A stretch of 64,000 nucleotides of DNA. Origin: Thermoanaerobaculia bacterium. GTDB lineage: Bacteria > Acidobacteriota > Thermoanaerobaculia > UBA5066 > Gp7-AA6. The translations under genes were made by a program, and so were the position numbers. Positions within the stretch are counted from its first letter, which is position 1. Every line of letters begins with the position of its first letter. Location of the stretch: the NCBI GenBank assembly GCA_035263845.1, contig DATFQY010000191.1, positions 37 to 64,036 on the forward strand. The letters are read 5' to 3'. The notes under the pieces are model-generated. The model was not told where the DNA came from, made no database searches, and worked only from the letters and a program-made list of their open reading frames with translations. Positions 1 through 64,000 of this stretch are shown one piece after another.

Positions 1-378
1 GATCTCCCGGGGTCCCCAGAGGAGGCGGCAGGCGAACGGGAGCGGGAGCCCCGTTCCTCCCTTCTGTGGCGCGGCGGCCGCGTCAGCGGCGAACGCGTAG
101 CCGAATCGCGGGACGGTCCGAAGGATTTTCTGAGACCGCGCTCCGTCGCCGAGAGCCGTTCGCAGCTCGACGATCAGGTTGGGAAGGTTCGCGTCCGAGA
201 CGAAGGTCTCCGGCCAGAGGAGCCGGTGGAGCTCTTCCTTGGAAACGGCGTTGGGACGCCGCTCCGCGAGGATCTCGAGGAGCCGGAAGGCTTTGGGGGT
301 GACGGTGACGAGTTTGCCCTTCCGGAAGATCTCCCGGGTGCCCGAATCGACGACACAATCTCCGAAAATGAGTCTCAC
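1..378 (-). CDS. Winged-helix (OmpR/CadC-type trans_reg_C) DNA-binding regulator; N-terminal part only, continues past the window start
   Basis: Minus-strand frame open from 378 to 1 translates MRLIFGDCVVDSGTREIFRKGKLVTVTPKAFRLLEILAERRPNAVSKEELHRLLWPETFVSDANLPNLIVELRTALGD, which matches the trans_reg_C domain consensus. Putative GTG start at 378. Divergent from truA. Confidence 0.45.
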   Translation of the reverse strand, partial: MRLIFGDCVVDSGTREIFRKGKLVTVTPKAFRLLEILAERRPNAVSKEELHRLLWPETFVSDANLPNLIVELRTALGDGARSQKILRTVPRFGYAFAADAAAAPQKGGTGLPLPFACRLLWGPREI

Positions 379-440
379 CTCGGCGCCCGCCGAAATCCAT
401 CTTAGCAAGCGGGCCCGGGGCCGGATCGTAAGATCTCGAC

Positions 441-1172
441 GTGCCGGCCTGGAAGTTGACGCTGGAGTACGACGGGACGCGCTACCGCGGCTGGCAGTCC
501 CAGAAGAATACGGACCGGACCGTCCAGGGGGCCCTCTTCCGCGCCGCCCGCGAGCTCTTCGAGGAGGACGTCGCGATCGGAGGCGCCGGGCGGACCGACG
601 CCGGCGTCCACGCGCTCGGCCAGGTGGCGCACCTGAAGGCGAAGCGGAAGCTGGCGGAGAAGGCGATCGAGCACGGGATGAACGACCGGCTCCCCTTCGA
701 CGTCAACGTTCTCTCCGTCGAGTCCGCCTCCCCTTCCTTCCACGCGCGGCACGACGCGAAGTCGCGGACGTATCTCTACCGGATCTCGCGTCGCCGGACG
801 GCGTTCGACAAGCGGTACGTATGGTGGGTCAAGGACCGGCTGAACTTCACCGCGATGGCCCGGGCGGCGAAAGGGATCGCGGGACGGCACGACTTCGCGT
901 CCTTCTGTGAGAACCCGGAGGGGCAGGAGTCAACCCTCGTGGTCGTCGAGAAGAGCGACGTCCTCGACTGGACGCACGAGATCCACTACCGCATCGAGGC
1001 GTCGCACTTCCTCTGGAAGATGGTCCGCCGGCTGGCAGGCGCGCTCGTCGAGGTCGGGCGCGGCGCGCTCGACGCCTCGGACGTCGAGCGCCTGCTGGGG
1101 GAGAGGTCCTCCGAGCCGGCGAAGTGGACGGCGCCGCCCTCGGGTCTCTTTCTCGAGAAGGTGACCTACTAG
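441..1172 (+). CDS. truA: tRNA pseudouridine(38-40) synthase TruA
   Basis: YDGTRYRGWQSQ and GAGRTDAGVHA motifs; about 243 aa; GTG start. Confidence 0.9.
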   Translation: MPAWKLTLEYDGTRYRGWQSQKNTDRTVQGALFRAARELFEEDVAIGGAGRTDAGVHALGQVAHLKAKRKLAEKAIEHGMNDRLPFDVNVLSVESASPSFHARHDAKSRTYLYRISRRRTAFDKRYVWWVKDRLNFTAMARAAKGIAGRHDFASFCENPEGQESTLVVVEKSDVLDWTHEIHYRIEASHFLWKMVRRLAGALVEVGRGALDASDVERLLGERSSEPAKWTAPPSGLFLEKVTY

Positions 1173-1175
1173 AGG

Positions 1176-3386
1176 CTAGAGAACGTCGGCGGCTTCCATG
1201 GCGTGGGCGAAGGAGCTCGTCCAGAGCGCCTGGAGAGACGCGACGGATTCGTCGATCAACGTTCTCGATCCGATCGAAAAGGTCAGGCGTTCGCCGCCAA
1301 CCCGGCCGATCGGCTGAAAAGCGACGCCAGTCTTCCCGGCCGCCTCGCGCACGCGGCCCTCCATCTCCGCCCCGAAGGAGACGAGGGCGCGCCCCGTGGT
1401 TTCGCCGAAGAGGAGAGAGGAGGGACGCAGGCCGGAGTCCAGTCGGATCTCCGCGCCGAGGCCGGACTTCATCGCGCACTCGGCCGCTGCGACTCCGAGC
1501 CCGCCCTCGGAGAGATCGTGCGCCGATGCGAGCGATCCGCCGTCCGCGAGAGCGAGGAGGAGCTCGATCAACCGCTTCTCCCCTTCCAGGTCAAGCTCCG
1601 GGCACGGCCCTTCGTCGCGCGACCGGACAACGCGGAGGAACTCGCTTCCGCCGAGCTCGTCGCGGCTCTCTCCGAGCTGTGCGATCACGTCGCCCTGCCG
1701 CCGGAAGGGCACGCGCAGGCGCTTCTCGACGTCGCCGAGGAGACCGACCATCCCGACCGTGGGCGTGGGCGGGATCGCGCGCCCGTCGGTCTCGTTGTAG
1801 AAGGAGACGTTGCCGGACACGACCGGGATCTCCAGCGAGCGGCACGCGTCGGAGAGGCCGCGGACAGCCGCCTCGAACTGGCCCATGACTTCCGGCTTCT
1901 CGGGATTGCCGAAGTTCAGGCAGTCGGTGATCGCGAGGGGCCGCGCCCCCGTGCAGGCGATCGAGCGGGCCGCCTCCGCGACGGCGATCCCCGCTCCGCG
2001 GTACGGATCGAGCGCGCAGAAGAAGGGGTTGACCTCGCTCTTCAGGGCGAGGGCCTTCTTCGTTCCCTTGACTCGGACAAGCGCCGCGTCGCCGCCCGGC
2101 CGCTCGACGGTGTTGGTCCCGACCATGTGGTCGTACTGGGTCCAGATCCAGGATTTCTCCGCGACGTTGGGCGAGGCGAGGATCCGGCGAAGGCTATCGC
2201 CGTAATCGGGGGGCTCGGGCTCCGAAGGCCATCTCGGAGGCGCAAGCGGCCTCGGCGCGGAGCGAGGGCGGTCGTACAACGGCGCCTCGGCGGAGAGCGG
2301 CTCGGCCGGCAGGTCCGCGACGATCTTCCCCTCGAAGAACAGCACCACGCGGCCCGAGTCCGTGACCCGGCCGATCTCCGCGGCGTCCAGGTCCCACTTG
2401 CGAAAGATCTCGAAGACCCTGTCCAGGCGGTCTCGGCGCGCCACGAGGAGCATCCGCTCCTGAGACTCCGACAGCATGATCTCGTAGGGGGACATGCCGG
2501 CTTCGCGCACGGGCACCTTCGAGAGATCCAGCTCCACTCCGCTACCGGCCCGACCCGCCATCTCGAAGGCGGAGGACGTCAGGCCCGCTGCGCCCATGTC
2601 CTGGATCCCCACGACCGCGTCGGTCTCGAAGAGCTCGAGGCACGCCTCCAGCAGCAGCTTTTCGGTGAAGGGGTCGCCGACCTGGACTGTCGGCTTCTTC
2701 TGCTTCGTCTCGTCGCCGGCGAACTCCTCCGAGGCCATCGTCGCGCCGTGGATCCCGTCGCGCCCCGTCTTCGAGCCGACGTACACGACGGGGTTGCCGC
2801 TGCCCTCCGCGCGGCCCTTGAAGATCCGGTCCTTCGCGACGATCCCGACGTTCATGACGTTGACGAGGATGTTGCCGTTGTAGGCCGGGTGGAACGTCGT
2901 CTCCCCGGCCACCGTCGGTATGCCCATGCAGTTGCCGTAGCCGGCGATGCCCCGGACGACGCCGTCCACCAGGTGCTTCATTCGCGGAGCGGAGAGCGCC
3001 CCGAAGCGCAGCGAGTCGAGCGAGGCGACCGGCCTCGCGCCCATCGTGAAGATGTCGCGGAGGATCCCGCCCACTCCCGTCGCCGCTCCCTGGTACGGCT
3101 CGATGAAGGAGGGGTGGTTGTGCGACTCCATCTTGAACGCGGCGGCGAGCCCGTCGCCGATGTCCACGATCCCCGCGTTCTCGCCGGGCCCCTGGATGAC
3201 CCGCGGCCCGGACGTCGGCAGCTTCTTGAGGTGAACCCTCGAGGACTTGTAGGAGCAGTGCTCGCTCCACATCGCCGAGAAGATCCCGAGCTCGACGAGG
3301 TTCGGCTCCCTCCCGAGGATCTTCAGGATGCGTTCGTATTCGTCGGAGGAGAGGTTGTGCTCGGTGACGAGCTCGGGCGTGATCAT
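1176..3386 (-). CDS. purL: Phosphoribosylformylglycinamidine synthase subunit PurL
   Basis: 736 aa with strong full-length PurL similarity (AIR-synthase-related domains). ATGA overlap with purQ. Confidence 0.93.
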
Positions 3387-4078
3387 CTCGCCGCGAGCGC
3401 GGTGACCACGGACTCGAACATCTTGCGGCCGACGTCGTTGCCGAGGAGGCCCTCGGAGCAGCGGTCGGGGTGGGGCATCAGACCGACGACGTTGCCCTCG
3501 CGGTTGGCGATGCCGGCGATGTTCTCGGCGGCGCCGTTGGGGTTGCCGGCGTCGTTGACCCGGCCCTGTTCGTCGCAGTAGCGGAAGACGACGCGGCGCT
3601 CCCGCCGCAGCTCCTCCATCGTCTCGGGCGGCGCCGTGTAGTTGCCCTCGCCGTGTCCGATCGGCATCTTCACGATCTGGCCGGGCTCGTAGAGGCGGGT
3701 AAAGGCGGTGTCGGAGCTCTCGACCCGCATGAAGATGTCGCGGCAGATGTAGCGAAGCGTCTTGTTCGGCCGGACCGCGCCGGGAAGGAGGCCCGCCTCC
3801 AGCAGAACCTGGAAACCGTTGCAGATCCCGAGGACCGGGCCGCCGGCCCGCGCGAACTCCGCCACGCTGTCCATGACCGGCGAGAAGCGCGCGAGCGCGC
3901 CCGCCCGCAGGTAGTCGCCGTAGGCGAAGCCGCCCGGCAGGATGACGGCGTCGGCGCCCTTCAAGTCCGTCTCCTTGTGCCAGACGTAGCCGGCCTCGCA
4001 GCCGAGCAGGTCCTTCGCGATATGGAAGCAGTCGGCGTCGCAGTTGGAGCCGGGGAAAACGACGATCGCGAACTTCAT
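3383..4078 (-). CDS. purQ: Phosphoribosylformylglycinamidine synthase glutaminase subunit PurQ
   Basis: Class I glutamine amidotransferase, [14 protein letters not shown]...GGFAYGD. Sits in a purS-purQ-purL run. Confidence 0.92.
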
Positions 4079-4317
4079 GGCACCACCCTCACGTCGTAAC
4101 CCTCGATGACGGTGTTGGCGAGGAGCTCCTCGGCCATCTTCTTCGCGTCCCGCACGATCTCGGAGGTGTCCGAGCCTTCCACCTCGACGAAGAAGACCTT
4201 GCCCGCCCGGACGTCCGTGACCGACCGGTGGCCCAGCCGCGTGAGCGCCGCGGCGATCGCCTTGCCCTGGGGGTCCAGGACGTCGTGGCGCGGGTAGACC
4301 CGGATCTCGACCTTCAC
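4075..4317 (-). CDS. purS: FGAM synthase subunit PurS
   Basis: 80-aa PurS-like protein immediately upstream of purQ. GTG start overlaps the upstream stop. Confidence 0.85.
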
Positions 4318-5084
4318 GCGTCGAACGTCTCGAAGCCGGTGACCTGGTCGGCGAGCCCGGCGGCGGCCGGCGAATTGGCGCGGGCCAGGGCCTCCGCCAG
4401 CGCGGCCATCGCGAGCGGCGGAATGTTGTTGGTCCGCGAAAGGTGCGTCGCGACGACGCGCTTCAAACCCGGCCAGCTCGAGCGGCGGATCGCCTCAGCG
4501 GACTGGCGGTTGGAGAGGTGCCCCCAGCCGCCCGAGATGCGCTGCTTGAGCGGCCACGTGTAGGGCCCGTCCCGGAGCATGTCCTCGTCGTGGTTGAACT
4601 CCAGGAGGATCGTGGTCGAGCCCTTCAGGAAGTCCACGAAATCTTCCTCCGCCCGCCCCAGGTCCGAGGCGATGACGACGCGGGCGTCGTCGGCCTCGAA
4701 GGCGTACGCGACGGACTCGTTGGCGTCGTGGGGCGTGGCGAAGGCGCGGAATCCCAGGTCCCCGATCCTCGACTCCCGCCGGGCGTCCACCCTCACGAAC
4801 GGGGAGAAGAGGTCTCCCTCCAGGCCGATCGCGTCCGCGGTCCCGGCGGTGGTGAAAATCGGGCACTCCCAGCGGGCGGAGAAGACGAGCGCGCCACTGG
4901 AGTGGTCGCCGTGCTCGTGCGTGACGAAGATGCCGCGGATGGACTCCGGCTCGATGCCGCGGGCGGCCATGCGCCGCTCGATCTCCTTCGCCGAGAGTCC
5001 CGCATCCACCAGCACCCTCGTCCGGCCCGATTCGACGACGCAAGCATTGCCGCCGGATCCGGACGCGAGGATGGACACGCGCAT
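4314..5084 (-). CDS. MBL-fold metallo-hydrolase
   Basis: HEHGDHSSG metallo-beta-lactamase motif; 256 aa. Confidence 0.75.
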   Translation of the reverse strand: MRVSILASGSGGNACVVESGRTRVLVDAGLSAKEIERRMAARGIEPESIRGIFVTHEHGDHSSGALVFSARWECPIFTTAGTADAIGLEGDLFSPFVRVDARRESRIGDLGFRAFATPHDANESVAYAFEADDARVVIASDLGRAEEDFVDFLKGSTTILLEFNHDEDMLRDGPYTWPLKQRISGGWGHLSNRQSAEAIRRSSWPGLKRVVATHLSRTNNIPPLAMAALAEALARANSPAAAGLADQVTGFETFDA

Positions 5085-5109
5085 CGAAGTGTTTAGATTA
5101 GCAGGAAAG

Positions 5110-5560
5110 TCATCGTCCGGTGGAACCGAAGCCTCCCTCGCCTCGCGAGCTCGGCGGAAGCTCCTCCACTTTCTCGAATCGAGCCTGGACGACCGGCGCG
5201 AAGACGAGCTGAGCGATGCGCTCTCCCCTCTCCAGCGTCACGGGCTCGGAGCCGAGGTTCGCGATGATCACCTGGATCTCGCCGCGGTAGTCGCTGTCGA
5301 TGGTGCCCGGCGCGTTCAGTGTCGCCAGGCCCTTGTCGTGCGCGAGACCGCTTCGCATCCGGACCTGCCCCTCGTACCCCGGCGGAATGGCCACCGCGAT
5401 GCCGGTCGGCACCCGCGCCCGTCCTCCCGAAAGGATCATCAGCGGCGCCTCGATCGCCGCGCGAAGGTCGCATCCCGCCGACCCCGATGTCGCGTAGCGG
5501 GGCAGATCCAGGCCCTCGCCGTGGCGAAGGACCTTCACGGCAACCGTGATGTCAGGCACG
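5110..5560 (-). CDS. dut: dUTP diphosphatase
   Basis: C-terminal about 150 aa carry dUTPase motifs (RSGLA..G..N.PGTIDSDYRGEI). The long ORF 5110..6300 is a GC-rich over-extension, so the real start is probably the GTG near 5560. Confidence 0.7.
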
Positions 5561-5603
5561 GCCGGATCGTAACCCGGCGATAGGACAGATAACGACCGGG
5601 CGT

Positions 5604-6887
5604 TTAGTTGAGGGAGGTTGCGAAATCGGGCGCCGTTAGCGGGAGTTTGGCGACGTTTCCCACGACGGCCATGGAGATGATCCGGCCGTCGAAGAGGCGC
5701 TCGGCCTCCTCGGCGATGTCGCCGGAGGTAACCGCCTCGACGCGGGTGATCATCTCTTCGGTCGAGGCGGGCTTGCCGAAGTAGAACTCGTGGCGGGCAT
5801 GCATGGACATGCGCGAGACGGTGGATTCCAGCGACAGCATCATGTTGCCCTTGAGGTTTTCCTTGGCCCAGGCCAGCTCCCTCGGCCGGACCCCCTCGCG
5901 CTTCAGCCTCTTGAGCTCCCGCAGCGTCACCTCCAGGAGCCGTCCCAGGTTCTTCGGCGCGCAGGCGGCGTAGATCGTCTCGTAGCCCCCCAGGCGGAAG
6001 GAGTTCAGCGAAGAGGCGATCGAGTACGCCAGCCCACGCTTCTCGCGAACCTCCTGGAAGAGCCGGGAGGACATCCCTCCGCCCAGGACGATGTCGAGCA
6101 GGTTCGCCGCGAACCGCCGGCCGGAAGCCTGCGACGGCCCCTCCACCCCGAGGCATATGTGGGCCTGCTCGAGCCCGCGCCGGGACTTGAGCAACAGGTC
6201 CTGGTGACCGCGGGGCCGCGCCAGCCGCCGGCCCGGTTCCCCGGAGCGTCCCGGGCGGGAGCGCCGGCGTGAGAAGAGGGCCTCGATCCGGGCGAGGCAT
6301 TCCCGGACGGGCACGTGCCCCGCGAGGGAGACGATCAGGTTCTCCGGCCGGTAGCTCGCCCCGTAGTAGCGGTAGAGGTCCGCCAGGCTGATGGAGCCGA
6401 CCGTCTCCGCCGTCCCGAGGATCGGGGCGCCCAGCGGGTGGCTGCGCCAGAAGGACCGGACGAAGAGCTCGTGGACCTCGTCATCCGGGTTGTCGCTGGC
6501 CTCCCGGATCTCGTCGAGGATGACACCCCGCTCCATCTCGATGTCCACGGACTCGAATGCGGGCGACAGGACCACGTCACCCAGGAGGTCGAGCGCCTCG
6601 GGGAACCGGGAATCCAGCGTGTGGACGTAGAACCCGGTGTACTCCTTGGTGGTGAAGGCGTCCACGTCCCCCCCGAGACGGTCAATCTCCCGGGCGATCT
6701 GGACGGTCGAGCGCCGGCGGGTCCGCTTGAAGAGGACGTGCTCCAGGAAGTGGGAGATCCCCTGCTTGGCTGTCGGCTCGTCTCCCGACCCGGCCCCCAC
6801 GAAGAAGCCGAGGGAGAAGGAGCGGACGTCCTGCATCCGGTCGATGAGAACCGTGGCTCCGTTGGGGAGGATGAACTTCTTGACCAT
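5604..6887 (-). CDS. M16 family zinc peptidase (insulinase-like)
   Basis: HFLEHVLFK inverted zincin HxxEH motif; 427 aa. Confidence 0.8.
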   Translation of the reverse strand: MVKKFILPNGATVLIDRMQDVRSFSLGFFVGAGSGDEPTAKQGISHFLEHVLFKRTRRRSTVQIAREIDRLGGDVDAFTTKEYTGFYVHTLDSRFPEALDLLGDVVLSPAFESVDIEMERGVILDEIREASDNPDDEVHELFVRSFWRSHPLGAPILGTAETVGSISLADLYRYYGASYRPENLIVSLAGHVPVRECLARIEALFSRRRSRPGRSGEPGRRLARPRGHQDLLLKSRRGLEQAHICLGVEGPSQASGRRFAANLLDIVLGGGMSSRLFQEVREKRGLAYSIASSLNSFRLGGYETIYAACAPKNLGRLLEVTLRELKRLKREGVRPRELAWAKENLKGNMMLSLESTVSRMSMHARHEFYFGKPASTEEMITRVEAVTSGDIAEEAERLFDGRIISMAVVGNVAKLPLTAPDFATSLN

Positions 6888-6980
6888 AAACCGGGCCCGG
6901 CGGGCTCTCCTATTCTAATTCCGTGCCCGGTTTGGCCGGAGGGAGCCGGCAAAAGGACCTAATTTTTGATGGTGTTCGAC

Positions 6981-7613
6981 TTAGCGGCCGCGAACCGGAG
7001 TCACCTGGCCCGGGATCCCCGGGCCGCCGATGCCGCCGGGGCCTCTCATCCCGCCGCCGCCCGGCAGGCCCGTCATAGTGTCGCGGTCGGCGTCTCCCAT
7101 GATGAAGCGCCACTGGTCGTAGTACTTCTGACCGCGCCACTCCGACAGTGCCTCTTCGTGGAGGTTCGAGCGCACGCCGATGATCGGCCCGACGCTCTTG
7201 GTCTGACTCGCCCCGAAGACCCCGGGGGTCGGGCTGGGGAGCGGCGCCGGCTGCCCCGGCGATCCCGGCAGGCCCGAGCCTCCGACCGGAGCGTTCGGGT
7301 TGGCGTCGGGCGAGTTCTGGTAGATGACGTGCCAGTCCATGCAGTTGCAGAACGGCTCCTTGAAGAGGTGGCGGATCGTCCGCGGGCGGTTCTCGTAGAG
7401 CTCCTTCAGCTCCGTCGGGAAGCGGCCGTAGCGCTTCTGGAAGAGCGCGATCGCCCGGGCGTACTGCTTGCCGCGAAAGAGGAGCTCCTGCTCGCGCTCC
7501 CTCTTCATGATGGTGGCGATCGAAGGCGCCACACCCATCAGGAGGATCGCCATCACCGTCATCGCGATGACGATGGCGACCATCGTGTACCCGGATTCGC
7601 GGTTGTTTCTCAC
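6981..7613 (-). CDS. Pseudopilin-like protein (atypical; Gly-rich C-terminus)
   Basis: N-terminal hydrophobic helix GYTMVAIVIAMTVMAILL followed by a GspG-like region (YARAIALFQKRYGRFPTELKEL). It lacks the conserved Glu at +5. Confidence 0.5.
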   Translation of the reverse strand: MRNNRESGYTMVAIVIAMTVMAILLMGVAPSIATIMKREREQELLFRGKQYARAIALFQKRYGRFPTELKELYENRPRTIRHLFKEPFCNCMDWHVIYQNSPDANPNAPVGGSGLPGSPGQPAPLPSPTPGVFGASQTKSVGPIIGVRSNLHEEALSEWRGQKYYDQWRFIMGDADRDTMTGLPGGGGMRGPGGIGGPGIPGQVTPVRGR

Positions 7614-8026
7614 CAGTCTTTGTAGAGCGTGCCGTCCAATGCCTTGTCCGGGGAGCCGCTGTGGACGTCGATGACCCCCGGGTTGGTCGGAGCGTCGGCT
7701 GCGCCGGGCTGCTGGGAAGTGTCGGCGGTCGCTTCCTCGAGCGCGATGACCCAGGTCTCAGCGGACTTCGTCATCGGGTCCGTCGGGATCTTGCGCAGGT
7801 AGCCGGCCGACACGAGCGTCTGCAGGTCCGGCGGATAGGCGCCCTTGTCGCCGTGGTACTGGTCGATGACGCTTCGCATCGTGAAGAGGTCCTCCCGGAG
7901 GGCCGCCTCCCGCGCCCGCTGAGGAGAGTCCCGCAGGGCGGGGACGGCGATCGCCGCCAGGATCCCCACGATCGTCATGACGACGAGGAGCTCGAGAAGA
8001 GTGAACCCGCGTTCCGTTGACTTCAT
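7610..8026 (-). CDS. gspG: Type II secretion major pseudopilin GspG-like
   Basis: MKSTERGFTLLELLVVMTIVGILAAIAVP prepilin leader with GFTLLE, and IPTDP near the C-terminus. Confidence 0.7.
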   Translation of the reverse strand: MKSTERGFTLLELLVVMTIVGILAAIAVPALRDSPQRAREAALREDLFTMRSVIDQYHGDKGAYPPDLQTLVSAGYLRKIPTDPMTKSAETWVIALEEATADTSQQPGAADAPTNPGVIDVHSGSPDKALDGTLYKDW

Positions 8027-8030
8027 CTCC

Positions 8031-8570
8031 TCACCAGTCCTTGTAGTAGGTGCCGTCGATGGCCCGCAGGTCAGAGAGGGAGAAGACGTCGTAGACGTTC
8101 TGGCCACCCCAGGACAGCGTGTCCGGTTCGTCCTGGAAGGACCTCATTCCCCACTCGTCCTTCTTGGTCATGGGGTCGGTCGGAACCCGCCGGAGAAACT
8201 TCTGCTTCTTGTCGAGCTGGCCAACGAGCGTGACCCCCTCGACCAGGGTCTTCAAGTCGGGCGGGTAGCCTTCCGAGCCGATCTTGACGGGGATCAGGCC
8301 GAGGTCGGAGTACTGCTTGTACTTGTCGATGGCGTCCCGCATCAGGCGGAGCTGGTAGCGCAGCTCCAGTTCGTCCTGGCGTTTGACGGTGTACCGCGCG
8401 ATCGGGACCGCCATGGAGGCGAGGATCGCCACCATCGCCGCGACCACGGCGAGCTCGACGATCGTGAACCCGGATTCGTGAGCCGTGAACCGTGAGCCGT
8501 GAGCCGCGATTGCGGCGACACGCTCCCTCCACGGCTCACGGCTAACGGCTAACGGCTTACGGATCGTCAC
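8031..8570 (-). CDS. GspG-like pseudopilin, second paralog, with an unusually long N-terminal leader
   Basis: ESGFTIVELAVVAAMVAILA plus VPTDP. The only in-frame start is a GTG overlapping the secretin stop, so the first roughly 30 codons are encoded by the palindromic heptamer element. Confidence 0.6.
   Translation of the reverse strand: MTIRKPLAVSREPWRERVAAIAAHGSRFTAHESGFTIVELAVVAAMVAILASMAVPIARYTVKRQDELELRYQLRLMRDAIDKYKQYSDLGLIPVKIGSEGYPPDLKTLVEGVTLVGQLDKKQKFLRRVPTDPMTKKDEWGMRSFQDEPDTLSWGGQNVYDVFSLSDLRAIDGTYYKDW
8477..8566 (-). repeat. Palindromic heptamer-array element, copy 1 (CCGTAAG x4 / loop / CGGCTCA x4)
   Basis: Read directly: four tandem 7-mers on each arm, with the arms complementary. 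It is near-identical apart from the loop to the copy at 25018..25108. Confidence 0.6.
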
Positions 8571-10879
8571 TTCACCTCCACCGCGATCGGGGTCGAGCCG
8601 GCCCCGTCGGGGACCTTCTCGAAGGAAAGCGTGGAATTGCCCTTCGCGATTCCCCGCAACACGATTTCCGCGATCGCCCGGGTGCCCGAAACGTTCAAGA
8701 CGCTGGGGATGTCGATGATGACCCGGCCCGGGTCGATGTGGGAATCGGCGTAGCCGCCGTCGGAAAGGATCGGGCGCACCGAGACAGCGGCGGCCACCGC
8801 GGGGTCGAAGCGGACGGCGATCGAGGTGTTCTCGAGCGTCTTGTTGCCGCCGACCCGGACAATGACGGTCTTCTGCTCTCCCGGCGCCAGCACGAGCTGC
8901 GGCGGGTCGAAGTCGAAGGACACCGAGCCCGCGGGGGCGTCGGTCTGCGCCTGGATGGCGGCCTCCTGCGGCGCCGCCGCTCCGGCTCCCGGGGCGGCCG
9001 CCCCGCCCGGCGGGGGCGTGGGTCGAGGGGTGGGCCGGAAGATGTCGCTCGGCCCCCCGGCCGGGGCCAGGTTGATTCCGGCCGGCGGAGGCGGCGTCGT
9101 GGCCGGCCGCGCCGGGGCCACCGACGGCTGCCGGCCGAGGTCGAAGGGGCCTCCTCCGGCGGGCGACTCGATCCGCGGAGTGCCCTGGAACGAGATGTTG
9201 GCGTCGGTACCGACGTAGACCGGGGTCAGGTCCTCATCGGTGACGTCCGGGATCCGGATGATGTGCGGCGTCAGGGTCAGGACGAGGTCCGTCGTCGACT
9301 TGGTCGTCTTCTTCCTCGAAAGCAGCCTCCCCAGGATCGGGATGTCGCCGAGGAACGGGATCGTGACGTTCCCGTTGGCGATGTCCGTCCGCAACAGCCC
9401 GGCGAGGAAGTTCGTCTCGCCGTCCTTCAGGCGGATGTTGGACGAGATCGTCCGGGTGCCGATGATGGGCTGCTCCTGACCCTGCTGGACGGTGATCGAG
9501 CCGTTCAAGTTGGAGACCTCGACGGTCAGCTTCATCGTGATCTCGCGGTTGTGGTGGACGCGAGGCTCGACGTCGATCTTGATCCCGACGTCCTGGTACT
9601 GGAACGACGTGACCGGGACGATGTTGCCGCCGACGGTCGTGCCGGTGTTGAAGGTCGTCGTCGGGATCGGGACCTTGTCGCCGATGAGCAACTGCGCCTT
9701 CTGCCCCTCGGAGATCCGAAGCTGCGGCTTGGCGAGCAGCTCAGCGTCCGTGTTGTTCTTGATGAACGTGTAGGTCAGCGACGGGATCGTGAAGCCGAAG
9801 GAGCGGACCGAGATCTCCTTCAACTGGTCCCAGGTGAAGCTGCCGTCCGGGACGGGGTTGCCGAAGTTCGTGTTGCCGCCCGGGGGAGCCAGGGTCGCCC
9901 CGACGGAGTAGGAGGAGAGCAGCAGGCCGATGTCGATGTTCTTCGTTGCGTTGATCTGGAGCAGCTCGACGTCCACGATGACCTCGGAAAGCTGCTTGTC
10001 GTTCTGCTCGATGATCTTCTCGGCGATCGCGACCTTGTCGGCCGTGTCGCGCAGGGTGATGGAGTTCTCCGCCTTGTTGATCGAAATGCGGGTCGTCTGA
10101 AGCAGCGACCGCAGCGCGTTGGAGACCTCGGTGACGTCCCCGTTGGAGAGGAAGAAGGTCCGGATGACCAGGTCCTCGTAGGTCTTGCGGTTCTGCGGGT
10201 TATCGGCGGCGATCAGCATCGTGTGCTCGTCCACGACCTTGTAGAAGTGGTTCTCCTGCCGCATCAGGGTCTCCAGGGCGGTCTGGAACTCCACGTTGTT
10301 GAGCACGATCGAGACATTGTCGTCCTTCAGCTGCGGGTCGAAGATGACGTTGATGCCGGCGGCCGAGGCCAGCGACTGGTAGATCTGCTTGATCGGCTTG
10401 GGCGTCGGGAAGTTCAGGTTGATCGGCCGGTCGCTCGTGGGCTCGAGCATCGGGGCGCGGGCGCGGATGCCGCGGGTCCTGCGCTTGGCCGCCTCCATCC
10501 GGCTTTCCCCCGTCCGCTCGGCGATCGCCTTGGCGGCCTCGTCCCTCGCCTTGCGCAGCTCCGTCTCCGCGTACTTGTTGTTGTTGTCCAGGACGACCGC
10601 CTGCTCGAGCTCGACGACGGCCAGCTCCGGCTGGGCGGCGGCTCGGTACGTCTTCCCCTTCTCGAAGTGGAACTGAGACGCCTTGATTTTCGCCTTGGCG
10701 TAGGAAATCCGGTATTGCGAGTTGGCCGGGTCGAGCTCCACCGCCCGGCTGTACTTCATGACCGCGATGTCCCAATGCCCGAGCTGCTCTTCGTCCCGCG
10801 CCTCCTGGTAGGCGCGCGAGCCGGCGCAGCCGACGGCGAAGACAAGAGTCAGGAGTGCAAGAAGTCGCGATAGCTTCAT
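8567..10879 (-). CDS. gspD: Secretin (GspD/PilQ family) with N-terminal lipoprotein/TPR domain and C-terminal Pro-rich plus Ig-like extension
   Basis: Lipoprotein signal MKLSRLLALLTLVFAVGC; secretin C-domain (LKDGETNFLAGLL...GDIPILGRLLS); about 200-aa C-terminal extension. Confidence 0.8.
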   Translation of the reverse strand: MKLSRLLALLTLVFAVGCAGSRAYQEARDEEQLGHWDIAVMKYSRAVELDPANSQYRISYAKAKIKASQFHFEKGKTYRAAAQPELAVVELEQAVVLDNNNKYAETELRKARDEAAKAIAERTGESRMEAAKRRTRGIRARAPMLEPTSDRPINLNFPTPKPIKQIYQSLASAAGINVIFDPQLKDDNVSIVLNNVEFQTALETLMRQENHFYKVVDEHTMLIAADNPQNRKTYEDLVIRTFFLSNGDVTEVSNALRSLLQTTRISINKAENSITLRDTADKVAIAEKIIEQNDKQLSEVIVDVELLQINATKNIDIGLLLSSYSVGATLAPPGGNTNFGNPVPDGSFTWDQLKEISVRSFGFTIPSLTYTFIKNNTDAELLAKPQLRISEGQKAQLLIGDKVPIPTTTFNTGTTVGGNIVPVTSFQYQDVGIKIDVEPRVHHNREITMKLTVEVSNLNGSITVQQGQEQPIIGTRTISSNIRLKDGETNFLAGLLRTDIANGNVTIPFLGDIPILGRLLSRKKTTKSTTDLVLTLTPHIIRIPDVTDEDLTPVYVGTDANISFQGTPRIESPAGGGPFDLGRQPSVAPARPATTPPPPAGINLAPAGGPSDIFRPTPRPTPPPGGAAAPGAGAAAPQEAAIQAQTDAPAGSVSFDFDPPQLVLAPGEQKTVIVRVGGNKTLENTSIAVRFDPAVAAAVSVRPILSDGGYADSHIDPGRVIIDIPSVLNVSGTRAIAEIVLRGIAKGNSTLSFEKVPDGAGSTPIAVEVK

Positions 10880-10907
10880 GAGAAGTCTTCCCTTCGATCA
10901 ACAGGTC

Positions 10908-11561
10908 TCATGGTGTGATCCCCAGGCGTTTCGTCACGGACTGCGGATAGCCGACGTAGCCGATCTCGACGGACTCGTATCCGATGTTTCGGAGGATGAA
11001 ACGGTTGAAGACGACGTCCCCGGCGCGCGCGTTCAAGAGCTGGTCTCCCTGGAGCAGGACCGCGATCGGCGCCTCCCGGGGCCCGAACGTGCCGATGAAC
11101 TTGAAGCTGACCTCCGGCGGAACCGGGGTCGGCGTCGGGCCGGGCGGCGGGAGCGGCCCGATGAAGAGCGCGCTTCCGGGCGCGGGGGGCGGAGGCGGGG
11201 GCGGCGTCGGCGTGGGAGGCGGCGTCGGGGATGGCTGCCGCGGGTCGAAGATGTTGCGCCCGGTCTCCCCCGCTCGGGGCCGCGGAGGGTTGAGCATGTC
11301 CTTGCTCAGGAACGGCACGTCTTCCGGCGCGGTCTTCTTCTCGCGCGAGGCGCGGGCGCGCGGGCGGGCCACGGGTCGGTCGTCCTCCGCGCTGGCCGCG
11401 GGCGAGCCCGTGGCGGACGAGGCGGAGGCCGGGCCCGAGCGCGCGGTTGCGTCGCCTCCTCCCCGGTTGCCCCACTTCACGACGGCCAGGACCAGCACGA
11501 CGGCGAGGGCGCCGAGCAGGTAGAGCTGGCTTCGGGTCGAGCCGGAGGGGGCCCTCATTGC
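10908..11561 (-). CDS. GspC/PilP-like proline-rich periplasmic protein
   Basis: N-terminal TM segment, PPTPTPPPPPPP linker and a C-terminal beta-rich domain. Position after the GspM-like gene supports the call. Weak. Confidence 0.4.
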   Translation of the reverse strand, partial: AMRAPSGSTRSQLYLLGALAVVLVLAVVKWGNRGGGDATARSGPASASSATGSPAASAEDDRPVARPRARASREKKTAPEDVPFLSKDMLNPPRPRAGETGRNIFDPRQPSPTPPPTPTPPPPPPPAPGSALFIGPLPPPGPTPTPVPPEVSFKFIGTFGPREAPIAVLLQGDQLLNARAGDVVFNRFILRNIGYESVEIGYVGYPQSVTKRLGITP

Positions 11562-12163
11562 GGCGTGCTCCCGGCGAGCCTCGCGCGCGTCGAGGGCGCC
11601 TCGCCTTCCTCGGCGAGGAAGTAGGTCACCAGCGTCACGTGGACCTGAACCGAGCCCGGCATCTCCTGGTCCCGGGTCAGGCCGATCTCCCGGACGGCGA
11701 TCCACTTGCGGCTCGTCTGGAAGGCGTCGAGGAGCTGCTTGAACCGGCCGTATTCCCCGCGGAAGGAGAAGGCCACGTTCATCGGAACGAGCGAGCCGCT
11801 CTCCTGCTTGATCGCTGCGTACGAGATCTGCGCCGGGGAGACCCCTCCCTTGCGCAGGATCGTGTGGATCTCGTCCACGACGGCGGCCAGCGTCTCGCGC
11901 TGGGAGCCGATGCGGTGTCCGTAGAACTCGTCGAGCGCGGCGCGAACCTCCGAGAGGCGCTTGCGGTCGGAGGCGAGCTTCTTCGCCTCCGCCTCCTTCG
12001 ACTCGACCTCCTTCTCGAGCGCGACGCGCCGCCCCTCGAGGGCCTCGCGGCGCTCGCGGGCGGTGCCGCGATACCAGAAGAAGAACCCGGCGTTGGCGAC
12101 GAGCAGGACTCCCGCCGCGATCAGCCAGCCCAGCCGCCTCGCCCAGACGCCGCCGCCCGTCAC
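11555..12163 (-). CDS. GspM/PilO-like inner-membrane component
   Basis: Single N-terminal TM, a coiled-coil and a periplasmic domain, plus operon position. Confidence 0.45.
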   Translation of the reverse strand: MTGGGVWARRLGWLIAAGVLLVANAGFFFWYRGTARERREALEGRRVALEKEVESKEAEAKKLASDRKRLSEVRAALDEFYGHRIGSQRETLAAVVDEIHTILRKGGVSPAQISYAAIKQESGSLVPMNVAFSFRGEYGRFKQLLDAFQTSRKWIAVREIGLTRDQEMPGSVQVHVTLVTYFLAEEGEAPSTRARLAGSTPQ

Positions 12164-12738
12164 GACTTCGCTCCGGGACGGTACTGGACCGTCACCTCGA
12201 AGGTGTGCCCCTCGGGCACGCCCTTCTCGGGATTGGACTCCGTGTGGAGGGCCAGGGACTCGAAGGACGGGTCCTTCGAGAACGCGGCGATCGTCTTGAC
12301 GACGCTCTCGGAGTCCTTGCCCAGCAACCCGATGCTCAACGTCGTCTCGCCCGTATCCTCGAAGTGCGGCGCCAGGCGGACCACACGCACGTCGGGCGGG
12401 AGCGTCTTCTCGAGCCTCGTCAGCAGGCCGGTCCAGGAGAAGCGGCGCTCCCCGACGATCCGGAGCAAGCCACGGCTCTCCTGGGCCAGCGCGGAGACCT
12501 TGTAGTTGTTCAGCGCCGTCCGGGACTCGTCGGCCCCCCTCATCGCCTTCGCACGCCGCTGCTCGAGAAACTCGATCTGGCGCCCGGTGCCCTCGCTGTC
12601 GCGCTGAAAATCGCGGTACAGCGAGACGTTCTGGGCCAGGAAGACGAGCGCGACCGCGAAGGCGAGCCCCGCGATCAGGAAGACGGGACGCTCGTCGCGG
12701 AAGGGGCGGCGCGCGAAATCGAGCCGGCGGAGCCTCAT
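12160..12738 (-). CDS. PilN / GspL C-terminal-domain-like protein
   Basis: Bitopic membrane protein sitting between the PilM-like and PilO-like genes. Confidence 0.45.
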   Translation of the reverse strand: MRLRRLDFARRPFRDERPVFLIAGLAFAVALVFLAQNVSLYRDFQRDSEGTGRQIEFLEQRRAKAMRGADESRTALNNYKVSALAQESRGLLRIVGERRFSWTGLLTRLEKTLPPDVRVVRLAPHFEDTGETTLSIGLLGKDSESVVKTIAAFSKDPSFESLALHTESNPEKGVPEGHTFEVTVQYRPGAKS

Positions 12739-13642
12739 CGCCCGTACACCGCCGCGAACCCGGGCAGCAGCTCGGGCCGCGAAACGATCCGCTCGTCGAA
12801 CGTGGGATCAGTCGAGAAGAGCCGGCCCTGGATCCTCTGGGGGGGCACCGGGAGCCTCTCGGCGTGCCACGACTCCGCGGGCGACTGGTCGTGGACGTAG
12901 ATCGCCGCGAGGCCCTGCCCGTTCAACTTCTCGGCGTAATAGGAGAGCGACAGCCGCAGCTCCTGCTCGTGCCCCTCTTCCTCCTCGGAAGGACGCTGCC
13001 GGAAGAGAAGCAGCGTCTCGCCGCGCGCGATGATGAAGACGATCGACCCGGAGGAGCGGTGGATCAGCGCATAGTCTCCGGGGCTCTTCGCCGAGAGCGT
13101 CGGCGCCAGCCCCTCGAAGAGGACGAGGCTCGCCGGCGCCAGCGCGCCGACCCGCACCCCCTTCTCCTCGAACGCCGCCTCGATCGAGCGGAGCATCTCG
13201 GCCGGCGCGGCCGCGACGAGCAGGCGCTTCTGCTCGCCCGCGGGGGCCATTTCGACGTGGACGATCTCCAGCTCGGTGGTCACGCCCGGAAGGAGCTTCT
13301 TCAACTTCCACAGCACCATCTCGCGGATCGACTCGTCGGAGCTGGGGATCGAGTCGAGCTCGACGGGAAGGATCCGCGCCCAGGAATCCGGGAAGACGAC
13401 GGAGGCGCGGGTCAGCCGGCCCTGGGAGAACCGGCGCGCGGCCTCGACCGCGGGCGCCAGGGCGGCGGCCGAGAAGAGCGGCGTCCCGGAGGCGCCGGTC
13501 CCGACCGTGTTGGGCGGATAGGGGAAGTTCTGCGAGAAGGAGATCCCGGCCGGCGACTTGCGGTTGACGAAGGCGTAGGTCACTCCGTCCGCCATCAGGC
13601 AGAAGACGTGCGGGGGCACGACCGGTTTCAGAAAGGGCAGCG

Positions 13643-13646
<4 letters not shown>
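12735..13646 (-). CDS. PilM / GspL cytoplasmic-domain-like (actin-like) protein
   Basis: About 303 aa, ATGA-coupled to gspE. Architecture fits a split GspL. Confidence 0.55.
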
Positions 13647-15256
<1,610 letters not shown>

Positions 15257-15266
15257 GGTCCTCCTC

Positions 15267-16481
15267 CTATCCCTTGATCTGCGACATGAGACGGAAGATC
15301 GGCAGATACACCGAGAGGAGGATCGTCATGATGACCCCTCCCATGATCACGAGGATCGCCGGCTCGACGAAGGAGATCACCCGCGCCAGCAGAAGGTCGA
15401 TTTCCTCGTCGTAGAACTCCGACACGGAGGAGAGCATCTCCTCCAGGGCGCCCGAGGCCTCGCCGACCTTGATCATCTCGATTGTCAGGTTCGTGAAGAT
15501 GCCCGTTCCCTCGAGGGCCCTCCACAGCTCGCCTCCCTCTCGGATCTTCGGGACGATCTCGCCGATCTGGCGCGAGACGAAGCGGTTGCCGACCGCCGCG
15601 GACGCGTTCTCCAGCGCCGGGACGAGCGGCGTGCCCCCTCCCAGGAGCGTCGCCAGGCTGCGCGTGAACTGAGAGATCGCGAAGCGGCGGAAGATGCCGC
15701 CGAGGACGGGGAGCTTCAGGATGAACGAGTCGCCCCACTCGGCGCCCCGCGAGGACTTCAGCCACCGCGTCGCGAAGAAGCCCCCGACGATCAGGACCAC
15801 GAGGAGGAGGAAGATGTTGCGCCGCAGGAACGTCGCGGAACCGATGACGATGACCGTCAGCAGCGGCAGCTCCGCCTTGAAGTCTCCGAAGAACTCCTGG
15901 AACTTCGGGATCACGACGGTCATCAGGATCGCGATCAGCCCGATCGAGAGCGCGATCAGGATGGCCGGGTAGACGAGCGTCGAGATGACCTTGCGGGTCA
16001 GCGCCATGATCGTGCGCTGGTACTTGACGTACCGGCGCAGCACGCTCTCGATCTCGCCGGACTTCTCGCCGGCTTTCAACGACGTCCAGTACAGCCGCGG
16101 AAAGAGGTCTCCCTGCTGCTCGAAGGCGTCGGAGATCGCGGCTCCGGCGTTGACCCTCTCCCGGACGTCCGCGAGGACGCGGCGCAGGACCGGGCTCTCT
16201 TGCCGCTCCAGCAGCAGCTCGAAGGAGTGGAGGACCGGCAGCCCGGCCTTCAGCAGCGCGATCAGCTCCTGGTTGAAGATCAGGAAGTCGCGCATCTTGA
16301 CGTGCCCGCGGCGGCGCCGACGGCCGCCCACCAGCGACAGGCCCTCGCGGCGGATCTCGAAGACATGCCCGCCGCGGCGCTCCATCTCCAGGCGCGCCGC
16401 CGTGGCGTCGGCCGCCTGGATCGCCTCCTCGGCCACCCTCCCGTCGGGCCATCCGACCTTGGCTCGGAACTCGCGGCTCAT
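15267..16481 (-). CDS. gspF: Type II secretion platform protein GspF
   Basis: 404 aa with duplicated GspF/PilC domains. Confidence 0.85.
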   Translation of the reverse strand: MSREFRAKVGWPDGRVAEEAIQAADATAARLEMERRGGHVFEIRREGLSLVGGRRRRRGHVKMRDFLIFNQELIALLKAGLPVLHSFELLLERQESPVLRRVLADVRERVNAGAAISDAFEQQGDLFPRLYWTSLKAGEKSGEIESVLRRYVKYQRTIMALTRKVISTLVYPAILIALSIGLIAILMTVVIPKFQEFFGDFKAELPLLTVIVIGSATFLRRNIFLLLVVLIVGGFFATRWLKSSRGAEWGDSFILKLPVLGGIFRRFAISQFTRSLATLLGGGTPLVPALENASAAVGNRFVSRQIGEIVPKIREGGELWRALEGTGIFTNLTIEMIKVGEASGALEEMLSSVSEFYDEEIDLLLARVISFVEPAILVIMGGVIMTILLSVYLPIFRLMSQIKG

Positions 16482-16484
16482 CGC

Positions 16485-17234
16485 CTAGCGCTTCTCCACC
16501 GACTTGCCCCCCGGCGCTCCGGGGCGGGCCGTCTCCTGCGCGAGCAGGATCAGGATCAGGGCGTTCTTGGAGCCTTCCTCCTTGGACGCCCCGACGACCA
16601 GCGTCTGGTTGAGCGTCACCGGCACGGAGGCGCGGTACAGGAGCGTGGGCTGCACGCGGCCCTGCTCGTCCTTCTTCAGCCTGGACAGAGCGAACGGCGA
16701 GAGCAGCAGCTCGTCGCCCGCCCCGGCCGGGCCGATGGTGAAGGTCAGGATGTACTCGTCGCCGAGCCGGTAGGAGACCGGCCGTCCCTCGACTCCCTGC
16801 ATCGTGGCGGAATCCAGGAGCGTGTAGTCGTTGAACTGGAACATGGATTTCAGCTTCGCCCCCAGACCGCCGATCTCGCGCGCCATGGACCCGGCGGGCG
16901 CGTCGGCGCGGGCACGCACGAGCTTGACCGCGAAGGTGAAGCCGCGCGGGGGAACGTCGAACTCGGAGAGGACCTTCGCGATCGTCTTCAAGTTCTCCTC
17001 CCGATCCGTGACGGTCATCGCATTCAGGCGCTGCGCCAGCGTGATCGAGGCCGAGTCGGAGAGGTGGGGACGGATCAGCAGGGCCGCCTCTTCGACCCGC
17101 TTGTACTTCAGCACGAAGACCCGGACCGCCGTCTCCGAGGCCGCCCCCGCCGGGGACGCGTTCTCCGGTCCCGGCAGCGCGATCGCGTCGAGCGACATGG
17201 CCACGAGGGCCGCGAAGAGAATTCCTTTTCTCAC
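16485..17234 (-). CDS. Periplasmic protein with a Secretin_N-like domain
   Basis: Signal peptide, then VRVFVLKYKRVEEAALLIRP...TVTDREENLKTIAKVLSEFD, which resembles the secretin N domain. No secretin C-domain. Confidence 0.5.
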   Translation of the reverse strand: MRKGILFAALVAMSLDAIALPGPENASPAGAASETAVRVFVLKYKRVEEAALLIRPHLSDSASITLAQRLNAMTVTDREENLKTIAKVLSEFDVPPRGFTFAVKLVRARADAPAGSMAREIGGLGAKLKSMFQFNDYTLLDSATMQGVEGRPVSYRLGDEYILTFTIGPAGAGDELLLSPFALSRLKKDEQGRVQPTLLYRASVPVTLNQTLVVGASKEEGSKNALILILLAQETARPGAPGGKSVEKR

Positions 17235-17276
17235 CGAATGAAGAACCCCGCCCGGGAACCGAGATGCCCGGAACGC

Positions 17277-17822
17277 TTAGATGTCGATCGAACGATCCAC
17301 GATCCAGACCACGCGCGGCTGTCCCGCGCCGGGGTTGAAGTCGTAGATCGTCGCGTCCGCCGGAAACTTCTGGGTCCCGCTCGTGACGCCGGGCGCCTGC
17401 GGCGGCGCGATCGCCGCCGGAGCGAAGCCCGTGTCCGCCGACTGGCGGGGCCCCGCCACCGCCGCCGGCGCATCCCGCCGAGGCGGCGCTCCCGGCGCCA
17501 GAAGCGTCAGGAGAAGGGCCGCCGCGGCCGCGCCCAGGATGCTCCACCGCCGCCGGCGCGAAGGAGCCTCGACCCGCCGCTCCGCCTGCTTCCAGGCGAT
17601 GCCCGACCGGACGCCCTCGAGGATCCGCGAGATCTCGGCGGGCGGGACCGGCGGCTCGGCCGCTCCCGCGAAGAGAAACAGCGGATCCGCCGCGGCCGCC
17701 ACCCGGCGGCACTCCTCGCACGAGGCGAGGTGCTCGCGAACGGCCCTTCGCTGCTCTCGGGTCAGCGCTTCCGCGGAGTAGTCGTCGAAACGGCCGCGGA
17801 TCTGGCCGCAAGAGGGCGTCAT
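17277..17822 (-). CDS. Anti-sigma factor (zf-HC2 type), single TM
   Basis: CGQIR...HLASCEECR zinc finger with a TM helix. ATGA-coupled to the sigma gene. Confidence 0.6.
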   Translation of the reverse strand: MTPSCGQIRGRFDDYSAEALTREQRRAVREHLASCEECRRVAAAADPLFLFAGAAEPPVPPAEISRILEGVRSGIAWKQAERRVEAPSRRRRWSILGAAAAALLLTLLAPGAPPRRDAPAAVAGPRQSADTGFAPAAIAPPQAPGVTSGTQKFPADATIYDFNPGAGQPRVVWIVDRSIDI

Positions 17823-18514
17823 GGCTCGACCTTGTCCCGCTGGTCCCGCCGCCGCGAGAGCCCCGGCGAGATCCGCTCGATCTCTCGGCGAAGCGCGCGT
17901 CGTGCGTTGAAGAGGTGGTTGCGGACGGTGGACTCGCCGCAATTCAGGATCTCCGCGATCTCGCTGGTTTCCAGGTCCTCGAGCTCGCGCAGCACGAAGG
18001 CTGCCTTCTGCTTGCCCGTCAGCCTGCCCGCGACCTTCTGGAAGAGCCGCGAGGCGGAATCATCCTCGGCCGCCCGCGTCGTCTCGTTGCCGGTCTCGCT
18101 CTCGCGCATCCGGACGAGGTGAAGCGTGGCGGTATGGGCCTTCTCGCGGCTCCGGGCGGACCGAAGAAAGTCGATCGCGAGGTTGGTCGCGATCCGGTAG
18201 AGCCAGGTGTTGAAGGAGTATGTCTCGTCGTAGCGGGACAGCTGCTCCCAGACCCGCAGGAAGGACAGCTGCGCGACGTCCCTCGCGTCCTCGAGGTTTC
18301 CCACGATGCGGCGGGCGACCGCGACGACGGAGGGGGTCTTGCGCACCACCAGCGCCTCGAAGGCGACCATGTCGCCGCCCCGCGCCTGGATGGCCAGCTC
18401 GCGGTCCGGCAGCTGGCCGACTTCCTCCCGCCGCCGGTTCTCGCTGTAGATGAGCTCCATCGGCGTTTTATACGGAGACGGATCGCCCGGCGTTGGAGGC
18501 TTTTTCTCCGACAT
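17819..18514 (-). CDS. ECF-type RNA polymerase sigma-70 family factor
   Basis: Region 2 (LSFLRVWEQLSRYDETYSFNTWLYRIATNLAIDFLR) and region 4 (EIAEILNCGESTVRNHLFNARRALR). Confidence 0.75.
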   Translation of the reverse strand: MSEKKPPTPGDPSPYKTPMELIYSENRRREEVGQLPDRELAIQARGGDMVAFEALVVRKTPSVVAVARRIVGNLEDARDVAQLSFLRVWEQLSRYDETYSFNTWLYRIATNLAIDFLRSARSREKAHTATLHLVRMRESETGNETTRAAEDDSASRLFQKVAGRLTGKQKAAFVLRELEDLETSEIAEILNCGESTVRNHLFNARRALRREIERISPGLSRRRDQRDKVEP

Positions 18515-18649
18515 AAGCCATTGAATGGTAGGGCCTTGGGGCGGCCGGGGCAAGTCGAAGGTCCGAGGGAGGGGTAGGAGTGGCCAACCTGGACCTGAAA
18601 CAGTCCGCTCGCGGCCCTCGATTCCTGTGGTCGGGGATAATCGACGCGG

Positions 18650-19966
18650 ATGTTTCTCTACCGAATCCTGTCGGTCCTGGCGCTGCTGGCCTACTCCCCG
18701 GTCGCCCTTTTCCGGTCGATGACCGGGCGGAAGAAAATGGGGGACGTCCGGGGCAAGCTGGGGCTGCTCCCCTACCCCGATCTGGACGGCGGAATCTGGG
18801 TCCACGCAGTCTCGGTCGGCGAGGTCGGGGTGGCGCGCAACCTGTTGACCGCGCTCTCGAAGCGGGCGCCGGCGGGCACGCGGCTCGGGCTGTCCGCGAC
18901 GACTGTCGCCGGCCTGGAAACGGCCCGCCGCACGTCGGTGGATCGCTGGCCGGTCTTCTCGTTCCCGCTCGACCTCGCGGGTCCGGTCGAGAAGGCCCTG
19001 GCGGCCGTCCGGCCGGGCCTCGTCGTCCTGACGGAGACGGAACTCTGGCCGCTCCTGATCGACCGGGCTGTCCGGCGAGGAGCCGGCGTCGCCCTGGTCA
19101 ACGGGAGGATTTCGGACCGGTCGCTGCGCCGTTACCGGCTCGTGCGGCGGTGGTTCGCACGGAGCCTGGAGCGGATTTCCCTCTTCGCGATGCAAAGCGA
19201 GGAGGACTCGAGGCGCATCCGGGAGCTTGGGGCGCCGGCGGACCGCGTCCTCGTAACCGGCAACGTCAAGTACGACCTCGCGCCGGCTCCCCCCTTCGCG
19301 GACGCCGCCCGGCTTTCGTCTCTCGCGGCCGGCCGGCCGGTCCTCGTCGCGGCTTCGACCGGGCCGGGCGAAGAAGCGATCGTGCTGGACGCCTGGAAGG
19401 GTTTGGAGTCGCGCACCGTGCTCGCGATCGCCCCGCGCCGCCCCGAGCGGTTCGAAGAGGTCGCCCGGCTGGTCGAATCGAAAGGCTTCGCGGTGATCCG
19501 CCGCTCGGACCCCGGCGCGCTCTCAAATCACAAATCACAAATCCCAAATCACAAATCTTCGGTCTACGTTCTCGATACGGTCGGAGAGCTCGCTTCGCTG
19601 TACGGCGAGGCGGCGATCGCCTTCATCGGGGGGAGCCTGATCCCCACCGGCGGCCACAATCCGATCGAGGCCTGGGCGCAAGGAGTCGCCGTCCTCGTCG
19701 GCCCGCACACTCAGAGTTTTCGCGAGATCACCGAGGCGGGCGAGAAGCAGGGAGTCCTCCACCGAGTGGCCGGGGGCGAGGAGCTCGCGAGGGCGTTCGA
19801 GGCCGCCGCCGCCGACCCCGAGGCCGCCGCCGCGCGAGGCGCCGCCGCTCGCGCGTTCGTCGCGAAGAGCCGGGGAGCGGCCGAGGCGACCGCGGAGGCC
19901 ATCGTCAAGCTCCTGCCCGCCGAGCCGGTTCCCGCCAAAGAGAAGTCGCGAGCTGCGCTCCCGTGA
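18650..19966 (+). CDS. waaA: 3-deoxy-D-manno-octulosonic acid transferase
   Basis: KdtA-like over its full length (VSVGEV..., LDTVGEL...GGSL...GGHNP). Carries an in-frame heptamer-repeat segment. Confidence 0.85.
   Translation: MFLYRILSVLALLAYSPVALFRSMTGRKKMGDVRGKLGLLPYPDLDGGIWVHAVSVGEVGVARNLLTALSKRAPAGTRLGLSATTVAGLETARRTSVDRWPVFSFPLDLAGPVEKALAAVRPGLVVLTETELWPLLIDRAVRRGAGVALVNGRISDRSLRRYRLVRRWFARSLERISLFAMQSEEDSRRIRELGAPADRVLVTGNVKYDLAPAPPFADAARLSSLAAGRPVLVAASTGPGEEAIVLDAWKGLESRTVLAIAPRRPERFEEVARLVESKGFAVIRRSDPGALSNHKSQIPNHKSSVYVLDTVGELASLYGEAAIAFIGGSLIPTGGHNPIEAWAQGVAVLVGPHTQSFREITEAGEKQGVLHRVAGGEELARAFEAAAADPEAAAARGAAARAFVAKSRGAAEATAEAIVKLLPAEPVPAKEKSRAALP
19524..19560 (-). repeat. GAAGA-(TTTGTGA)4 element, in-frame inside kdtA in reverse orientation
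   Basis: aaatcacaaatcacaaatcccaaatcacaaatcttc encodes SNHKSQIPNHKS. Confidence 0.6.
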
Positions 19967-20988
19967 TCTCCAGGCTCTACGCGAAGCTTCTCGAAGCCCG
20001 GGCCCGCCGCTACGCGTCGGGGAGGACCCCTTCGCATCGCCTGGACCAGCCGGTCATCTCGGTCGGCAACATCACGATGGGCGGGACCGGCAAGACACCC
20101 TTCGTCGCGCACCTGGCGCGCCGGCTCCGGTTCGAGGGAAAGCGTCCCGCCATCCTCTCGCGCGGCTACGGACGGACCTCGCGCGGCGTGATCCTCGTCT
20201 CCGAGGGGCACGGCCCGCTCGTCAAACCCGACGTGGGCGGAGACGAGCCGGTGGCGCTGGCGATGCGGCTGCCGGGAGTCATCGTGGCAGTCGGAGAGAA
20301 GCGGATCGAGGCGGCCCGAGCGGCGGTGGCCGCCGGGGCCGACGTCCTCATCCTCGACGACGGCTACCAGCACCTCTCCCTCGAGAGGGACGCGAACCTG
20401 CTGCTGCTCGACGCGAAGGACCCCTTCGGCGGCGGACGGTTTCCGCCGCGGGGGCGCTTGCGCGAGCCGCTCTCTGCCCTCGCGCGCGCCGACGCGTTCG
20501 TTTTCACGCGGGCCGAGTCGGACACTCCCTCCGCGGAGGCGCTGGCGACAGTCCGAAAGTGGAATCCTTCCGCGCCGGTCTTCACGGCGCGCTTCAAGCC
20601 CGCGGGGCTCTACGACGACAGCGGCGCGCCGGTCGAGGGAGCGGTCCTCGAGGAGCGCCGGTGCCTCGCGGTCTGCGGAATCGCGCAGCCGGAGGGGTTC
20701 GCCGCGACTCTCCTGGAGCTCAACATCTCGGCCGAGCAGATCCTGGCCTTTCGCGACCACCAACGCTACAAAGCGCGGGACCTCGCCCGGATCGAGAGAG
20801 CGGCGCGGGCGACCGGCGCCTCGTGGATCGTCACGACGGAGAAGGACGCCGTCAAGCTCGGCGGGTCTCTTTCACTCCCGACGGTGACGGTGCGCCTGAG
20901 TGGCGAGGTCGGCGAGCCGGGATTCTTTCCGTTTCTCGCCTCGCGCATCTCCAGCCCCTCCCGGACTGCCGCCCGGGCGGGGAGATGA
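19963..20988 (+). CDS. lpxK: Tetraacyldisaccharide 4'-kinase
   Basis: P-loop ISVGNITMGGTGKTP. GTG start overlaps the kdtA stop. Confidence 0.8.
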   Translation: MISRLYAKLLEARARRYASGRTPSHRLDQPVISVGNITMGGTGKTPFVAHLARRLRFEGKRPAILSRGYGRTSRGVILVSEGHGPLVKPDVGGDEPVALAMRLPGVIVAVGEKRIEAARAAVAAGADVLILDDGYQHLSLERDANLLLLDAKDPFGGGRFPPRGRLREPLSALARADAFVFTRAESDTPSAEALATVRKWNPSAPVFTARFKPAGLYDDSGAPVEGAVLEERRCLAVCGIAQPEGFAATLLELNISAEQILAFRDHQRYKARDLARIERAARATGASWIVTTEKDAVKLGGSLSLPTVTVRLSGEVGEPGFFPFLASRISSPSRTAARAGR

Positions 20989-21902
20989 GCGCGGAGGCGG
21001 GAGAGGGGGTCGGGCTGCGGCACCGGCTCGAGCACGCGCTCGTGCGCGGAGCGCTGGCGGCCCTGAAGGTTCTGCCGGCGGGAGCCGCGACGGGATTCGG
21101 GAGGGGCGCGGCGAAAGTGTTCTTCGGGTTCGCGCCGTCCCGGCGGGGCATCCTCCGGAGGAACATCGACGCCGCGTTTCCCGAGAAGTCGGCCGCCGAG
21201 AAGAAGGCGATCGGGAAGGCGAGTGTCGAGAACCTGGGCGCCGCCTTCATGGAGTTCCTCGGGTCCTCGGAGCTTTCGCGGGAAGACATCCTGGCGCGCG
21301 TGGAGCTCGAAGGAGAGGAGAACTTCGCCGCCGCCCGGCGCCGCGGCAAGGGAGTCTTCCTCCTCTCCGCACACTTCGGCAGCTGGGAGCTCGGAGCGAT
21401 CCGGGCGGGATTGATCGCCGACCCGATCTCCTCGGTCGTGAGGCCGCTCGACAACCCGCTCCTCGAAGAGGAGCTGGAGTTTCGCCGGACCCGGCTGGGC
21501 AACCGCGTCATCCGCAAGCGGCAGGCGGCCCGCGAGATCCTCAAGGCGCTGCGGGCGAAAGAGACCGTCGCGATCCTGGTGGACCAGAACGTGATTCCCG
21601 AGGAGGCGATCTTCGTCCCGTTCTTCGGCCGGGCGGCCGCGACGACGCCCTCCCTCGCGCTCCTGCAATTGAAGACGGACGCCGCGGTCGTGCCGGTCTA
21701 CACGTGGCCGCTCGGCGGAGGCCGATACCGCTTGAGGTTCGAAAAGCCGATCCTGGCGGAGGAATTCGCCGGCGAGGGGGAGCGCGAGGAGCGGGTCCGG
21801 GCCGCGACCGCGCGCTACATGGCGGTGACCGAGGAGGCCATCCGCGGCGATCCCGGCGCCTGGCTGTGGATGCACAACCGCTGGAGAACGCGGCCCGCCT
21901 GA
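20985..21902 (+). CDS. Lipid A biosynthesis (Kdo)2-lipid IVA acyltransferase (LpxL/HtrB family)
   Basis: LPLAT-superfamily acyltransferase (HFGSWE). ATGA overlap with lpxK. Confidence 0.7.
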   Translation: MSAEAGEGVGLRHRLEHALVRGALAALKVLPAGAATGFGRGAAKVFFGFAPSRRGILRRNIDAAFPEKSAAEKKAIGKASVENLGAAFMEFLGSSELSREDILARVELEGEENFAAARRRGKGVFLLSAHFGSWELGAIRAGLIADPISSVVRPLDNPLLEEELEFRRTRLGNRVIRKRQAAREILKALRAKETVAILVDQNVIPEEAIFVPFFGRAAATTPSLALLQLKTDAAVVPVYTWPLGGGRYRLRFEKPILAEEFAGEGEREERVRAATARYMAVTEEAIRGDPGAWLWMHNRWRTRPA

Positions 21903-22897
21903 TGGGTAAAGGACGGGTCGTCGTCGCGCCAAACTGGCTCGGAGACTGCGTGATGGCCCTTCCCCTCCTCCGCGCGATCCGGACCGCGCATCCGGAGGAC
22001 CTGCTGGCGGTCCTGGCCAGGCCCGGCGCCGCCTCGATCTTTCGCGCCGAAGGGAGCGCGGGCTCGGTCCTGGAGCGCGGCTCCCTTCTCGACGACGCCC
22101 GGTCGCTGCGGCGCGGCCGGTTCGCGGAGGCGTGGCTCCTTCCGAATTCCTTCCGATCGGCCGTGGCCCCTTTCCTCGCGCGGGTCCCCGAGAGGATCGG
22201 CTATGCGACCGACCGCCGCGGCGCCCTCCTGACTCGGTCCCTGGAGAAGCCGGACCGGACGGCCCACCAGCTTCGCGACTACGACGATCTGCTCCGCTCG
22301 CGCGGGATCGAGCCGGACCTCGGGCCGCCTCGGCTTCCGATCCCGCCGGCGGCGGCACAGAGAGCGCGCGAGGCGCTCGAGCGCGCCGGGATCTCCGCCG
22401 AGAAGCCGCTCGCGCTCCTGTGCCTGGGCGCGGCCTTCGGGTGGACGAAGCGCTGGCCGCCGGAGAGGTTCGGCGCCCTTTCCGGCCGGCTCGCCGGGCG
22501 CGGATACGCCTGCGCCGCGGTGATCGGCCCGGGAGAGGAAGATCTCGCGGCGAAGGCGTCCGCCGCGGCAAAGTCGCCGCTTCCAGTGCTCGGGCGCGAC
22601 CTCGATCCGATCGGCCTCGCCGCGCTGCTGGCCCGCGCCCGCCTCGCGGTCGCCAACGACTCGGGGCCCGCGCACCTCGCCGCCGCGGTGGGAACTCCGG
22701 TCGTCGCGCTCTTCGGCCCGACGGACCCTGGCCGGACTTCCCCTTCCGGCGCCCCGGTGGAAGTCCTCGACCGCTTCGTCTTCTGCTCGCCCTGTTTTTT
22801 GAAGGAGTGCCCCTACGGGCACGAGTGCCTTCGCGAGATCACGGTCGAGATGGTGCTGGCGGCGGCGGAGCGGCTCCCGGGCTCGACGGATCGGTGA
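21902..22897 (+). CDS. ADP-heptose:LPS heptosyltransferase (GT9, WaaF-like)
   Basis: GT9 signature (VVAPNWLGDCVMALP...NDSGPAHLAAAVGTP). Confidence 0.7.
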   Translation: MGKGRVVVAPNWLGDCVMALPLLRAIRTAHPEDLLAVLARPGAASIFRAEGSAGSVLERGSLLDDARSLRRGRFAEAWLLPNSFRSAVAPFLARVPERIGYATDRRGALLTRSLEKPDRTAHQLRDYDDLLRSRGIEPDLGPPRLPIPPAAAQRAREALERAGISAEKPLALLCLGAAFGWTKRWPPERFGALSGRLAGRGYACAAVIGPGEEDLAAKASAAAKSPLPVLGRDLDPIGLAALLARARLAVANDSGPAHLAAAVGTPVVALFGPTDPGRTSPSGAPVEVLDRFVFCSPCFLKECPYGHECLREITVEMVLAAAERLPGSTDR

Positions 22898-23479
22898 CTA
22901 TCGCAGCTCGGAATTCCAGTAAGCGACGTCGAGGAAGTTCCGCCAGGCCGGGTGGACCTTGTTCGAGCCGAAGTGGCCGACCGGATGCCAGCGGGGCTTC
23001 TTGGGCTGGCTGATCAGCCTCATCGAGGCCTCGTGCGGGCTGCGGTTGCCCTTCTTGACGTTGCAGGCCAGGCACGCGCACACGACGTTCTCCCAGTTGG
23101 ACCGCCCGCCCCGCGACAACGGGATGACGTGGTCGAGCGACAGGTCCGAGGAAGAGAACTTGTGCCCGCAGTACTGGCAGCGGTTCCCGTCGCGCAGGTA
23201 AATGTTGTGCCGCGAGAACTTCACGTCCTGCCTCGGCAGCCGGTCGAACTCCTTCAGCACGATGACGCGCGGAACGCGGATCGCCATCGAGGGCGTCAGG
23301 ACGACCTCGTCCTGCGGCTGCACGGGGATGTCGCACCAGTTCTCGAACTCGTAGGTCGAGTAGTCCGGCAGGACGGCGCGGACGTGCCCCTTGTAGAAGA
23401 GCGAGAACGCCTTCCGGACCGAAGTGACCTGAATCGCCTGAAATACGCGATTCAAAACGAGCACATGAGTATCCAGCAT
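22898..23479 (-). CDS. HNH endonuclease (McrA-like)
   Basis: CQYCGHKF...LDHVIPLSRGG...NWENVVCACLACNVKKGN. Confidence 0.7.
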   Translation of the reverse strand: MLDTHVLVLNRVFQAIQVTSVRKAFSLFYKGHVRAVLPDYSTYEFENWCDIPVQPQDEVVLTPSMAIRVPRVIVLKEFDRLPRQDVKFSRHNIYLRDGNRCQYCGHKFSSSDLSLDHVIPLSRGGRSNWENVVCACLACNVKKGNRSPHEASMRLISQPKKPRWHPVGHFGSNKVHPAWRNFLDVAYWNSELR

Positions 23480-23532
23480 GCGACTTTCTCGAAGGCGGCA
23501 ATTATAGTCAAAGGAGTGAGGAAGGTCAGGTC

Positions 23533-24555
23533 TTGACGCCACGCGTGCCGCGGAAACGGCTGCTTTCCGTCATCGACGGCTTCGCCGGGAGGCGCCTCGT
23601 CGTGGCCGGAGACTACGTCCTCGACCGGTTCCTCTACGGGCATCCCAAGCGCGTCAGCCGCGAGGCACCGGTCCTGATCCTCCGGTTCTGGAAGGAGGAG
23701 CACCTGCCCGGCGGCGCCGGAAACACCGCGGCCAACGTCCGGTCGCTCGGGGGCGTCCCGATCCCCGTCGGGGCGGTGGGAAAGGACGACGCCGGCGCGA
23801 GACTGCGGGAAGCGCTGGCCGGACGCGGGATCGACACCGACGGACTGCTGGCGGCACCGGACTACGGGACCCCGACGAAGACGAGGATCCTCGCGGGAGC
23901 TCCGCACGGGATCAAGCAGCAGGTCGTCCGCTACGACCGCGAGTCGAATCTCCCGGAAGACTCCGCGCTCGCCGCGAGGATCGCCGACGCGCTCGAAAGG
24001 AGCGCCGCCGGAGCCGACGCGGCGGTCCTCTCGGACTACGGTTACGGCGCGGTCCCGAAGGACGCGAACGCAATCCTGCGCGGGAGCCTTCCCTCCGGCG
24101 CGCCGATCCTGGTGGATTCGCGCCACGGTCTGACCGGCTTCGCGGGCGCGGACGCGCTGACGCCCAACGAGGAAGAGCTCGAGGAGTGGATCGGCAAGCC
24201 GCTCGGCGACTCCGCCGAGGAGCTTGAGAGCGCCGCGCGCTCGCTCCAGAAGGCCGTGGCCGCCCGGATCGTCCTCGTCACCCGCGGCTCGCGGGGGATG
24301 GCGCTCTTCCAGGATGGCGCCTCGCCAGTCTCGATCCCGGTCCACGGGACCGACCAGGTCGCCGACGTCACCGGGGCCGGGGACACGGTGCTCGCGACCT
24401 TCTCGCTCGCGCTCGCCTCCGGAGCCTCGCCGCTCGAGGCCGCGCTGCTGGCCAACTTCGCCGGCGGCGTGGTCGTCATGAAGATGGGGACGGCGACGAT
24501 CACCCCGGAGGAGCTCCGAGACGCGGTCGGTTCGGATCGAACGATCCTCGAATGA
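23533..24555 (+). CDS. hldA: D-glycero-beta-D-manno-heptose-7-phosphate kinase (HldE domain I / HldA)
   Basis: PfkB carbohydrate kinase (TGAGDT). Sits next to the adenylyltransferase half. Confidence 0.8.
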   Translation: MTPRVPRKRLLSVIDGFAGRRLVVAGDYVLDRFLYGHPKRVSREAPVLILRFWKEEHLPGGAGNTAANVRSLGGVPIPVGAVGKDDAGARLREALAGRGIDTDGLLAAPDYGTPTKTRILAGAPHGIKQQVVRYDRESNLPEDSALAARIADALERSAAGADAAVLSDYGYGAVPKDANAILRGSLPSGAPILVDSRHGLTGFAGADALTPNEEELEEWIGKPLGDSAEELESAARSLQKAVAARIVLVTRGSRGMALFQDGASPVSIPVHGTDQVADVTGAGDTVLATFSLALASGASPLEAALLANFAGGVVVMKMGTATITPEELRDAVGSDRTILE

Positions 24556-25034
24556 CGGGAGGCCTCTCGAAGATCCTCTCCCGCGAGGAGCTTCTCGAAG
24601 CGGCGAAGCGCCAGGGCGCCGCGGGCCGCTCGATCGTGTTCGCCAACGGCGCGTTCGACCTGCTCCACGTGGGCCACGTCCGCTACCTCGAGGCGGCGCG
24701 CCGCGAGGGGGACTGGCTCGTGGTCGGCGTCAACTCCGACCGGTCGGTCCGCGCGTCCAAGGGGGACGGCCGCCCGATCCTGCCGGAGTCCGAGCGGTCG
24801 GAGGTCGTCGCTGCCCTCCGGTGCGTGGACGCCGTCGTGATCTTCGACGAGGACTCTCCGGCGGAGCTGATCGCGGCGCTGCGCCCGGCGGTCCACGCCA
24901 AGGGCACCGACTACACTTCCGAGTCGGTTCCCGAGCGCTCGGTCGTCGCCTCTTACGGGGGCCGAACTGTGATCGTCGGGGACCCGAAGGACCACGCCAC
25001 GACCGACCTGATCGAACGGATCCGTAAGCCGTAA
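24552..25034 (+). CDS. hldC: D-glycero-beta-D-manno-heptose-1-phosphate adenylyltransferase (HldE domain II / HldC)
   Basis: Cytidylyltransferase HxGH motif (GAFDLLHVGHVRYL). ATGA overlap with the kinase gene. Confidence 0.8.
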   Translation: MTGGLSKILSREELLEAAKRQGAAGRSIVFANGAFDLLHVGHVRYLEAARREGDWLVVGVNSDRSVRASKGDGRPILPESERSEVVAALRCVDAVVIFDEDSPAELIAALRPAVHAKGTDYTSESVPERSVVASYGGRTVIVGDPKDHATTDLIERIRKP

Positions 25035-25108
25035 GCCGTCAGCCGTCAGCCGAAGCCATGCTTGATACTGGGACTCCGGCTCACCGCTCACGGCTCACGG
25101 CTCACGCG
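25018..25108 (+). repeat. Palindromic heptamer-array element, copy 2
   Basis: ccgtaagccgtaagccgtcagccgtcagccg / 25-nt loop / cggctcaccgctcacggctcacggctcacg. It contains the hldC stop and ends 2 nt before the waaC-like ATG. Confidence 0.6.
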
Positions 25109-25110
25109 TC

Positions 25111-26100
25111 ATGAGGATCCTGATCGTCCGCCTCTCGTCGCTGGGCGACATCATCCACACGCTCCCGCTGGCGCTGAACGCGCACATGGGCGGCGCCCGG
25201 GTCGCGTGGCTGACGGAGCGCGGATACCGGGGGCTGCTCGAAGGAAACCCGTGCATCGAGCGGCTCTTCCTCGCCGACACGAGGCGATGGCGCGCCAACC
25301 TCGCTTCGATCTCACACTGGAAGGCGGTGGTGGAGCTGCGCCGCGGGCTGAAAGAGTTCGACCCCGAGGTGACTCTCGATCCGCAGGGGCTCTGGAAGTC
25401 GGCCCTCCTGGCGAAGCTGGCGGGCTGTCCCGTGGTTGGGTTCTCCGCGGGGTCCCGCCGGGAGCCCTCCTCCGCCGTGCTCGCCGCGACGGGCGTGGAC
25501 ATCGCGCCGGAGGCGGAGCACGTCGTGGACCAGAACCTTTCCCTGCTCGCCCCGCTGGGAATCCCGGTCGCTCGCCGAGCCCCGGATGCCCGCTACCTTC
25601 TGGAGCCGGAAGACTCCCGGGCCGCCGCCTTCCTCCGGACACTGCCGACTCCCTTCGCGCTCTACCATCCCGGCTCGGCCCGCTCGACGAAATCCTGGGG
25701 GGAGCGCAACTACGCCCAGCTCGCCGAGCAGCTGCACAAGAAGCTCGGGCTCTACCCGGCGATCTCCTGGGGGCCGGGAGACGAGCGTCGCGCCGAGCGG
25801 CTCGGGAGACTCCTCCCCTACTCCGCGAAGATCCCCGCGGTCCATTTTCGCGGCCTCGCCCAGGTCCTCTCGCGCGCGAGCCTGTTCGTCGCGGGCGACA
25901 CCGGGCCGGTCCACCTCGCAGACGCGATCGGCGTCCCGGCGCTGGCGCTCTTCGGCCCCGACGCGTACAAGCGCAACCTGCCCGAGCGCAACCGGCCGTA
26001 CCGGGGCGCCGCCTTGAGTTACGATCAGGCGGCGTCGGTCGAAACCGTCGCGCGCAAGGCCGTGGAGCTCGTCGAGAACGCCGGAACGATCGAGGGGTGA
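25111..26100 (+). CDS. ADP-heptose:LPS heptosyltransferase I (GT9, WaaC-like)
   Basis: MRILIVRLSSLGDIIHTLP...GDTGPVHLADAIGVP. Confidence 0.7.
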   Translation: MRILIVRLSSLGDIIHTLPLALNAHMGGARVAWLTERGYRGLLEGNPCIERLFLADTRRWRANLASISHWKAVVELRRGLKEFDPEVTLDPQGLWKSALLAKLAGCPVVGFSAGSRREPSSAVLAATGVDIAPEAEHVVDQNLSLLAPLGIPVARRAPDARYLLEPEDSRAAAFLRTLPTPFALYHPGSARSTKSWGERNYAQLAEQLHKKLGLYPAISWGPGDERRAERLGRLLPYSAKIPAVHFRGLAQVLSRASLFVAGDTGPVHLADAIGVPALALFGPDAYKRNLPERNRPYRGAALSYDQAASVETVARKAVELVENAGTIEG

Positions 26101-26807
26101 GGACGCTTTCCCTGGCGCTCCTTCTGATCGCCGCGTCTCCCGCCGAACAGGACAAGCCCGAGCCGCCCTCGTTCCTCGGCGAAAAGCTGCGCTTCGCCAT
26201 GTCCATCCTCGGGGTGGCCGGAGGAGAGCTGACGCTGTCGGCGGCGCCGGCAGAGCTCTCGGGCAAGCCGGCCTGGAAGTTCGAGATGTCGGTCGTCTCC
26301 AACGACTTCCTCTCCAAGTTCTACCTGGTGCGGGACACGATCGTGTCGTGGATCGATCCGACCTCCTTCCGCTCGCTGCGGTACGAGAAGCACTCCGTCG
26401 AAGGCAAGCGCGTCCGCGACGAGCTGACCGAGTTCGATTACGAGAAGGGAGTCGCGGTCCTCGACGGGACGCCGCTGTCGCTCGACCAGGCGACGCTCGA
26501 CACGCTCTCCTCCGTCTACTACCTGCGGACGCTCGCCCTCGACGCGGGAAAGCCTCCGTCGCTTCACGTCTTCTCGGGCAAGCCGCACGTGCTCGACGTC
26601 GAGGTCCAGGCCAGAGAAACGATCGAGGTGCCCGCCGGAAAGTTCCAGACCATCCGCGTCGAGCCCAAGAGCGCCGGCAGCAGCCTCGTCGGCAAGAACC
26701 TCATCCTCTGGCTGACGGACGACGCGAGGAAGATCCCGGTTCAGCTTCGATCGAAACTCAAGGTCGGCACACTTGTCGGGAGGTTGAAGTCGATCGAAAC
26801 AAAATGA
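26097..26807 (+). CDS. DUF3108-like secreted protein
   Basis: Signal peptide; GTG start overlaps the upstream stop. Position after heptose genes fits where this family is commonly found. Confidence 0.5.
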   Translation: MRTLSLALLLIAASPAEQDKPEPPSFLGEKLRFAMSILGVAGGELTLSAAPAELSGKPAWKFEMSVVSNDFLSKFYLVRDTIVSWIDPTSFRSLRYEKHSVEGKRVRDELTEFDYEKGVAVLDGTPLSLDQATLDTLSSVYYLRTLALDAGKPPSLHVFSGKPHVLDVEVQARETIEVPAGKFQTIRVEPKSAGSSLVGKNLILWLTDDARKIPVQLRSKLKVGTLVGRLKSIETK

Positions 26808-26885
26808 GCAGTTTGTGATTTGTGATTTGTGATTTGTGAACAGGGCGGAAAGGCCGACTTCTTGCCCTGATCAGAAATCACCAAT
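26808..26885 (+). repeat. (TTTGTGA)4-ACAGGGCGGAAAGGCCGA hairpin module, right after a stop codon
   Basis: Read directly. The heptamer run places TGA in all three frames. The downstream GAAATCACCAATCCCTCAC is partly complementary to it. Confidence 0.6.
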
Positions 26886-26915
26886 CCCTCACTGGGGTAC
26901 AATCCTTCACCATCC

Positions 26916-28760
<1,845 letters not shown>

Positions 28761-28762
28761 GC

Positions 28763-28836
28763 GGTGGGTGTTAGGTCCTAGGTGGTAGGAAAGCCCCGCT
28801 TCCGGGCCTACCACCTACCACTTGCCACCTAACACC
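28763..28836 (+). repeat. Heptamer-array palindrome (GGTGGGT GTTAGGT CCTAGGT GGTAGGA / loop / CCTACCA CCTACCA CTTGCCA CCTAACA)
   Basis: Read directly. Lies between the pilB stop and the pilT start. Confidence 0.5.
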
Positions 28837-28907
28837 TTGCGGGTAAACCGGTAGGCTTTCCTTTCGGCCGGCGAGCGGCTAAACTAACGCACTTCCCTAA
28901 GGGACCG

Positions 28908-30029
28908 ATGCCCAGCGATACGACACTCCACCAGCTCCTCAAGCAGATGGTCGAAATGGGGGCCTCCGACCTCCACCTGACGACCAACTCGCCACCGATG
29001 GTCCGGCTGGACGGGCGGCTCATTCCGCTTCCGTACCCGCCTCTGACGGTGTCGGAAACCAAACACCTCGCGTACTCGGTTTTGACAGACAGCCAGAAGC
29101 ACCGCTTCGAGGAGACGCTGGAGCTGGACTTCTCCTTCGGCGTCAAGGGGCTCGCCCGGTTCCGCGCCAACAATTTCAACCAGCGCGGAGCGGTCGCCGG
29201 CGTCTACAGGCAGATCCCCTATCAGATCCTCGGCTTCCGCGAGCTGGGGCTGCCGCCGATCGTCGAGACCCTCTGCGACAAGCCGCGAGGCCTGATCCTC
29301 GTCACGGGCCCCACCGGCTCGGGCAAGACGACGTCGCTCGCCGCGATGCTCGACAAGGTCAACGTCGAGAAGCAGCTCCACATCGTCACCATCGAGGACC
29401 CCATCGAGTTCCTCCACGGGCACAAGAAGTGCCTCGTCAACCAGCGCGAGCTCCACGCCGACACGCACTCCTTCCCCAACGCGCTGCGGGCCTGCCTGCG
29501 CGAGGACCCCGACGTCGTCCTCATCGGCGAGATGCGCGACCTGGAAACCATCGAGTCGGCCCTGCGCATCGCCGAGACCGGCCACCTCACGCTCGCGACC
29601 CTGCACACCAACTCCGCGATCTCCTCGATCAACCGGATCATCGACGTGTTCCCCGCGCACCAGCAGACGCAGATCCGCACACAGCTCTCCTTCGTGCTCG
29701 AGGGGATCCTCTGCCAGTCCCTCCTCGAGAGGGCGAGCGGCAAGGGCCGCATCATGGCGATGGAAGTCCTGGTCCCCAACGCCGCCATCCGCAACCTGAT
29801 CCGCGAGGACAAGGTCCACCAGATCTACTCGATGATGCAGACGGGCCAGTCGAAGTTCGGGATGCAGACTTTCAACCAGTCGCTGGCGACGCTCTACCAC
29901 CGCAAGCTGATCACGCTGGAGACGGCGCTGTCTCGCTCCTCCAATCCCGACGAGCTGCAGGAGCTGATCGGGCGCGGGGCAGGGCTGAACGTCGCCGCGC
30001 CGCCGGCCGTGGCCGGCAGGCGCGTTTAA
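28908..30029 (+). CDS. pilT: Twitching motility ATPase PilT
   Basis: 373 aa, GPTGSGKTTSLAAM, PilT-specific C-terminus. Confidence 0.88.
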   Translation: MPSDTTLHQLLKQMVEMGASDLHLTTNSPPMVRLDGRLIPLPYPPLTVSETKHLAYSVLTDSQKHRFEETLELDFSFGVKGLARFRANNFNQRGAVAGVYRQIPYQILGFRELGLPPIVETLCDKPRGLILVTGPTGSGKTTSLAAMLDKVNVEKQLHIVTIEDPIEFLHGHKKCLVNQRELHADTHSFPNALRACLREDPDVVLIGEMRDLETIESALRIAETGHLTLATLHTNSAISSINRIIDVFPAHQQTQIRTQLSFVLEGILCQSLLERASGKGRIMAMEVLVPNAAIRNLIREDKVHQIYSMMQTGQSKFGMQTFNQSLATLYHRKLITLETALSRSSNPDELQELIGRGAGLNVAAPPAVAGRRV

Positions 30030-30041
30030 GGAAGTCCCGCC

Positions 30042-31244
30042 GTGCCGAGCTACGCCTGGAAAGGGCGCAACCGCGCTGGCCTGGTCAAGGAAGGCGTCCT
30101 CGCCGCCGACTCCAAGGAAGTCGCGCTGGCGTCGCTGCGGCGCCAGAACATCGTCGTCACCGGCATCCGGGAGCGCGGCAAGGAGATCTCCCTCACCAAG
30201 GTCGGCCGCAAGGTCCCGCCCAAGACGCTCGCGGTTTTCACCCGGCAGTTCTCCGTCATGATCGACGCGGGCCTGCCGCTGGTCCAGTGCATCGAGATCC
30301 TCGCGAACCAGCAGGAGCACAAGAATTTCCAGAAGATCCTGCTCCAGGTCCGGCAGGACGTCGAGGCCGGCTCGACGCTGGCCGACGCGATGCGCCGGCA
30401 CCCGAAGGCCTTCGACGCGCTTTACGTCAACATGGTCGCGGCGGGCGAGGCGGGCGGTATCCTCGACACGATCCTCCAGCGCCTCTCCGTCTACATCGAG
30501 AAGGCCGTCAAGCTGAAGTCCCAGGTCCGGTCGGCGCTGATCTACCCGGTCGCCGTCATCGTCATCGCGGCCATCGTCGTCGCGGTCATCCTGCTCAAGG
30601 TCATCCCGACCTTCGCCGCCCTGTTCACGAGCCTCGGGGCGGAGCTGCCGCTGCCGACGCGCGTGGTCATCGCGATGTCGAACTTCCTGGCGCGGTACTT
30701 CATCTTCTTCGTCATCGGCGTCGCGGCCGGCGTCTACGGCATCCGGCGGTACTACGCGACCTACCGTGGGCGCCGCGTCATCGACGGGCTGCTCCTGAAG
30801 CTCCCGGTCCTCGGGATGATCCTGCGCAAGGTCGCCGTCGCCCGCTTCTGCCGCACGCTCGCGACGCTGACCTCCTCGGGCGTGCCGATCCTGGAGAGCC
30901 TCGACATCACGGCCCGCACCGCCGGCAACGCCATCGTCGAGGACGCCATCTACGAGACCCGTAAGAGCGTCGAGGGAGGCAAGACGATCGTCGAGCCCCT
31001 CCGCGCCACCAACATCTTCCCGAACATGGTCGTCCAGATGATCGGGGTCGGCGAGCAGACCGGCGCGCTCGACGCCATGCTCAACAAGATCGCGGACTTC
31101 TACGAGGACGAGGTGGACGCCGCGGTGTCCGGCCTGGTCAAGCTGCTCGAGCCGATCCTGATCTTCATCCTCGGCATCGTCATCGGCGGAATCGTCATCG
31201 CCATGTACCTGCCGATGTTCACCCTGATCAACAAGATCGGCTGA
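30042..31244 (+). CDS. pilC: Type IV pilus platform protein PilC
   Basis: 400 aa GspF/PilC family. Confidence 0.85.
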   Translation: MPSYAWKGRNRAGLVKEGVLAADSKEVALASLRRQNIVVTGIRERGKEISLTKVGRKVPPKTLAVFTRQFSVMIDAGLPLVQCIEILANQQEHKNFQKILLQVRQDVEAGSTLADAMRRHPKAFDALYVNMVAAGEAGGILDTILQRLSVYIEKAVKLKSQVRSALIYPVAVIVIAAIVVAVILLKVIPTFAALFTSLGAELPLPTRVVIAMSNFLARYFIFFVIGVAAGVYGIRRYYATYRGRRVIDGLLLKLPVLGMILRKVAVARFCRTLATLTSSGVPILESLDITARTAGNAIVEDAIYETRKSVEGGKTIVEPLRATNIFPNMVVQMIGVGEQTGALDAMLNKIADFYEDEVDAAVSGLVKLLEPILIFILGIVIGGIVIAMYLPMFTLINKIG

Positions 31245-31250
31245 GGGTCT

Positions 31251-32942
31251 TTGCGCCCCGAAACCCGCACGCCGGCATCTCCCCGGTCGTTGAACCTGCT
31301 CACGGCGATCCGGCTCGCCGTGCTGCTCGTCATCCTCGTCTCGGCCTTCCTGCTCCACACGAGCTCGGCCGGCGACCTCCCGCTGACGTTCCTGTACTTC
31401 CTCCTCGGATTGAACGCCGCCGCCCTGACGCTGGGGATCTTCCAGTGGACGATGGGCCGGTCGCTGCCTCACACCGTCTGCGCGTACCTCCAGTCGCTCG
31501 GGGACATCGTCCTGGTGACGCTCCTGGTTTACGCCTCCGGCGGACCGTACTCCGTCTTCAACTTTCTCTACCTGGTGGTCATCGGGGTCTCCGCGGTCCT
31601 CCTCGTGCGGCCGGGTTCGCTCGTCATCGCGACGGCGGCCGCGCTCTCCTACGGCGCGGTCGTGGAGCTGCTCGCCAAGGGGGTGCTCCCGGCACCGCCC
31701 GTCACACCCGTATCGGACTGGACGGGAAGCCAGGTCCGCTACAACTTCGCGATCTCGGTCGTGGGGTTCTACGGCGTGGCGTTCATGGCGGGGTACCTCT
31801 CCGAGAAGCTCCGCGCGACGAGGACCGAGCTCGGCCGCCGGCAGAAAGCCCTCCAGAAGCTCCAGAACCTCCACGGCAACGTCATCGCGACGATGGCCTC
31901 GGGCCTGCTGACGACGGACTCGCATCAGCGCATCACCTTCGTCAATCCGGCGGGGGGCGCGCTGCTGGGCGTGGACCCGGCGCACGCGGCGGGGATGTTC
32001 CTCCAGGACTTCGATTTCGAAATGCCCGAGAACTGGGCGACGATCTGGGACGGCGACAGCACCTGGGACAGTTTTCGCGGAGAGATCGAGATCAACCGCA
32101 AGACGTCCCGGCGCGTCATCGGCTACTCGCTGCGCGGGCTGGTGGACGCCGACCGAGAGATGGGGCTGCTCATCCTCTTCCAGGACCTGACCGAGATCAA
32201 GAAGCTCCAGCGGCGCGCCCGCTTCAACGAGCAGCTCGCCGCGGTCGGGGAGCTCGCCGCCGGCATCGCCCACGAGATCCGCAACCCGCTGGCGTCCATC
32301 TCGGGCTCGGTCCAGGTGCTCTCCAACGAGTTGACCGTCGGCTCCGCCGAGAGGCGGCTGATGGAGATCATCGTGTCCGAGTCCAAGCGCCTCTCCAAGA
32401 TCCTCGAGGACTTCCTGCGCTTCGTGCGCCCGCAGGAGCGGCGGGTCGCGGACTTCGACGTGGCCAACTGCGTCTCCGAGGTGATGGACCTCTTCCGGCT
32501 CTCCGACGAAGTCTCCGATTCCCACCGCATCGAGGCAGTCGTCGAGCCGCCGCACTCGACGCTATCGGGCGACCGGGACCAGGTCCGGCAGATCATCTAC
32601 AACATCGCCAAGAACGCGGTTCGCGCGATGGCCGCGGGCGGCACGCTCACGGTCCTGGGACGAGAGCAGGAAGGCTGGTATAGCATCCGCTTCATCGATA
32701 CAGGCCGAGGCATGAGCGAGGAAGAGCTGAGCCGTCTCTTCACCCCGTTCTCCACGGCGTTCGACGGCGGGACGGGGCTCGGGATGGCCATCGTCCGGAA
32801 GATCGTGGAGGACCATGGAGGCACGATCGAGGCGGACTCGACCCCAGGGGAGGGGACCACGGTGACGGTGCTTCTGCCGCGCAACCCGGTCCCGCGCGAG
32901 GCGACACCGGCCAGGACATCCTTCCAGGAGGCGGCCCTGTGA
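31251..32942 (+). CDS. pilS: Sensor histidine kinase (PilS-like)
   Basis: Six TM segments, a PAS domain, HisKA (GIAHEIRNPL) and HATPase_c. TTG start. Confidence 0.75.
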   Translation: MRPETRTPASPRSLNLLTAIRLAVLLVILVSAFLLHTSSAGDLPLTFLYFLLGLNAAALTLGIFQWTMGRSLPHTVCAYLQSLGDIVLVTLLVYASGGPYSVFNFLYLVVIGVSAVLLVRPGSLVIATAAALSYGAVVELLAKGVLPAPPVTPVSDWTGSQVRYNFAISVVGFYGVAFMAGYLSEKLRATRTELGRRQKALQKLQNLHGNVIATMASGLLTTDSHQRITFVNPAGGALLGVDPAHAAGMFLQDFDFEMPENWATIWDGDSTWDSFRGEIEINRKTSRRVIGYSLRGLVDADREMGLLILFQDLTEIKKLQRRARFNEQLAAVGELAAGIAHEIRNPLASISGSVQVLSNELTVGSAERRLMEIIVSESKRLSKILEDFLRFVRPQERRVADFDVANCVSEVMDLFRLSDEVSDSHRIEAVVEPPHSTLSGDRDQVRQIIYNIAKNAVRAMAAGGTLTVLGREQEGWYSIRFIDTGRGMSEEELSRLFTPFSTAFDGGTGLGMAIVRKIVEDHGGTIEADSTPGEGTTVTVLLPRNPVPREATPARTSFQEAAL

Positions 32943-34381
32943 GCGGCGCGCGGCTCCTGATCGTGGACGACGAGGCGTCGATCCGCGACATGCTGGCCTT
33001 CTTTTTCCACAAGCGAGGCTTCGAGGTCCTGACCGCCTCGAACTACGCCGAGGGCTCGGCCTCCGCGCTGCGCTCCTCGCCCGACCTGATCCTCTGCGAC
33101 ATCAAGATGCCCGACGGCAACGGGCTGGACCTGCTCCGCAAGACCAAAGCCGAGAACCCCAAGACGCCGGTCATCATGATCACCGCGCACACATCCGCCA
33201 AGGACGCGATCGACGCGATGAAGGCCGGCGCCATCGACTACATCTCCAAGCCGTTCGACGTCGAGGAGCTGGGGCTGCTGGTGGACCGCGCGCTCGGCGA
33301 GAAGCAGCTCCAGGACGAGAACATCTACCTCAAGCAGGAGCTCGCGGCCAAGTACACCTTCGCCAACATCATCGGCAAGGGATCGCGGATGCAGGAGATC
33401 TTCCGCACGATCGAGAGGATCGGCCGGGTCTCCTCGACGGTCCTGCTGACGGGCGAGAGCGGGACGGGCAAGGAGCTCATCGCGCGGGCGATCCACTACA
33501 CGTCGATCCGCAAGGAGAAGAAGTTCGTCTCGATCAACTGCGGCGCTCTGCCGGAGACGCTGCTCGAGTCCGAGCTCTTCGGCCACGAGCGGGGAGCCTT
33601 CACCGGCGCGGTCAAGGAGAAGCGAGGCCTCTTCTCGGAGGCGGACGGCGGGACGCTGTTCCTGGACGAGATCTCCGAGACCACCCCGACGATGCAGGTC
33701 AAGCTCCTCCGGGCGATCCAGGAGAAGCTGATCCGGAAGGTCGGCGGCAACGAGGAAACCAGCGTGGACGTCCGCATCATCGCGGCGACCAACAAGGACT
33801 TGAACGACCTCGTCTCCTCGCAGCGCTTCCGCGAGGACCTCTTCTACCGGATCAACGTCATCCCGATCGCGCTGCCGCCGCTGCGCTCGCGCGTGGAGGA
33901 CATCGCCCCCCTGACGCAGCACTTCATCGGGATGATCTGCAAGGAGCAGAGGATCCCGGAGAAGAAAATCTCGACGGAGGCGATGCGGCTCCTCGAGGCG
34001 TACCCGTGGCCGGGCAACGTCCGGGAGCTCGAGAACACGCTGGAGCGGACGGTCGCCCTGGAGGGAGGACCGGTCATCACGGCGTCGAGCCTCCCCGAGG
34101 CGATCGCGCTCGGCGTGCGGACGCGCGTGCCCGACTTCGAGAGCCTTCCCGCCGAGGGGATCAACCTGGAGGCGTACCTCGAGGCGGTCGGCAAGCGGCT
34201 CATGCGCGAGGCGCTCGACCGCTGCGACGGGGTCCAGACGAAGGCCGCGGAGCTGCTGCGGATGTCCTTCCGCTCCTTCCGCTACTACGCCAAGAAGTAC
34301 AACCTGGTCCGGAAGGAAGACCTCTACGAGGACGAGTCCGCGACGCAGCCCGCCGAGCCCGCGGAGATGGAAGGAAACTGA
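32939..34381 (+). CDS. pilR: Sigma-54-dependent response regulator (PilR-like, NtrC family)
   Basis: REC domain, AAA+ sigma-54 activator (GESGTGKE, GAFTGA) and a C-terminal HTH. Confidence 0.85.
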   Translation: MSGARLLIVDDEASIRDMLAFFFHKRGFEVLTASNYAEGSASALRSSPDLILCDIKMPDGNGLDLLRKTKAENPKTPVIMITAHTSAKDAIDAMKAGAIDYISKPFDVEELGLLVDRALGEKQLQDENIYLKQELAAKYTFANIIGKGSRMQEIFRTIERIGRVSSTVLLTGESGTGKELIARAIHYTSIRKEKKFVSINCGALPETLLESELFGHERGAFTGAVKEKRGLFSEADGGTLFLDEISETTPTMQVKLLRAIQEKLIRKVGGNEETSVDVRIIAATNKDLNDLVSSQRFREDLFYRINVIPIALPPLRSRVEDIAPLTQHFIGMICKEQRIPEKKISTEAMRLLEAYPWPGNVRELENTLERTVALEGGPVITASSLPEAIALGVRTRVPDFESLPAEGINLEAYLEAVGKRLMREALDRCDGVQTKAAELLRMSFRSFRYYAKKYNLVRKEDLYEDESATQPAEPAEMEGN

Positions 34382-34845
34382 TCCGAATCCTCACCGTCTC
34401 GCTGGTCTTCGTCGCCGCCTGCGGCGCGGCACCCACGCCGGCGAAGCCGTCCCCCACGCCGGCCGCCGCCGCGGGCCCCAGGGTCGCGATGCCGTCGGGC
34501 GCCGTCTACAAGCTCGAGGTGGCGCGCACCCCCGAGGAACAGGCGCAGGGGCTGATGTTCCGCGAGAGCCTGCCTGAGCGCGGCGGGATGATCTTTCTCT
34601 TCAACGACAAGTCCTCTCACCGTTTCTGGATGAAGAACACGATGATCCCGCTCGACATGATCTGGATGGACGAGGCCGGGAAGGTCCTCTTCATCTCCCC
34701 CGACACGCCGCCTTGCAAGGCCGATCCCTGCGCGAGCTACGGCCCCGAGACTCCCGCCGCCCAGGTCCTGGAAATCGCCGGAGGGATGGCGGTCAAGGAA
34801 AAGATCGTCGTGGGGTCAGTCCTTCGCTTCGAGAACGTGAAGTGA
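34378..34845 (+). CDS. DUF192-family lipoprotein
   Basis: Lipobox LVFVAAC and conserved DUF192 core (LDMIW.D). No in-frame ATG; start is probably CTG or another non-ATG codon. Start uncertain. Confidence 0.5.
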   Translation: MIRILTVSLVFVAACGAAPTPAKPSPTPAAAAGPRVAMPSGAVYKLEVARTPEEQAQGLMFRESLPERGGMIFLFNDKSSHRFWMKNTMIPLDMIWMDEAGKVLFISPDTPPCKADPCASYGPETPAAQVLEIAGGMAVKEKIVVGSVLRFENVK

Positions 34846-34912
34846 AGAATCTGTGATTTGTGATTTTGTGATTTGTGAACAGGGCGGAAAGCCGATAGCG
34901 CGGCTGCCCTCA
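34846..34912 (+). repeat. GAAGAATC-(TGTGATTTGTGATTTTGTGATTTGTGA)-ACAGGGCGGAAAGCCGA hairpin module
   Basis: Read directly. Begins right after the DUF192 stop codon. Confidence 0.6.
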
Positions 34913-34937
34913 GTGGCCCGGTCAGGAACGATGGAGA

Positions 34938-36695
34938 CTACGGCTCGAAGAGGAAGAGGCCGTCGCCGGTTGTCCCGACGTAGAGGCGTCCCCCGGGGGC
35001 GGGGGCGGCGGTGGCGAGAGCGAGGCCCGCGCGGGGGCTCGAGACGGCGAGGCGGCGGCCGCCTTCTTCCCAGATGAGCTTGCCGCCGATCTCCTGCAGG
35101 GAGCTGTAGGAGCCGGTGGCCGTCTTCTCTTCCATGAAGATGCCTCCCTTGAGCAACCCGGCGCGGTGGCTCGACCACGCCTGGCCGTTCCAGCGAGAGA
35201 TGCCTTCGCTCGAGCGGACCTCCAGGAGCGGCCCGCCCGCGGAATCCGAGAGCAGCTCCGCCGCGGAGGGCGCGGCGGGTCCGCCGATCGTCGCGAACTC
35301 TTCTCCGGCTCCCCCGATTCGGAAGCTTCCCGCGCTGGTCACCAGCACAGGCTGGAGGAACGGCGACCCGTAGAGAGCGATCGGGCTTCCCGCTGGCGGG
35401 CTCGCCGGCGCCGCCCAGTGCTCCCCCAGGTCGCGCGAGAACCGCAGTCCCGAGGACGAGGCGAGGCCCAGCACCGTCTTGCCGGCCGCGTCGCGGAAGG
35501 CAATGAGCGACGCCGACGGCGGAAGGGTGTCGCGCGAGACCCTGCGGACCCGCAGGCCCCTCGCCTCCCAGACGCCGCTCTCGTCGCCTCCGTACGCCCG
35601 GAAGAAGAAGAGCCGCGAGGGATCGTTGGGATCCGGCACGAGGTCCGCGACCCGCCCCTCGGTCAGCCCGACCGATCCGTTGACGAGCGTCGCTCCCCCG
35701 TCGTCCGAGTAGAAGACGCCTTCGCCTTCGGTCCCGACGAAGAGGCGTCCCGTCGACCGGTCCACCTCGAGCGAGGTGACGACGAGGCTCTCCCTCGAGA
35801 TGCGCGACCACGTCTCTCCCCCGTCGGTCGAGCGGTGCAGCCCTCCGACGGTCGCCGCGTAGACGACCCCCGGCCGCGTCGGGTCGCGCCGCACCGAGTG
35901 CGACCGCCGGTTCGTGAAGCCGTTCTTGAAGCGGATCCACTTGTCGCCGCCGTCCTTCGTCCGGTAGACCCAGCCGCAGGTGGAGACCCAGATGTCGCGG
36001 GGGTCGGATGCCGCGAAGTCCCACGAGTACACCGTCGCGTCGAGCACCATGCCCTCCGCGATCCGCGCCCACGTCTCGCCGCCGTCGCGGGTCCGGAAGG
36101 CCTGCCGCCAGGTCCCCGCATAGAGGACGCGCGGGTCGGCGGGATCGAAGGCCATCGATTCGACCTGCGCGAGCCCCGGGGTCTCCGCTCCCGTCCGCGA
36201 CCACGTCCGGCCGCCGTCGCGAGAGAGACGGACTCCGTCGTCGCCGCCCACGGCGAGCAGGGCCGGGTCGCCCGGCACGACGGCCAGTGCGCGCGTCGCG
36301 ACGGTCTCTTTCCAGGTCGCGAGGATCGTCCAGTCGGCGCCGCGGTTGTCGCTGCGGACGACGAGCCCGCCGGCGTACTGCCCCGCGAGCGACGCCCACA
36401 GCCTGCCGGCGACGCGCGAATCCGCGATCAGCGACGTGACGACGTAGCCCGGAAAGGCCGGGCCCGGGCGAAGCGGCGACCACGAGGCCCCGCCGTCGGT
36501 GGACCCGTAGAAGTTGCCCCGCGAAGTCCCGCAGTAGAGAGAGCCCGGCCGGAACGGATCCATTTCGAAAACGCGGACCTCGGCGCCCCAGATCGGGAGC
36601 CGCCACCACGTGGCCGCGCCGGCGGCGGACGCGACGGCGCCGGCGAGGCACGCCGCCGCGAAGACGCGAAGGAAGCGAGTGGAAAGAAGGCTCAC
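34938..36695 (-). CDS. BNR/Asp-box repeat protein (sialidase-like / Ycf48-like beta-propeller)
   Basis: At least six S-x-D-x-G-x-T-W repeats; signal peptide; GTG start overlaps the xdhC stop. Confidence 0.6.
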   Translation of the reverse strand: MSLLSTRFLRVFAAACLAGAVASAAGAATWWRLPIWGAEVRVFEMDPFRPGSLYCGTSRGNFYGSTDGGASWSPLRPGPAFPGYVVTSLIADSRVAGRLWASLAGQYAGGLVVRSDNRGADWTILATWKETVATRALAVVPGDPALLAVGGDDGVRLSRDGGRTWSRTGAETPGLAQVESMAFDPADPRVLYAGTWRQAFRTRDGGETWARIAEGMVLDATVYSWDFAASDPRDIWVSTCGWVYRTKDGGDKWIRFKNGFTNRRSHSVRRDPTRPGVVYAATVGGLHRSTDGGETWSRISRESLVVTSLEVDRSTGRLFVGTEGEGVFYSDDGGATLVNGSVGLTEGRVADLVPDPNDPSRLFFFRAYGGDESGVWEARGLRVRRVSRDTLPPSASLIAFRDAAGKTVLGLASSSGLRFSRDLGEHWAAPASPPAGSPIALYGSPFLQPVLVTSAGSFRIGGAGEEFATIGGPAAPSAAELLSDSAGGPLLEVRSSEGISRWNGQAWSSHRAGLLKGGIFMEEKTATGSYSSLQEIGGKLIWEEGGRRLAVSSPRAGLALATAAPAPGGRLYVGTTGDGLFLFEP

Positions 36696-37558
36696 GGCTC
36701 GAGGACGCTCTCCCGGACGCGGGAGCGGACAGCGGCGGCGCGGCGGACCGCCGTGACTTCGGCCAGGATCGAGACCGCGATCTCCTCGGGAGTCACGGCG
36801 CCGATCTCCAGGCCGATCGGGGCGCAGACTCGCCGGATCTCGTCTTCCCGGATTCCCTCCTCGCGGAGCCGATCGAAGACGCCGCGAATCTTCCGGTTCG
36901 AGCCGATCAGCCCGACGTACTTCGCCTCGGGGGCGCCGGGCGAGACCCACGGCCGCAGCGCCGCGAGGTCGGTCTCCCAGCAGCGCGTCACGACCGCGAC
37001 GTAGAGGTCTCGCCCCTTCGGCATCGCCTCGGAGGGGAGCGCGTAGTCCCTGCCGGCGCGGATCGTCCGGACGCCGGCGGGGAACCTCTCCGGCTTCGAA
37101 TACTCCTCGCGGTCGTCCGCGACGGCGACGTCGAACCCCAGGGACGGCCCGATCCGCGCGAGGGCGAGGCCGACGTGACCTCCCCCGTAGACGAGCAGCG
37201 CCGGCTTCGCATCGAGACGCTCGACGAGCACCCGGGCCGATCCGCCGCAGATCATGTTGGTGGGCTCGCGCTCGTCTCCGCCGATCTCCCTCTCGAAGAA
37301 GTCGTACCACTTCAGCAGGCGCCTGGGCCCGTCCGCCCGGAAGAGCGCGGCCGAGTCGGCGACGACGAGCGCCTCGAAGGGCCCGCCGCCGATCGTCCCC
37401 GAGAAGGTCCCGTCCTCGAAGACGAGGAAGCGCCGCCCGTCCTTCGACGGCCCGGACCCCTTCGTCTCCACGACGGTCGCCAGGGCGACCCTGCCGCGGT
37501 TCTGAAGTTGTTCGGCCAGGTTACGAAAGAAGGCCTCATCCGACATGGAACGGTTCAT
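36692..37558 (-). CDS. XdhC/CoxI family molybdoenzyme maturation protein
   Basis: XdhC_CoxI N-domain and Rossmann-like C-domain. Confidence 0.7.
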   Translation of the reverse strand: MNRSMSDEAFFRNLAEQLQNRGRVALATVVETKGSGPSKDGRRFLVFEDGTFSGTIGGGPFEALVVADSAALFRADGPRRLLKWYDFFEREIGGDEREPTNMICGGSARVLVERLDAKPALLVYGGGHVGLALARIGPSLGFDVAVADDREEYSKPERFPAGVRTIRAGRDYALPSEAMPKGRDLYVAVVTRCWETDLAALRPWVSPGAPEAKYVGLIGSNRKIRGVFDRLREEGIREDEIRRVCAPIGLEIGAVTPEEIAVSILAEVTAVRRAAAVRSRVRESVLEP

Positions 37559-37595
37559 TTTAGCAAGCCTTCTCTTCGGTTAGGATTCCCCGGCC

Positions 37596-38471
37596 ATGCC
37601 CTCCGTTCGCGTCGCGGTTTTTCCGGCAGCTGGCCTCGGGACCAGGTTCCTCCCGGCCACCAAGGCGCAGCCCAAGGAAATGCTGCCGCTGGTGGATCGG
37701 CCGCTCGTCCAGTACGTCGTGGAAGAGGCGTGCGCGGCGGGGCTCGACCGCATCGTCATCGTGACCGGACGCGGGAAGAACGCGATCGAGGACCACTTCG
37801 ACACCTCCTTCGAGCTGGAGAAGATGCTCGAGGAGCGGGGCAAGAGCGAGCTGCTCGAGCAGGTCCGCGAGATCTCGGGCCTCGCCCGGGTCTCTTACGT
37901 GCGGCAGAAGTCGGCGCTCGGCCTGGGCCACGCCGTGCTCCAGGCGAGGGACCTCGTCGGCCACGAGCCGTTCGCCGTGATGCTCGGCGACGACATCGTG
38001 GACGCCGAGGAGCCGTGCATCGGCCAGATGATCCGGGTCTTCGAGCGCCGCGGGAATCCCGTCATCGCGCTCCAGGAGGTCCCTCGCGAGCAGACGCGCC
38101 AGTACGGGATCGTGGCGGCGCGGCCGGCTGCGGGCGAGAGCCGCGTCGTGGAGATCCAGGACATGGTCGAGAAGCCCAGCCCCGAGAAGGCGCCGTCCAA
38201 CCTCGCCATCATTGGAAGGTACCTGCTTCCGCCCGAACTCTTCGGGATCCTGGAGGCAACCGCGGCCGACGTCGGCGGAGAGATCCAGCTCACGACGGGC
38301 CTGAGAGCGCTCTTGAAGCAGAGGCCGATCGACGGCTACCTCTTCGAGGGGAAACGCTACGACGCCGGCGACAAGCTGGGCTTCCTCGAAGCGACCGTGG
38401 AGTTCGCCCTGAAGCGCCACGACCTCGGAGCGCCCTTCCGGAAATACCTGAAGACCCTGAAGCTCGAGTGA
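37596..38471 (+). CDS. galU: UTP--glucose-1-phosphate uridylyltransferase
   Basis: AAGLGTRFLPATKAQPKEMLPLVDRPLVQYVVEEA. Confidence 0.88.
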   Translation: MPSVRVAVFPAAGLGTRFLPATKAQPKEMLPLVDRPLVQYVVEEACAAGLDRIVIVTGRGKNAIEDHFDTSFELEKMLEERGKSELLEQVREISGLARVSYVRQKSALGLGHAVLQARDLVGHEPFAVMLGDDIVDAEEPCIGQMIRVFERRGNPVIALQEVPREQTRQYGIVAARPAAGESRVVEIQDMVEKPSPEKAPSNLAIIGRYLLPPELFGILEATAADVGGEIQLTTGLRALLKQRPIDGYLFEGKRYDAGDKLGFLEATVEFALKRHDLGAPFRKYLKTLKLE

Positions 38472-38510
38472 AGAAGAATTTGTGATTTGTGAATTGTGAT
38501 CAGGGCCAAC
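38472..38510 (+). repeat. GAAGAAT-(TTGTGATTTGTGAATTGTGA)-TCAGGGCC element right after the galU stop
   Basis: Read directly. Confidence 0.55.
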
Positions 38511-38535
38511 CCGGTCTGGTCACGAGGTAGCCGTA

Positions 38536-38567
38536 GGGGCGGGGCTTGTCCCCGCCCGCCCCTTTCC
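38536..38567 (+). terminator. GC-rich hairpin GGGGCGGGGCTTGTCCCCGCCCGCCCC followed by TTTCC
   Basis: Perfect 9-bp stem downstream of galU with a weak U-tract. Confidence 0.3.
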
Positions 38568-38683
38568 GATTCGCCGTGCGAGCGAGGCGGCGACGATCGT
38601 CGAAAGAGATGACCGCTGACGACGCTGTCCGTCTCAGAGCCGTCGGCGCGGTGGAGAGGGGCGGGAGGGCGCAAGGCCCTCCC

Positions 38684-38968
38684 CTACGGCACCTTTTTCT
38701 TCGCTTCCGGCTTCGTTTCGGCTGGCTTCTCTTTCTTCGATTCCGTTTCGCCCGAATCAGAGCCGGAGCCTTTCTTTCCTTCCTTCTTCGCCCGGGCGTA
38801 GTCGGTCACGTACCAGCCGCTCCCCTTGAACTGGATAGCGGGGGCGGAGATCGCCTTCTTGAGCTTCCCGCCGCAGTGCGGGCAGATCTTGAGCGGCCTC
38901 TCGTTGAGCCTCTGGAGGACCTCCGTCTTCTTCCCGCAGGACTGGCAGACGTACTCGTAAAGGGGCAT
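38684..38968 (-). CDS. FmdB family zinc-ribbon protein
   Basis: MPLYEYVCQSCGKK...CPHCGG. Confidence 0.7.
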   Translation of the reverse strand: MPLYEYVCQSCGKKTEVLQRLNERPLKICPHCGGKLKKAISAPAIQFKGSGWYVTDYARAKKEGKKGSGSDSGETESKKEKPAETKPEAKKKVP

Positions 38969-38985
38969 CGAGCGATTCTAGATTG

Positions 38986-39741
38986 CTAGCTCGACAGGTT
39001 GCCGCCCGTTTTGTACTGGATCTTCTTGGCGCCGGAGACGGTGGCGCGGCCCCGTCGCAGCAGTCCCAGGCAGAAGAAGGCGTAGAGAATCCGGGCATTG
39101 TCGGCTTCGGAGCGGGGCGGGCGGGCGCAGAGCTCTCGCAGCGGGGTCTTTCCGTCCACGGCCTCGTAGAGGGCCCGCTCGGAAGGGTCGAAGAGGGAAA
39201 GCGGCGGGCCCGAGGTCTTCTCCAGGACCGTCCCGGCCGACCCGAGCCGGCGCGCGAGGCGCCGGACGTCGGATGTCCGGCGGATCCCGTCGAGGACCAC
39301 GTCGAGGATCGGGATGTCCACTCGCAGGAAGTCGGCGGAGCGGCGCGCGCCAACTTCGAACACGGCCTCGCCGGCGTCCCAGTCGAGCGCGCCGAGGACG
39401 ATGTCCCGGATCTGTCCCGCGATCGCGGCGTTCAACTTCTCCGGAGTGACGACACCCATCTGGAGAAGGACCTGGCCCATCCGCAGTCCCTCGCGGGCCT
39501 GCCGCGCGTAGGCCTCCCGCGCGGAGTCGGCGTCGAGGACCCCCTGCCTGTTAAGGAAGGACGCCAGCCCGCTCTCCCTCTCGTTGGAGGCGGCGTACAG
39601 CACCACTCCCTCGTCCAGGAAGAGTCGCCGGGCCCGCTTGTCACGGGTGACGCTCACGATCCCCGGCACGCGGTATCGGTGGATCGTGGTCAGCATCTCC
39701 GCCAGCGGCGTGGCGGAGAGATCGCCGCGGTACTCGAAGGT
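38986..39741 (-). CDS. DUF4388 domain protein
   Basis: GDLSATPLAEMLTTIHRYRVPGIVSV motif. The long 751-aa ORF is an over-extension. Confidence 0.5.
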   Translation of the reverse strand, partial: TFEYRGDLSATPLAEMLTTIHRYRVPGIVSVTRDKRARRLFLDEGVVLYAASNERESGLASFLNRQGVLDADSAREAYARQAREGLRMGQVLLQMGVVTPEKLNAAIAGQIRDIVLGALDWDAGEAVFEVGARRSADFLRVDIPILDVVLDGIRRTSDVRRLARRLGSAGTVLEKTSGPPLSLFDPSERALYEAVDGKTPLRELCARPPRSEADNARILYAFFCLGLLRRGRATVSGAKKIQYKTGGNLSS

Positions 39742-39801
39742 CCTGCTCATTTTGTGAGGCTTGGAGAAATGGTACCCCGACTGCGCCCTTAGAATGCCGG
39801 C

Positions 39802-40998
39802 GTGATCCGTGTTTCCGAGGCCCTGGAGGTCATCGCCGCAAATGCTCCGGCCCTGGAGGCCGAGAGCGTCGCGCTGGGGGACGCCCTCGGGAGGGTCCTC
39901 GCCTCTGACCTTGCCGCGGACGTGGACTGGCCCCCATTCGACACGTCGGCGATGGACGGATACGCCATCCGGCTGGCCGATGTGCCCGCCCCGGGGGCGC
40001 GCCTGCCCGAGCGCGGACGGGCGGTGATGGCCGGCGACGCTCCTCCCGGGCCGCTCCCGGCGGGAGAGACGGTGCGCGTGATGACGGGCGCGCCGATTCC
40101 GCCCGGAACCGAGGCGATCATCCCAGTCGAGCAGGCCCGGGCGAACGGCGGCGCCGTGATTTTCGAGCACCCGCCGGCGGCCGGGGCACACCTGCGCCGG
40201 CGCGGGGAGAGCATCCGGGCAGGCTCGGTCCTGGTCGCCGCCGGAAGACGGCTCACGCCGGGCGACGTGGCGCTCGCGGCCCTGGGCGGCGCCGACCCTG
40301 TCCGCGTGACCAGGCGCCCCCGGATCGCGATCGCCGCGACGGGCAACGAGCTCGTCGCCCCCGGCGGAAGGCCCCGGCCCGGGCAGATCCGGGATTCCAA
40401 CGGCCCGATGCTCGTCGCGCTTTGCCGGGCTCGGGGCTGGGACGCCCGCCGGCTTCCCAACGCCTCGGACGACGAGGCGGGCCTCGCGGCGCTCTTCTCC
40501 ACCGGCACGGAAGAGGCTGACGTGCTGATCACGTCCGGCGGAGTCTCGGCGGGAGACCTCGACCTCGTGCCGGCGGCCGCGGAGCGGCGGGGCTTCGAGA
40601 TCCTCTTCCACGGCGTGTCGGTCCGCCCGGGAAAGCCCGTGGCGTTCGGAAAGCGCGGCCGGACGCTCTGGTTCGGCCTGCCGGGCAATCCCGTCTCGAG
40701 CTCGGTCTGCTTCCACCTCTTCGCGCGGGACGCCCTCGACCGCCTGGAAGGCTGCTCGGCGCCGGGAGCGCCCCGCGCGCGTGTGCCCTTGGCGGGCGAA
40801 CTCCCCCGCAACGGCCCCCGCGAGACGTACCGCGACGCGAGGATCTCCGCGAACGGCGGGGTCACGTCCGTCGAGCCGCTCGCGACCGCGGGTAGCCACG
40901 ACATCCGGGCCCACGCGGCGGCCGACGCCCTGATCCGGATCCCCGCCGGCGCCGAGGCTCAGGTCTCCGGCGCGGTCGTCGAGTGCGTGCTGCTGTGA
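39802..40998 (+). CDS. moeA: Molybdopterin molybdotransferase MoeA
   Basis: 398 aa MoeA domains (SAMDGYA...GGVSAGD). Confidence 0.85.
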   Translation: MIRVSEALEVIAANAPALEAESVALGDALGRVLASDLAADVDWPPFDTSAMDGYAIRLADVPAPGARLPERGRAVMAGDAPPGPLPAGETVRVMTGAPIPPGTEAIIPVEQARANGGAVIFEHPPAAGAHLRRRGESIRAGSVLVAAGRRLTPGDVALAALGGADPVRVTRRPRIAIAATGNELVAPGGRPRPGQIRDSNGPMLVALCRARGWDARRLPNASDDEAGLAALFSTGTEEADVLITSGGVSAGDLDLVPAAAERRGFEILFHGVSVRPGKPVAFGKRGRTLWFGLPGNPVSSSVCFHLFARDALDRLEGCSAPGAPRARVPLAGELPRNGPRETYRDARISANGGVTSVEPLATAGSHDIRAHAAADALIRIPAGAEAQVSGAVVECVLL

Positions 40999-41774
40999 GC
41001 CCGGCGCGGCGTCCGAGGCCGCAGACCGAGCACCGAACGATTCGTACCTCGGACGGCGTGCGGATCGCGTACACCTGGTGGCGCCGGCCGTCGAAAGAAC
41101 TCCTCCTCCTCGCGCCCGGCTTCTGGAGGGTACGCCTCGCGAAGGAGAACCTCTTCCTCGCGGAACACTTCCTGCGCCAGGGCTACGACGTCGCGGCGAT
41201 CGACTTCCGCGGGCACGGCGACAGCGGGGGCGCCTACACATTCGGCACCGAGGAGCGGCAGGACTTCCTTTCCGTCGTCGAAGATCTCGTCGGAGAGGGA
41301 AAGCCGTACTCGCGCTTCGCCGTGCTCGGTTTCTCCATGGGCGGCTCGATCGCCGCCGACACCCTGGCGCGGACTCCGGATCTGCCGTGCCGGGGGCTTG
41401 CGATGGTCTGCTCGCCCGAGCACGTCTCCTCGCTTCGCCCCCGCCCCTGGAAGGCGAACGCGGCCAGACAGATCCGGATCCGGCACGTCATTCACGTTCC
41501 GCGGATCTCCGGGAGGCGGCTGCTCTCCCCCAAGCCGAAGATCTCCCGCGCGCTCGCCCGGCTGTCCATTCCCAAGCTCATCGTGACCGCCGAAGGGGAC
41601 TGGCTCGTGGATCCCTCCCAGGGCCGGGCGCTCGCGAAAGGTGCGGCCCCGCCGGTCGAGCACGTGCACCTGGCGCTCGGCGGGTCCCTCCACGCGGACG
41701 CCCTGGTGCGGTGGGCGCCGCTGGCCCTCCTGCGGCCGCTGGACCGCTGGTTCGCGAAGCACGCGCCACCTTAA
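40983..41774 (+). CDS. Alpha/beta hydrolase
   Basis: HG..SGG box with GFSMGG nucleophile elbow. Confidence 0.65.
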   Translation: MRAAVSPARRPRPQTEHRTIRTSDGVRIAYTWWRRPSKELLLLAPGFWRVRLAKENLFLAEHFLRQGYDVAAIDFRGHGDSGGAYTFGTEERQDFLSVVEDLVGEGKPYSRFAVLGFSMGGSIAADTLARTPDLPCRGLAMVCSPEHVSSLRPRPWKANAARQIRIRHVIHVPRISGRRLLSPKPKISRALARLSIPKLIVTAEGDWLVDPSQGRALAKGAAPPVEHVHLALGGSLHADALVRWAPLALLRPLDRWFAKHAPP

Positions 41775-41829
41775 GAGAATCCTCAGCCGGCACCCGACTC
41801 GCACGGATCGTGCAAATAGAATCGGAGTG

Positions 41830-43080
41830 ATGTCTCGACGGGTCGTCGTGACCGGCATCGGCTGTCTCTCCCCCAACGGCAACAGCCGCGAGGGCTACGC
41901 GCGGGCTCTGCGCGAGGGGACGAGCGGAATCGGGCGGATCTCGCTCTTCGATCCGGAGGGCCTGCCGGCGACGATCGCCGGGGAGCTGAAGGGGTTCGAC
42001 CCGTCCGCGCACCTGCCCGCCAAGGACGCGCGGCACGTGTCCCGCGCCGTGCCGATGGCCGTGGCCGCCTCGGCGGAAGCGCTGGCCGACGCGGGCATCG
42101 AGCCGGAGTCGCTGAGCCTCGAGGAGAAGCGGCAGCTCGGCGTCATCCTCGGAACGGGCGGAGGCCCCATCGAGTTCTCCGAGCGGATGTACCACCTCTA
42201 CTACACCAACCAGGTCAAGAAGGCATCCGTGTACGCGATCCCCTCCGGAACGATCGGCACGCTCTCCTCGGAGATCTCGATGATCTTCGGCTTGCGCGGC
42301 CTCTCGCACGTGATCTCGACCGGCTGCGCGTCCTCGACCGACGCGCTGGGATACGCCTTCCGCTCGATCAAGTTCGGGACTGGCGACATCTTCCTCTGCG
42401 GCGGCGTGGACGCGACGGTCGTCCGCGGGATCATGGAGGGATTCGTGATGATGCGGATCGTCTCGACCTCCTGGGAAGACGACCCGCCGCGCGCCTCGCG
42501 CCCCTTCTCCGCCGACCGCGACGGGTTCGTGCTGGGAGAGGGCGCGTGGATGTTCGTGCTCGAGGAGCGCGAGCGCGCCCGGGCCCGCGGCGCCCGCATC
42601 TACGGCGAGATCCGCGGTTACGGCGCGACCTGCGACGCCCACCACCGTGTCCGGCTGGACGAGACGGGCGAGGAGCCCGCCCGGGCCATGGCGCTGGCGC
42701 TCGAGGAGTCCGGGCTCGCGGCCGACGCGGTGGACTACCTCGCCTACCACGGGACCTCGACGGAGTTGAACGACCGCGTCGAGACTCGCGCCGTCCGCCT
42801 GGCCTTCGGGCGCCGCGCCTCGCGTCTGCCGGGCTCGTCGATCAAGTCCATGATCGGCCACCCTCAGGGAGCCTGCGGAGCGGCGGGCCTCGCCGCGACC
42901 CTCCTGGGAATGCGGGACTCCTTCCTGCCGCCGACCGTCAACCTGGATCGCCCGGACCCGGAGTGCGACCTCGACTACGTCGCCAACGAGGCGCGACGCG
43001 ACTCCTTCGAGCACGCCGTCTGCAACACGATCGGGTTCGGATCCAAGAACAGCGCGCTGGTGGTATCCCAGGCGCTCTAA
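41830..43080 (+). CDS. Beta-ketoacyl-ACP synthase (FabF/KAS-II family)
   Basis: Active-site Cys (STGCASS) and His/His (CDAHH, HGTST); C-terminal GHPQGACG. Good RBS (GGAGTG). Confidence 0.85.
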   Translation: MSRRVVVTGIGCLSPNGNSREGYARALREGTSGIGRISLFDPEGLPATIAGELKGFDPSAHLPAKDARHVSRAVPMAVAASAEALADAGIEPESLSLEEKRQLGVILGTGGGPIEFSERMYHLYYTNQVKKASVYAIPSGTIGTLSSEISMIFGLRGLSHVISTGCASSTDALGYAFRSIKFGTGDIFLCGGVDATVVRGIMEGFVMMRIVSTSWEDDPPRASRPFSADRDGFVLGEGAWMFVLEERERARARGARIYGEIRGYGATCDAHHRVRLDETGEEPARAMALALEESGLAADAVDYLAYHGTSTELNDRVETRAVRLAFGRRASRLPGSSIKSMIGHPQGACGAAGLAATLLGMRDSFLPPTVNLDRPDPECDLDYVANEARRDSFEHAVCNTIGFGSKNSALVVSQAL

Positions 43081-43104
43081 GGTCTAAGCTCGGAGGCCGG
43101 GACG

Positions 43105-43809
43105 ATGTCGTTTCTGGTTCCGGCCCGCCGTCCTTCGAAGGAGCTCCTCGACGATCCCGACTTCCCCGCCGAGGATTTGCCGCTCTACTTCGACGACCTC
43201 GAGCTGGTGGACCGGCTCTGGGGCAACTCGCGCCTGCTGGCGGGCCACCTCGAAAAAAACCTGAAGAGCCAGGATGGCGTTCCCCTCACCGTCCTCGACG
43301 TCGGCGCGGGATCTGGTCACGTCTCCTCGGAGATCGCGGCCCGTCTCCGGCGCAGGGGCCGGTCGGCCCGGGTCGTCGCGCTCGACATCCAGTGGAGCCA
43401 CCTCGCCGCGGGGCACGCGCACGACGGCGCGGGAACGGCCCGCGCCGCTGCCGACGCCTTCGAGCTCCCTTTCCGGGACGACTCGGCGGACTGGATCGTC
43501 TCCGCCCTGTTCTTCCACCACTTCTCCCCGGAGGAGAACGTCCGGCTTCTGCGCGAGCTCTCGCGGGTGGCGAGGCTCGGCTTCGCTCTCGTGGACATCC
43601 GCAGGCACCGTTTCCTGCTCTCGTTCTTCCGGATCGCGGGCCGGCTGCGCCTGGGCTGCCCCGCGTCGCTGGAGGACGGCATCGCCTCCGTGCGCCAGGC
43701 TTACACGGTCGAGGAAGCGAGGGAGATCGCCGAGCGCGCTGTCCCCGGCGCCCGCGTGCGCCGCGTGTTCCCCTACCGCCTCCTGGTCTTCAAGCCTCCT
43801 CCCCATTGA
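43105..43809 (+). CDS. Class I SAM-dependent methyltransferase
   Basis: LDVGAGSGH motif I. Confidence 0.7.
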   Translation: MSFLVPARRPSKELLDDPDFPAEDLPLYFDDLELVDRLWGNSRLLAGHLEKNLKSQDGVPLTVLDVGAGSGHVSSEIAARLRRRGRSARVVALDIQWSHLAAGHAHDGAGTARAAADAFELPFRDDSADWIVSALFFHHFSPEENVRLLRELSRVARLGFALVDIRRHRFLLSFFRIAGRLRLGCPASLEDGIASVRQAYTVEEAREIAERAVPGARVRRVFPYRLLVFKPPPH

Positions 43810-44939
43810 CGACGCGCTTCGACGCGGCGGTCATCGGCGCCGGGCCGGCGGGGAGCGCGGCCGCCGCGATCCTGGCGGAGGCCGGCCGCCGGGTCCTGCT
43901 GCTGGAGAAAGACCGGTTTCCGCGGCCGAAGGTCTGCGGGGAATTCCTATCGGGAGACGCAATGGCCTCCCTCGACCGGCTCGGCGTCCGCAAGCGGGTC
44001 GATCGGGCGAGGCCAGAGCGGATCTCCCGCGGCCGGATCCACCCTCCGCGGGGACGCGGGATCTCCTTCGACCTGCCGTTTCCCGCTCTCGGGATCTCGC
44101 GGTTCCTCCTCGACGATCTGCTCGCGCGGCGGGCGGCGGAGGCGGGCGCGAACGTCCGCTTCGGAGCGCGGGTCTCCTTCGTCCGGCGGGAAGAGCCCGC
44201 CGGGTTTCGAATTCGCGTCGTCGAAGGGGGCGAAGAGTCGGACCTGGAAGCGGGCGCCGTCATCGGCGCGTGGGGGCGGTGGGATTCGCTCGACCGGCGG
44301 CTGGAGCGCGGGTTCCTGGCGAAGCGCCGTAGGTTCTTCGCGTGGAGCCGCGACTACACGGGCGACACCGGGCCACTCGCCGGAGAGGTCCGCCTCTACC
44401 TCTTCGATGGAGGCTACTGCGGCTTGACCCGCGTCGAAGGCGGCGCCGCCAACCTCGCCGGGGTCGTTTCGGAGAAAACGTTCCGCCGGCGCGGCTCCCG
44501 GTGGGACGCGATCTGCGCGCACGCGCGCGCCACGAACCAGTTCCTCGATGCCGACCTGTCGCGTCTGGCGCCGGGACCGATCGGCTTTCTCGGAACCGGG
44601 CCCGTCTACTTCACCGCGAAGCCGCCCGTCGAGGACGGGATGCTGATGGCGGGGGACGCCGCCGGCTTCCTCGATCCGTTCTCCGGCGAGGGCCAGGCCT
44701 CCGCGCTCCTCTCGGGGATCCTCGCCGGGGAGACCGCCGAGCTGTTTCTGTCAGGAAGGTTCCCGCGCGAGAAGCTCGCGGAAACCTACGAGAAGGCGTG
44801 GCGCAGCCGCTTCTCGCCGCGGTTCCAGTGGAGCGCCCGGCTTCGGACGCTGATGCTCAACCCCGCCGCCGGCGCTCTCGCCGCGTGGCTCCTGGGCGAC
44901 CGCCTGGCCCGCTTCGGCTTCGCCGCCACGCGGCGGTGA
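43806..44939 (+). CDS. FAD-dependent oxidoreductase, geranylgeranyl-reductase family
   Basis: AVIGAGPAGSAAA dinucleotide motif and GDAAGFLDPFSGEG. Confidence 0.7.
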   Translation: MTTRFDAAVIGAGPAGSAAAAILAEAGRRVLLLEKDRFPRPKVCGEFLSGDAMASLDRLGVRKRVDRARPERISRGRIHPPRGRGISFDLPFPALGISRFLLDDLLARRAAEAGANVRFGARVSFVRREEPAGFRIRVVEGGEESDLEAGAVIGAWGRWDSLDRRLERGFLAKRRRFFAWSRDYTGDTGPLAGEVRLYLFDGGYCGLTRVEGGAANLAGVVSEKTFRRRGSRWDAICAHARATNQFLDADLSRLAPGPIGFLGTGPVYFTAKPPVEDGMLMAGDAAGFLDPFSGEGQASALLSGILAGETAELFLSGRFPREKLAETYEKAWRSRFSPRFQWSARLRTLMLNPAAGALAAWLLGDRLARFGFAATRR

Positions 44940-44942
44940 CCG

Positions 44943-45653
44943 CTACAGCCCCCTAGCTCCCTCCGGAGTGAAGAGCGCGTCGTCGAGCTTGCCGGGCCGG
45001 TAGTCGAGGTACTCGAGCTTCGTCACCGACTTCGGGTCCTTCGACAGCAGGTCGCGGATCTCCATCTCCGAGACGATCGTCTTCCCGGCCTTCGTCGAGA
45101 ACTTCGTGAAGGTGATCTCCTTGGCTTCCTTCCCCGACGGGAGGTGGAAGAGGACCTTCACGGGGAGTTTCTCCGCCTCGTTCCACCAGAGAAGGACACG
45201 AGGGTAGGGAGCGGTGGGCGACCTGGCCGTCAGCTCCAGAACGCGGCACGGCTTTCCGTTCACGGTGTCGGTCTCGGGCTTGAGCGTCGCGGTGTAGTCC
45301 ACGGAGAAGCGCAGGCTGGCGACGTCGGCCATCGAGGCGCCGCCGAGAAGCCGCTGGTTGGGCGTGACGGGAATCGGCCGGCTCGCGCCCGGGATCAGAA
45401 TCCACATCCTCGGCCCGTCGGTCAGAACTTTGCGCCCCTTGTTCCCCCCGCTTCGGAAAACGATGACTCCGCGATCGCGCCCCTTCGTGTACACCTCGAA
45501 GTCCGTGGATTGGCCCGGCTTCCCATCGGTCACCTGGGTAGCCCTGGCCGAGATGACCGCCTCGTCGAACGCGTTGCGCGTGGCATCCGCGATCTGCAGC
45601 CACGACTGCACGTCCGGCGCCGCCGCCAGTAAAGCGATCAAGAGAGCTCTCAT
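44943..45653 (-). CDS. LolA-like outer-membrane lipoprotein carrier/sorting protein
   Basis: Signal peptide; about 237-aa LolA_like fold; immediately downstream of the ABC pair. Confidence 0.55.
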   Translation of the reverse strand: MRALLIALLAAAPDVQSWLQIADATRNAFDEAVISARATQVTDGKPGQSTDFEVYTKGRDRGVIVFRSGGNKGRKVLTDGPRMWILIPGASRPIPVTPNQRLLGGASMADVASLRFSVDYTATLKPETDTVNGKPCRVLELTARSPTAPYPRVLLWWNEAEKLPVKVLFHLPSGKEAKEITFTKFSTKAGKTIVSEMEIRDLLSKDPKSVTKLEYLDYRPGKLDDALFTPEGARGL

Positions 45654-45707
45654 GGAATCTTCAACGTCGGGGCGGCGATCAGTCTTCCTCAAAGGGGCGG
45701 CGAGGCC

Positions 45708-45818
45708 GGGTCCAATGGACCTTGGACGAACCTTTGACCTTGGACTTGGGACTTTCGACACACTGGACCTTGGACTTTGGACGTGCGACCGACCTTGGAC
45801 CTTGGACCTTGGACCGTC
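45708..45818 (-). repeat. Degenerate (GGTCCAA)n / (CTTGGAC)n heptamer array, about 14 units
   Basis: Read directly. Lies between the tandem TGATGA stops of the permease and the lolA-like start. Confidence 0.55.
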
Positions 45819-45819
45819 A

Positions 45820-47043
45820 TCAGATATGGGCGAGCGCTTCGACTATGGAAACCCGTGACGCCCGTCGTGCCGGGAAGTACGACGCCACCACCATGGTCGC
45901 GATCATCGCCAACAGACCGGCGGCGTACGCCAGCGGGTAGAAACGAACGTTGATCGGCATCCCGTGGGTCGCGCCGGGAGGAGGCGGGAGGATGATCCCC
46001 GAGGCGTTCAGGACGGCGCGGATCGCGAGCGCGAGAACCATTCCGGCAACGCAGCCGACGGCCGCCAGCGCGATCCCCTCGACGAGGAACATCCGCAGGA
46101 TCCCGGCCGGCCGGGTGCCGAGCGCGCGCAGCGTCCCGATCTCGCGCGTCCTCTCGGAGACCGCCATCGTCATGACGATCGCCGCCGACAGGATGACGAT
46201 GACGACGAGCACCGCCCCAACGAATCCGAAGATCCCGATGTAGAGCAGCTTGACCTGGCCGTAGAAGACCGCGAGCTCTTTCCAGTGGCGGATGACGACG
46301 TCGTAGCCGGCCGCCTTCAGCTCGCTTCCGATCCTCGCGGCGGCGCGGTTCTCGTCGGCGTCGCGTCTCAAGAAGACCACGAGCTTGGTCACCGTCTCCG
46401 GGCTCTGCAGCAGCCGCGCGGCGAGGCCGATCCCGCACGCGAGGTACCGGTCGTTCAACTCCTTGATGCGGACGTCGGCAAGGCCGGCGACCACGGCGTC
46501 CACCGCGTTCAACGACCCGTCGGGAGTCGTCGCCATGAGGGTGAGCCCGTCGCCCGGCTTGACCTGGAGCGCTGACGCGAGACCGGTGCCCAGGACGACG
46601 CCGTCGCCGCCGTCTCCCGACAGGTACTTGCCCGACACGACGAGGTCCCGCGCGCCGGTGGCCTTGCCCTCCGGGTCCGGGTCCACTCCTACTCCCAGGT
46701 AGGGAACGGACTTGGCTCCGGCCACTGCGAGGCCGACGAACTCGATGCGCGGAAGGACGGCCGAGACGGCGGGGTCCTTCGCGACGGCGGAGCGCGCGCG
46801 CGAGGACTCCTTCAACCCGAACTCCAGCGTCCTCTCCTCGGCCCGGTCCACGGACCTGCGGTCCACCGCCTGGAGCTGCCCGACCGTCTGGATGGTCCCC
46901 TCGCGAAGCCCCTCGAAGGACTGCGCGATGAACCCTCCCGCCAGCGCGAAGGCGGCGAACCCGAAGGCCACGACCGTCCCCATCAGGATGGTCCGCCGGC
47001 GCTGCCGGACCAGGTTGCGCCACGCGAGCGACAGAGAGCTCAT
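45820..47043 (-). CDS. ABC transporter permease, FtsX/LolC/E family
   Basis: 407 aa: N-terminal TM, large periplasmic loop, three C-terminal TM segments. Confidence 0.75.
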   Translation of the reverse strand: MSSLSLAWRNLVRQRRRTILMGTVVAFGFAAFALAGGFIAQSFEGLREGTIQTVGQLQAVDRRSVDRAEERTLEFGLKESSRARSAVAKDPAVSAVLPRIEFVGLAVAGAKSVPYLGVGVDPDPEGKATGARDLVVSGKYLSGDGGDGVVLGTGLASALQVKPGDGLTLMATTPDGSLNAVDAVVAGLADVRIKELNDRYLACGIGLAARLLQSPETVTKLVVFLRRDADENRAAARIGSELKAAGYDVVIRHWKELAVFYGQVKLLYIGIFGFVGAVLVVIVILSAAIVMTMAVSERTREIGTLRALGTRPAGILRMFLVEGIALAAVGCVAGMVLALAIRAVLNASGIILPPPPGATHGMPINVRFYPLAYAAGLLAMIATMVVASYFPARRASRVSIVEALAHI

Positions 47044-47765
47044 CTCGCCGCCCCGTCGCTCTCGACTAAGCCGTCGTGGAGGCGAACCACGCGGCGCGCC
47101 CGCGCGACCACGCGGGGGTCGTGCGTCGCGAAGAGAAACGCCACGGAGCTCTCCTCGTTGATCTTCCGCATCAGGTCGAGGATCTCCTCGGCGGTGCGCG
47201 AGTCCAGGTTCGCCGTCGGCTCGTCGGCGAAGACGATCGCGGGCCGATTGGCGAGCGCGCGGGCGATCGCGACGCGCTGGCGCTGCCCTCCCGAGAGGAG
47301 ATCCGGCCTCACCGCCAGCTTCTCGCCGAGGCCGACGGCCGTGAGAAGCTCCCGCGCCCTCTGGCGCCGCTCCTCGGGGGCCCTGCCCGCGATGACCATC
47401 GGGTAGGCGACGTTCTCCTCGGAGGAGAGGACCGGGATGAGGTTGAAGGTCTGGAAGACGAACCCGAAACGGTCGCGCCGCAGGTCCGACCGCGCGTTCT
47501 CGGAGAGCGACTCCCCTTCCCGCCCCTCGATAAGGATCGTCCCCTCGTCCGGCCGGTCGAGCAGCCCGAGAAGGTTCAGCAGGGTCGTCTTGCCCGATCC
47601 GCTCGGCCCCTGGAGGGCGACGAACTCGCCGGGCGCGATCGTGAGCGTCACGCCGCGAAGGGCGGCGACCTGGGAGGCGCCGAGCCGGTAGTTGCGCGAG
47701 AGGCCCTTCGCCTCGACGAGCGGCTCCCGGTCCCGGCGGATCCCCTGCGACTGCGGCTCGCCCAA
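47040..47765 (-). CDS. ABC transporter ATP-binding protein (LolD/MacB-like)
   Basis: Walker A GPSGSGKTT, signature LSGGQRQR, Walker B. Confidence 0.85.
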   Translation of the reverse strand: MGEPQSQGIRRDREPLVEAKGLSRNYRLGASQVAALRGVTLTIAPGEFVALQGPSGSGKTTLLNLLGLLDRPDEGTILIEGREGESLSENARSDLRRDRFGFVFQTFNLIPVLSSEENVAYPMVIAGRAPEERRQRARELLTAVGLGEKLAVRPDLLSGGQRQRVAIARALANRPAIVFADEPTANLDSRTAEEILDLMRKINEESSVAFLFATHDPRVVARARRVVRLHDGLVESDGAAR

Positions 47766-47792
47766 GCGGCCGCAGTTTACCCAAGCCGCGGC

Positions 47793-49103
47793 TTACGCCG
47801 GGCCCACCCCCACCACCTCGAGCTCCACCCGCCGGTTCTTCGCGCGGCCTTCGTCGGTGCTGTTGCTGGCGACTGGCTTGCTCAACCCCTCGCCGCGGAC
47901 CTGGAGCTTCTTGGGATCCACCCCGAGGCTGACGAGGTAATCGCGAACCGACTGCGCCCGACGCAGGGAGAGCTTCTTGTTGTAGGCCGCCGTACCCTTG
48001 TTGTCGGTGTGGCCCGTGATGATCACCTTGTCCGCGCGGGAGAGCTTCTCCCTCGCTTCCTCGCGGTAGGACTTGATGGCCTCCTTCCCTTCCGGTTTCA
48101 GAACGGCCTTGTCGAAATCGAAGAGCACCGCGTCGAAGAGGATGGTTTTCTCCCTCGCAGGCGCGGGCGCCGGCGCCCTCGGAGCAGGAGCGGGGGCGGG
48201 GGCCGGAGGAGGCGGCGCGGAGGCGACCTGGGGCGGCGGGAACTCATAGCTGACGGTGTACTGGCGCGTGGTCCTGGTGCCCATCTTCTGGAAGGCCGCC
48301 ACCATGTCGCCGCCCTTCCCGGCCTTGCGGGCCATGCCCTTGGTTCCTTCGGCAAACTTCGCGAAGAAGGGATCCATGTTCGGACCCGGCATCGAATCGA
48401 CCAGGAACACGCAGAGGTTGTCGATGCCCTGTGCGGCCTGGGCGACGACGTCGCCCTTGAAGGCGCTGTTCAGGTCCTCGCCATCCGAGAAGACCCAGAT
48501 GCACCGCGACTCGCTGGCCGGCGCAGCCTTGAGGAGAACCAGGCCGGCGTACATCTCCTCGTAGAGGTAGGTGTTGTCGGTGATGTTCTTCTTCAGGTAG
48601 GCCTTGTTCGCGTAATCCTGAAGCTCGGCGGGCTTGTTCGACTTGAAGGTGTCGACATGGACGTTGCGATCGCCCATCTTCACGACCTTCCCGTCGCGGA
48701 GGATGACGATCTGCGCGTCGTCGGCGGGGCGGATCGTCTGGATCACGGCGCTCGCCTCGGCAAGCTGCGGCTGGATCCTCCGGCGCTCCTCGATCGAATA
48801 AGAGTTGTCCAGCACGAGGACAACGTGCCGCGGAACGTCCACGGTCTTGTCCACCGACTCGACCGAGACGATCCTTCCCGTCTCGCCTCCTCGCGACACC
48901 GTGAAATCCCGGGCGGTCAACGAGGGGACGGGCTCTTTCCTGGAATCCAGGACGGTCACGAGGGCCTTGCCCTCCCCCATGGTCCGGTCAATCGTCACCG
49001 TCGCGTCGGACCGGGTCGTCCCGATCCGGACGTCCTGCGCAACCAGGACTGCTCCCCAAGCCATCAGGGCGACCAGGAAAACGGATGTGCGCTTGATCAA
49101 CAT
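47793..49103 (-). CDS. vWA-domain / OmpA-domain outer-membrane-associated protein
   Basis: Signal peptide, vWA domain, Pro/Ala linker, C-terminal OmpA_C (TDNKGTAAYNKKLSLRRAQSV). Confidence 0.7.
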   Translation of the reverse strand: MLIKRTSVFLVALMAWGAVLVAQDVRIGTTRSDATVTIDRTMGEGKALVTVLDSRKEPVPSLTARDFTVSRGGETGRIVSVESVDKTVDVPRHVVLVLDNSYSIEERRRIQPQLAEASAVIQTIRPADDAQIVILRDGKVVKMGDRNVHVDTFKSNKPAELQDYANKAYLKKNITDNTYLYEEMYAGLVLLKAAPASESRCIWVFSDGEDLNSAFKGDVVAQAAQGIDNLCVFLVDSMPGPNMDPFFAKFAEGTKGMARKAGKGGDMVAAFQKMGTRTTRQYTVSYEFPPPQVASAPPPPAPAPAPAPRAPAPAPAREKTILFDAVLFDFDKAVLKPEGKEAIKSYREEAREKLSRADKVIITGHTDNKGTAAYNKKLSLRRAQSVRDYLVSLGVDPKKLQVRGEGLSKPVASNSTDEGRAKNRRVELEVVGVGPA

Positions 49104-49294
49104 GACCTTCCTTCCCCCTCTCCGGGCTTCCGTTCTGGCCCGCCCGCAAACACTTCCGAGGATGCGGGCGGTCGACCCCGATGCCCGTTCTCGACGGCCG
49201 TACGGATGCTGCAATCCTGCTGAAACTCTCCCACTTCCGGCCATTCCCTTTGATTCAACCGCACCAACACCAAAGTTCATTGATAATCCGCGCC

Positions 49295-49392
49295 GGAAGC
49301 GCATGGGGCCTGGTGGCTCTCGCGGACTTCAAATCCGTCGGCGTCGCGGTTATGCCGGGACGGGTGGGTTCGATTCCCACACGCTTCCGCCA
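49295..49392 (+). tRNA. selC: tRNA-Sec (anticodon UCA)
   Basis: Folded by hand: 7-bp acceptor stem GGAAGCG/CGCTTCC, 6-bp D-stem with 4-nt loop, anticodon loop CTTCAAA, long variable arm, T-arm GTGGG-TTCGATT-CCCAC, G discriminator and CCA. Confidence 0.75.
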
Positions 49393-49395
49393 CCG

Positions 49396-49425
49396 ACCCG
49401 CCCCTCGCAGCGGAGGGTTTCTTGC
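49396..49425 (+). terminator. Hairpin CCCTCGCAGCGGAGGG followed by TTTCTT, downstream of selC
   Basis: Read directly. Confidence 0.35.
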
Positions 49426-49426
49426 C

Positions 49427-50836
49427 TCAGTGGAGGTGGGCGCTGGGGTTGCCCTGCGGAAGGGCGGCGAAGGCGGGGTTGTCGGGCTTCCCGCGGTTTA
49501 GGATGATCGCGTAGAGGAAGGGGGCGAAGCTCGTTCCCTTGCGGCCGTTGATCGCGACGATCGGGGTGCCGTCGGAGTCGAAGCGGCTGGCGTTCGCGAT
49601 GTCCTGCTCCAGGGTCTGGCGGACCTCCCGGGAATCCAGGCACGAGTCGATCTGGGCGCGCGACAGGAACCGCGAGGCGATATCGATCGCCTGCGAGCGT
49701 GTCAGGCCCTCCTGCTTCTCGAAGAGCGCCGTCGCGAGGTCCGGCTCCTTTCCCGACGGCTCGGCGCAGATGCGAAGCTTCGCCGCAACGCAGCGCACGT
49801 CGTCACGATTGCCGCCCGGCTTCAGGAGCGGGTTGCACCTTCCGTCCAGCGGGAACTGCCTCGAGTCCACGCTGTAGCTGCCGGGCGGCACCTCCTGGCG
49901 CAAGGAACGCAGGGTCTCGTTCAGGCTCGCGCAGTGCTCGCAAAGGATGTCGGTGAAATCCGTGATTCGGACCGGCGACATCTCGGGGCCGACGAGCGAG
50001 CGCGGCGGTGGAAGCTCCTGCGGGGTCGAGGCCCGGTAGATTGCGAGGGAATCCGCCAGCGTCTGCTTCAGGGACGGCTCCAGAGAGGCGATCATGTCGG
50101 CGATCGCCTTGTTGCGCTGCGGGCTGCCGGAAGAGACCTCCGGGGGCTCCGCGGCGACCTCGGAGCTCGGGGAGGACTTCGCCGCGGCGGCCACGGCCCG
50201 GCGCCCCGGCTCGCCGGTGGAGCGGGGCGTGTTGACGCCCGGGTAGAGGAGGACGAGGAACGCGGCGACGGCGCATCCTCCCGCGAGCGCGGCGGCGCGC
50301 GGCCAGTCAGGCAGGCCGAACGGGCGCCAGCGGCGCAGCGCGAACACGGCGTAGGCGGCGACGAGCGCGTCCATCGCGAGGCAGCCCAGGCACGCCGCGC
50401 CGGCGGCGACGCTCGCGCCCAGCATCACGACGATCCCGGCAGCCCCGGCGATCGCCGTGACACGAGCGGCGCCGAAGACCCTTCCGATGGATCTGCCGCG
50501 GGCCGCGCGCGAGAGCCCAGCGAGGGCGAGGGAGAACGCCCCGGCGCTCCAGACGAGGCCCCACGCCGCGACCGGCAGGCCGGTCAGGCCCTGGACTTCC
50601 GAGGCAAACTTCCCGTTCCATACCGCCGAGCAGTCGAGGCTGCCCTCGGTCGCGCAGAAAGTGTTTCCCCCGGAACGCAGGATCACAAGCTCCATCCAGA
50701 GAAAGAGCGACCAGAGCCCGGAAACCGCCGAGAGAGCGATGAGCGTTGCCCATGGCGGAGCGTCGGTCGAGCGTGGCGGACGCGGCGACGGATCAGCCGG
50801 TCGGGTTTCCTTTTTCTTTTTCTCCAACATCGTCAT
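49427..50836 (-). CDS. VKOR-domain / DsbA-like thioredoxin fusion protein
   Basis: N-terminal VKOR membrane domain with CxxC; C-terminal DsbA-like domain with a CEHC motif. Start limited by the downstream tRNA gene. Confidence 0.65.
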   Translation of the reverse strand: MTMLEKKKKETRPADPSPRPPRSTDAPPWATLIALSAVSGLWSLFLWMELVILRSGGNTFCATEGSLDCSAVWNGKFASEVQGLTGLPVAAWGLVWSAGAFSLALAGLSRAARGRSIGRVFGAARVTAIAGAAGIVVMLGASVAAGAACLGCLAMDALVAAYAVFALRRWRPFGLPDWPRAAALAGGCAVAAFLVLLYPGVNTPRSTGEPGRRAVAAAAKSSPSSEVAAEPPEVSSGSPQRNKAIADMIASLEPSLKQTLADSLAIYRASTPQELPPPRSLVGPEMSPVRITDFTDILCEHCASLNETLRSLRQEVPPGSYSVDSRQFPLDGRCNPLLKPGGNRDDVRCVAAKLRICAEPSGKEPDLATALFEKQEGLTRSQAIDIASRFLSRAQIDSCLDSREVRQTLEQDIANASRFDSDGTPIVAINGRKGTSFAPFLYAIILNRGKPDNPAFAALPQGNPSAHLH

Positions 50837-50904
50837 TGTGTCATCAGGCAGGGAACTCTCTTGATCCCTCTGGCCTGAGACCGTGCTATCCTCCGCGGTC
50901 CCGT

Positions 50905-50981
50905 GGGGCTGTAGCTCAGTTTGGGAGAGCGCCTGAATGGCATTCAGGAGGTCGACGGTTCGATCCCGTTCAGGGCTTTCG
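50905..50981 (+). tRNA. tRNA-Ala-like copy with a disrupted acceptor stem (probable pseudo-tRNA)
   Basis: Its first 66 nt are identical to tRNA-Ala(GGC), but the 3' acceptor strand CAGGGCT cannot pair with GGGGCTG and no CCA is present. Confidence 0.4.
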
Positions 50982-51090
50982 GCGCGGGCGCTCGCTCCGC
51001 GAGCGGCGCCGAGAGAGTTAGCTACCAGGGGCACTTAGCCGGCGAGCGCCTGCTGACTCAGGAGAGCCGTGCTATCCTGCGCGGTCCCGT

Positions 51091-51167
51091 GGGGCTGTAG
51101 CTCAGTTTGGGAGAGCGCCTGAATGGCATTCAGGAGGTCGACGGTTCGATCCCGTTCAGCTCCACCA
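51091..51167 (+). tRNA. tRNA-Ala (anticodon GGC)
   Basis: Canonical cloverleaf, G3:U70 identity pair, CCA encoded. Confidence 0.9.
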
Positions 51168-51246
51168 AGCAAGATCAACCACTAACATCCTAAGGCACAG
51201 AGCCTTCGTGCCCTAAGGGGAGGGACTCACCCCTCCCGCCGGGTCG

Positions 51247-52230
51247 ATGCCCCCTGCGTATTCGATAATCGTAAGGGTGTCGGCGGGGTTGGTTTGTTGC
51301 CGCTGCAAGGGGGCGCTGGCGGAGGAGGTTGGGGGCCTTCACTGCACCTCCTGCGATCTTGATTTCCCGGTCTCGAACGGGATCGCGGACTTTTCGGGGG
51401 GCGTCTACTACGACAACTTTCCCGGACCCGAGGTCCTTTCGGAGGAGAACCGGCGCGGCCTGGAGAACGAGAGCGAAGGAGCGCGGATCGAGGACTTCTA
51501 TCTTCCGCATCTGGACCGAATCGCGGCGGAGCGCGGGATTCCGCGAGCCGCGCTGCGGGTCCTGGATTCCGGCTGTGGCAACGGGGAGTCCGTCGATGTT
51601 CTGAATCGCCACGGCATCGACGCGTGGGGGCACGATCTCTCGGCGCTTCGCAAGTGGCAGTGGCGCGGCCGGGGGCGCCGCGATCGCCTCGTCGTGGCCG
51701 ACGGGGCGTCGCTGCCCTTCGCCGGCGGCTTCTTCGGAGCCGTCATCGCCTCCGGCGTCCTGGAGCACATCGGCGTTTCCGAAAGCGGTGGCCTTCGCTA
51801 CGAGGTCCGGCCGCTGCCCGAGCGAGACGAGCTTCGCCGACGATACCTCGCGGAGCTGATCCGCGTGCTGGCCCAGGGCGGATTCCTGTTCCTGGACTTC
51901 CCGAACGGAAGTTTTCCGATCGACTTCTGGCACGGCACGAGCCCGGGCGGAGCCCGGTTTCACCCACCCGGGGAAGGCTTCCTGCCGACCCTCTCGCAAG
52001 TTCGGTCGCTCTGTCGTCAGATCGACCTACTCCTCGTCGCGCGCACGCGAAGCCCCGAGGGGCGGCTGCGCTTCAACCAGGTTTCTTCTCACTGGTATGG
52101 GCCCCTCTTCCGAGCGCCCATGGCGGGGTTTTTCCGCTTGATGTCGGTCAAGCCTCTCCGGTTCCTGGCGGCGACCGCCCTGAACCCCTATCTAGTCATC
52201 GAGATCCGGCAGCGCCGGCCGGTCCGCTGA
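51247..52230 (+). CDS. SAM-dependent methyltransferase with N-terminal Trm112-like zinc ribbon
   Basis: CCRCKG...CTSC, then LDSGCGNGE motif I. Confidence 0.65.
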   Translation: MPPAYSIIVRVSAGLVCCRCKGALAEEVGGLHCTSCDLDFPVSNGIADFSGGVYYDNFPGPEVLSEENRRGLENESEGARIEDFYLPHLDRIAAERGIPRAALRVLDSGCGNGESVDVLNRHGIDAWGHDLSALRKWQWRGRGRRDRLVVADGASLPFAGGFFGAVIASGVLEHIGVSESGGLRYEVRPLPERDELRRRYLAELIRVLAQGGFLFLDFPNGSFPIDFWHGTSPGGARFHPPGEGFLPTLSQVRSLCRQIDLLLVARTRSPEGRLRFNQVSSHWYGPLFRAPMAGFFRLMSVKPLRFLAATALNPYLVIEIRQRRPVR

Positions 52231-52948
52231 ACGGCGGCGCCGGAAAGGCGTTGCGCGTGTACAGGAGCTGGAGCGCGAGACGCCGTCGCGAGGCGAGAGG
52301 AGTCCCTTTGTGAAGGCAAAAGGGATCCTCGGCGATGACCGTGCCGGCCGGGCCATGGATCGTGATGATCCTCTCCCGGCCGTAGGACCGAATCACCTCC
52401 TCGTCGGATCGGTGCCGGCGCGGGTGGAGTTGGTCCCTCCACCTTCGGAACCGATGACTGGCTCGCACGCACACGTGGGGGCCGGCGGAGGCATCTACGT
52501 CGGACAGGTAGAACAGGAACGCCAGCGAGCCGTAGTCATACAGGTCATAGTGGAACCGGGTCCCGCTCTCCCTCGGATCGCCGGGTGCCTCCGAGCTTTT
52601 CCACCACAGCCGGCTCCCCCGGTAAATCGCGGGAACTCCGAGATAGAGGGCGGCGATCCGCTCGAGCGCCGGATCCTTCGCGATCCTTTCGACCACCTCG
52701 AAAGGCGGGCCCTGGGCGGCGCATGGCGTGGACGCGGAGACTCGCTTTCCGAGACAAACGATCTCCCCGACGAGCGTCGCGGGAAGCCGCAGCCGGGCAT
52801 CGAAGCCATCGGCCCGCAGGGACGCCGCGAGCGCGTCCGCGTCCACATCGAAGATCGATCCGGCCCGGAAACCGAGGGCGCTAGTCCGGCGAACCGGACG
52901 GCACCGGGCGATCGTCCTCACCATGACGATCCGGGCCAGGGCGTACAT
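52196..52948 (-). CDS. PhyH-like Fe(II)/2OG-dependent dioxygenase
   Basis: HYD...LAFLFYLSDVD..GP..V...SH and a second His (TIHG). Start uncertain. Confidence 0.5.
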   Translation of the reverse strand: MYALARIVMVRTIARCRPVRRTSALGFRAGSIFDVDADALAASLRADGFDARLRLPATLVGEIVCLGKRVSASTPCAAQGPPFEVVERIAKDPALERIAALYLGVPAIYRGSRLWWKSSEAPGDPRESGTRFHYDLYDYGSLAFLFYLSDVDASAGPHVCVRASHRFRRWRDQLHPRRHRSDEEVIRSYGRERIITIHGPAGTVIAEDPFCLHKGTPLASRRRLALQLLYTRNAFPAPPFSGPAGAAGSR

Positions 52949-53159
52949 CGCGAGCCATCGGACCGCGGGCACGATTCCGGCGGATCGCGAGGCGAGGCCT
53001 CTGACTATGCCGAGCCAGTACCGCCCTGGCCTCGACGGAACCGCCCGTGAAGCGGCTTCGGGCGCTGCGATCCGAAACACTCCAGCGATCTACGTGGAGA
53101 CCCGGCGCGGCGTTGACCCGGGCACGTAAAACGAACCCCCAGCCGCCTCGCCGGCGGAC

Positions 53160-54254
53160 TCAGGCGGCCGTGATCTCCTTGGACGTGATCTCGTACTTGA
53201 AGTTGTCGGGATCCAGGCTATCCACGCGTCCGTCCGCGGTCTCGGCCTGCGGATACATGAAGAACGCGATCGTCGGCCCTGTGGAGCCCGGCAGCGAGAC
53301 GTCGCTGGCGAAGTTGTACGCCATCCAGTTCATCTCCCACGACCCGAAGAGCCTCGCGCGGGCCTTCTTGACCATCTCGTCATCGATCGGGCGGTTGCCT
53401 GGCGGCTCCTCGAGAACGACCTTGCGAACGTCGGCCGGATCCACCGGCACCCAGCCGTAGCCGGCGAGGTACACCTCCGCGCGGCAGTGCTGCGACTTCG
53501 TCACCGTCTCGGAGTTCGCGCCGAGGCTCTTGTAGCCGAGGTCGGACTTCGCGACCCGGATGCCGTAGACGTCGCGCGCGGGGATCCCGGAGGAGCGCGC
53601 CAGCCCGACGTAGAGGGCGTTCAAGTCGGCGCACTTGCCGCCGAGGTCCTTCGTCTCGAGCATCCCTCGGACGTCGCCGATTCCGCAGCCGCGGGTCTTG
53701 GGATTGCGGAAGGTGTTGTCCACGATCCACTCGTAGATCGCGCGGGCCTTCTCGACGTCGGTCTTCGCGCCCTTCGTGGCGAGATCGGCCGTGGCCTTGA
53801 CGATCCCCCCGGTCGGAATGAGCTTCGTCGGCCGCAGGAAGTGCTCGACCTCCGCGTGATCGGCCTTCGGCGCCTTGCCGGGGGCGGAGAGGTCCACCGC
53901 GGCGTTCTTCGTGGAGATCCGGCTAGTCAGCGTCAGGACCGGCCTGGCCCCGGCCGGGAACCTCGCCGCGACGATGCCGAGGCGGTCCTCCCGGCTCTCG
54001 AGGAGCTCGGCCGTTCCGCCATCCGCCGTAAACCGGTTGGCGAGCGTCTTCTGGTAGGGGGTCTCCCCGATCAGGGCCGCCGGCAGCCAGACCAGCGTCT
54101 GGCCGGAAGGTTTCAGGACCTCGGCGCGCGTGGTCACCTCGAAAGTGCGCCAGTCGCCGGCGGACGGCGCCTGCGCGAACAGGCGGCCCGTCTTCGGAAA
54201 AGCCAGGGTCGCGGAAGCGACACCGGCAGTACGCAAGAAATCGCGGCGGTTCAT
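53160..54254 (-). CDS. Transglutaminase-like protein with Tat signal
   Basis: RRDFLRTAGVASA twin-arginine signal; Cys-His-Asp core (GKCADL...CRAEVYLAGYGWVPVDP). Confidence 0.7.
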   Translation of the reverse strand: MNRRDFLRTAGVASATLAFPKTGRLFAQAPSAGDWRTFEVTTRAEVLKPSGQTLVWLPAALIGETPYQKTLANRFTADGGTAELLESREDRLGIVAARFPAGARPVLTLTSRISTKNAAVDLSAPGKAPKADHAEVEHFLRPTKLIPTGGIVKATADLATKGAKTDVEKARAIYEWIVDNTFRNPKTRGCGIGDVRGMLETKDLGGKCADLNALYVGLARSSGIPARDVYGIRVAKSDLGYKSLGANSETVTKSQHCRAEVYLAGYGWVPVDPADVRKVVLEEPPGNRPIDDEMVKKARARLFGSWEMNWMAYNFASDVSLPGSTGPTIAFFMYPQAETADGRVDSLDPDNFKYEITSKEITAA

Positions 54255-54340
54255 GAGACGACTCCTTTCGCCCGGAACGTCACGCCCACGTTCCCGTCTG
54301 GAAAGCTACCTCCAATTCCCGTGCCCGCGCAACGGGGGGA

Positions 54341-55942
54341 TCAGCGCGGCCCCGCCGGTCCCCGGAAGCGCCCCCGGGCCCGAAGGACCCAGTAGGCGCC
54401 GAGGAAGAGGAAGAAAGCGAGCGTCGTCCAGAGGACCAGCTCGTTGGGAGGCAGGGCGAAGACGACCGTGATGAAGAGGATCCAGGCGACCGCGACGATG
54501 TTGACGAAGACCGCCTTCCGGCCGAGGTTCCAGGGGGCGGTCTCGCGCGTCGCGAACTCGCCCCGCCCGCGCAGGCGGTTCCTCAGGTTCAGGAAGATCG
54601 GGATGCCGTAGGCCAGGTAGAGCGTGATGGTGCTCGCGGAGGTCAGGACCGTAAAGGCCGCCGCGTAGAGCGAGACGGCGACGGCGAGCGAGCTCGCCGT
54701 CAGGATCGCGGCGACCGGCACTCCCCTCGAGGCGGAGACGACGGCGAGCCGCCGGGATCCAGGCATGCCGCCGTCGCGGGCGAAGGCGAACCACATGCGG
54801 GCCATCGAAGAGACCGAGGAGGAGCCGCAGAGCCACATCGCTCCGCCGATGATGACCGCGACCAGGTTGGCGAGCGTGCGCGACAGGTTGCCGTCCGCGA
54901 TCGCGAGAACGGGGTACGGGTCGCGCGCGACGGCCGCGATGTCGCCTCCGGGGATCGTCCAGGTCAGGACGACCAGGAGGACGTAGCCGACGACGGCCGA
55001 GACCGCGACGGAAAGGAAGATCCCCCAGGCCGAGTTCAACCTCGCCATCCGCGTCTCCTCGGCCATGTGCGCCGACGCGTCGTAGCCGGTGTAGGTCCAC
55101 TGCGCCTGGAGCAGCGCGAGGACGAAGACGAGGAAAAACGGGGCCGCGCGGTAAACCTCGGAGAGGCCCGGCAAGAGCGCGAAGAGCGGAGAGGGGACCT
55201 TCATGTCGCCGAAAACGAGGGCCGGGACCATCCGGCCGCCGCCGAAGTCGGCCGAGGAGGCCTCGAGGGGGTTGACGGTGTTGACGAAGCGGAAGAGGAA
55301 GGCGAGGTCGTTGTGGTACTTCCCGAGAACCGCCAGCAGGAAGACGATGACCGCGCCGCCGGCGATGTGCCAGTAGACCGAGAGGTCGTTCAGGCGCGCC
55401 GTCAGGCGCACGCCATAGATGTTGATAACGACCTGCGGAATCATGAGCAGGACCATCACGAAGAGCTGGAAGCCCCAGCCCGTGACCGATCCGAAGAGGG
55501 GCAGGCGCAGGTCCGCCGGGAGACCCAGGATCCGGGTCGCCGCGCCGATGAAGTAGATCGCGGCGGCGACATTGATCCCGGCGGTGATCGTGACCTGGCC
55601 GACCATGTTCAGCCACGCGGTCGTCCACGCCCATCCGCGTCCCCCGAGCCGGAACGCCCAGAAGTAGAGGCCGCCCGCGGTCGGATAGGCCGAGGCGAGC
55701 TCCGCCATCGAGGCGGCGATCGCGAGGGTGAGCACGGAGGCGACGGGCCACCCGACGGTGTTGACGATCGGCCCCGCGAGCTTCAGCCCGTAACCGTAGA
55801 GGAGGACCGCCCCCGTCAGGACCGAGATGATCGAGAAGCTGATCGCGAAGTTGGAGAAGCCCCCCATCTCGCGGAGGAGCTGCTGCGTATAGCCGAGACG
55901 CTTCAGGTCCTCTTCGTCTTGTCGTAGGACCTGGTCGTTCAA
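54341..55942 (-). CDS. Amino acid/polyamine permease (APC family)
   Basis: 12 TM segments, APC signature near the N-terminus. TTG start, uncertain. Confidence 0.8.
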   Translation of the reverse strand: MNDQVLRQDEEDLKRLGYTQQLLREMGGFSNFAISFSIISVLTGAVLLYGYGLKLAGPIVNTVGWPVASVLTLAIAASMAELASAYPTAGGLYFWAFRLGGRGWAWTTAWLNMVGQVTITAGINVAAAIYFIGAATRILGLPADLRLPLFGSVTGWGFQLFVMVLLMIPQVVINIYGVRLTARLNDLSVYWHIAGGAVIVFLLAVLGKYHNDLAFLFRFVNTVNPLEASSADFGGGRMVPALVFGDMKVPSPLFALLPGLSEVYRAAPFFLVFVLALLQAQWTYTGYDASAHMAEETRMARLNSAWGIFLSVAVSAVVGYVLLVVLTWTIPGGDIAAVARDPYPVLAIADGNLSRTLANLVAVIIGGAMWLCGSSSVSSMARMWFAFARDGGMPGSRRLAVVSASRGVPVAAILTASSLAVAVSLYAAAFTVLTSASTITLYLAYGIPIFLNLRNRLRGRGEFATRETAPWNLGRKAVFVNIVAVAWILFITVVFALPPNELVLWTTLAFFLFLGAYWVLRARGRFRGPAGPR

Positions 55943-55952
55943 GAAAGAGTTC

Positions 55953-56010
55953 CTTAGTCCTTGGTCCTTGGTCCCTGGTCGTGGTCGCCCCGACCAAGGA
56001 CGAAGGACAA
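55953..56010 (-). repeat. Heptamer-array palindrome (CTTAGTC CTTGGTC CTTGGTC CCTGGTC / GACCAAG GACGAAG GACAAGG GACTAAG)
   Basis: Read directly. Lies between the SDR stop and the permease start. Confidence 0.55.
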
Positions 56011-56025
56011 GGGACTAAGCACGCT

Positions 56026-56799
56026 TCATTCCGGGGTGGTGTAGGCCACTGTGATCCCGCCGTCAACGGTCAGGGCGACCCCGTTGATGTAGGAGGACTC
56101 GTCGGAGGCGAGGAAGAGGGCCGCGTGGGCGACCTCCGAGGCCTTCGCGAGGCGGCCGAAGGGAATGTGGACCATCCTCCGCGCGCGGCGGGCGGGATCT
56201 CCCAGCAGCTCCGCCATCAGCGGCGTGTCCACGGGGCCCGGGCAGAGCGCGTTGACGCGGATGTTGCGGCGCGCGAACTCGACGGCGGTCTCGCGGGTCA
56301 GCGACAGGACGCCTCCCTTGCTCGCCGTGTAGGCGATCTGGGGCGTCGCGGCCCCCATCAGGGCCACGAAGGAGGCCGTGTTGACGACGCTTCCCCCGCC
56401 CGCGCGAAGGAGCGCGGGGATCCCGTACTTGCAGCCGAGGAAGACCCCCTTCAGGTTGATGTTCATCACCAGGTCCCAGGTCTTCTCGTCGGTCTCCAGG
56501 ACTCCCCCGTCGTTGCCCGGAAAGATTCCCGCGTTGTTGAAGAGCACGTTCAGCTTCCCGAAGGCCTTCTCCGCCGAGGCGACCATTCCCTCGACGTCGG
56601 CCGCCTTCGAGACGTCAGCATGGACGAACTTCGCCTTCCCGCCGGCAGTCTCGATCTCGCGGACCGTCTGCCGCCCGCCTTCGTCAGCGACGTCCGCGAC
56701 GACGACGCTCGCTCCCTCTTTCGCGAAGAGCAGCGAGGCCTCGCGGCCGATACCGCTGCCTCCGCCGGTGATCAACGCAACCTTGTCTTTCAGCCTCAT
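56026..56799 (-). CDS. SDR family oxidoreductase
   Basis: TGGGSGIG and YTASK motifs, with NNAG. Good RBS. Confidence 0.85.
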   Translation of the reverse strand: MRLKDKVALITGGGSGIGREASLLFAKEGASVVVADVADEGGRQTVREIETAGGKAKFVHADVSKAADVEGMVASAEKAFGKLNVLFNNAGIFPGNDGGVLETDEKTWDLVMNINLKGVFLGCKYGIPALLRAGGGSVVNTASFVALMGAATPQIAYTASKGGVLSLTRETAVEFARRNIRVNALCPGPVDTPLMAELLGDPARRARRMVHIPFGRLAKASEVAHAALFLASDESSYINGVALTVDGGITVAYTTPE

Positions 56800-56816
56800 G
56801 GTCTTCTCCGGGCTTC

Positions 56817-56853
56817 CGTCAATCACAAATCACAAATCACAGATTCTTCCTCA
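56817..56853 (-). repeat. GGAAGAATC-(TGTGATTTGTGATTTGTGA) element right after the glutamine-synthetase-like stop
   Basis: Read directly. Confidence 0.6.
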
Positions 56854-58239
56854 GCCTCTTTCGAAAAAACGCGCTTTTTCCCAATCGGTAACTGCCTCGT
56901 CGAACTTCCTCTGCTCGGTCCGGAGGAAATGCACGTAGTGATCCACGAACTCCGTTCCGAAAGCCTCGCGAGCGAAGGAGCTCGACGCGAGCCGGTCGGT
57001 CGCGTCCCGCAGCGTTCCCGGCACGCGGGCGAGCGACTTCGCGGCGTAGGCGTCTCCGTCGAAGGCCGGGAGCGGCTCGATACGCATCGCGATCCCGTCG
57101 AGCCCCGCGGCGAGCGCCGCCGAGTAGGCGAGGTACGGGTTCGCGTCCGCTCCCGGGATCCGGCACTCGATCCGCAATGACTCCCCGTGCCCGACGACCC
57201 GGAACCCGACCGTGCGGTTGTCGCGGCTCCAGGCCACGGAGGTCGGCGCGAACGACGCGCTCTGGAAGCGCTTGTAGGAGTTGACCGACGGCGCGCAGAG
57301 CGCGGCGAGCTCCTCGGCGTGCGCCATCCACCCGCCCAGGAACCAGCGGAAGAGGTCGCTCCCCTCGGCTCCGTCCGGCGACCCTCCCGCGAAGAGGTTC
57401 TGCTCGCCCGCGGGATTCCAGAGCGAGAGGTGCTGGTGCATGGAGCTGCCCGCGAGCCTCTCGTTCCACTTCGCCATGAACGTCACGGCGAGGCCCTGCC
57501 GGTGAGCGATCTCCTTGGCCGCGTGCTTGGTCAGGACGTTGGCGTCGGCCTGGTCGAGCACGTCGGAAAAGCGCGAGTTCAACTCCTGCTGGCCCGGCCC
57601 CCACTCCCCCTTCGACCCCTCCATCGGCACGCCGCTCGCTTCGAGCGCCCTCACGATCGCGCCGACGAGCGGCTCTTCTTTCGATCCCTGGAGGATGTTG
57701 TAGTCCTCGATGTAGGAGCCGAAGGTCTCCAGCTCCCGGTACCCCTTCTTCCGCGCCGAGTCGTAGCTCTCGGCGAAGAGGTACATCTCCAGCTCCGACC
57801 CCGCCCGCGGCCGCAGTCCGATCTCCCGCGCCCGCTCGACCTGCCGCGCGAGCAGCCGCCTCGGCGCGAGCTCGATCGCCCGCCTTCCCGAGTTGACGAG
57901 GTCGCAGAGAACGATCGCGGTCTTCTCCAGCCAGGCCGCGCGGCGCAGCGTCCGCCCGTCCGCCACGCAGTGGAAGTCGCCGTAGCCGGTCTCCCAGCTC
58001 GTGAAGGCGTAGCCAGGGACCGGGTCCATCTCCATGTCGCAGGCGAGCAGGTAGTCGCAGGCGTGGAACCCGTGGGACGCGACGTTTTCCAAGAAGAACC
58101 GAGCGACGAAACGCTTGCCCATCAGGCGGCCGTAGAAGTCCGGGAAGACGGCCAGGACCGTCTCGATCTCGCCCGCCTCGACGGCGCGCGCCAGATCCTC
58201 TTCCGTCAGCTTCCCCGGAACGGACTTCCCCGCCGCCAT
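56851..58239 (-). CDS. Glutamine synthetase family protein (gamma-glutamyl-polyamine synthetase-like)
   Basis: 462 aa GS catalytic domain. Confidence 0.8.
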   Translation of the reverse strand: MAAGKSVPGKLTEEDLARAVEAGEIETVLAVFPDFYGRLMGKRFVARFFLENVASHGFHACDYLLACDMEMDPVPGYAFTSWETGYGDFHCVADGRTLRRAAWLEKTAIVLCDLVNSGRRAIELAPRRLLARQVERAREIGLRPRAGSELEMYLFAESYDSARKKGYRELETFGSYIEDYNILQGSKEEPLVGAIVRALEASGVPMEGSKGEWGPGQQELNSRFSDVLDQADANVLTKHAAKEIAHRQGLAVTFMAKWNERLAGSSMHQHLSLWNPAGEQNLFAGGSPDGAEGSDLFRWFLGGWMAHAEELAALCAPSVNSYKRFQSASFAPTSVAWSRDNRTVGFRVVGHGESLRIECRIPGADANPYLAYSAALAAGLDGIAMRIEPLPAFDGDAYAAKSLARVPGTLRDATDRLASSSFAREAFGTEFVDHYVHFLRTEQRKFDEAVTDWEKARFFERG

Positions 58240-58333
58240 CCTGACCCCCGACCGTCGAAACGGTGCCAGAGTCTAACCTCTGGCGGATCGCGCCGGGGCG
58301 AGGAGGGACGGGGAAGTTCCGTCCGGACCGTTC

Positions 58334-58927
58334 TCAGGCCTGCGGCTTGCTCGCCTCCTGGTTTCCGATCAGGCTCGCCAGGAGCGCCCTGGCCCGCAGC
58401 CGCCGCGCGACCGTCGCCTTGTGGCGCCCGCCGGGCAGGCGGACGCCGAGCTTGCGCAGGGCCGCCGATTCGATCTGACGGATCCGCTCGCGGGTCACGC
58501 CCATCCTGCCGGCGACCTGGGCCAGGGAAAGCGGCTCTCTCTCGAGCCCGAAGGTCAGCGTCAGGACCGACGCTTCCCTCGGCGTCAGGTCGCGCCAGCG
58601 TGCGCTCAGGGCCTCGTGAAGCTGCTCCCTCTCCTGCGGGTCGAGCGGCCGCTCCTCGGGCCGGTCCCACTCGGGGAAGAGGTCCTCGAGCCGGACGGGA
58701 CGATTGAGGAGCGCCGAGACGACGTCCGCCGCGCGCTCGCCGTGGCGCTCGATCCAGAGACGGGAAACGTTGCTGACGACCGGTTTCTCGACCGGTGAGA
58801 CCAGAAAGAGACTCAGGACCGTTCTCGGAGACCCGATCAATTGCGTGAGGCTGTGGCCGTTGCGCTCGCTCGCCTCGCGGGCCTCTCTCCAGAGATCCGA
58901 GTTGACCGTGACAGGCATCTTTCGCAC
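58334..58927 (-). CDS. Sigma-70 region 3/4 HTH protein (no recognisable region 2)
   Basis: LTPREASVLTLTFGLEREPLSLAQVAGRMGVTRERIRQIESAALRKL. Confidence 0.5.
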   Translation of the reverse strand: MRKMPVTVNSDLWREAREASERNGHSLTQLIGSPRTVLSLFLVSPVEKPVVSNVSRLWIERHGERAADVVSALLNRPVRLEDLFPEWDRPEERPLDPQEREQLHEALSARWRDLTPREASVLTLTFGLEREPLSLAQVAGRMGVTRERIRQIESAALRKLGVRLPGGRHKATVARRLRARALLASLIGNQEASKPQA

Positions 58928-59002
58928 CTCCGTCTTGAAATTGGGCCGCTCCGCCGACGAGGCGGACGAAGCCCGGACCGTTGGACGGAACGGGGGTGCG
59001 TC

Positions 59003-59653
59003 TCAGATCCGCTGAGGGATCGTGAGGGGGATGCGGGAAGGAGAGACGGGACGAAACGTTTCTGCCGGCTCGCGCGGGGCGGTTCGGAGAAGATGAGGAG
59101 ACCGGCGGGAGGATCCGACGCCCGGGAAACGCGCCGGGAAACCGGCCGCGGCGTCGCGGGGCATCGCCATCAGGCGTTCGGAGTCGGCGCAAAGGCCGTC
59201 GGGAGGGAGCGGAGTCAGGCCTTCCGTCTCCTCGCTCTCCTCGTCGGTCTCGAGCCAGATCTCGCCGGACTTCCATCTCACCACGGCCTTGCCGGGTGTC
59301 GGATCCGGGCGCAGCCGGAACGTCGCTCCCCGAAAGGTCAGGGTTTCCCTGCCGTCCATTCCGACGCGCAGGGCGAGGCACGCCTCGTCGGAGACGAGGC
59401 TGGGAACCCGCCAGAAAAAGGAGCTGGATCTGGGGGCGAGCTCCTCGGTCAGCCGCAGGGGAAACGTCCGTCCGCCGTCCACGGACAGGAGCAGCTCGAC
59501 CTCCCGGGCGGCCGCGGGAATTCCCGACCACCGGATCTCGACGAGCTGCCCGCCCTGGACCACCGATCCGGCGGCGGGCGCGGAAAGAGCGCCCTGCCGG
59601 GCTCCCGGCAGCGCCCCTGCCAGGAGAAGGACGAGAAACGACACGCCGCCCAA
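59003..59653 (-). CDS. Hypothetical secreted protein
   Basis: Signal peptide; ORF only. Confidence 0.35.
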   Translation of the reverse strand: MGGVSFLVLLLAGALPGARQGALSAPAAGSVVQGGQLVEIRWSGIPAAAREVELLLSVDGGRTFPLRLTEELAPRSSSFFWRVPSLVSDEACLALRVGMDGRETLTFRGATFRLRPDPTPGKAVVRWKSGEIWLETDEESEETEGLTPLPPDGLCADSERLMAMPRDAAAGFPARFPGVGSSRRSPHLLRTAPREPAETFRPVSPSRIPLTIPQRI

Positions 59654-59792
59654 AGTGATGCGAGAGTAGACCTGACCCTCGAAGCTGTCAATCGGGCGCC
59701 GCCGAAGCGGCAGAGAAAAGGGCCGGTCGCTCGCGCAGCCGGCCCGGCAAGTCGAATCGAATCTGAGCTTAGAAGGTGTGCGTCCAGGCCCG

Positions 59793-60869
59793 CTAGGAGG
59801 AGAGGGTCGCCCCTTCGACGATCGCGACCTTCCTCGAGCCGGCGTCGAGCTCGGCTTCGACGCCCATCGGGATCGTCGCCTTCTCCTTCGTGTGGCCGAA
59901 CACGAGGCCGGCCAGGACCGGCTTGCCCAGCGGCCCGAGGATCTCGTCGAGGATGTCGGAGATCGAGAGGTTGACCTCGTAGCTCGACTTCGCGGCGGTG
60001 CACTCGGTGCACGTGCCCCATACGATCCCGGCGCACTCGTCGAATTTCCCCGCCAGCTTCATCTGGGTCAGCATCCGGTCCACGCGGTACGGCGCTTCTC
60101 CCGTGTCCTCGAGGAAGAGGATTTTCCCCTTCGCGTCGATCTCCCAGGGAGTTCCCATCGTGGTCGAGACGAGCGTCAGGTTGCCGCCCGCGATGGCGCC
60201 CCGCGCCTTGCCGGAAGATACGGCGTGGAGCGGGAACACCGGCCAGTTCGGGTCGTCCTCAGGCGGGTTCGCGAGCTCGCCGATCGGCTCGGCGGAAAAG
60301 ATCGCCTTCTTCAGCGCCGCGAGCGACCAGGAAGGCATGGAGCCCATCGCGACCGGCCCGTGAAAGGTGACGAGGCCGGCCTTCTTCGTGATCGCGAGGT
60401 GGAGGCCCGTGATGTCCGAGTAGCCGAGGAGCACCTTCGGGTTCTTCCGGAGGAGCTCGTAGTCGATCCCGGGAAGGAGCCGCTCGGTTCCATAGCCTCC
60501 CTCCAGGCAGAAGACTCCCGACACCGACGGGTCGGCAAACATCGAGTGGAGGTCTTCGAGCCGCTCCTTCTCGGTCCCGGCCATGTAGCCGTGCCGCGCC
60601 TTCACGTAACGGCCGAGGCGGCATTTCACGCCGAGGACGGCTTCCATCCGCGCCGCGGCCAGATCGACGCGCCAGGTGTCGAAGACATAGGAGGACGGCG
60701 TGATCAGGCCGATCGTGTCGCCCTGCTTCAGCGTCTTCGGCTTGACCATCGGCCGCGAAGCCGCCGCCGACGGAGCGGGAGCCGGAGTCCTCTTCGGGGC
60801 GGCCGCCGCGGAGACGGCCCCGGCCGCGGCGGCGCCGGCGAGCCGGAGGACCTCGCGGCGAGTCTTCAT
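59793..60869 (-). CDS. LD-carboxypeptidase (S66) with Tat signal
   Basis: S66 family, GYSDITGLH...E..H. Confidence 0.75.
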   Translation of the reverse strand: MKTRREVLRLAGAAAAGAVSAAAAPKRTPAPAPSAAASRPMVKPKTLKQGDTIGLITPSSYVFDTWRVDLAAARMEAVLGVKCRLGRYVKARHGYMAGTEKERLEDLHSMFADPSVSGVFCLEGGYGTERLLPGIDYELLRKNPKVLLGYSDITGLHLAITKKAGLVTFHGPVAMGSMPSWSLAALKKAIFSAEPIGELANPPEDDPNWPVFPLHAVSSGKARGAIAGGNLTLVSTTMGTPWEIDAKGKILFLEDTGEAPYRVDRMLTQMKLAGKFDECAGIVWGTCTECTAAKSSYEVNLSISDILDEILGPLGKPVLAGLVFGHTKEKATIPMGVEAELDAGSRKVAIVEGATLSS

Positions 60870-60876
60870 CCGCGGC

Positions 60877-61437
60877 TCAGAAGATCCAGCCGACGGTCAC
60901 GGGCACAAACGTGAAATGGCTTCCCTGGATGAAATTGGGATCCGTCTGGATCTGCATGTAGCGCCCCTCGATGTAGATCGTCCCGGCCGGACCAGCCCCG
61001 AAGGAGATCCCGACCCCCGCGTTCCATCCGAACTTGTCCTGCGAGTTCTCGATCTCGCCGGCCTGCCGCGTCTGGAAGAATTTGACCCTGTAGAAACCGC
61101 CGCCGCCAATCAGATACGGCCGGAACACGATCAGCTTCGGCCCGATGACCAGGTTCGCGGTCGCTCCGCCCACGAGAACGTGCCCGCTCTGCCCCTGGAC
61201 GGTCTTCTCGTTCATGCGCGAATAGATCCCCTCGAACCGCAGTCCTACGATCGGAGCGTTGATCGTGAAAAGGAGCGACCCCTGGTAGCCCGTCTCGTAG
61301 ATGTCTTTCGCGTCCTCGTACGGAAACGCACCTCCCAGCCCGATCCCCCAGTGCATTCCCATGGATCCCTGGCCCTTCGCGGACGCGGCCGCCAGAAAGA
61401 CGACCGCCGCGCAAACGGGGAGGATCCAGCGCCTCAC
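60877..61437 (-). CDS. Outer-membrane beta-barrel protein (OmpW/OmpA-like)
   Basis: Signal peptide, alternating beta-strands, C-terminal Phe. GTG start overlaps the upstream stop. Confidence 0.5.
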   Translation of the reverse strand: MRRWILPVCAAVVFLAAASAKGQGSMGMHWGIGLGGAFPYEDAKDIYETGYQGSLLFTINAPIVGLRFEGIYSRMNEKTVQGQSGHVLVGGATANLVIGPKLIVFRPYLIGGGGFYRVKFFQTRQAGEIENSQDKFGWNAGVGISFGAGPAGTIYIEGRYMQIQTDPNFIQGSHFTFVPVTVGWIF

Positions 61438-63110
61438 TTCGCCGCTAAGGACCTTTTCCGCGCCGCTTCGAACTCGTCGCCCGGCGTCCATACCGGCATG
61501 GTATCCGCGTTCGCGATCCGCAGGCCCAACAAAAACGCGAGCTTCGCGTCCTCGACCGCGCCGGCGAAGTCGTAGCTCTCGCGGTATTCGTCCTTCGGCT
61601 GGTGGTAGACGTTCTTCTCGTAGTTCTCGACCTGCTCGCGCCCGTAGCCGGGAGGCTTGCCGATGACGTCGGTTCCGAACTTCAGGTACGCGGCCGGGAC
61701 CCCGGCCTTGGCGAAATTGAACTGGTCGGAGCGGTAGAAGCGGCCCCGGTCCGGGAACTGGTCGGGGTTGACGACGCGGCCCTGCGTCTTCGCGACGGCG
61801 AGGACGTCGCGGTCCACCGAGGACTTGCCCAGGCCGATCAGCGAGATGTCCCGCGTCCTCCCGAACCAGTTGGCCTCGTCCACGTTGATGTCCACGGCCA
61901 TCTTCGAGGAAGGCACCGGCGGATGCGCGACGAAGTACTCCGATCCGAGAAGGCGCTGCTCCTCGGCCGCCACGAAGGCGAAATACACCGACCGGCGCGG
62001 CCTCTCACGAATCCCGGCGAACGCCTTCGCCACCGACAGGATTGCCGCCACCCCGCTGGCGTTGTCGATCGCGCCGTTGTAGATCGCGTCGTCCTCGGGC
62101 TTTGGCCCGGGCTTGATCCCGAAGTGATCGTGGTGCGCGGTGTAGACGACCGCCTCGGAGGCGAGCTTCGGATCGCGTCCCGGCAGGCGCCCGACGACGT
62201 TGCCCGAATCCCGCCGGACGATCGCGTTCTCCAGGCCGAACGTCAGCTTCACGCCCAGGGAGACCGGCCGGAACGACCGCGACTCGGCCGACCCGCGCAG
62301 CTCGTCCAGGTCCTTGCCGCCGAGCTTCGCGATGGCACGGGAGAGGTCCTCGTCGGCCCACATCCGGATCTGCACGCGCTCGTCTCCCTCGTCGGGCAGC
62401 TCGAAGTTCTCGCCGGACCAGGAGTTCTGCACGACGTGCCACGGGTACCCCGCCGACGGAGTCGTGTGGATGATGATCGCGCCGGCCGCTTTCTTCTTTG
62501 CGGCCATCAGGTACTTGTAGTCCCAGCGCCCGTACCAGAGCCGCGTCTTGCCGGCGAAGAGCTTCGGGTCGTTCTCCGGGTCATTGTTCATGATGAGCAG
62601 GACCTTCCCGGAGAGGTCCGCGTCCTTGAAGTCGTTCCACTGGTACTCGGGCGCGACGATGCCGTAGCCGACGAAGACGACCTCGGCGTCGCGGATCTGC
62701 GCCGACGGCTTCTGGACGCCGGAGAAAGCCACCAGGTTCTCCCCGGGCTTCCCTTCCACCGAGCCGCGCTCGGAGCGAAAGACGGCCGGGCCGGAGAAGG
62801 TCGCCTTCATCCCGACGAGCGGAACTTTCTGGATCCACCCTCCGCCCGGCGCCGCGGGCTCGAGCCCCATGCCCTCGAGCTGCGACTGGATGTAGGCCTC
62901 GGCGAGCGCGTCGCCCCGGGTCGCGGGGCCGCGCCCCTCGAGGAGGTCGGAGGCCAGGAACTTCGTGTGAGCGCGGATCGCCCGCTCAGTGATCGCCGAT
63001 TCCGCGGAAGGCGGCGCCGGGGCCGTCCCCTTCTTGCCGGCGGGGCCGGCAGCGAGCGACGAGGCGAGAACCAGGAACCCGGCGAGAGACCGACCGGCCC
63101 GCCTCGACAC
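61434..63110 (-). CDS. M28 family aminopeptidase with PA domain
   Basis: HHDH and AAEE zinc ligands; signal peptide. Confidence 0.75.
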   Translation of the reverse strand: MSRRAGRSLAGFLVLASSLAAGPAGKKGTAPAPPSAESAITERAIRAHTKFLASDLLEGRGPATRGDALAEAYIQSQLEGMGLEPAAPGGGWIQKVPLVGMKATFSGPAVFRSERGSVEGKPGENLVAFSGVQKPSAQIRDAEVVFVGYGIVAPEYQWNDFKDADLSGKVLLIMNNDPENDPKLFAGKTRLWYGRWDYKYLMAAKKKAAGAIIIHTTPSAGYPWHVVQNSWSGENFELPDEGDERVQIRMWADEDLSRAIAKLGGKDLDELRGSAESRSFRPVSLGVKLTFGLENAIVRRDSGNVVGRLPGRDPKLASEAVVYTAHHDHFGIKPGPKPEDDAIYNGAIDNASGVAAILSVAKAFAGIRERPRRSVYFAFVAAEEQRLLGSEYFVAHPPVPSSKMAVDINVDEANWFGRTRDISLIGLGKSSVDRDVLAVAKTQGRVVNPDQFPDRGRFYRSDQFNFAKAGVPAAYLKFGTDVIGKPPGYGREQVENYEKNVYHQPKDEYRESYDFAGAVEDAKLAFLLGLRIANADTMPVWTPGDEFEAARKRSLAAK

Positions 63111-63118
63111 GCGCCGCT

Positions 63119-64000
63119 CTAGCCTCGCGGCGTCGGCGCCGGCGTCGGCGCCTTCACCGGAGCGCTGCCCGGCGTCTCCGGCTTGGCGAGCGGCCCCTTG
63201 GGGGCCGGCGTCGCCTGGGCGGCCGGCTGCTCCTTCGGAAGCGGCTTTCTCGGCATCATCGCGTCGCGCATCGCCGCGTTATAGACGAAGGTGGCGATGA
63301 CGACCGAGGCCTGCATCAGGTCTTCTTTCACGAGCCGCTCGAAAACGTCCATGTTGGTGTGGTGCGTGCGGGTCTCGTACTCGACCTCGTCCTGGATGAA
63401 CTGGAAGCCCGGCAGCCCGACCGCGTCGAAGGAGAGGTGGTCGGTCCCGCTCGTGTTGCGCATCGTGATCGCGGTGACGCCGAGGTCCTTCAGCGGCTGG
63501 ATCCAGCTCTCGAAGATCGGGACCACGCCGGCGTTCTCCTGCGCGTAGACCCCGCGGATCTTCCCCGTGCCGTTGTCGAGGTTGAAGTACGCCGAGAGCT
63601 TCGCGTGGTCCGGCTTGATCGTGAGGGGCCCGGTCGGCGGCCGAAGAAACGAAGGCATGTCGTCCTCGCCCTGCCTCCCCTCGGGCGGCGCGGGGCGAGA
63701 CGCGAAGTGTTCCGAGACGTACCCGCGGGAGCCCAGCAGGCCCTGCTCTTCCCCGCTCCAGAGCGCGATCCGGATCGTGCGCCGCGGCTTCACGTCGAGC
63801 GCTTTCAGAATCCGCACCGCCTCCATCGTGGCGACGACGCCCGCGCCGTTGTCCGTGGCGCCGGTCCCGCCGTGCCAGGAATCCATGTGGGCGCCGAGCA
63901 TGACGATCTCGCCCTTCTTGTCGGTCCCGGGGATCTCGGCGACCGTGTTGGCCGCCGTCGGCTCGTCGGTGAACTTCGTCTTGAGGTTGATCTCCAGCTC
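63119..64000 (-). CDS. M28 family peptidase (C-terminal part; start lies beyond the window end)
   Basis: GAHMDSW...DNG...[10 protein letters not shown]. Confidence 0.65.

Follow-up and report, generated by a model that had tools for sequence, protein, structure and literature searches.

The TTTGTGA arrays found in a 64-kb stretch of Thermoanaerobaculia DNA (hereafter the window, by which we mean the whole stretch analysed) are one unit family of a set of heptameric tandem repeats and not a stand-alone module. They belong to a kind of repeat that has already been described in bacteria, the heptameric simple sequence repeats (SSRs), and what is new here is the unit and the host. These arrays are probably best understood as one family of lineage-wide heptamer SSR arrays, i.e. 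REP-like palindromes with heptamer arms that are remodelled by slippage and whose stop codons in all frames are a by-product. Heptameric SSRs represent the most over-represented class of long simple repeats in many bacteria, and the Thermoanaerobaculia lineage offers an unusually clean case, with a period of 7 only (bar one array) and several unit families in one genome.

Results

The window contains five (TTTGTGA)3-5 arrays, all of them at the positions listed in the first-pass annotation of this DNA, and a search with a two-unit TTTGTGA pattern allowing up to two mismatches returned 14 matches in the window, where 0.05 would be expected. At each of the five sites, Tandem Repeats Finder reported a period of 7, with 3.0–4.9 copies and 87–100% matches. 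The low GC content that had been noted for the element is borne out, the unit having 29% GC in a window of 64–73%. Four of the five arrays lie just past a TGA stop and in the sense of the gene that ends there, as had also been proposed, and the gaps between stop and first unit are 4, 4, 7 and 7 nt (GCAG, AGAA, AGAAGAA and GGAAGAA for copies 1 to 4). The element had been described with GAAGAAT as its fixed start, which in reality is this variable purine-rich spacer; at the site of copy 2, a purine-rich start (AGA/AAG) also follows the stop in relatives that have no array. The genes ending before copies 1 to 4 encode, according to Pfam, a DUF3108 protein, a DUF192 protein, a GalU-type NTP transferase and a glutamine-synthetase-like protein (the neighbours of arrays were assigned by Pfam, translations and gene calls). 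By simple arithmetic, three or more TTTGTGA units place a TGA in each of the three frames.

Copy 1 (26808..26839, plus strand) consists of the GCAG spacer and (TTTGTGA)4, the units beginning 4 nt past the DUF3108 TGA stop (26805-26807), and is followed by a pilB-like gene. Its loop and distal arm (26840..26884, plus strand) comprise the AACAGGGCGGAAAGG loop module, with a stem formed by CAGGGC (26841-46) and GCCCTG (26864-69), and an inverted partial arm TCAGAAATCACCAA (26871-84). Copy 2 (34846..34913, plus strand) starts with the AGAA spacer and four units (34850-34878), one of which carries a 1-nt insertion, and continues within the same interval with the loop module of copy 1 in the form AACAGGGCGGAAAG and then a weaker hairpin; it is placed between the DUF192 stop (34843-45) and a convergent BNR-repeat gene that ends at 34938. 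The claim that two copies run into a shared module with a CAGGGC/GCCCTG hairpin is thereby confirmed: GTGAACAGGGCGGAAAG is found exactly at 26836 and 34875 and only these two times in the window, a search with up to three mismatches gave 4 matches against 0.07 by chance, and the stem was located in copy 1. Copy 3 (38472..38524, plus strand), between the galU stop (38469-71) and a convergent Zn-ribbon gene, has the AGAAGAA spacer and three units (38479-38499), the last of which takes part in a hairpin, GTGATCAGGGCC...GGTCTGGTCAC. Copy 4 (56817..56850, minus strand) combines the GGAAGAA spacer with three units (56823-56843), has no distal arm in the window and separates the glutamine-synthetase-like gene (stop 56851-53) from an SDR gene (ATG 56798), both on the minus strand.

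The fold of copy 1 reaches −36.4 kcal/mol (z = −3.7 against shuffles), and those of copies 2, 3 and 4 are no better than shuffles (z = −0.57, −1.57 and +0.38, respectively). Several copies thus run into a hairpin, as the earlier description had it, but the hairpin is not a constant trait of the TTTGTGA family, since copies 2 to 4 have a weak distal arm or none and fold like shuffled sequence. Full inverted arms are present in the related loci L016, L030, L071, L116 and L122, and the usual form in high-GC acidobacterial loci is (TTTGTGA)n, a loop and (TCACAAA)n, often extending from stop to stop between convergent genes; such convergent spacers are filled in this way in L016 and in L122 (14378-14454). 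Intergenic hairpins range from −43 to −76 kcal/mol. When sense and antisense folds were compared for 26 intergenic regions, a test with little power for this arm arrangement, no asymmetry appeared (mean −0.1 kcal/mol, 12 lower and 10 higher in sense), and therefore nothing favours selection at the RNA level over selection at the DNA level.

A classical intrinsic terminator, one of the roles initially suggested, is not supported: no U-tract follows any of the hairpins, and a terminator scan of 19100-39000 was at chance level (8 sites against 10.4 expected), with none of the sites at an array. Canonical promoters were likewise at chance level, with none at the arrays. As for the suggested small-RNA gene, no known RNA family matched at this place: the Rfam search of the window at gathering thresholds found only tRNA-Sec and two tRNAs, and an E-value search of 26700-27000 only SNORA11 (E = 0.26), far under its gathering score. 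By eye, the array fits neither the consensus of a CRP half-site nor that of a NusG pause motif, and no −35 element was found in copy 1 for a −10-like TACAAT before pilB. The RNase E consensus, RN↓WUU, matches GA↓UUU of the array; UUG-UGA start-stop mini-ORFs or a HutP- or TRAP-like binding to the period are other ideas that could be considered for such an array. A GC-rich palindrome distinct from these elements, of the CCGTAGGGG type, is also present in the window.

Period 7 is the hallmark of the whole set of repeats. With an array defined, for all periods, by at least 14 lag matches and at most one mismatch, period 7 accounts for 10 arrays in the window and periods 4-6 and 8-14 for none, in accordance with Tandem Repeats Finder, which also gave period 7 for the window. 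Seven related loci add 36 further period-7 arrays, so that 46 are found in the window plus these loci (∼197 kb), where all other periods from 4 to 14 together yield a single array. Five additional arrays or hairpins of the window are made of other heptamers; all are intergenic and four of the five are inverted pairs. Directly past the stop (8567-69) of the upstream minus-strand gene lies a (CGTGAGC)4/(ACGGCTN)5 hairpin (8473..8566, minus strand), whose units read TAAGCCG, TTAGCCG, TTAGCCG and TGAGCCG in sense. The same unit family forms the (CCGTAAG/CCGTCAG)4 ... (GCTCACG)4 hairpin at 25022..25107 (plus strand), which ends 3 nt 5' of the ATG of a glycosyltransferase-9 gene. Between pilB and pilT (28758..28840, plus strand), a TAG-bearing arm (TTAGGCG GTGGGTG TTAGGTC CTAGGTG GTAGG) faces an arm with CCTACCA. 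On the minus strand, ∼12 units of GGACCTT (TCCAAGG on the minus strand), a stop-free unit, are located past a TGATGA stop (45725..45817), and a (TCCTTGG)4/(CCAAGGA)4 hairpin (55951..56020) past the stop of the SDR gene (56026-28).

The position of these arrays relative to genes is strongly biased, as had been claimed for a dispersed family linked to stop codons and gene orientation. Of the 36 arrays in 133 kb of related sequence with gene calls, 22 fall into 5.9 kb of co-directional intergenic DNA, 5 into 1.2 kb of convergent intergenic DNA, 2 into 2.3 kb of divergent intergenic DNA and 7 into 124 kb of coding sequence. Orientation was scored in 40 arrays located −21 to +15 nt from the stop codon of genes whose coding signature is good; stop codons are found in sense only in 25 of them and in antisense only in 1, the ratio being 20 to 1 where a native stop precedes the array, and these counts take in orthologous sites and are for this reason not independent. 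On the coding strand, G exceeds C in 33 of the 40 arrays and C exceeds G in 3, some unit families showing a neutral skew, and the stop-adjoining arm is G/T-rich and C-poor; as no stop codon has a C in it, C-poverty is confounded with stop content in these arrays. A separate screen of high-GC loci found a sense stop within 30 nt in 11 of 30 arrays and an antisense stop in none of the 30. Stop-free arrays are placed alike, as exemplified by GGACCTT at 45725 and GGGAAAC in L123.

Copy 5 (19521..19560, minus strand), listed at first in the same family, does not share the post-stop position: its five or six units run antisense and in frame inside waaA/kdtA (18650-19966, plus strand), with no preceding stop, and encode LSNHKSQIPNHKSS in a variable loop of WaaA, just before the motif VYLLD(S/T)(I/V)GEL. 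Among the 120 closest WaaA homologues (60–100% identity), most carry peptides encoded with period 7 in this loop and about ten have only a short linker devoid of repeats. The loop peptides include NHKSQITNHKS, IQNPKSKIQNP, IRNPKSEIRN, LNSQLSTLNS and LDSRLSTLDS, further ones being GLGTRDSGLGTRD, TRSPDRPITRS, IDNRQSSIVN and IHNSQSTIHN, and their back-translation fits units such as AATCACA, AATCCAA, AATCCGA, CTCAACT, CTCGACT and GGACTCG. A length difference of exactly 7 residues, equal to three units, is seen between some homologues. Judging from these sequences, the loop has the look of a long-lived array that would evolve by slippage and unit turnover under the constraint of the reading frame.

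Comparison with relatives revealed that the arrays come, change and go at given sites. Copy 4 is kept at the orthologous L064 site, at ∼85% nucleotide identity, with four perfect units, a loop and an inverted arm, and the TCCTTGG hairpin located 800 nt from it is absent at the orthologous site of the same locus. L125 also has copy 3, of which L126 and L127 show a degenerate version, whereas L124 and L152 lack it; in L124 and the lineage with 94% GalU identity, a spacer of 1-3 nt is found instead. For copies 1 and 2, the orthologous sites of relatives have no array, the native stop at the copy 2 site being found at the same residue. At short range, no change in unit number was seen, a ∼98%-identical strain having the same three units. 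Over longer distances, unit number and sequence differ between related genomes at the same site. The hairpin at 25022 is kept in four genomes (the window and three relatives) with the units CCGTAAG, GCGTCAG, GACGTGA and AACGTGA, altered in both arms, and in most of the stems at this site a single mismatch recurs about once per unit. Similarly, four of six relatives (L121, L125 and L127 among them) retain the pilB-pilT (GGTAGGT)n hairpin, with folding energies of −60 to −76 kcal/mol for the entire intergenic regions around it.

Four TTTGTGA units followed by the AACAGGGCGGAAAGG loop occupy several loci that are not orthologous: the window and L136 have two each, L129 and L146 one each. A metagenome scan for the 18-mer junction TGTGAACAGGGCGGAAAG gave 23 matches, of which ∼18 are chance matches in unrelated sequence and 5 are real; these five have the four units and the AACAGGGCGGAAAGG loop, most of them with the ...CCTGATCACAAATCAC distal arm. 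On visual inspection, the genes flanking the metagenome copies resemble XseA, an FtsX-type permease and GcvT, and the window contains no match to them. Such conserved elements amid unmatched flanks therefore indicate that copies of a hairpin unit have reached non-orthologous positions in several contigs. A MITE-like nature was considered for these elements: their arms are inverted and vary in length by whole units, no target-site duplication or clean ends could be defined in the comparisons with empty sites, which are too diverged, and no transposase, RAYT or other copying mechanism was found among the window ORFs examined or beside the elements. The GTAG-type end of REP/REPIN sequences is also absent from the TTTGTGA elements. 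At a larger scale, a genome scan for 2.7 TTTGTGA units revealed at least 120 loci. Among the matches listed, the phyla and lineages comprise Acidobacteriota, many Bacteroidota, Planctomycetota, Cyanobacteria, Desulfonema, candidate phyla radiation lineages and others, and one-base variants of the unit (TTCGTGA, TTGGTGA, TTTGCGA, TTTGAGA) are often mixed within arrays.

Discussion

Heptameric SSRs have been characterized as GGGAATC in Xanthomonas and as GGGGAYT in Nostoc/Anabaena (Rehm et al. 2015, PMC4692102). The Xanthomonas repeat occupies ∼186 loci with a modal number of four units, is intergenic in 89–93% of cases and forms 70-75 convergent inverted pairs; in both groups, the repeats mostly lie 0-50 bp past a stop, on the coding strand with the G-rich strand in sense, are under-represented between divergent genes and show no tie to a functional class of genes (PMC4692102). 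Two Xanthomonas species share GGGAATC arrays between the same genes, with differences in length and sequence, and no function was found for the heptamer repeats of either group (PMC4692102). Heptamers reportedly dominate the long SSRs, and polymerase slippage was suggested as the cause (Mrazek et al. 2007). The arrays studied here match this picture, with tandem 7-nt units (about four per array), an excess of period 7, a post-stop bias towards intergenic DNA on the coding strand, inverted pairs, hundreds of intergenic loci and rarity between divergent genes; the G-rich strand in sense, retention in relatives at sites where length and sequence vary, and the lack of a tie to any functional class of genes are further points in common. 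In contrast to the Xanthomonas and Nostoc units, TTTGTGA is AT-rich in a 68% GC genome, has no G-quadruplex potential and contains a stop codon; moreover, the host is an acidobacterium, several unrelated unit families coexist, and a subfamily with a conserved loop as well as an in-frame hot spot in waaA are documented here.

Other dispersed repeats share some of these features. The TAACTGA repeats of marine Beggiatoaceae, also reported in Cyanobacteria and Bacteroidetes, occur with 2-6 copies at ∼170 intergenic loci, with some copies inside ORFs; they are mostly found just 5' of start codons, where they overlap the ribosome-binding site, form almost no inverted pairs, and have been proposed to play a role in translation initiation (MacGregor 2015, PMC4679880). 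TTTGTGA is similarly a repeated heptamer containing a stop codon, with many intergenic loci and some intra-ORF copies. However, its copies in the window are tied to the upstream stop and not to a downstream start, copies 2 and 3 even facing convergent genes. The STRR heptamers of heterocystous cyanobacteria (CCCCAGT, TTGGTCA, CAACAGT) are mostly intergenic and also comprise several unit families per genome. They resemble our set by the presence of several dispersed heptamer families in one genome, but the units differ from those of the window and, to our knowledge, neither the post-stop sense rule nor the palindromic form is part of their definition. The REP/BIME/REPIN sequences of Enterobacteria and Pseudomonas are imperfect palindromes near stops that are absent from promoter regions and whose hairpin stabilises the upstream mRNA; each of their arms is one conserved palindrome, 20-40 nt long, whose GTAG-type end RAYT transposases recognise. 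Extragenic imperfect palindromes near stops, in co-directional and convergent gaps and copied to many loci, are what we find as well. By contrast, the arms are here arrays with a variable number of units and no RAYT was found. Finally, the Rickettsia palindromic elements (RPEs) are mobile palindromes of 100-150 bp. Like copy 5 in waaA, they are in-frame repeats adding a peptide to a tolerant protein loop; they differ in not being tandem heptamers and have no sequence relationship with copy 5.

In the scenario that we favour, the full form of the element is an imperfect palindrome placed right after a stop codon and composed of (TTTGTGA)n, a GC-rich loop and (TCACAAA)n. Whole hairpin units would be copied to new intergenic sites, as for REP/BIME sequences but with microsatellite arms, replication slippage would change the number of units, and single-base variants may sweep through an array and both of its arms, until arrays decay or vanish. 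They are found where harm is small, in co-directional or convergent gaps and, in frame, in a tolerant protein loop. They also persist with the G/T-rich and C-poor arm first on the coding strand, an arrangement that automatically yields TGA in all frames. The likely effect on the transcript is a stable stem-loop starting a few nucleotides past the stop, as a 3'-end or an intercistronic hairpin, which may serve as a barrier to RNA decay or as a weak terminator devoid of a U-tract. The base of the stem could keep the stop of the upstream gene near the start of the downstream one, and the first transcribed arm, being free of C, may be a poor loading site for Rho. The stops in all frames would be a side effect that may add some tolerance.

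The presence of TGA in all frames had been interpreted as a universal backstop. This part of the description is true and the bias towards the sense strand is real, but they unlikely explain why the arrays exist. Under this hypothesis, three or more units would catch ribosomes that read through or shift frame at a leaky UGA stop. Downstream stops are indeed rare in a 68% GC genome, stops are in sense only in 25 stop-adjoining arrays and in antisense only in 1, other unit families also have TAA, TAG or TGA in the gene-side arm, and the TAAGCCG, TTAGCCG and TGAGCCG variants of the hairpin at 8473-8566 all retain a stop at the cost of pairing; UGA is also decoded as selenocysteine, a tRNA-Sec gene being present in the window. 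Yet any stop-rich sequence would do, whereas the same heptamer recurs, close relatives have no arrays at the same genes, and the sense bias suffers from the confounding of stop content with C-poverty. The period-7 system includes stop-free units with the same placement (GGACCTT at 45725, GGGAAAC in L123), copy 5 is intragenic, and GGGAATC of Xanthomonas, which is stop-free in any frame, still follows stops on the coding strand. The shared rule is therefore better put as 'G-rich, C-poor strand in sense' than as 'stops in sense', and the all-frame TGA is more likely a by-product than the purpose of the arrays; a dedicated backstop seems to us quite unlikely. The same skew could alternatively point to transcription, if the C-free near arm is a poor loader of Rho and the far arm (UCACAAA)n, which lacks G and contains C, is hidden by the hairpin in sense; the element would then either keep operons free of polarity or terminate antisense and read-through transcripts. 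The excess of G over C in the first arm of 33 of the 40 arrays, intrinsic terminators not exceeding chance, elements that fill convergent gaps from stop to stop (L016, L122) and the G-rich strand as coding strand after stops in Xanthomonas and Nostoc are all consistent with such a Rho-linked punctuation. This reading is nevertheless wholly inferential, many elements sit inside evident operons (T2SS-E/F, pilB-pilT and LPS core genes) and the skew is neutral in some unit families, so that we consider it no less doubtful than the backstop.

Even less probable is an array of binding sites for a DNA- or RNA-binding protein, such as an AT-preferring nucleoid protein or a protein of the S1, Csp or CsrA type, that would define a regulon. 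The recurrence of one heptamer at at least 120 loci in many phyla, its conspicuousness as an AT-rich island in 68% GC DNA and the conservation of perfect units at an orthologous site with flanks diverged by ∼15% would suit a binder, and S1, Csp or CsrA-type proteins have been proposed in the literature for the TAACTGA repeats of Beggiatoaceae. However, the unit sequence shifts freely at fixed sites, which a sequence-specific binder would not tolerate, the neighbouring genes have no common function, arrays come and go between close relatives, and a period of 7 bp puts the sites off one face of the helix. The idea of a MITE-like repeat fared better in the broad sense, because a REP/MITE-like reading fits the conserved-loop hairpin unit at non-orthologous loci. 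A classical MITE or REPIN, i.e. a non-autonomous element moved by a transposase encoded elsewhere and with the heptamer arrays as terminal inverted repeats, would also account for the dispersal of these units in several contigs, for presence/absence differences at orthologous sites and for the inverted arms. We find it nonetheless very unlikely in this strict form, as no target-site duplication is definable, no transposase or RAYT gene is found in the window or beside the elements, the loops of most hairpins of the TTTGTGA family are unrelated, arm length varies by whole units and many arrays have a single arm. A more ambitious proposal is that palindromic heptamers with the G-rich arm first are a selected, cross-phylum punctuation of gene ends. 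Their hairpin would link the stop to the next start or stop, would insulate or couple cistrons while being invisible to Rho and closed to read-through, and would be kept in place over long periods by compensatory unit turnover in both arms and made by a mechanism specific for 7 nt, the waaA loop being its fossil record; this proposal is speculative and, in our opinion, rather improbable.

With the arrays seen as slippage-remodelled palindromes with heptamer arms, the orientation rule across units and the data from Xanthomonas favour strand composition (G>C, with a C-free first arm) over stop codons as the common factor. Orthologous hairpins that swap their units in both arms and a WaaA loop that records turnover also turn a vague question into a testable one. 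On the practical side, heptamer arrays can mislead gene callers on start sites and C-termini, and they can add repeat peptides to proteins.

Period-7 arrays between and within genes

Besides its TTTGTGA copies, the window carries five period-7 arrays built from other units, all of which are intergenic: CGTGAGC/ACGGCTN (8473-8566), CCGTAAG/GCTCACG (25022-25107), TAGGTNN/CCTACCA (28758-28840), GGACCTT (45725-45817) and TCCTTGG/CCAAGGA (55951-56020). Four of the five are inverted pairs, and most of the five begin at a stop codon or only a few nucleotides from one.

Arrays are also tolerated inside coding sequence. At a single loop of WaaA (window 19521-19560, within the gene at 18650-19966), the majority of the 120 nearest homologues (P0001-P0120) have peptides encoded by heptamer arrays, which belong to about ten different unit families. 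Some homologues differ in length by seven residues, and some display two neighbouring arrays of different families, such as GLGTRDSGL... followed by ...NHQSQITNHQS. A second case of this tolerance is the lipid A acyltransferase gene of the related locus L121, whose C-terminal coding end includes an (AAGGTCC)4.5 array (13334-13365) that reaches the stop codon.

The arrays may also mislead start-codon calling, since the database call for DUF192 in the related locus L125 begins within the distal arm of a (GATTTTG/GATTTTA)4 ... (AATCCAA)4 hairpin (6234-6319) lying between pilR and DUF192. In addition, four GalU homologues (P0186, P0197, P0200 and P0212) count 305-308 residues versus the usual 289-292. 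The 15-17 extra residues could correspond either to a C-terminal extension into a downstream array or to an N-terminal extension resulting from a different start call.

Other features of the window and related loci

Upstream of the pilB-like gene, a -10-like GGTA(C/G)AAT site is conserved in three genomes at 12-15 nt before the ATG (window 26890-26915; L123 18470-18498; L121 18505-18528). In the window, the (TTTGTGA)4 element that follows the DUF3108 gene (copy 1) lies directly upstream of this site, over the expected position of the -35 hexamer. After the pilB-pilT hairpin, a stretch of ~70 nt (…GGCTAAACTAA.G.ACTTCC.CTAA.GGGAC…; window 28841-28907) is conserved in the pilB-pilT spacers of all relatives (L121, L123 and L125-L127), and could be a pilT promoter or 5' UTR.

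GC-rich, REP-element-like palindromes starting with CCGTAGGGG(C/A)GGG... constitute a second repeat family, which has a GTAG-type end and no relation to the heptamer arrays. Those of the window (38531-38565, plus strand; 38655-38689, minus strand) form an inverted pair downstream of the TTTGTGA array that follows galU (copy 3), and multiple copies occupy the DUF192-BNR spacer of relatives (L125 6800-7150; L126 7050-7270).

Finally, the window encodes a selenocysteine tRNA (49295-49392) and two tRNA-Ala(GGC) located ~110 nt apart (50905-50978 and 51091-51167). Given the tRNA-Sec gene, the source organism therefore reads UGA as selenocysteine at some sites.

Follow-up and report, generated by a model that had tools for sequence, protein, structure and literature searches.

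A conserved gene trio for a FabF-like synthase, a methyltransferase and a flavoprotein in Thermoanaerobaculia, probably making a modified lipid, beside a Lol-like transporter set

Our analysis of a contig from a member of the Thermoanaerobaculia (Acidobacteriota) shows that the genes for a FabF-like beta-ketoacyl synthase (KAS), a class I SAM methyltransferase (MT) and an FAD-dependent oxidoreductase (FAD) form a truly linked and conserved core, which is found together across deep divergence and which probably makes a modified lipid. All seven genes that the earlier note on this DNA had described were found, as were the Cys-His-His triad of the KAS and both 4-nt gene overlaps (Table 1). The genes lie in a window of 64 kb, by which we mean the whole stretch of DNA analysed, and make up two side-by-side units, KAS-MT-FAD (41830-44939, plus strand) and a Lol-like transporter set (44943-47765, minus strand), with the LolA-like and FAD genes convergent and 3 nt between their stop codons. 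Chance does not explain the arrangement, as the gene order is repeated in most of 80 species-level genomes. The span 40983-47765 contains no ACP, ketoreductase (KR) or dehydratase (DH), as had been noted before, and tblastn with E. coli AcpP and a cluster ACP as queries gave zero matches across the whole window.

Table 1. Genes of the two units and their upstream neighbours (positions in the window)
Feature	Position	Strand	Description
MoeA-like molybdotransferase (context)	39802-40998	+	MoeA_N/MoCF_biosynth/MoeA_C
Alpha/beta hydrolase	40995(40983)-41774	+	259-263 aa; Hydrolase_4/Abhydrolase_1; GFSMGG nucleophile elbow
FabF-like beta-ketoacyl synthase (KAS)	41830-43080	+	416 aa; Pfam ketoacyl-synt N and C domains
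Class I SAM methyltransferase (MT)	43105-43809	+	234 aa; Methyltransf_25/11
FAD-dependent oxidoreductase (FAD)	43806-44939	+	377 aa; FAD_binding_3 + GG-red-SF model
LolA-like periplasmic protein	44943-45653	-	236 aa; PF17131 / TP_0789-like
FtsX-type (type VII, MacB/LolC-like) ABC permease	45820-47043	-	407 aa; FtsX
ABC ATPase, permease partner	47040-47765	-	241 aa; ABC_tran

The core is a self-contained operon; its three genes are closely packed or overlapping and have no dedicated ACP, the FAD gene starting at a TTG inside a TTGA overlap (4 nt) with the MT stop. When Thermoanaerobaculia genomes were anchored on the MT, it was the next gene after the KAS in 61 of 73, and the FAD gene was downstream of the MT in 70 of 71. 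Metagenome loci anchored on the KAS have the MT(-FAD) downstream in all 16 close relatives and in 18 of the 44 distant ones, with a KAS-to-MT gap of usually 21-32 nt. The distant trios share 60-64% (KAS), 31-42% (MT) and 34-45% (FAD) identity with the window, and their other neighbours are variable and non-biosynthetic. One natural MT-FAD fusion protein (P0244) was also found. The tight linkage proposed in the earlier note is thus borne out in near and distant loci alike, and a modified lipid as the product appears plausible. Soil metagenomes yielded 537 confirmed relatives of the KAS family. Synteny inside one class can, as a general observation, survive through descent alone.

The genes could instead be unrelated neighbours, with the KAS a core acidobacterial lipid enzyme and the MT-FAD pair, the hydrolase and the Lol-like set independent of it and adjacent by descent. 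Lower-GC (Terriglobia-like) lineages carry the KAS family without MT-FAD, as a lone gene of an old synteny block in which, as in the window, a sigma-54 regulator precedes it and an M28 peptidase follows, which means that a role of the KAS independent of the tailoring pair exists; loci of types B, C and D likewise show the MT-FAD pair and the Lol-like set each separable from the KAS. We nevertheless consider this reading unlikely, because KAS-MT-FAD adjacency survives to 31-45% partner identity while the other neighbours change, the genes of the trio overlap or stand as close as the gaps given above, and the 16 close KAS loci that all carry the MT are independent.

Sequence comparison places the KAS in a separate family outside bona fide FabF (KAS II of type II fatty-acid synthesis), with a full decarboxylating-condensing active site. 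It shares with FabF the fold, the length and the Cys-His-His-Lys-Phe catalytic set (Cys, both His, Lys and GFG-Phe all align with B. subtilis FabF in the alignment to 4ls5), and presumably it would also use acyl-ACP and malonyl-ACP. It differs in scoring 424.8 bits against the fabF model TIGR03150, approximately 70 bits under the equivalog cut-off (493.75) and approximately 250 bits under real FabF (675.5 for the B. subtilis enzyme); five further KAS-family members score 420-438 and a clearly dedicated cluster KS 465. The cut-off of the broad PRK07314 subfamily is cleared. Identity to true FabFs is 37-43% (about 40%), whereas FabFs from different phyla share 54% with one another, and the FabF motifs GSGIGG, PFFVP and GEGAG are changed to GTGGGP, VYAIP and GEGAW, respectively. 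The family has its own signature motifs, PIEFSERM and GEG(A/S)WMFV (GEGSWMFV in the window). Neither acpP nor other fab genes were found in the window or beside the KAS in approximately 160 loci. The strong conservation of the KAS is no sign of housekeeping, since the type III PKS and the dedicated KS show equal or stronger conservation at the same MT divergence. The model score, the identity and the fact that acpP is never adjacent all set the KAS apart from a housekeeping FabF.

The adjoining LolA-like/FtsX/ABC set, to judge from its profile matches, is not canonical LolCDE/LolA. The LolA-like protein, which has a short signal-like N-terminus, matches PF17131 at 92 bits and gave no match to LolA (PF03548) in the Pfam search; its solved-structure match is 3buu (NE2245, a LolA-superfamily protein; E 6e-21). 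The permease, 70-84% identical across the class, shows TM1, a periplasmic loop of approximately 215 aa and TM2-4 in its hydropathy profile, and scores 90.7 against lolCE (TIGR02212; cut-off 362.45). Its gene is joined to that of the ATPase by a 4-nt ATGA overlap, and the best named match of the ATPase is LolD (229.8; cut-off 307.75), followed by MacB (221.6) and DevA (211). With lolCE and LolD scores this far under their cut-offs and a PF17131 carrier in place of LolA, the set is not an ordinary Lol pathway, and the housekeeping Lol system that the earlier note had offered as an alternative is not supported. Plain fatty-acid synthesis beside an ordinary Lol pathway is very unlikely: the full FabF-type active site, the PRK07314 match and the LolD match of the ATPase speak for it, but KAS, permease and ATPase are all well under their equivalog cut-offs, the carrier is not LolA, the KAS is distant from FabFs and no fab genes accompany it in the window or in the approximately 160 loci.

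In architecture the set resembles LolCDE-LolA and other type VII ABC systems (MacB, DevBCA, FtsEX): its FtsX-type permease carries a large periplasmic domain, the ATPase gene overlaps that of the permease, and the periplasmic protein is of the LolA superfamily. Systems built in this way take a lipidated cargo out of the inner membrane and pass it to a carrier. The set differs from LolCDE-LolA in that none of its three proteins reaches the Lol equivalog cut-offs and its carrier is NE2245-like, and it has a single permease gene and lacks the membrane-fusion protein of MacAB and DevBCA. DevBCA exports heterocyst glycolipids and so provides a precedent for lipid cargo. The LolA-like gene follows directly after FAD in 45 of 62 informative Thermoanaerobaculia genomes. 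Linkage of the trio to the set is, however, limited to this class, where it is missing in approximately one quarter of loci, and was seen in 0 of 18 distant KAS-MT-FAD loci, so that export of the trio product by this route is only a possibility; we regard functional coupling of the two units as conceivable, though on balance doubtful.

The hydrolase is present as the earlier note had it, but its linkage to the KAS did not hold up, since it travels with MoeA and the chromosomal backbone. The database gene call starts at a GTG at 40995 and overlaps the MoeA stop by 4 nt (GTGA), which couples the hydrolase translationally to MoeA and not to the KAS. It adjoins the trio in Thermoanaerobaculia only, remains beside MoeA and the Lol-like set in loci where the trio lies elsewhere, and is missing from distant trios, where MoeA stands directly against the KAS (L081, L105, L126, L157). 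The MoeA-like protein scores under the MoeA and Glp cut-offs, and its gene, a conserved upstream neighbour of the KAS in distant lineages too, is probably a backbone synteny marker outside the system.

The closest known relatives of the MT-FAD pair, remote by sequence, are the HidA/HidB tailoring enzymes found in alkylresorcinol (type III PKS) clusters. The MT, a remote HidA-type homologue with a conserved N-terminal extension, has PRK06202 ('hypothetical protein', 105 bits) as its best NCBIfam match, and its AlphaFold model (pLDDT 85.5) suggests a Coq5/UbiE-like fold, with yeast Coq5 on top (TM 0.69-0.71) and then the C-methyltransferases CouO and NovO. The FAD protein belongs to the GGR/halogenase/UbiH superfamily as a remote HidB-type homologue; it scores 127.8 bits against the GGR superfamily model (cut-off 158.8), and its best solved-structure matches are flavin halogenases and archaeal GGR. 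The halogenase motif WxWxIP is absent from it. Its subfamily has the invariant motifs FPRxK(V/L)CGEF, GAWGRW and GDA(A/S)G..DP, kept in near and far loci, and because GAWGRW stands where GADG is usual while the GGR-like Cys is retained, hydroxylase and reductase roles are not separable.

The operons of the hidABC/srsABC type, known from cyanobacteria, Planctomycetota and Streptomyces, combine a type III PKS with a methyltransferase and an FAD oxidoreductase, and as in the window the methyltransferase and then the oxidoreductase are tightly coupled behind the condensing enzyme. The window MT and FAD are collinear with mtr and fdo of Gimesia maris, the MT from residue 1 onward, at approximately 30-36% identity to these Hid-like proteins, a figure that rests on G. 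maris gene sequences machine-read from a PDF, frameshifts included. The G. maris operon makes alkylresorcinols, and co-expression yielded C-methylated products (PMC10896814), such that its MT homologue appears to C-methylate. In one Thermoanaerobaculia subclade (type B loci) the orthologous pair lies directly behind a type III PKS instead of the KAS, 37 nt downstream of a gene annotated in the source as alkylresorcinol/alkylpyrone synthase, repeating the hidC>hidA>hidB order of cyanobacteria (PMC8086630). The window differs from all of these in its FabF-like condensing enzyme, and its FAD protein in having GAWGRW for GADG.

A split alkylresorcinol (hierridin/Srs-like) pathway would account for these relationships if the KAS built only a special long-chain acyl-ACP starter, like the KS and ACP of type III PKS clusters, and a type III PKS encoded elsewhere formed the resorcinol ring, leaving its tailoring to MT and FAD. 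Hid-type operons are known to work in this way, a type III PKS is accompanied by a FabF-like KS and an ACP in related clusters of Acidobacteriota (L004, L085, L086), and the type B arrangement fits as well. Yet no type III PKS was found in the window or within 10 kb in approximately 60 type A (KAS-MT-FAD) loci, the large type A contigs, some of them 2.3-4.3 Mb long, carry none of the best 120 type III PKS relatives (down to 64% identity), and the window KAS is 40% identical to the KS of type III PKS clusters and never ACP-flanked. We therefore hold this route to be improbable.

Slightly less probable still is a methyl-branch cassette on type II FAS, in which the KS would set the length of a beta-ketoacyl-ACP, the MT would C-methylate C2 and, after FabG and FabZ, the GGR-like flavoprotein would reduce the methyl-substituted enoyl bond, a poor substrate for FabI, to give a fatty acid with a mid-chain methyl branch. 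The flavoprotein keeps the GGR-type Cys, and GGRs are enzymes that reduce trisubstituted double bonds bearing a methyl branch. The trio is self-contained, with no need of a dedicated ACP or a releasing enzyme, and the MT is most similar to C-methyltransferases whose target carbons lie between two oxygens, the apparent activity of the G. maris homologue pointing the same way. However, a nested subclade uses this MT-FAD pair with a type III PKS, which would require a large change of substrate, and beyond the fold the MT has no kinship to PKS C-MT domains or CFA-synthase-type enzymes.

The earlier note had likened the neighbourhood to aryl-polyene, xanthomonadin and flexirubin-type pigment clusters, where a KS, a SAM methyltransferase, an FAD enzyme and a LolA-like protein also occur together and, in aryl-polyene (ape) clusters, Lol-like proteins have been proposed to place the lipid in the outer membrane (PMC8253772). 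The type II FAS-like KS and the SAM methyltransferase are indeed shared with ape clusters. The latter, however, possess three KS genes, one of them a CLF, along with two ACPs, a KR and two DHs, together with an acyl-ACP synthetase, a thioesterase, acyltransferases and an RND exporter, and the locus here has no such complement: ACPs, KR, DH, a KS-CLF pair and each of the accessory genes are missing. The flavoprotein is without the halogenase motif, and the MT-FAD pair is nearest to HidA/HidB-type enzymes. A pigment cluster of any of the three kinds is thus effectively ruled out by gene content.

The most likely single reading, which we put forward tentatively from the homologies above, is tailoring chemistry of the phenolic or polyketide-lipid kind, built around a FabF-like synthase. 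The KS would take its fatty acyl-ACP from the pool of general FAS, extending it with malonyl-ACP to a beta-oxygenated head group of the polyketide type, the MT would C-methylate the activated carbon, as Coq5 and apparently the G. maris homologue do, and the flavoprotein would then hydroxylate or reduce the product. To our knowledge there is no precedent for a lone FabF-type KS building a polyketide head group. The Lol-like set may move the lipid, or a lipoprotein, toward the outer membrane. The trio is common to many Acidobacteria-like soil bacteria, and its end product in these organisms would be an envelope lipid of a methylated phenolic, quinone-like or beta-oxygenated type.

Codon-position G+C, ORF lists, Pfam and NCBIfam agreed on the gene models, in a window with a G+C content of about 68%. 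All seven genes that the earlier note had described were recovered, namely the hydrolase, the FabF-like ketosynthase (KAS), the SAM methyltransferase (MT), the flavoprotein (FAD), the LolA-like carrier, the FtsX permease and the ABC ATPase. Its description was right throughout, including the intact Cys-His-His triad of KAS, borne out by alignment to Bacillus subtilis FabF, and the lack of an ACP, a ketoreductase (KR) or a dehydratase (DH) in the span (Pfam; tblastn for ACP). No type III polyketide synthase (PKS), ACP or second KAS turned up in searches of the window, Rfam detected no riboswitch near the operon, and promoter and terminator scans around it gave background levels only.

Coordinates of the features discussed, in nucleotides of the window
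Feature	Position	Strand	Evidence or remarks
Type IV pilus/T2SS block	8567-34381		Secretin, two PilB-like and one PilT-like ATPase, two PilC-like platform proteins
Stretch within the pilus block	17800-22900		Codon-position G+C without a clear gene model; rival long ORFs on both strands
GT9 LPS heptosyltransferase	25066-26100
XdhC and MobA-like nucleotidyltransferase	36692-38471		Just 5' of the MoeA-like gene
MoeA-like	39802-40998	+	ORF, Pfam, NCBIfam
Alpha/beta hydrolase	40995-41774	+	GTG start overlaps MoeA stop
KAS	41830-43080	+	ORF, Pfam, NCBIfam
Class I SAM methyltransferase (MT)	43105-43809	+	ORF, Pfam, NCBIfam
FAD protein	43806-44939	+	TTGA overlap with MT gene
LolA_like (PF17131)	44943-45653	-	ORF, Pfam
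FtsX permease	45820-47043	-	ORF, Pfam
ABC ATPase	47040-47765	-	ATGA overlap (4 nt) with permease
OmpA-C protein with weak VWA domain	47793-49103		Envelope protein, adjoins VKOR-DsbA; long ORF 47793-49304 runs over tRNA feature, database call shorter (about 47793-49103)
tRNA-Sec	49295-49388	+	Rfam, 70.6 bits; just 5' of the OmpA/VWA gene
VKOR-DsbA/thioredoxin fusion	49427-50695	-	Envelope protein, downstream of the ABC set; long ORF 49427-51034 runs over tRNA feature, database call shorter (about 49427-50695)
Ordinary tRNA	50905-50978	+	After tRNA-Sec
Ordinary tRNA	51091-51164	+	After tRNA-Sec

Alignment of KAS with B. subtilis FabF (4ls5) at TGCAS, DAHH, YHGTST, KSMIGH and GFGS shows that the catalytic Cys-His-His, the Lys and the gating Phe of the FabF type are all kept. 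KAS scores 424.8 bits on the fabF equivalog TIGR03150, below the curated cut-off of 493.75, on a model that gives 675.5 bits for the B. subtilis FabF control, 420-438 bits for five KAS-family members from distant lineages and 465 bits for a ketosynthase (KS) that clearly serves a type III PKS cluster. Its identity to B. subtilis and E. coli FabF (the latter as a manually entered sequence) is 37-43%, against 54% between those two FabFs, and three FabF stretches are changed (GSGIGG to GTGGGP, PFFVP to VYAIP and GEGAG to GEGAW). A fab operon with acpP alongside fabF is usual, though not universal. With E. coli AcpP as the probe against all loci, no AcpP-like ORF was found in the window or beside the window-type KAS in about 160 related loci, and the only ACPs recovered adjoin KAS2, the cluster KS of the type B loci described below. 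Because of the model score, the identity, the acpP context and the altered motifs, KAS is not taken as FabF, and every test run argues for a putative synthase distinct from the housekeeping enzyme; a second fabF is presumably encoded elsewhere in the genome. The null reading that the earlier note had set against its own proposal, plain fatty acid synthesis beside an ordinary Lol pathway, is compatible with the intact active site but is very unlikely for KAS, given the sub-cut-off score, the low identity and the lack of a nearby acpP. The high conservation of KAS (76-89%) was considered as a housekeeping sign and rejected, the PKS and the cluster KS being at least as conserved at equal MT divergence: between genomes with MTs 70-80% identical, KAS averages 87%, and in type B genomes with MT pairs likewise 70-80% identical, the type III PKS and the dedicated KS average 91%. 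A protein identical to KAS is listed at NCBI as 'beta-ketoacyl-[ACP] synthase family protein' from a Thermoanaerobaculia MAG, and also occurs on an ENA metagenome contig.

An alignment of MT homologues, used as a profile on one genome per GTDB species, returned 80 loci, all in Thermoanaerobaculia/Acidobacteriota MAGs, a taxonomic restriction that is partly by design since the search patterns are family-specific. The gene immediately 5' of MT was KAS in 61 of the 73 informative loci, a type III PKS in eight, the hydrolase in two and another gene in two; FAD lies directly after MT in 70 of 71 genomes (tblastn maps), and the LolA-like gene follows FAD as the next gene, convergent, in 45 of 62 informative genomes. 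Four arrangements were distinguished. Type A, that of the window, has MoeA, hydrolase, KAS, MT and FAD with LolA-like, FtsX and ABC genes convergent; type B has a dedicated KS and ACP on the other strand, a hypothetical gene, type III PKS, MT and FAD, with MoeA-hydrolase and the LolA-like-FtsX-ABC genes right alongside in three loci and not in six; type C has hydrolase, MT, FAD, LolA-like and so on without KAS; and type D has KAS, MT and FAD without hydrolase or Lol-like genes. A neighbour-joining tree of MT and FAD, which carries no support values, places each of types B, C and D as a single clade within type A (the type D outlier L081 excepted), and therefore the arrangement of the window looks ancestral for the class. 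One MAG holds two MT loci, which is probably not a duplication of the trio (KAS, MT and FAD); since both loci have the same flanks, a bin of mixed strains is the likelier cause.

JGI metagenomes scanned with the KAS-family alignment, of which the family-specific peptides PIEFSERM and GEG(S/A)WMFV served as search patterns, yielded at least 537 confirmed relatives. MT is found downstream in all 16 informative loci where KAS is at least 70% identical, and in 18 of the 44 where KAS identity is 55-67% (MT 31-42%); in those 18, FAD (34-45%) comes next wherever the contig is long enough. MT usually starts 21-32 nt past KAS in these distant trios, whose contigs are higher in G+C (0.62-0.71), while 12 of the 44 distant loci have a fused MsbA-like ABC exporter downstream instead (423-430 bits on the MsbA model, cut-off 602; G+C 0.55-0.64, all but one at or below 0.60) and the remainder have unrelated neighbours. 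Neither the hydrolase nor the LolA-like/FtsX/ABC genes occur in any of the distant trios, and KAS-MT-FAD is the sole unit kept across deep divergence. Two distant loci, L126 and L157, share the backbone of the window (sigma-54 regulator, BNR, PatA_N and MoeA, then KAS-MT-FAD), and in L153, which is Terriglobia-like (on metagenome contigs a label only, not a taxonomic assignment), a solo KAS has a sigma-54 regulator 5' and, 3', an M28 peptidase 66% identical to the one with which the window ends. KAS is thus an old gene passed on by vertical descent.

Several further features were seen around these loci. In the lower-G+C, Terriglobia-like relatives, the MsbA-like exporter gene shares the strand of KAS and begins about 150 nt past it (L110, L111, L122, L127, L130, L131, L140, L154, L165 and others), a second, different pairing of the KAS family with a lipid-type exporter. 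One group of distant trios (L112, L113, L114, L115, L118, L119 and L120) has a KAS-MT gap of 520-660 nt, which in L113 (7304-7906) and L115 holds an ORF of about 175-200 aa, that of L113 without a Pfam or NCBIfam match. A stand-alone Lon N-terminal (LON_substr_bdg) protein recurs near distant trios (L141 8993-9670, L136 9273-9947 and L113 9888-10820), in L141 on the same strand and directly 3' of FAD. The MoeA-like gene of the window scores under both the MoeA and the Glp/gephyrin cut-offs, and further Moco genes occur in the window. MoeA is also directly 5' of KAS in L081, L105, L126 and L157, where KAS is only 62-76% identical and there is no hydrolase, an adjacency that is either very old synteny or an unexplained link.

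The hidABC genes (methyltransferase, FAD oxidoreductase and type III PKS) form a conserved operon of cyanobacteria and Planctomycetota which yields alkylresorcinols such as the hierridins (PMC10896814, PMC8086630). Co-expression of the Gimesia maris methyltransferase and oxidoreductase with the PKS gave products with an extra methyl, probably C-bound, and no role was assigned to the oxidoreductase (PMC10896814). The G. maris homologues (mtr and fdo) used here were machine-read from the PDF supplement of PMC10896814 and contain frameshifts. On the intact N-terminal part of this PDF-read, frameshifted mtr, the MT family HMM scores 31 bits (E 8e-6 at Z=1e6), against 12 bits or less for other, unrelated methyltransferases, and BLAST aligns MT to the same frameshifted reading over 86 aa with 30% identity, the match starting at residue 1 and taking in the SAM motif. 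FAD matches fdo collinearly in three frames (HMM, 38, 32 and 24 bits), the two having the motifs FPRxKVCG, GYxGLxRVEG and GDAAG in common. A natural MT-FAD fusion protein (P0244; 630 aa) supports MT and FAD as a putative functional pair. On account of these alignments, the MT model and the fusion, the MT-FAD pair is probably a distant homologue of the tailoring enzymes HidA/HidB. Other members of the MT family are fused to a polyketide cyclase/SRPBCC domain (P0327; 408 aa) and to a glycerophosphodiester phosphodiesterase (P0304; 507 aa), and the three fusion partners together suggest lipid or polyketide substrates.

As in hid/srs clusters, a HidB-type FAD oxidoreductase adjoins MT, and in one Thermoanaerobaculia subclade the pair lies directly behind a PKS annotated as alkylresorcinol/alkylpyrone synthase. 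The condensing enzyme of hid/srs clusters is a type III PKS, whereas the window operon has the FabF-like KAS instead; tblastn with the type III PKS of L004 found none in the window, and hits in type B loci only. A split pathway, in which the type III PKS is encoded elsewhere in the genome, is a less likely rival; the pair's place behind a PKS in that subclade speaks for it, the lack of a type III PKS in the window against it. One source annotates the type B PKS family as 'alkylresorcinol/alkylpyrone synthase', and its KS, ACP and PKS core is kept in related clusters of other lineages (L085, L086), of which L085 has no tailoring genes and L086 has an ICMT-type methyltransferase and a different FAD enzyme. 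In this acidobacterial cluster (L004 6401-9963; L085; L086) the genes for a FabF-like KS and an ACP run divergently to the type III PKS and its neighbour, a TPR or YceI-like gene. The tailoring varies from none, through an ICMT-type methyltransferase and FAD enzyme, to the window-type MT-FAD pair.

Yeast Coq5 is the closest match to the AlphaFold model of MT (pLDDT 85.5), followed by the C-methyltransferases CouO and NovO. This likeness would also suit a methyl-branch cassette working on fatty acid synthesis, a less likely rival reading against which the service of the same MT-FAD pair to a type III PKS in the nested subclade may be set. In FAD, the motifs FPRxK(V/L)CGEF, GAWGRW, GGY.G and GDA(A/S)G..DP are invariant in near and far members. 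It scores 127.8 bits on geranylgeranyl reductase (GGR) TIGR02032, under the cut-off of 158.8; the Cys of the GGR-type PxxKxCG is kept and invariant in the subfamily, whereas the YxWxFP motif, which in GGR contacts the substrate, is missing from the subfamily and its region reads GGYCGLTRVEG in FAD. Flavin-dependent halogenases were the best sequence matches among solved structures, and a halogenase reading was dropped because WxWxIP is missing from FAD and its subfamily. A BioC/BioH biotin-type logic for MT, hydrolase and KAS was also rejected, with only 33 bits on BioC models and a hydrolase that tracks MoeA, not KAS.

Aryl-polyene clusters contain three KS genes (one a chain-length factor, CLF), two ACPs, a KR, two DHs, an acyl-ACP synthetase, a thioesterase, acyltransferases and an RND exporter (PMC8253772). 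The gene content of the span had been likened to pigment clusters of the aryl-polyene, xanthomonadin or flexirubin type, and the likeness goes no further than a KS, an MT and a LolA-like protein. Beyond its own KS, however, the locus has none of the genes that aryl-polyenes require: Pfam finds a single KS in the span, with no KS-CLF pair and no KR or DH domain, and the nearest SDR lies about 8 kb past the ABC ATPase gene, flanked by genes for a permease and glutamine synthetase. The exporter also differs, being of the FtsX ABC type with no DUF3261/LolB-like protein (Pfam), whereas aryl-polyene clusters have LolA/LolB-like proteins with an RND/MMPL exporter. With ACP, KR, DH, KS-CLF pair and RND exporter all missing, the analogy does not hold.

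The permease has an FtsX domain at residues 274-399 (Pfam) and hydropathy segments at 17-43, 262-299, 313-354 and 368-392; the FtsX domain, four transmembrane segments, large periplasmic domain between TM1 and TM2 and separate cognate ATPase are those of a type VII (MacB/FtsX-type) transporter. On the lolCE equivalog (cut-off 362.45) the permease reaches only 90.7 bits. The ATPase reaches 229.8 bits on LolD (cut-off 307.75), with MacB (221.6) and DevA (211) nearly equal. The carrier matches PF17131 (LolA_like/TP_0789-like) only, not LolA proper (PF03548), and its closest structure is the uncharacterised LolA-superfamily protein NE2245 (3buu). Because permease and ATPase fall below their cut-offs and the carrier belongs to PF17131, the set is predicted to differ from the canonical Lol machinery, and the suggestion that it is simply the housekeeping Lol pathway is not borne out.

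Functional coupling of the Lol-like set to the trio is conceivable, though we consider it somewhat doubtful. In its favour are the tight convergent placement in most genomes, the retention of the set no more than 5 kb from PKS-MT-FAD in three loci of type B, another ABC exporter of lipid type downstream of KAS in other lineages, and the Lol-like proteins known from aryl-polyene clusters (PMC8253772). Against it, the trio and the Lol-like set are separate, convergent transcription units, their linkage is lost in type D and most of type B, and the set is wholly missing from distant trios. A literature search on clusters of LolA-like, ABC and ketosynthase genes gave nothing. The hydrolase keeps company with MoeA and the Lol-like genes where the trio is elsewhere, and has no counterpart in the distant trios; it is an unlikely member of the core. 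The rival view that the genes are mere neighbours with no common function would fit these losses of linkage, and sits less well with the persistence of KAS-MT-FAD.

The envelope genes beyond the ABC set, for VKOR-DsbA and OmpA-C proteins, do not keep their position in related genomes (L002, L003). The pilus block also encodes a PilS-like 6TM histidine kinase and a sigma-54 response regulator (a PilS/PilR-like pair). The GT9 heptosyltransferase indicates an LPS-bearing outer membrane, and since a tRNA-Sec is present, the organism probably makes selenoproteins.

The analysis establishes the identity of the genes, the distance of KAS from the FabF family, the linkage of the trio and a probable homology of its tailoring pair; for the substrates, product and export route we infer the following as the likeliest reading. 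KAS, encoded with MT and FAD in a self-contained operon and acting as a specialised FabF-like synthase on the housekeeping ACP, would supply a beta-oxygenated or polyketide-type lipid, which the Coq5-like MT and the GGR/UbiH-superfamily flavoprotein would then tailor, so that the trio would be Hid/Srs-type phenolic-lipid chemistry with a different condensing enzyme. A bolder version, which we regard as quite unlikely, is that KAS proteins with PIEFSERM/GEGSWMFV are FabF-derived stand-alone polyketide-lipid synthases on the housekeeping ACP, making 1,3-dioxygenated heads (resorcinol-, pyrone- or quinone-type) as type III PKSs do, and that in Thermoanaerobaculia a LolA-like/type VII ABC system of its own would convey the product to the outer membrane. 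If true, this would explain the swap of condensing enzyme before the same Coq5-like/UbiH-like pair.

In soils, Acidobacteriota rank with the most abundant bacteria, and their unusual membrane lipids serve as environmental proxies; to our knowledge, the enzymology of these lipids is largely uncharted. The analysis singles out a compact three-gene unit that is widespread, as the number of KAS relatives in one metagenome scan attests, with a condensing enzyme that appears distinct both from the housekeeping FabF and from the known types of PKS, and a tailoring pair shared with alkylresorcinol pathways, and beside it an uncharacterised Lol-like system that is a candidate lipid exporter. If the unit installs methyl branches, it would bear on the origin of branched bacterial lipids. 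If KAS does replace the type III PKS, the trio would be a new route to phenolic or quinone-like lipids, and a stand-alone synthase combined with LolA-like/ABC export would represent a new biosynthetic logic for membrane lipids of soil Acidobacteriota that are abundant and as yet unexplored.

Follow-up and report, generated by a model that had tools for sequence, protein, structure and literature searches.

A selenocysteine tRNA gene (selC) in an uncultured Thermoanaerobaculia bacterium of the Acidobacteriota

Introduction

The closest described counterpart of the gene reported here is selC of Escherichia coli, a gene of 95 nt whose product folds into a clean 8/5 arrangement of acceptor and T stems. 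In the E. coli tRNA, the pairs C7-G66, G49.U65, and C50-G64 mediate recognition by SelB and rejection by EF-Tu, and the strongest serylation determinant is G73 (PMC9976931). Bacterial tRNA-Sec is not uniform, and bulges at position 43a as well as deviations in the acceptor/T domain, including variants with 12 bp in this domain, have been documented (Santesmasses et al. 2017, PMC5330540). A second group of comparable molecules consists of the allo-tRNAs and selC* tRNAs, which have 8/4 or 9/3 acceptor and T stems and varied anticodons; the Acidobacteria are a known source of allo-tRNAs, and these surface in searches for tRNA-Sec (Mukai et al. 2017, PMC5389517). At the level of genomes, selB and selC have always coincided with selA, selD, and selenoproteins in those that were surveyed (Romero et al. 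2005, PMC1273633). By 2006, three selenoprotein families had been attributed to the Acidobacteria (PMC1794560), and our literature search found no paper connecting the class Thermoanaerobaculia with selenocysteine (Sec).

Here we describe a tRNA gene in a 64-kb stretch of DNA (the window, ~68% G+C) from an uncultured member of the Thermoanaerobaculia. Outside the variable arm it aligns without gaps to E. coli selC. The two genes share the anticodon UCA, G1, G73, and an encoded CCA, as well as acceptor strands of 8 nt, a 2-nt linker, D and anticodon stems of 6 bp each, a D-loop of 4 nt, a long variable arm, and a T-stem of 5 bp. They differ in length (98 nt in the window), in the eighth acceptor pair (C.A here, C-G in E. 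coli), in the first two T-stem pairs (G-C and U-A here, G.U and C-G in E. coli), and in a single bulged U in the anticodon stem of the window gene. Like the 12-bp variants of tRNA-Sec (PMC5330540), it carries a bulged nucleotide at 43a, on the 3′ side of the anticodon stem, and its acceptor/T domain falls short of 13 Watson-Crick pairs, but it keeps 8-nt strands and the 13-layer 8/5 arrangement, with one layer mismatched rather than deleted or bulged. The acidobacterial allo-tRNAs and selC* tRNAs (PMC5389517) resemble it in their long variable arm, their extended acceptor and anticodon stems, and their occurrence in Acidobacteria, whereas its 8/5 stems, G73, and UCA anticodon set it apart from them. 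Our reading is that this is very probably a functional selC gene, encoding tRNA-Sec(UCA), in an organism whose selA, selB, and selD, together with at least one UGA-containing selenoprotein gene, are to be expected outside the window.

Results and discussion

Identity and fold of the tRNA-Sec gene

An earlier note made from the letters of the window alone had recognized selC at 49295-49392 and had proposed a tRNA finder as the check on its fold and isotype. ARAGORN, run on the whole window, reports three tRNA genes, among them a tRNA-Sec with anticodon UCA (tca) at exactly these coordinates on the + strand. A scan of the whole window with Rfam 15 gives an independent match to the tRNA-Sec family RF01852 at 49295-49388 (70.6 bits, E 2e-12; gathering score 47 bits) that covers the model over its full length, positions 1-91 of 91. 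The gene and its parts, all on the + strand, are as follows:

49295..49392, +, selC, the tRNA-Sec(UCA) gene (ARAGORN; RF01852; minimum-energy fold; 98/98 identity in the related loci L001-L003)
49295..49302, +, 5′ strand of the acceptor stem, partner 49381-49388; seven Watson-Crick pairs and a closing mismatch, C8.A87; 8/5 geometry
49305..49320, +, D-arm with a 6-bp stem (GGGGCC/GGCUCU) and a 4-nt loop (UGGU) (fold; alignment)
49321..49340, +, anticodon arm with a 6-bp stem, bulged U44, and a 7-nt loop (CUUCAAA) (ARAGORN; fold)
49342..49362, +, long variable arm, 4+4 bp flanking a G.G mismatch, with a 3-nt loop (fold; alignment)
49364..49380, +, T-arm with a 5-bp stem (GUGGG/CCCAC) and loop UUCGAUU (fold; alignment)

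Folding of the 98 nt without constraints yields this cloverleaf as the structure of minimum energy (−47.9 kcal/mol, z = −2.4) and also as the centroid. The hallmarks that had been folded by hand, namely the UCA anticodon, the 6-bp D-stem with its 4-nt loop, and the long variable arm, are all present in the unconstrained minimum-energy fold, and the length of 98 nt is likewise borne out, with the discriminator G73 (49389; G95 in gene numbering, directly before the CCA) and an encoded CCA at 49390-49392. The acceptor stem is the exception to this agreement: seven of its Watson-Crick pairs stand, but the eighth "pair" is the C8.A87 mismatch and not a Watson-Crick pair.

The anticodon lies at 49329-49331 (tRNA positions 35-37) and is invariant in 32 relatives, and the variable region spans 22 nt (tRNA positions 47-68). 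The acceptor strands of 8 nt each are followed by the 2-nt linker to the D-stem and are collinear with E. coli selC, so that the 13-layer 8/5 arrangement is present with only 12 of its 13 acceptor/T layers Watson-Crick, the eighth being C.A. The elements through which the tRNA would be handled by its enzymes can be read in the same fold: the SelA recognition element is the GGGGCC-UGGU-GGCUCU D-arm, and both SerRS identity elements, the long variable arm and G73, are found along with G1. Taken together, two independent programs and the comparative data described below establish, at the level of sequence, the identity of the gene as a bacterial tRNA-Sec.

Conservation of selC among relatives

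An exact 42-nt stretch of the tRNA recurs in two species-representative genomes, both of them Thermoanaerobaculia MAGs (DATDNV01 and JAWOLE01), and a near-identical ENA metagenome contig (L001), which excludes the left 21 kb of the window, also carries selC. In all three of these loci (L001-L003) the gene is identical to that of the window at 98 of 98 positions, and in the two MAGs the flanks diverge directly outside it.

A search with a degenerate pattern returned 32 metagenome contigs, 31 of which yield a tRNA-Sec call, and pairs were counted on an alignment of 32 sequences, 18 of them distinct. Standard pairs occupy 92% of cells, compared with ~44-50% when the partner columns are displaced by 1-3 positions. 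Both partners have changed in seven of the pairs, and the observed covariation score was reached in 0 of 500 shuffles. Across the 31 metagenomic relatives compensatory changes occur in every arm. The acceptor stem offers C6-G replaced by U6-A; the D-stem is paired in 100% of cells, with one pair altered on both sides; the anticodon stem has compensatory changes at two pairs; and the T-stem, also paired in 100% of cells, has two compensatory pairs, as in the GUCGG/CCGAC stem of L007 and L029.

Promoter and 3′ hairpin

Two further elements flank the gene:

49282..49287, +, −10-like promoter box GATAAT, 7 nt upstream of the first mature tRNA base
49402..49423, +, terminator-like hairpin CCCTCGCAGCGGAGGG with TTTCTT after it, in the gap that separates selC from the stop codon (49427-49429) of the convergent VKOR-DsbA gene

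All close relatives carry a −10-like hexamer (GATAAT, CATAAT, TAGAAT, or TATAAT) that ends 7-8 nt before the tRNA. Across 24 related loci this box is the only conserved upstream element, the remaining upstream sequence being unrelated. A strict sigma-70 scan finds no full promoter. Judging by the window and L002-L034, the promoter of selC in the high-GC clade seems to be made up of the −10-like box (G/C/T-A-T/G-A-A-T) without a recognisable −35, whereas a lower-GC group (L009-L012, L023, L026, L028, L035) has a classic TTGACA box along with the −10.

The hairpin and T-tract that had been noticed 3′ of the gene are indeed there, at 49402-49423, although a hairpin with a T-run is not in itself statistically distinctive, since the scan finds 2 sites of this kind in 3 kb, where chance would give 2.2. 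An analogous hairpin and T-run lie 3′ of selC in L002.

The identity of all 98 nt despite diverged flanks, the compensatory changes, and the conserved −10 box together indicate that selC is under purifying selection on both its sequence and its structure, that the −10-like box marks a dedicated promoter, and that the gene is in use rather than a relic.

Sec machinery and selenoprotein genes

If selC is in use, then the remainder of the Sec pathway should be encoded in the same genome. Pfam and NCBIfam searches of ~50 GC3-supported open reading frames, which include type II secretion, type IV pilus, and LPS-core genes as well as PurL, MoeA, XdhC, and glutamine synthetase, find no selA, selB, or selD in the 64-kb window. 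One candidate, PurL as a SelD, was set aside; it has only the expected distant similarity of the AIR-synthase fold (33 bits, cut-off 125). Searches by tblastn with E. coli SelA, SelB, and SelD have a match in one of 34 related loci, L030, and none in the window; among L002, L003, and 32 metagenome loci, those of the close clade have no sel genes beside selC.

Selenoprotein genes were sought as TGA codons with coding-like GC3 on both sides. In six frames of the window none is genuine, CxxU, UxxC, and similar motifs in the window correspond only to true stops and antisense shadows, and the same TGA scan on the related loci finds nothing. A TGA at 31242 was examined as a candidate and is a genuine stop between the same-frame neighbours pilC and pilS. 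The Pfam/NCBIfam, tblastn, and six-frame TGA scans thus agree with the initial impression that no sel gene and no TGA-interrupted gene is visible in the window.

The one exception among the related loci is instructive. L030, an AT-rich and more distant metagenome contig, carries selD 190 nt downstream of selC (190-1251, − strand; TIGR00476, 369.5 bits), with an in-frame TGA at the equivalent of the catalytic Cys17 (…SSKAG-U-ASKFGP…), which would make its product a Sec-containing SelD. This selC-selD pair illustrates the expected linkage and says nothing direct about the organism of the window.

Could the gene then be an orphan, left behind after the loss of the Sec machinery and either decaying or turned to some other use such as weak opal suppression or regulation? 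The surroundings of selC in the window and in its close relatives, where neither sel genes nor selenoprotein genes are found, would fit such a history, as would the mismatched closing pair of the acceptor stem. A relic, however, would not be expected to maintain all of its stems by compensatory changes, to retain a conserved promoter box, or to stay identical across assemblies whose flanks have diverged. Distance from the sel genes is also common for selC, which is often unlinked to them, as in E. coli, and in the genomes surveyed selC has always been found together with selA, selB, selD, and selenoproteins (PMC1273633). We therefore regard an orphan selC as quite improbable.

Because selC is under apparent selection, and because its co-occurrence with the rest of the Sec trait is documented in the published survey, we expect selA, selB, and selD to lie elsewhere in the genome, outside the window, along with one or more selenoprotein genes that contain UGA. 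By the same reasoning, it is very likely that the organism uses selenoproteins.

Molybdenum-cofactor genes are a further feature of this region. Genes of the XdhC family and for MoeA (36692-37558 and 39802-40998) lie 9-12 kb from selC, and the MAG contig L002 has two XdhC-family genes and a MobA-like gene (1324-3998) just upstream of its selC. These genes suggest that the lineage makes molybdoenzymes, a class that includes FdhA, the commonest bacterial selenoprotein. No gene for an enzyme of this class was seen.

Genomic context

In the window, selC (+) is preceded by genes for a LolA-like protein, an FtsX permease, an ABC ATPase, and an OmpA-family protein, all on the − strand, and is followed by a VKOR-DsbA gene, also on the − strand. 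To the right of the latter come a damaged copy of tRNA-Ala(GGC), an intact tRNA-Ala(GGC), and a methyltransferase gene. The two immediate neighbours are:

47793-49103, −, OmpA-family protein gene (ENA gene call)
49427..50695, −, VKOR-DsbA fusion gene, 422 aa (Pfam VKOR, Thioredoxin_4, and DSBA; gene call in L001; translation)

The neighbour had been named from the sequence as a VKOR-DsbA thiol-disulfide oxidoreductase, and domain matches support this name, with Pfam VKOR (barely over its threshold, 27.6 versus 27.5) and a DsbA/thioredoxin fusion. Its protein has loop cysteines, a CLGC motif in the VKOR part, and a CEHC motif in the DsbA part. Since these sites hold cysteine and the gene has no in-frame TGA, the product is a cysteine enzyme, and we reject it as a selenoprotein or as a partner of selC. 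The NCBIfam match of this protein to a "(seleno)lipoprotein" thioredoxin family is likewise dismissed, at 23.5 bits against a cut-off of 190. No link between the VKOR-DsbA gene and selC is demonstrable, and the neighbours as a whole (OmpA-family, VKOR-DsbA, tRNA-Ala, and the ABC/FtsX/LolA-like cluster) are unrelated bystanders.

Some of this order recurs in relatives. The ABC/FtsX/LolA-like cluster adjoins selC in L003, L018, L027, and L029, and tRNA-Ala(GGC) is usually divergent from selC and directly beside it (L003, L004, L006, L017, L029). The window differs from these relatives in that OmpA and VKOR-DsbA flank selC and in that selC has the opposite orientation.

A tRNA gene whose flanks vary in this way invites the thought that a genomic island has inserted at it and brought the OmpA and VKOR-DsbA genes as cargo, and in enterobacteria islands classically target selC. 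In L003, moreover, selC stands directly between an ABC-transporter gene and tRNA-Ala, in the opposite orientation and with neither OmpA nor VKOR-DsbA, which shows that the local arrangement around selC has changed. The traces that an island would leave are nonetheless missing. Unlike selC of E. coli, the window gene adjoins no integrase or island, and its neighbours contain neither integrase nor recombinase domains; the 26-nt 3′ end of selC does not recur anywhere in the window, even with up to 3 mismatches allowed, and selC takes part in no repeat. There is no marked shift in GC (0.65 versus ~0.68), and a VKOR-DsbA gene lies near selC in the relative L008 as well. With neither an adjacent integrase nor a direct repeat of the 3′ end, we reject an island inserted at selC and put the chance that this reading is right at next to nothing.

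The tRNA-Ala(GGC) genes nearby have a history of their own. The window contains a 93-nt direct repeat, 50881-50973 and 51067-51159, whose copies are 99% identical and 186 nt apart. Each comprises the first 69 nt of tRNA-Ala(GGC) and the ~24 nt that precede them, including a TATCCT box; the tRNA is called at 50905-50978 (the first copy) and at 51091-51167. The first copy has diverged in the 3′ acceptor strand, lacks G3:U70 and the CCA, and scores 47 bits with Rfam, against 62 for the intact copy, and so looks like a pseudo-tRNA; the duplication is present in L001 too. In L017, ARAGORN calls a 97-nt "tRNA-His (atg)" at 648-744 (−), adjoining tRNA-Ala and selC. This sequence begins with the 5′ start of tRNA-Ala and ends with its 3′ end (…UCAGCUCCACCA), does not fold into a cloverleaf, and has no Rfam match; it is probably another degenerate copy derived from tRNA-Ala. 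Its presence suggests that rearrangement of tRNA-Ala(GGC) beside selC is recurrent in the clade.

A second group of relatives has a different neighbour. In L009, L010, L012, L023, L025, L026, L028, and L035, selC is followed within ~20 nt by a Shine-Dalgarno sequence and tatA/tatE (TIGR01411, 69 bits; for example, 3004-3216 in L010), a conserved selC-tatA arrangement. About 3-5 kb past the right end of the window, L001 (1034-3318) has a gene with an FGE-sulfatase domain beside a Methyltransf_33 gene, which we take to be the EgtB/EgtD pairing typical of ergothioneine biosynthesis.

Farther from selC, the window holds two separate secretion/pilus clusters. The one at 6981-17234 encodes pseudopilins, a secretin, a PilO-like protein, a GspE/PilB-type ATPase, a GspF-type platform protein, and a secretin-N protein. 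The other, at 26916-34381, encodes a PilB-type ATPase, probable PilT and PilC (by position), a PilS-like kinase, and a sigma-54 response regulator. Between them, at 18650-26100, lies an LPS-core/lipid A set (a Kdo transferase, a lipid A acyltransferase, a PfkB kinase and a cytidylyltransferase-like protein, and a heptosyltransferase) whose run is broken at 22898-23542 (−) by a gene for a stand-alone HNH endonuclease.

Proposed function and the acceptor/T domain

Each step from gene to Sec insertion can be proposed here from the established bacterial pathway. The gene would be transcribed from its −10 box promoter as a nearly leaderless, monocistronic RNA. The tRNA would be charged with serine by SerRS, which would use G73 and the long variable arm (PMC9976931), and SelA, reading the 6-bp/4-nt D-arm, would turn the serine into Sec with selenophosphate supplied by SelD. 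SelB would then bring the Sec-tRNA to those UGA codons that precede a SECIS hairpin.

The last of these steps involves, in E. coli, the three pairs at the acceptor/T junction by which SelB recognizes the tRNA and EF-Tu is kept off. Their equivalents are C.A, G-C, and U-A in the window gene, and U-A, G.U, and C-G in the second group of relatives, of the L009/L010 type. At the eighth acceptor position, 3 of the distinct sequences of the alignment have U:A and 15 have C.A or G.A, with A87 invariant.

One could imagine that the clade has a sub-variant of tRNA-Sec, defined by a non-Watson-Crick eighth pair (C.A or G.A with the invariant A87) and plain Watson-Crick first T-stem pairs, in which the helical irregularity that attracts SelB and repels EF-Tu in E. 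coli has moved one layer higher and SelB and EF-Tu have co-adapted to it. We consider this unlikely, and the accompanying idea, that the non-Watson-Crick closing pair has taken over the role of the G.U wobble, is speculative and no less doubtful.

The possibility that the gene is a tRNA-Sec look-alike, belonging with the selC* tRNA-Cys genes or with the acidobacterial allo-tRNAs, whose acceptor and T stems add up to 12 bp (8/4 or 9/3), has in its favour the phylum of origin, from which such molecules have been recovered in searches for tRNA-Sec, and the mere 12 Watson-Crick pairs of the acceptor and T stems, but we hold it to be the least probable reading of all, given a T-stem of 5 pairs rather than 3 or 4, spacings that match E. 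coli selC exactly (8 nt from T-stem to G73, a linker of 2 nt before the D-stem), an eighth position that is U:A in some relatives, the 6-bp/4-nt D-arm and UCA anticodon, an RF01852 score well over its threshold, and a G73 where selC* tRNA-Cys carries U73. With its 5-bp T-stem, the gene falls outside the 8/4 and 9/3 arrangements by which the allo-tRNAs and selC* tRNAs were defined (PMC5389517), and its discriminator is G.

Conclusions

The annotation of selC in this window is correct and ordinary. It concerns a known kind of gene, one that standard tRNA finders annotate automatically and whose identical sequence is already present in public MAGs; it is no discovery, and it opens no new biological question. 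Its value is of a practical kind. Anyone annotating this genome should expect Sec encoded by UGA and should avoid splitting homologues of fdhA, selD, and thiol peroxidase at TGA codons. With this finding, the class Thermoanaerobaculia joins the Acidobacteriota lineages in which the signature gene of Sec decoding is present.
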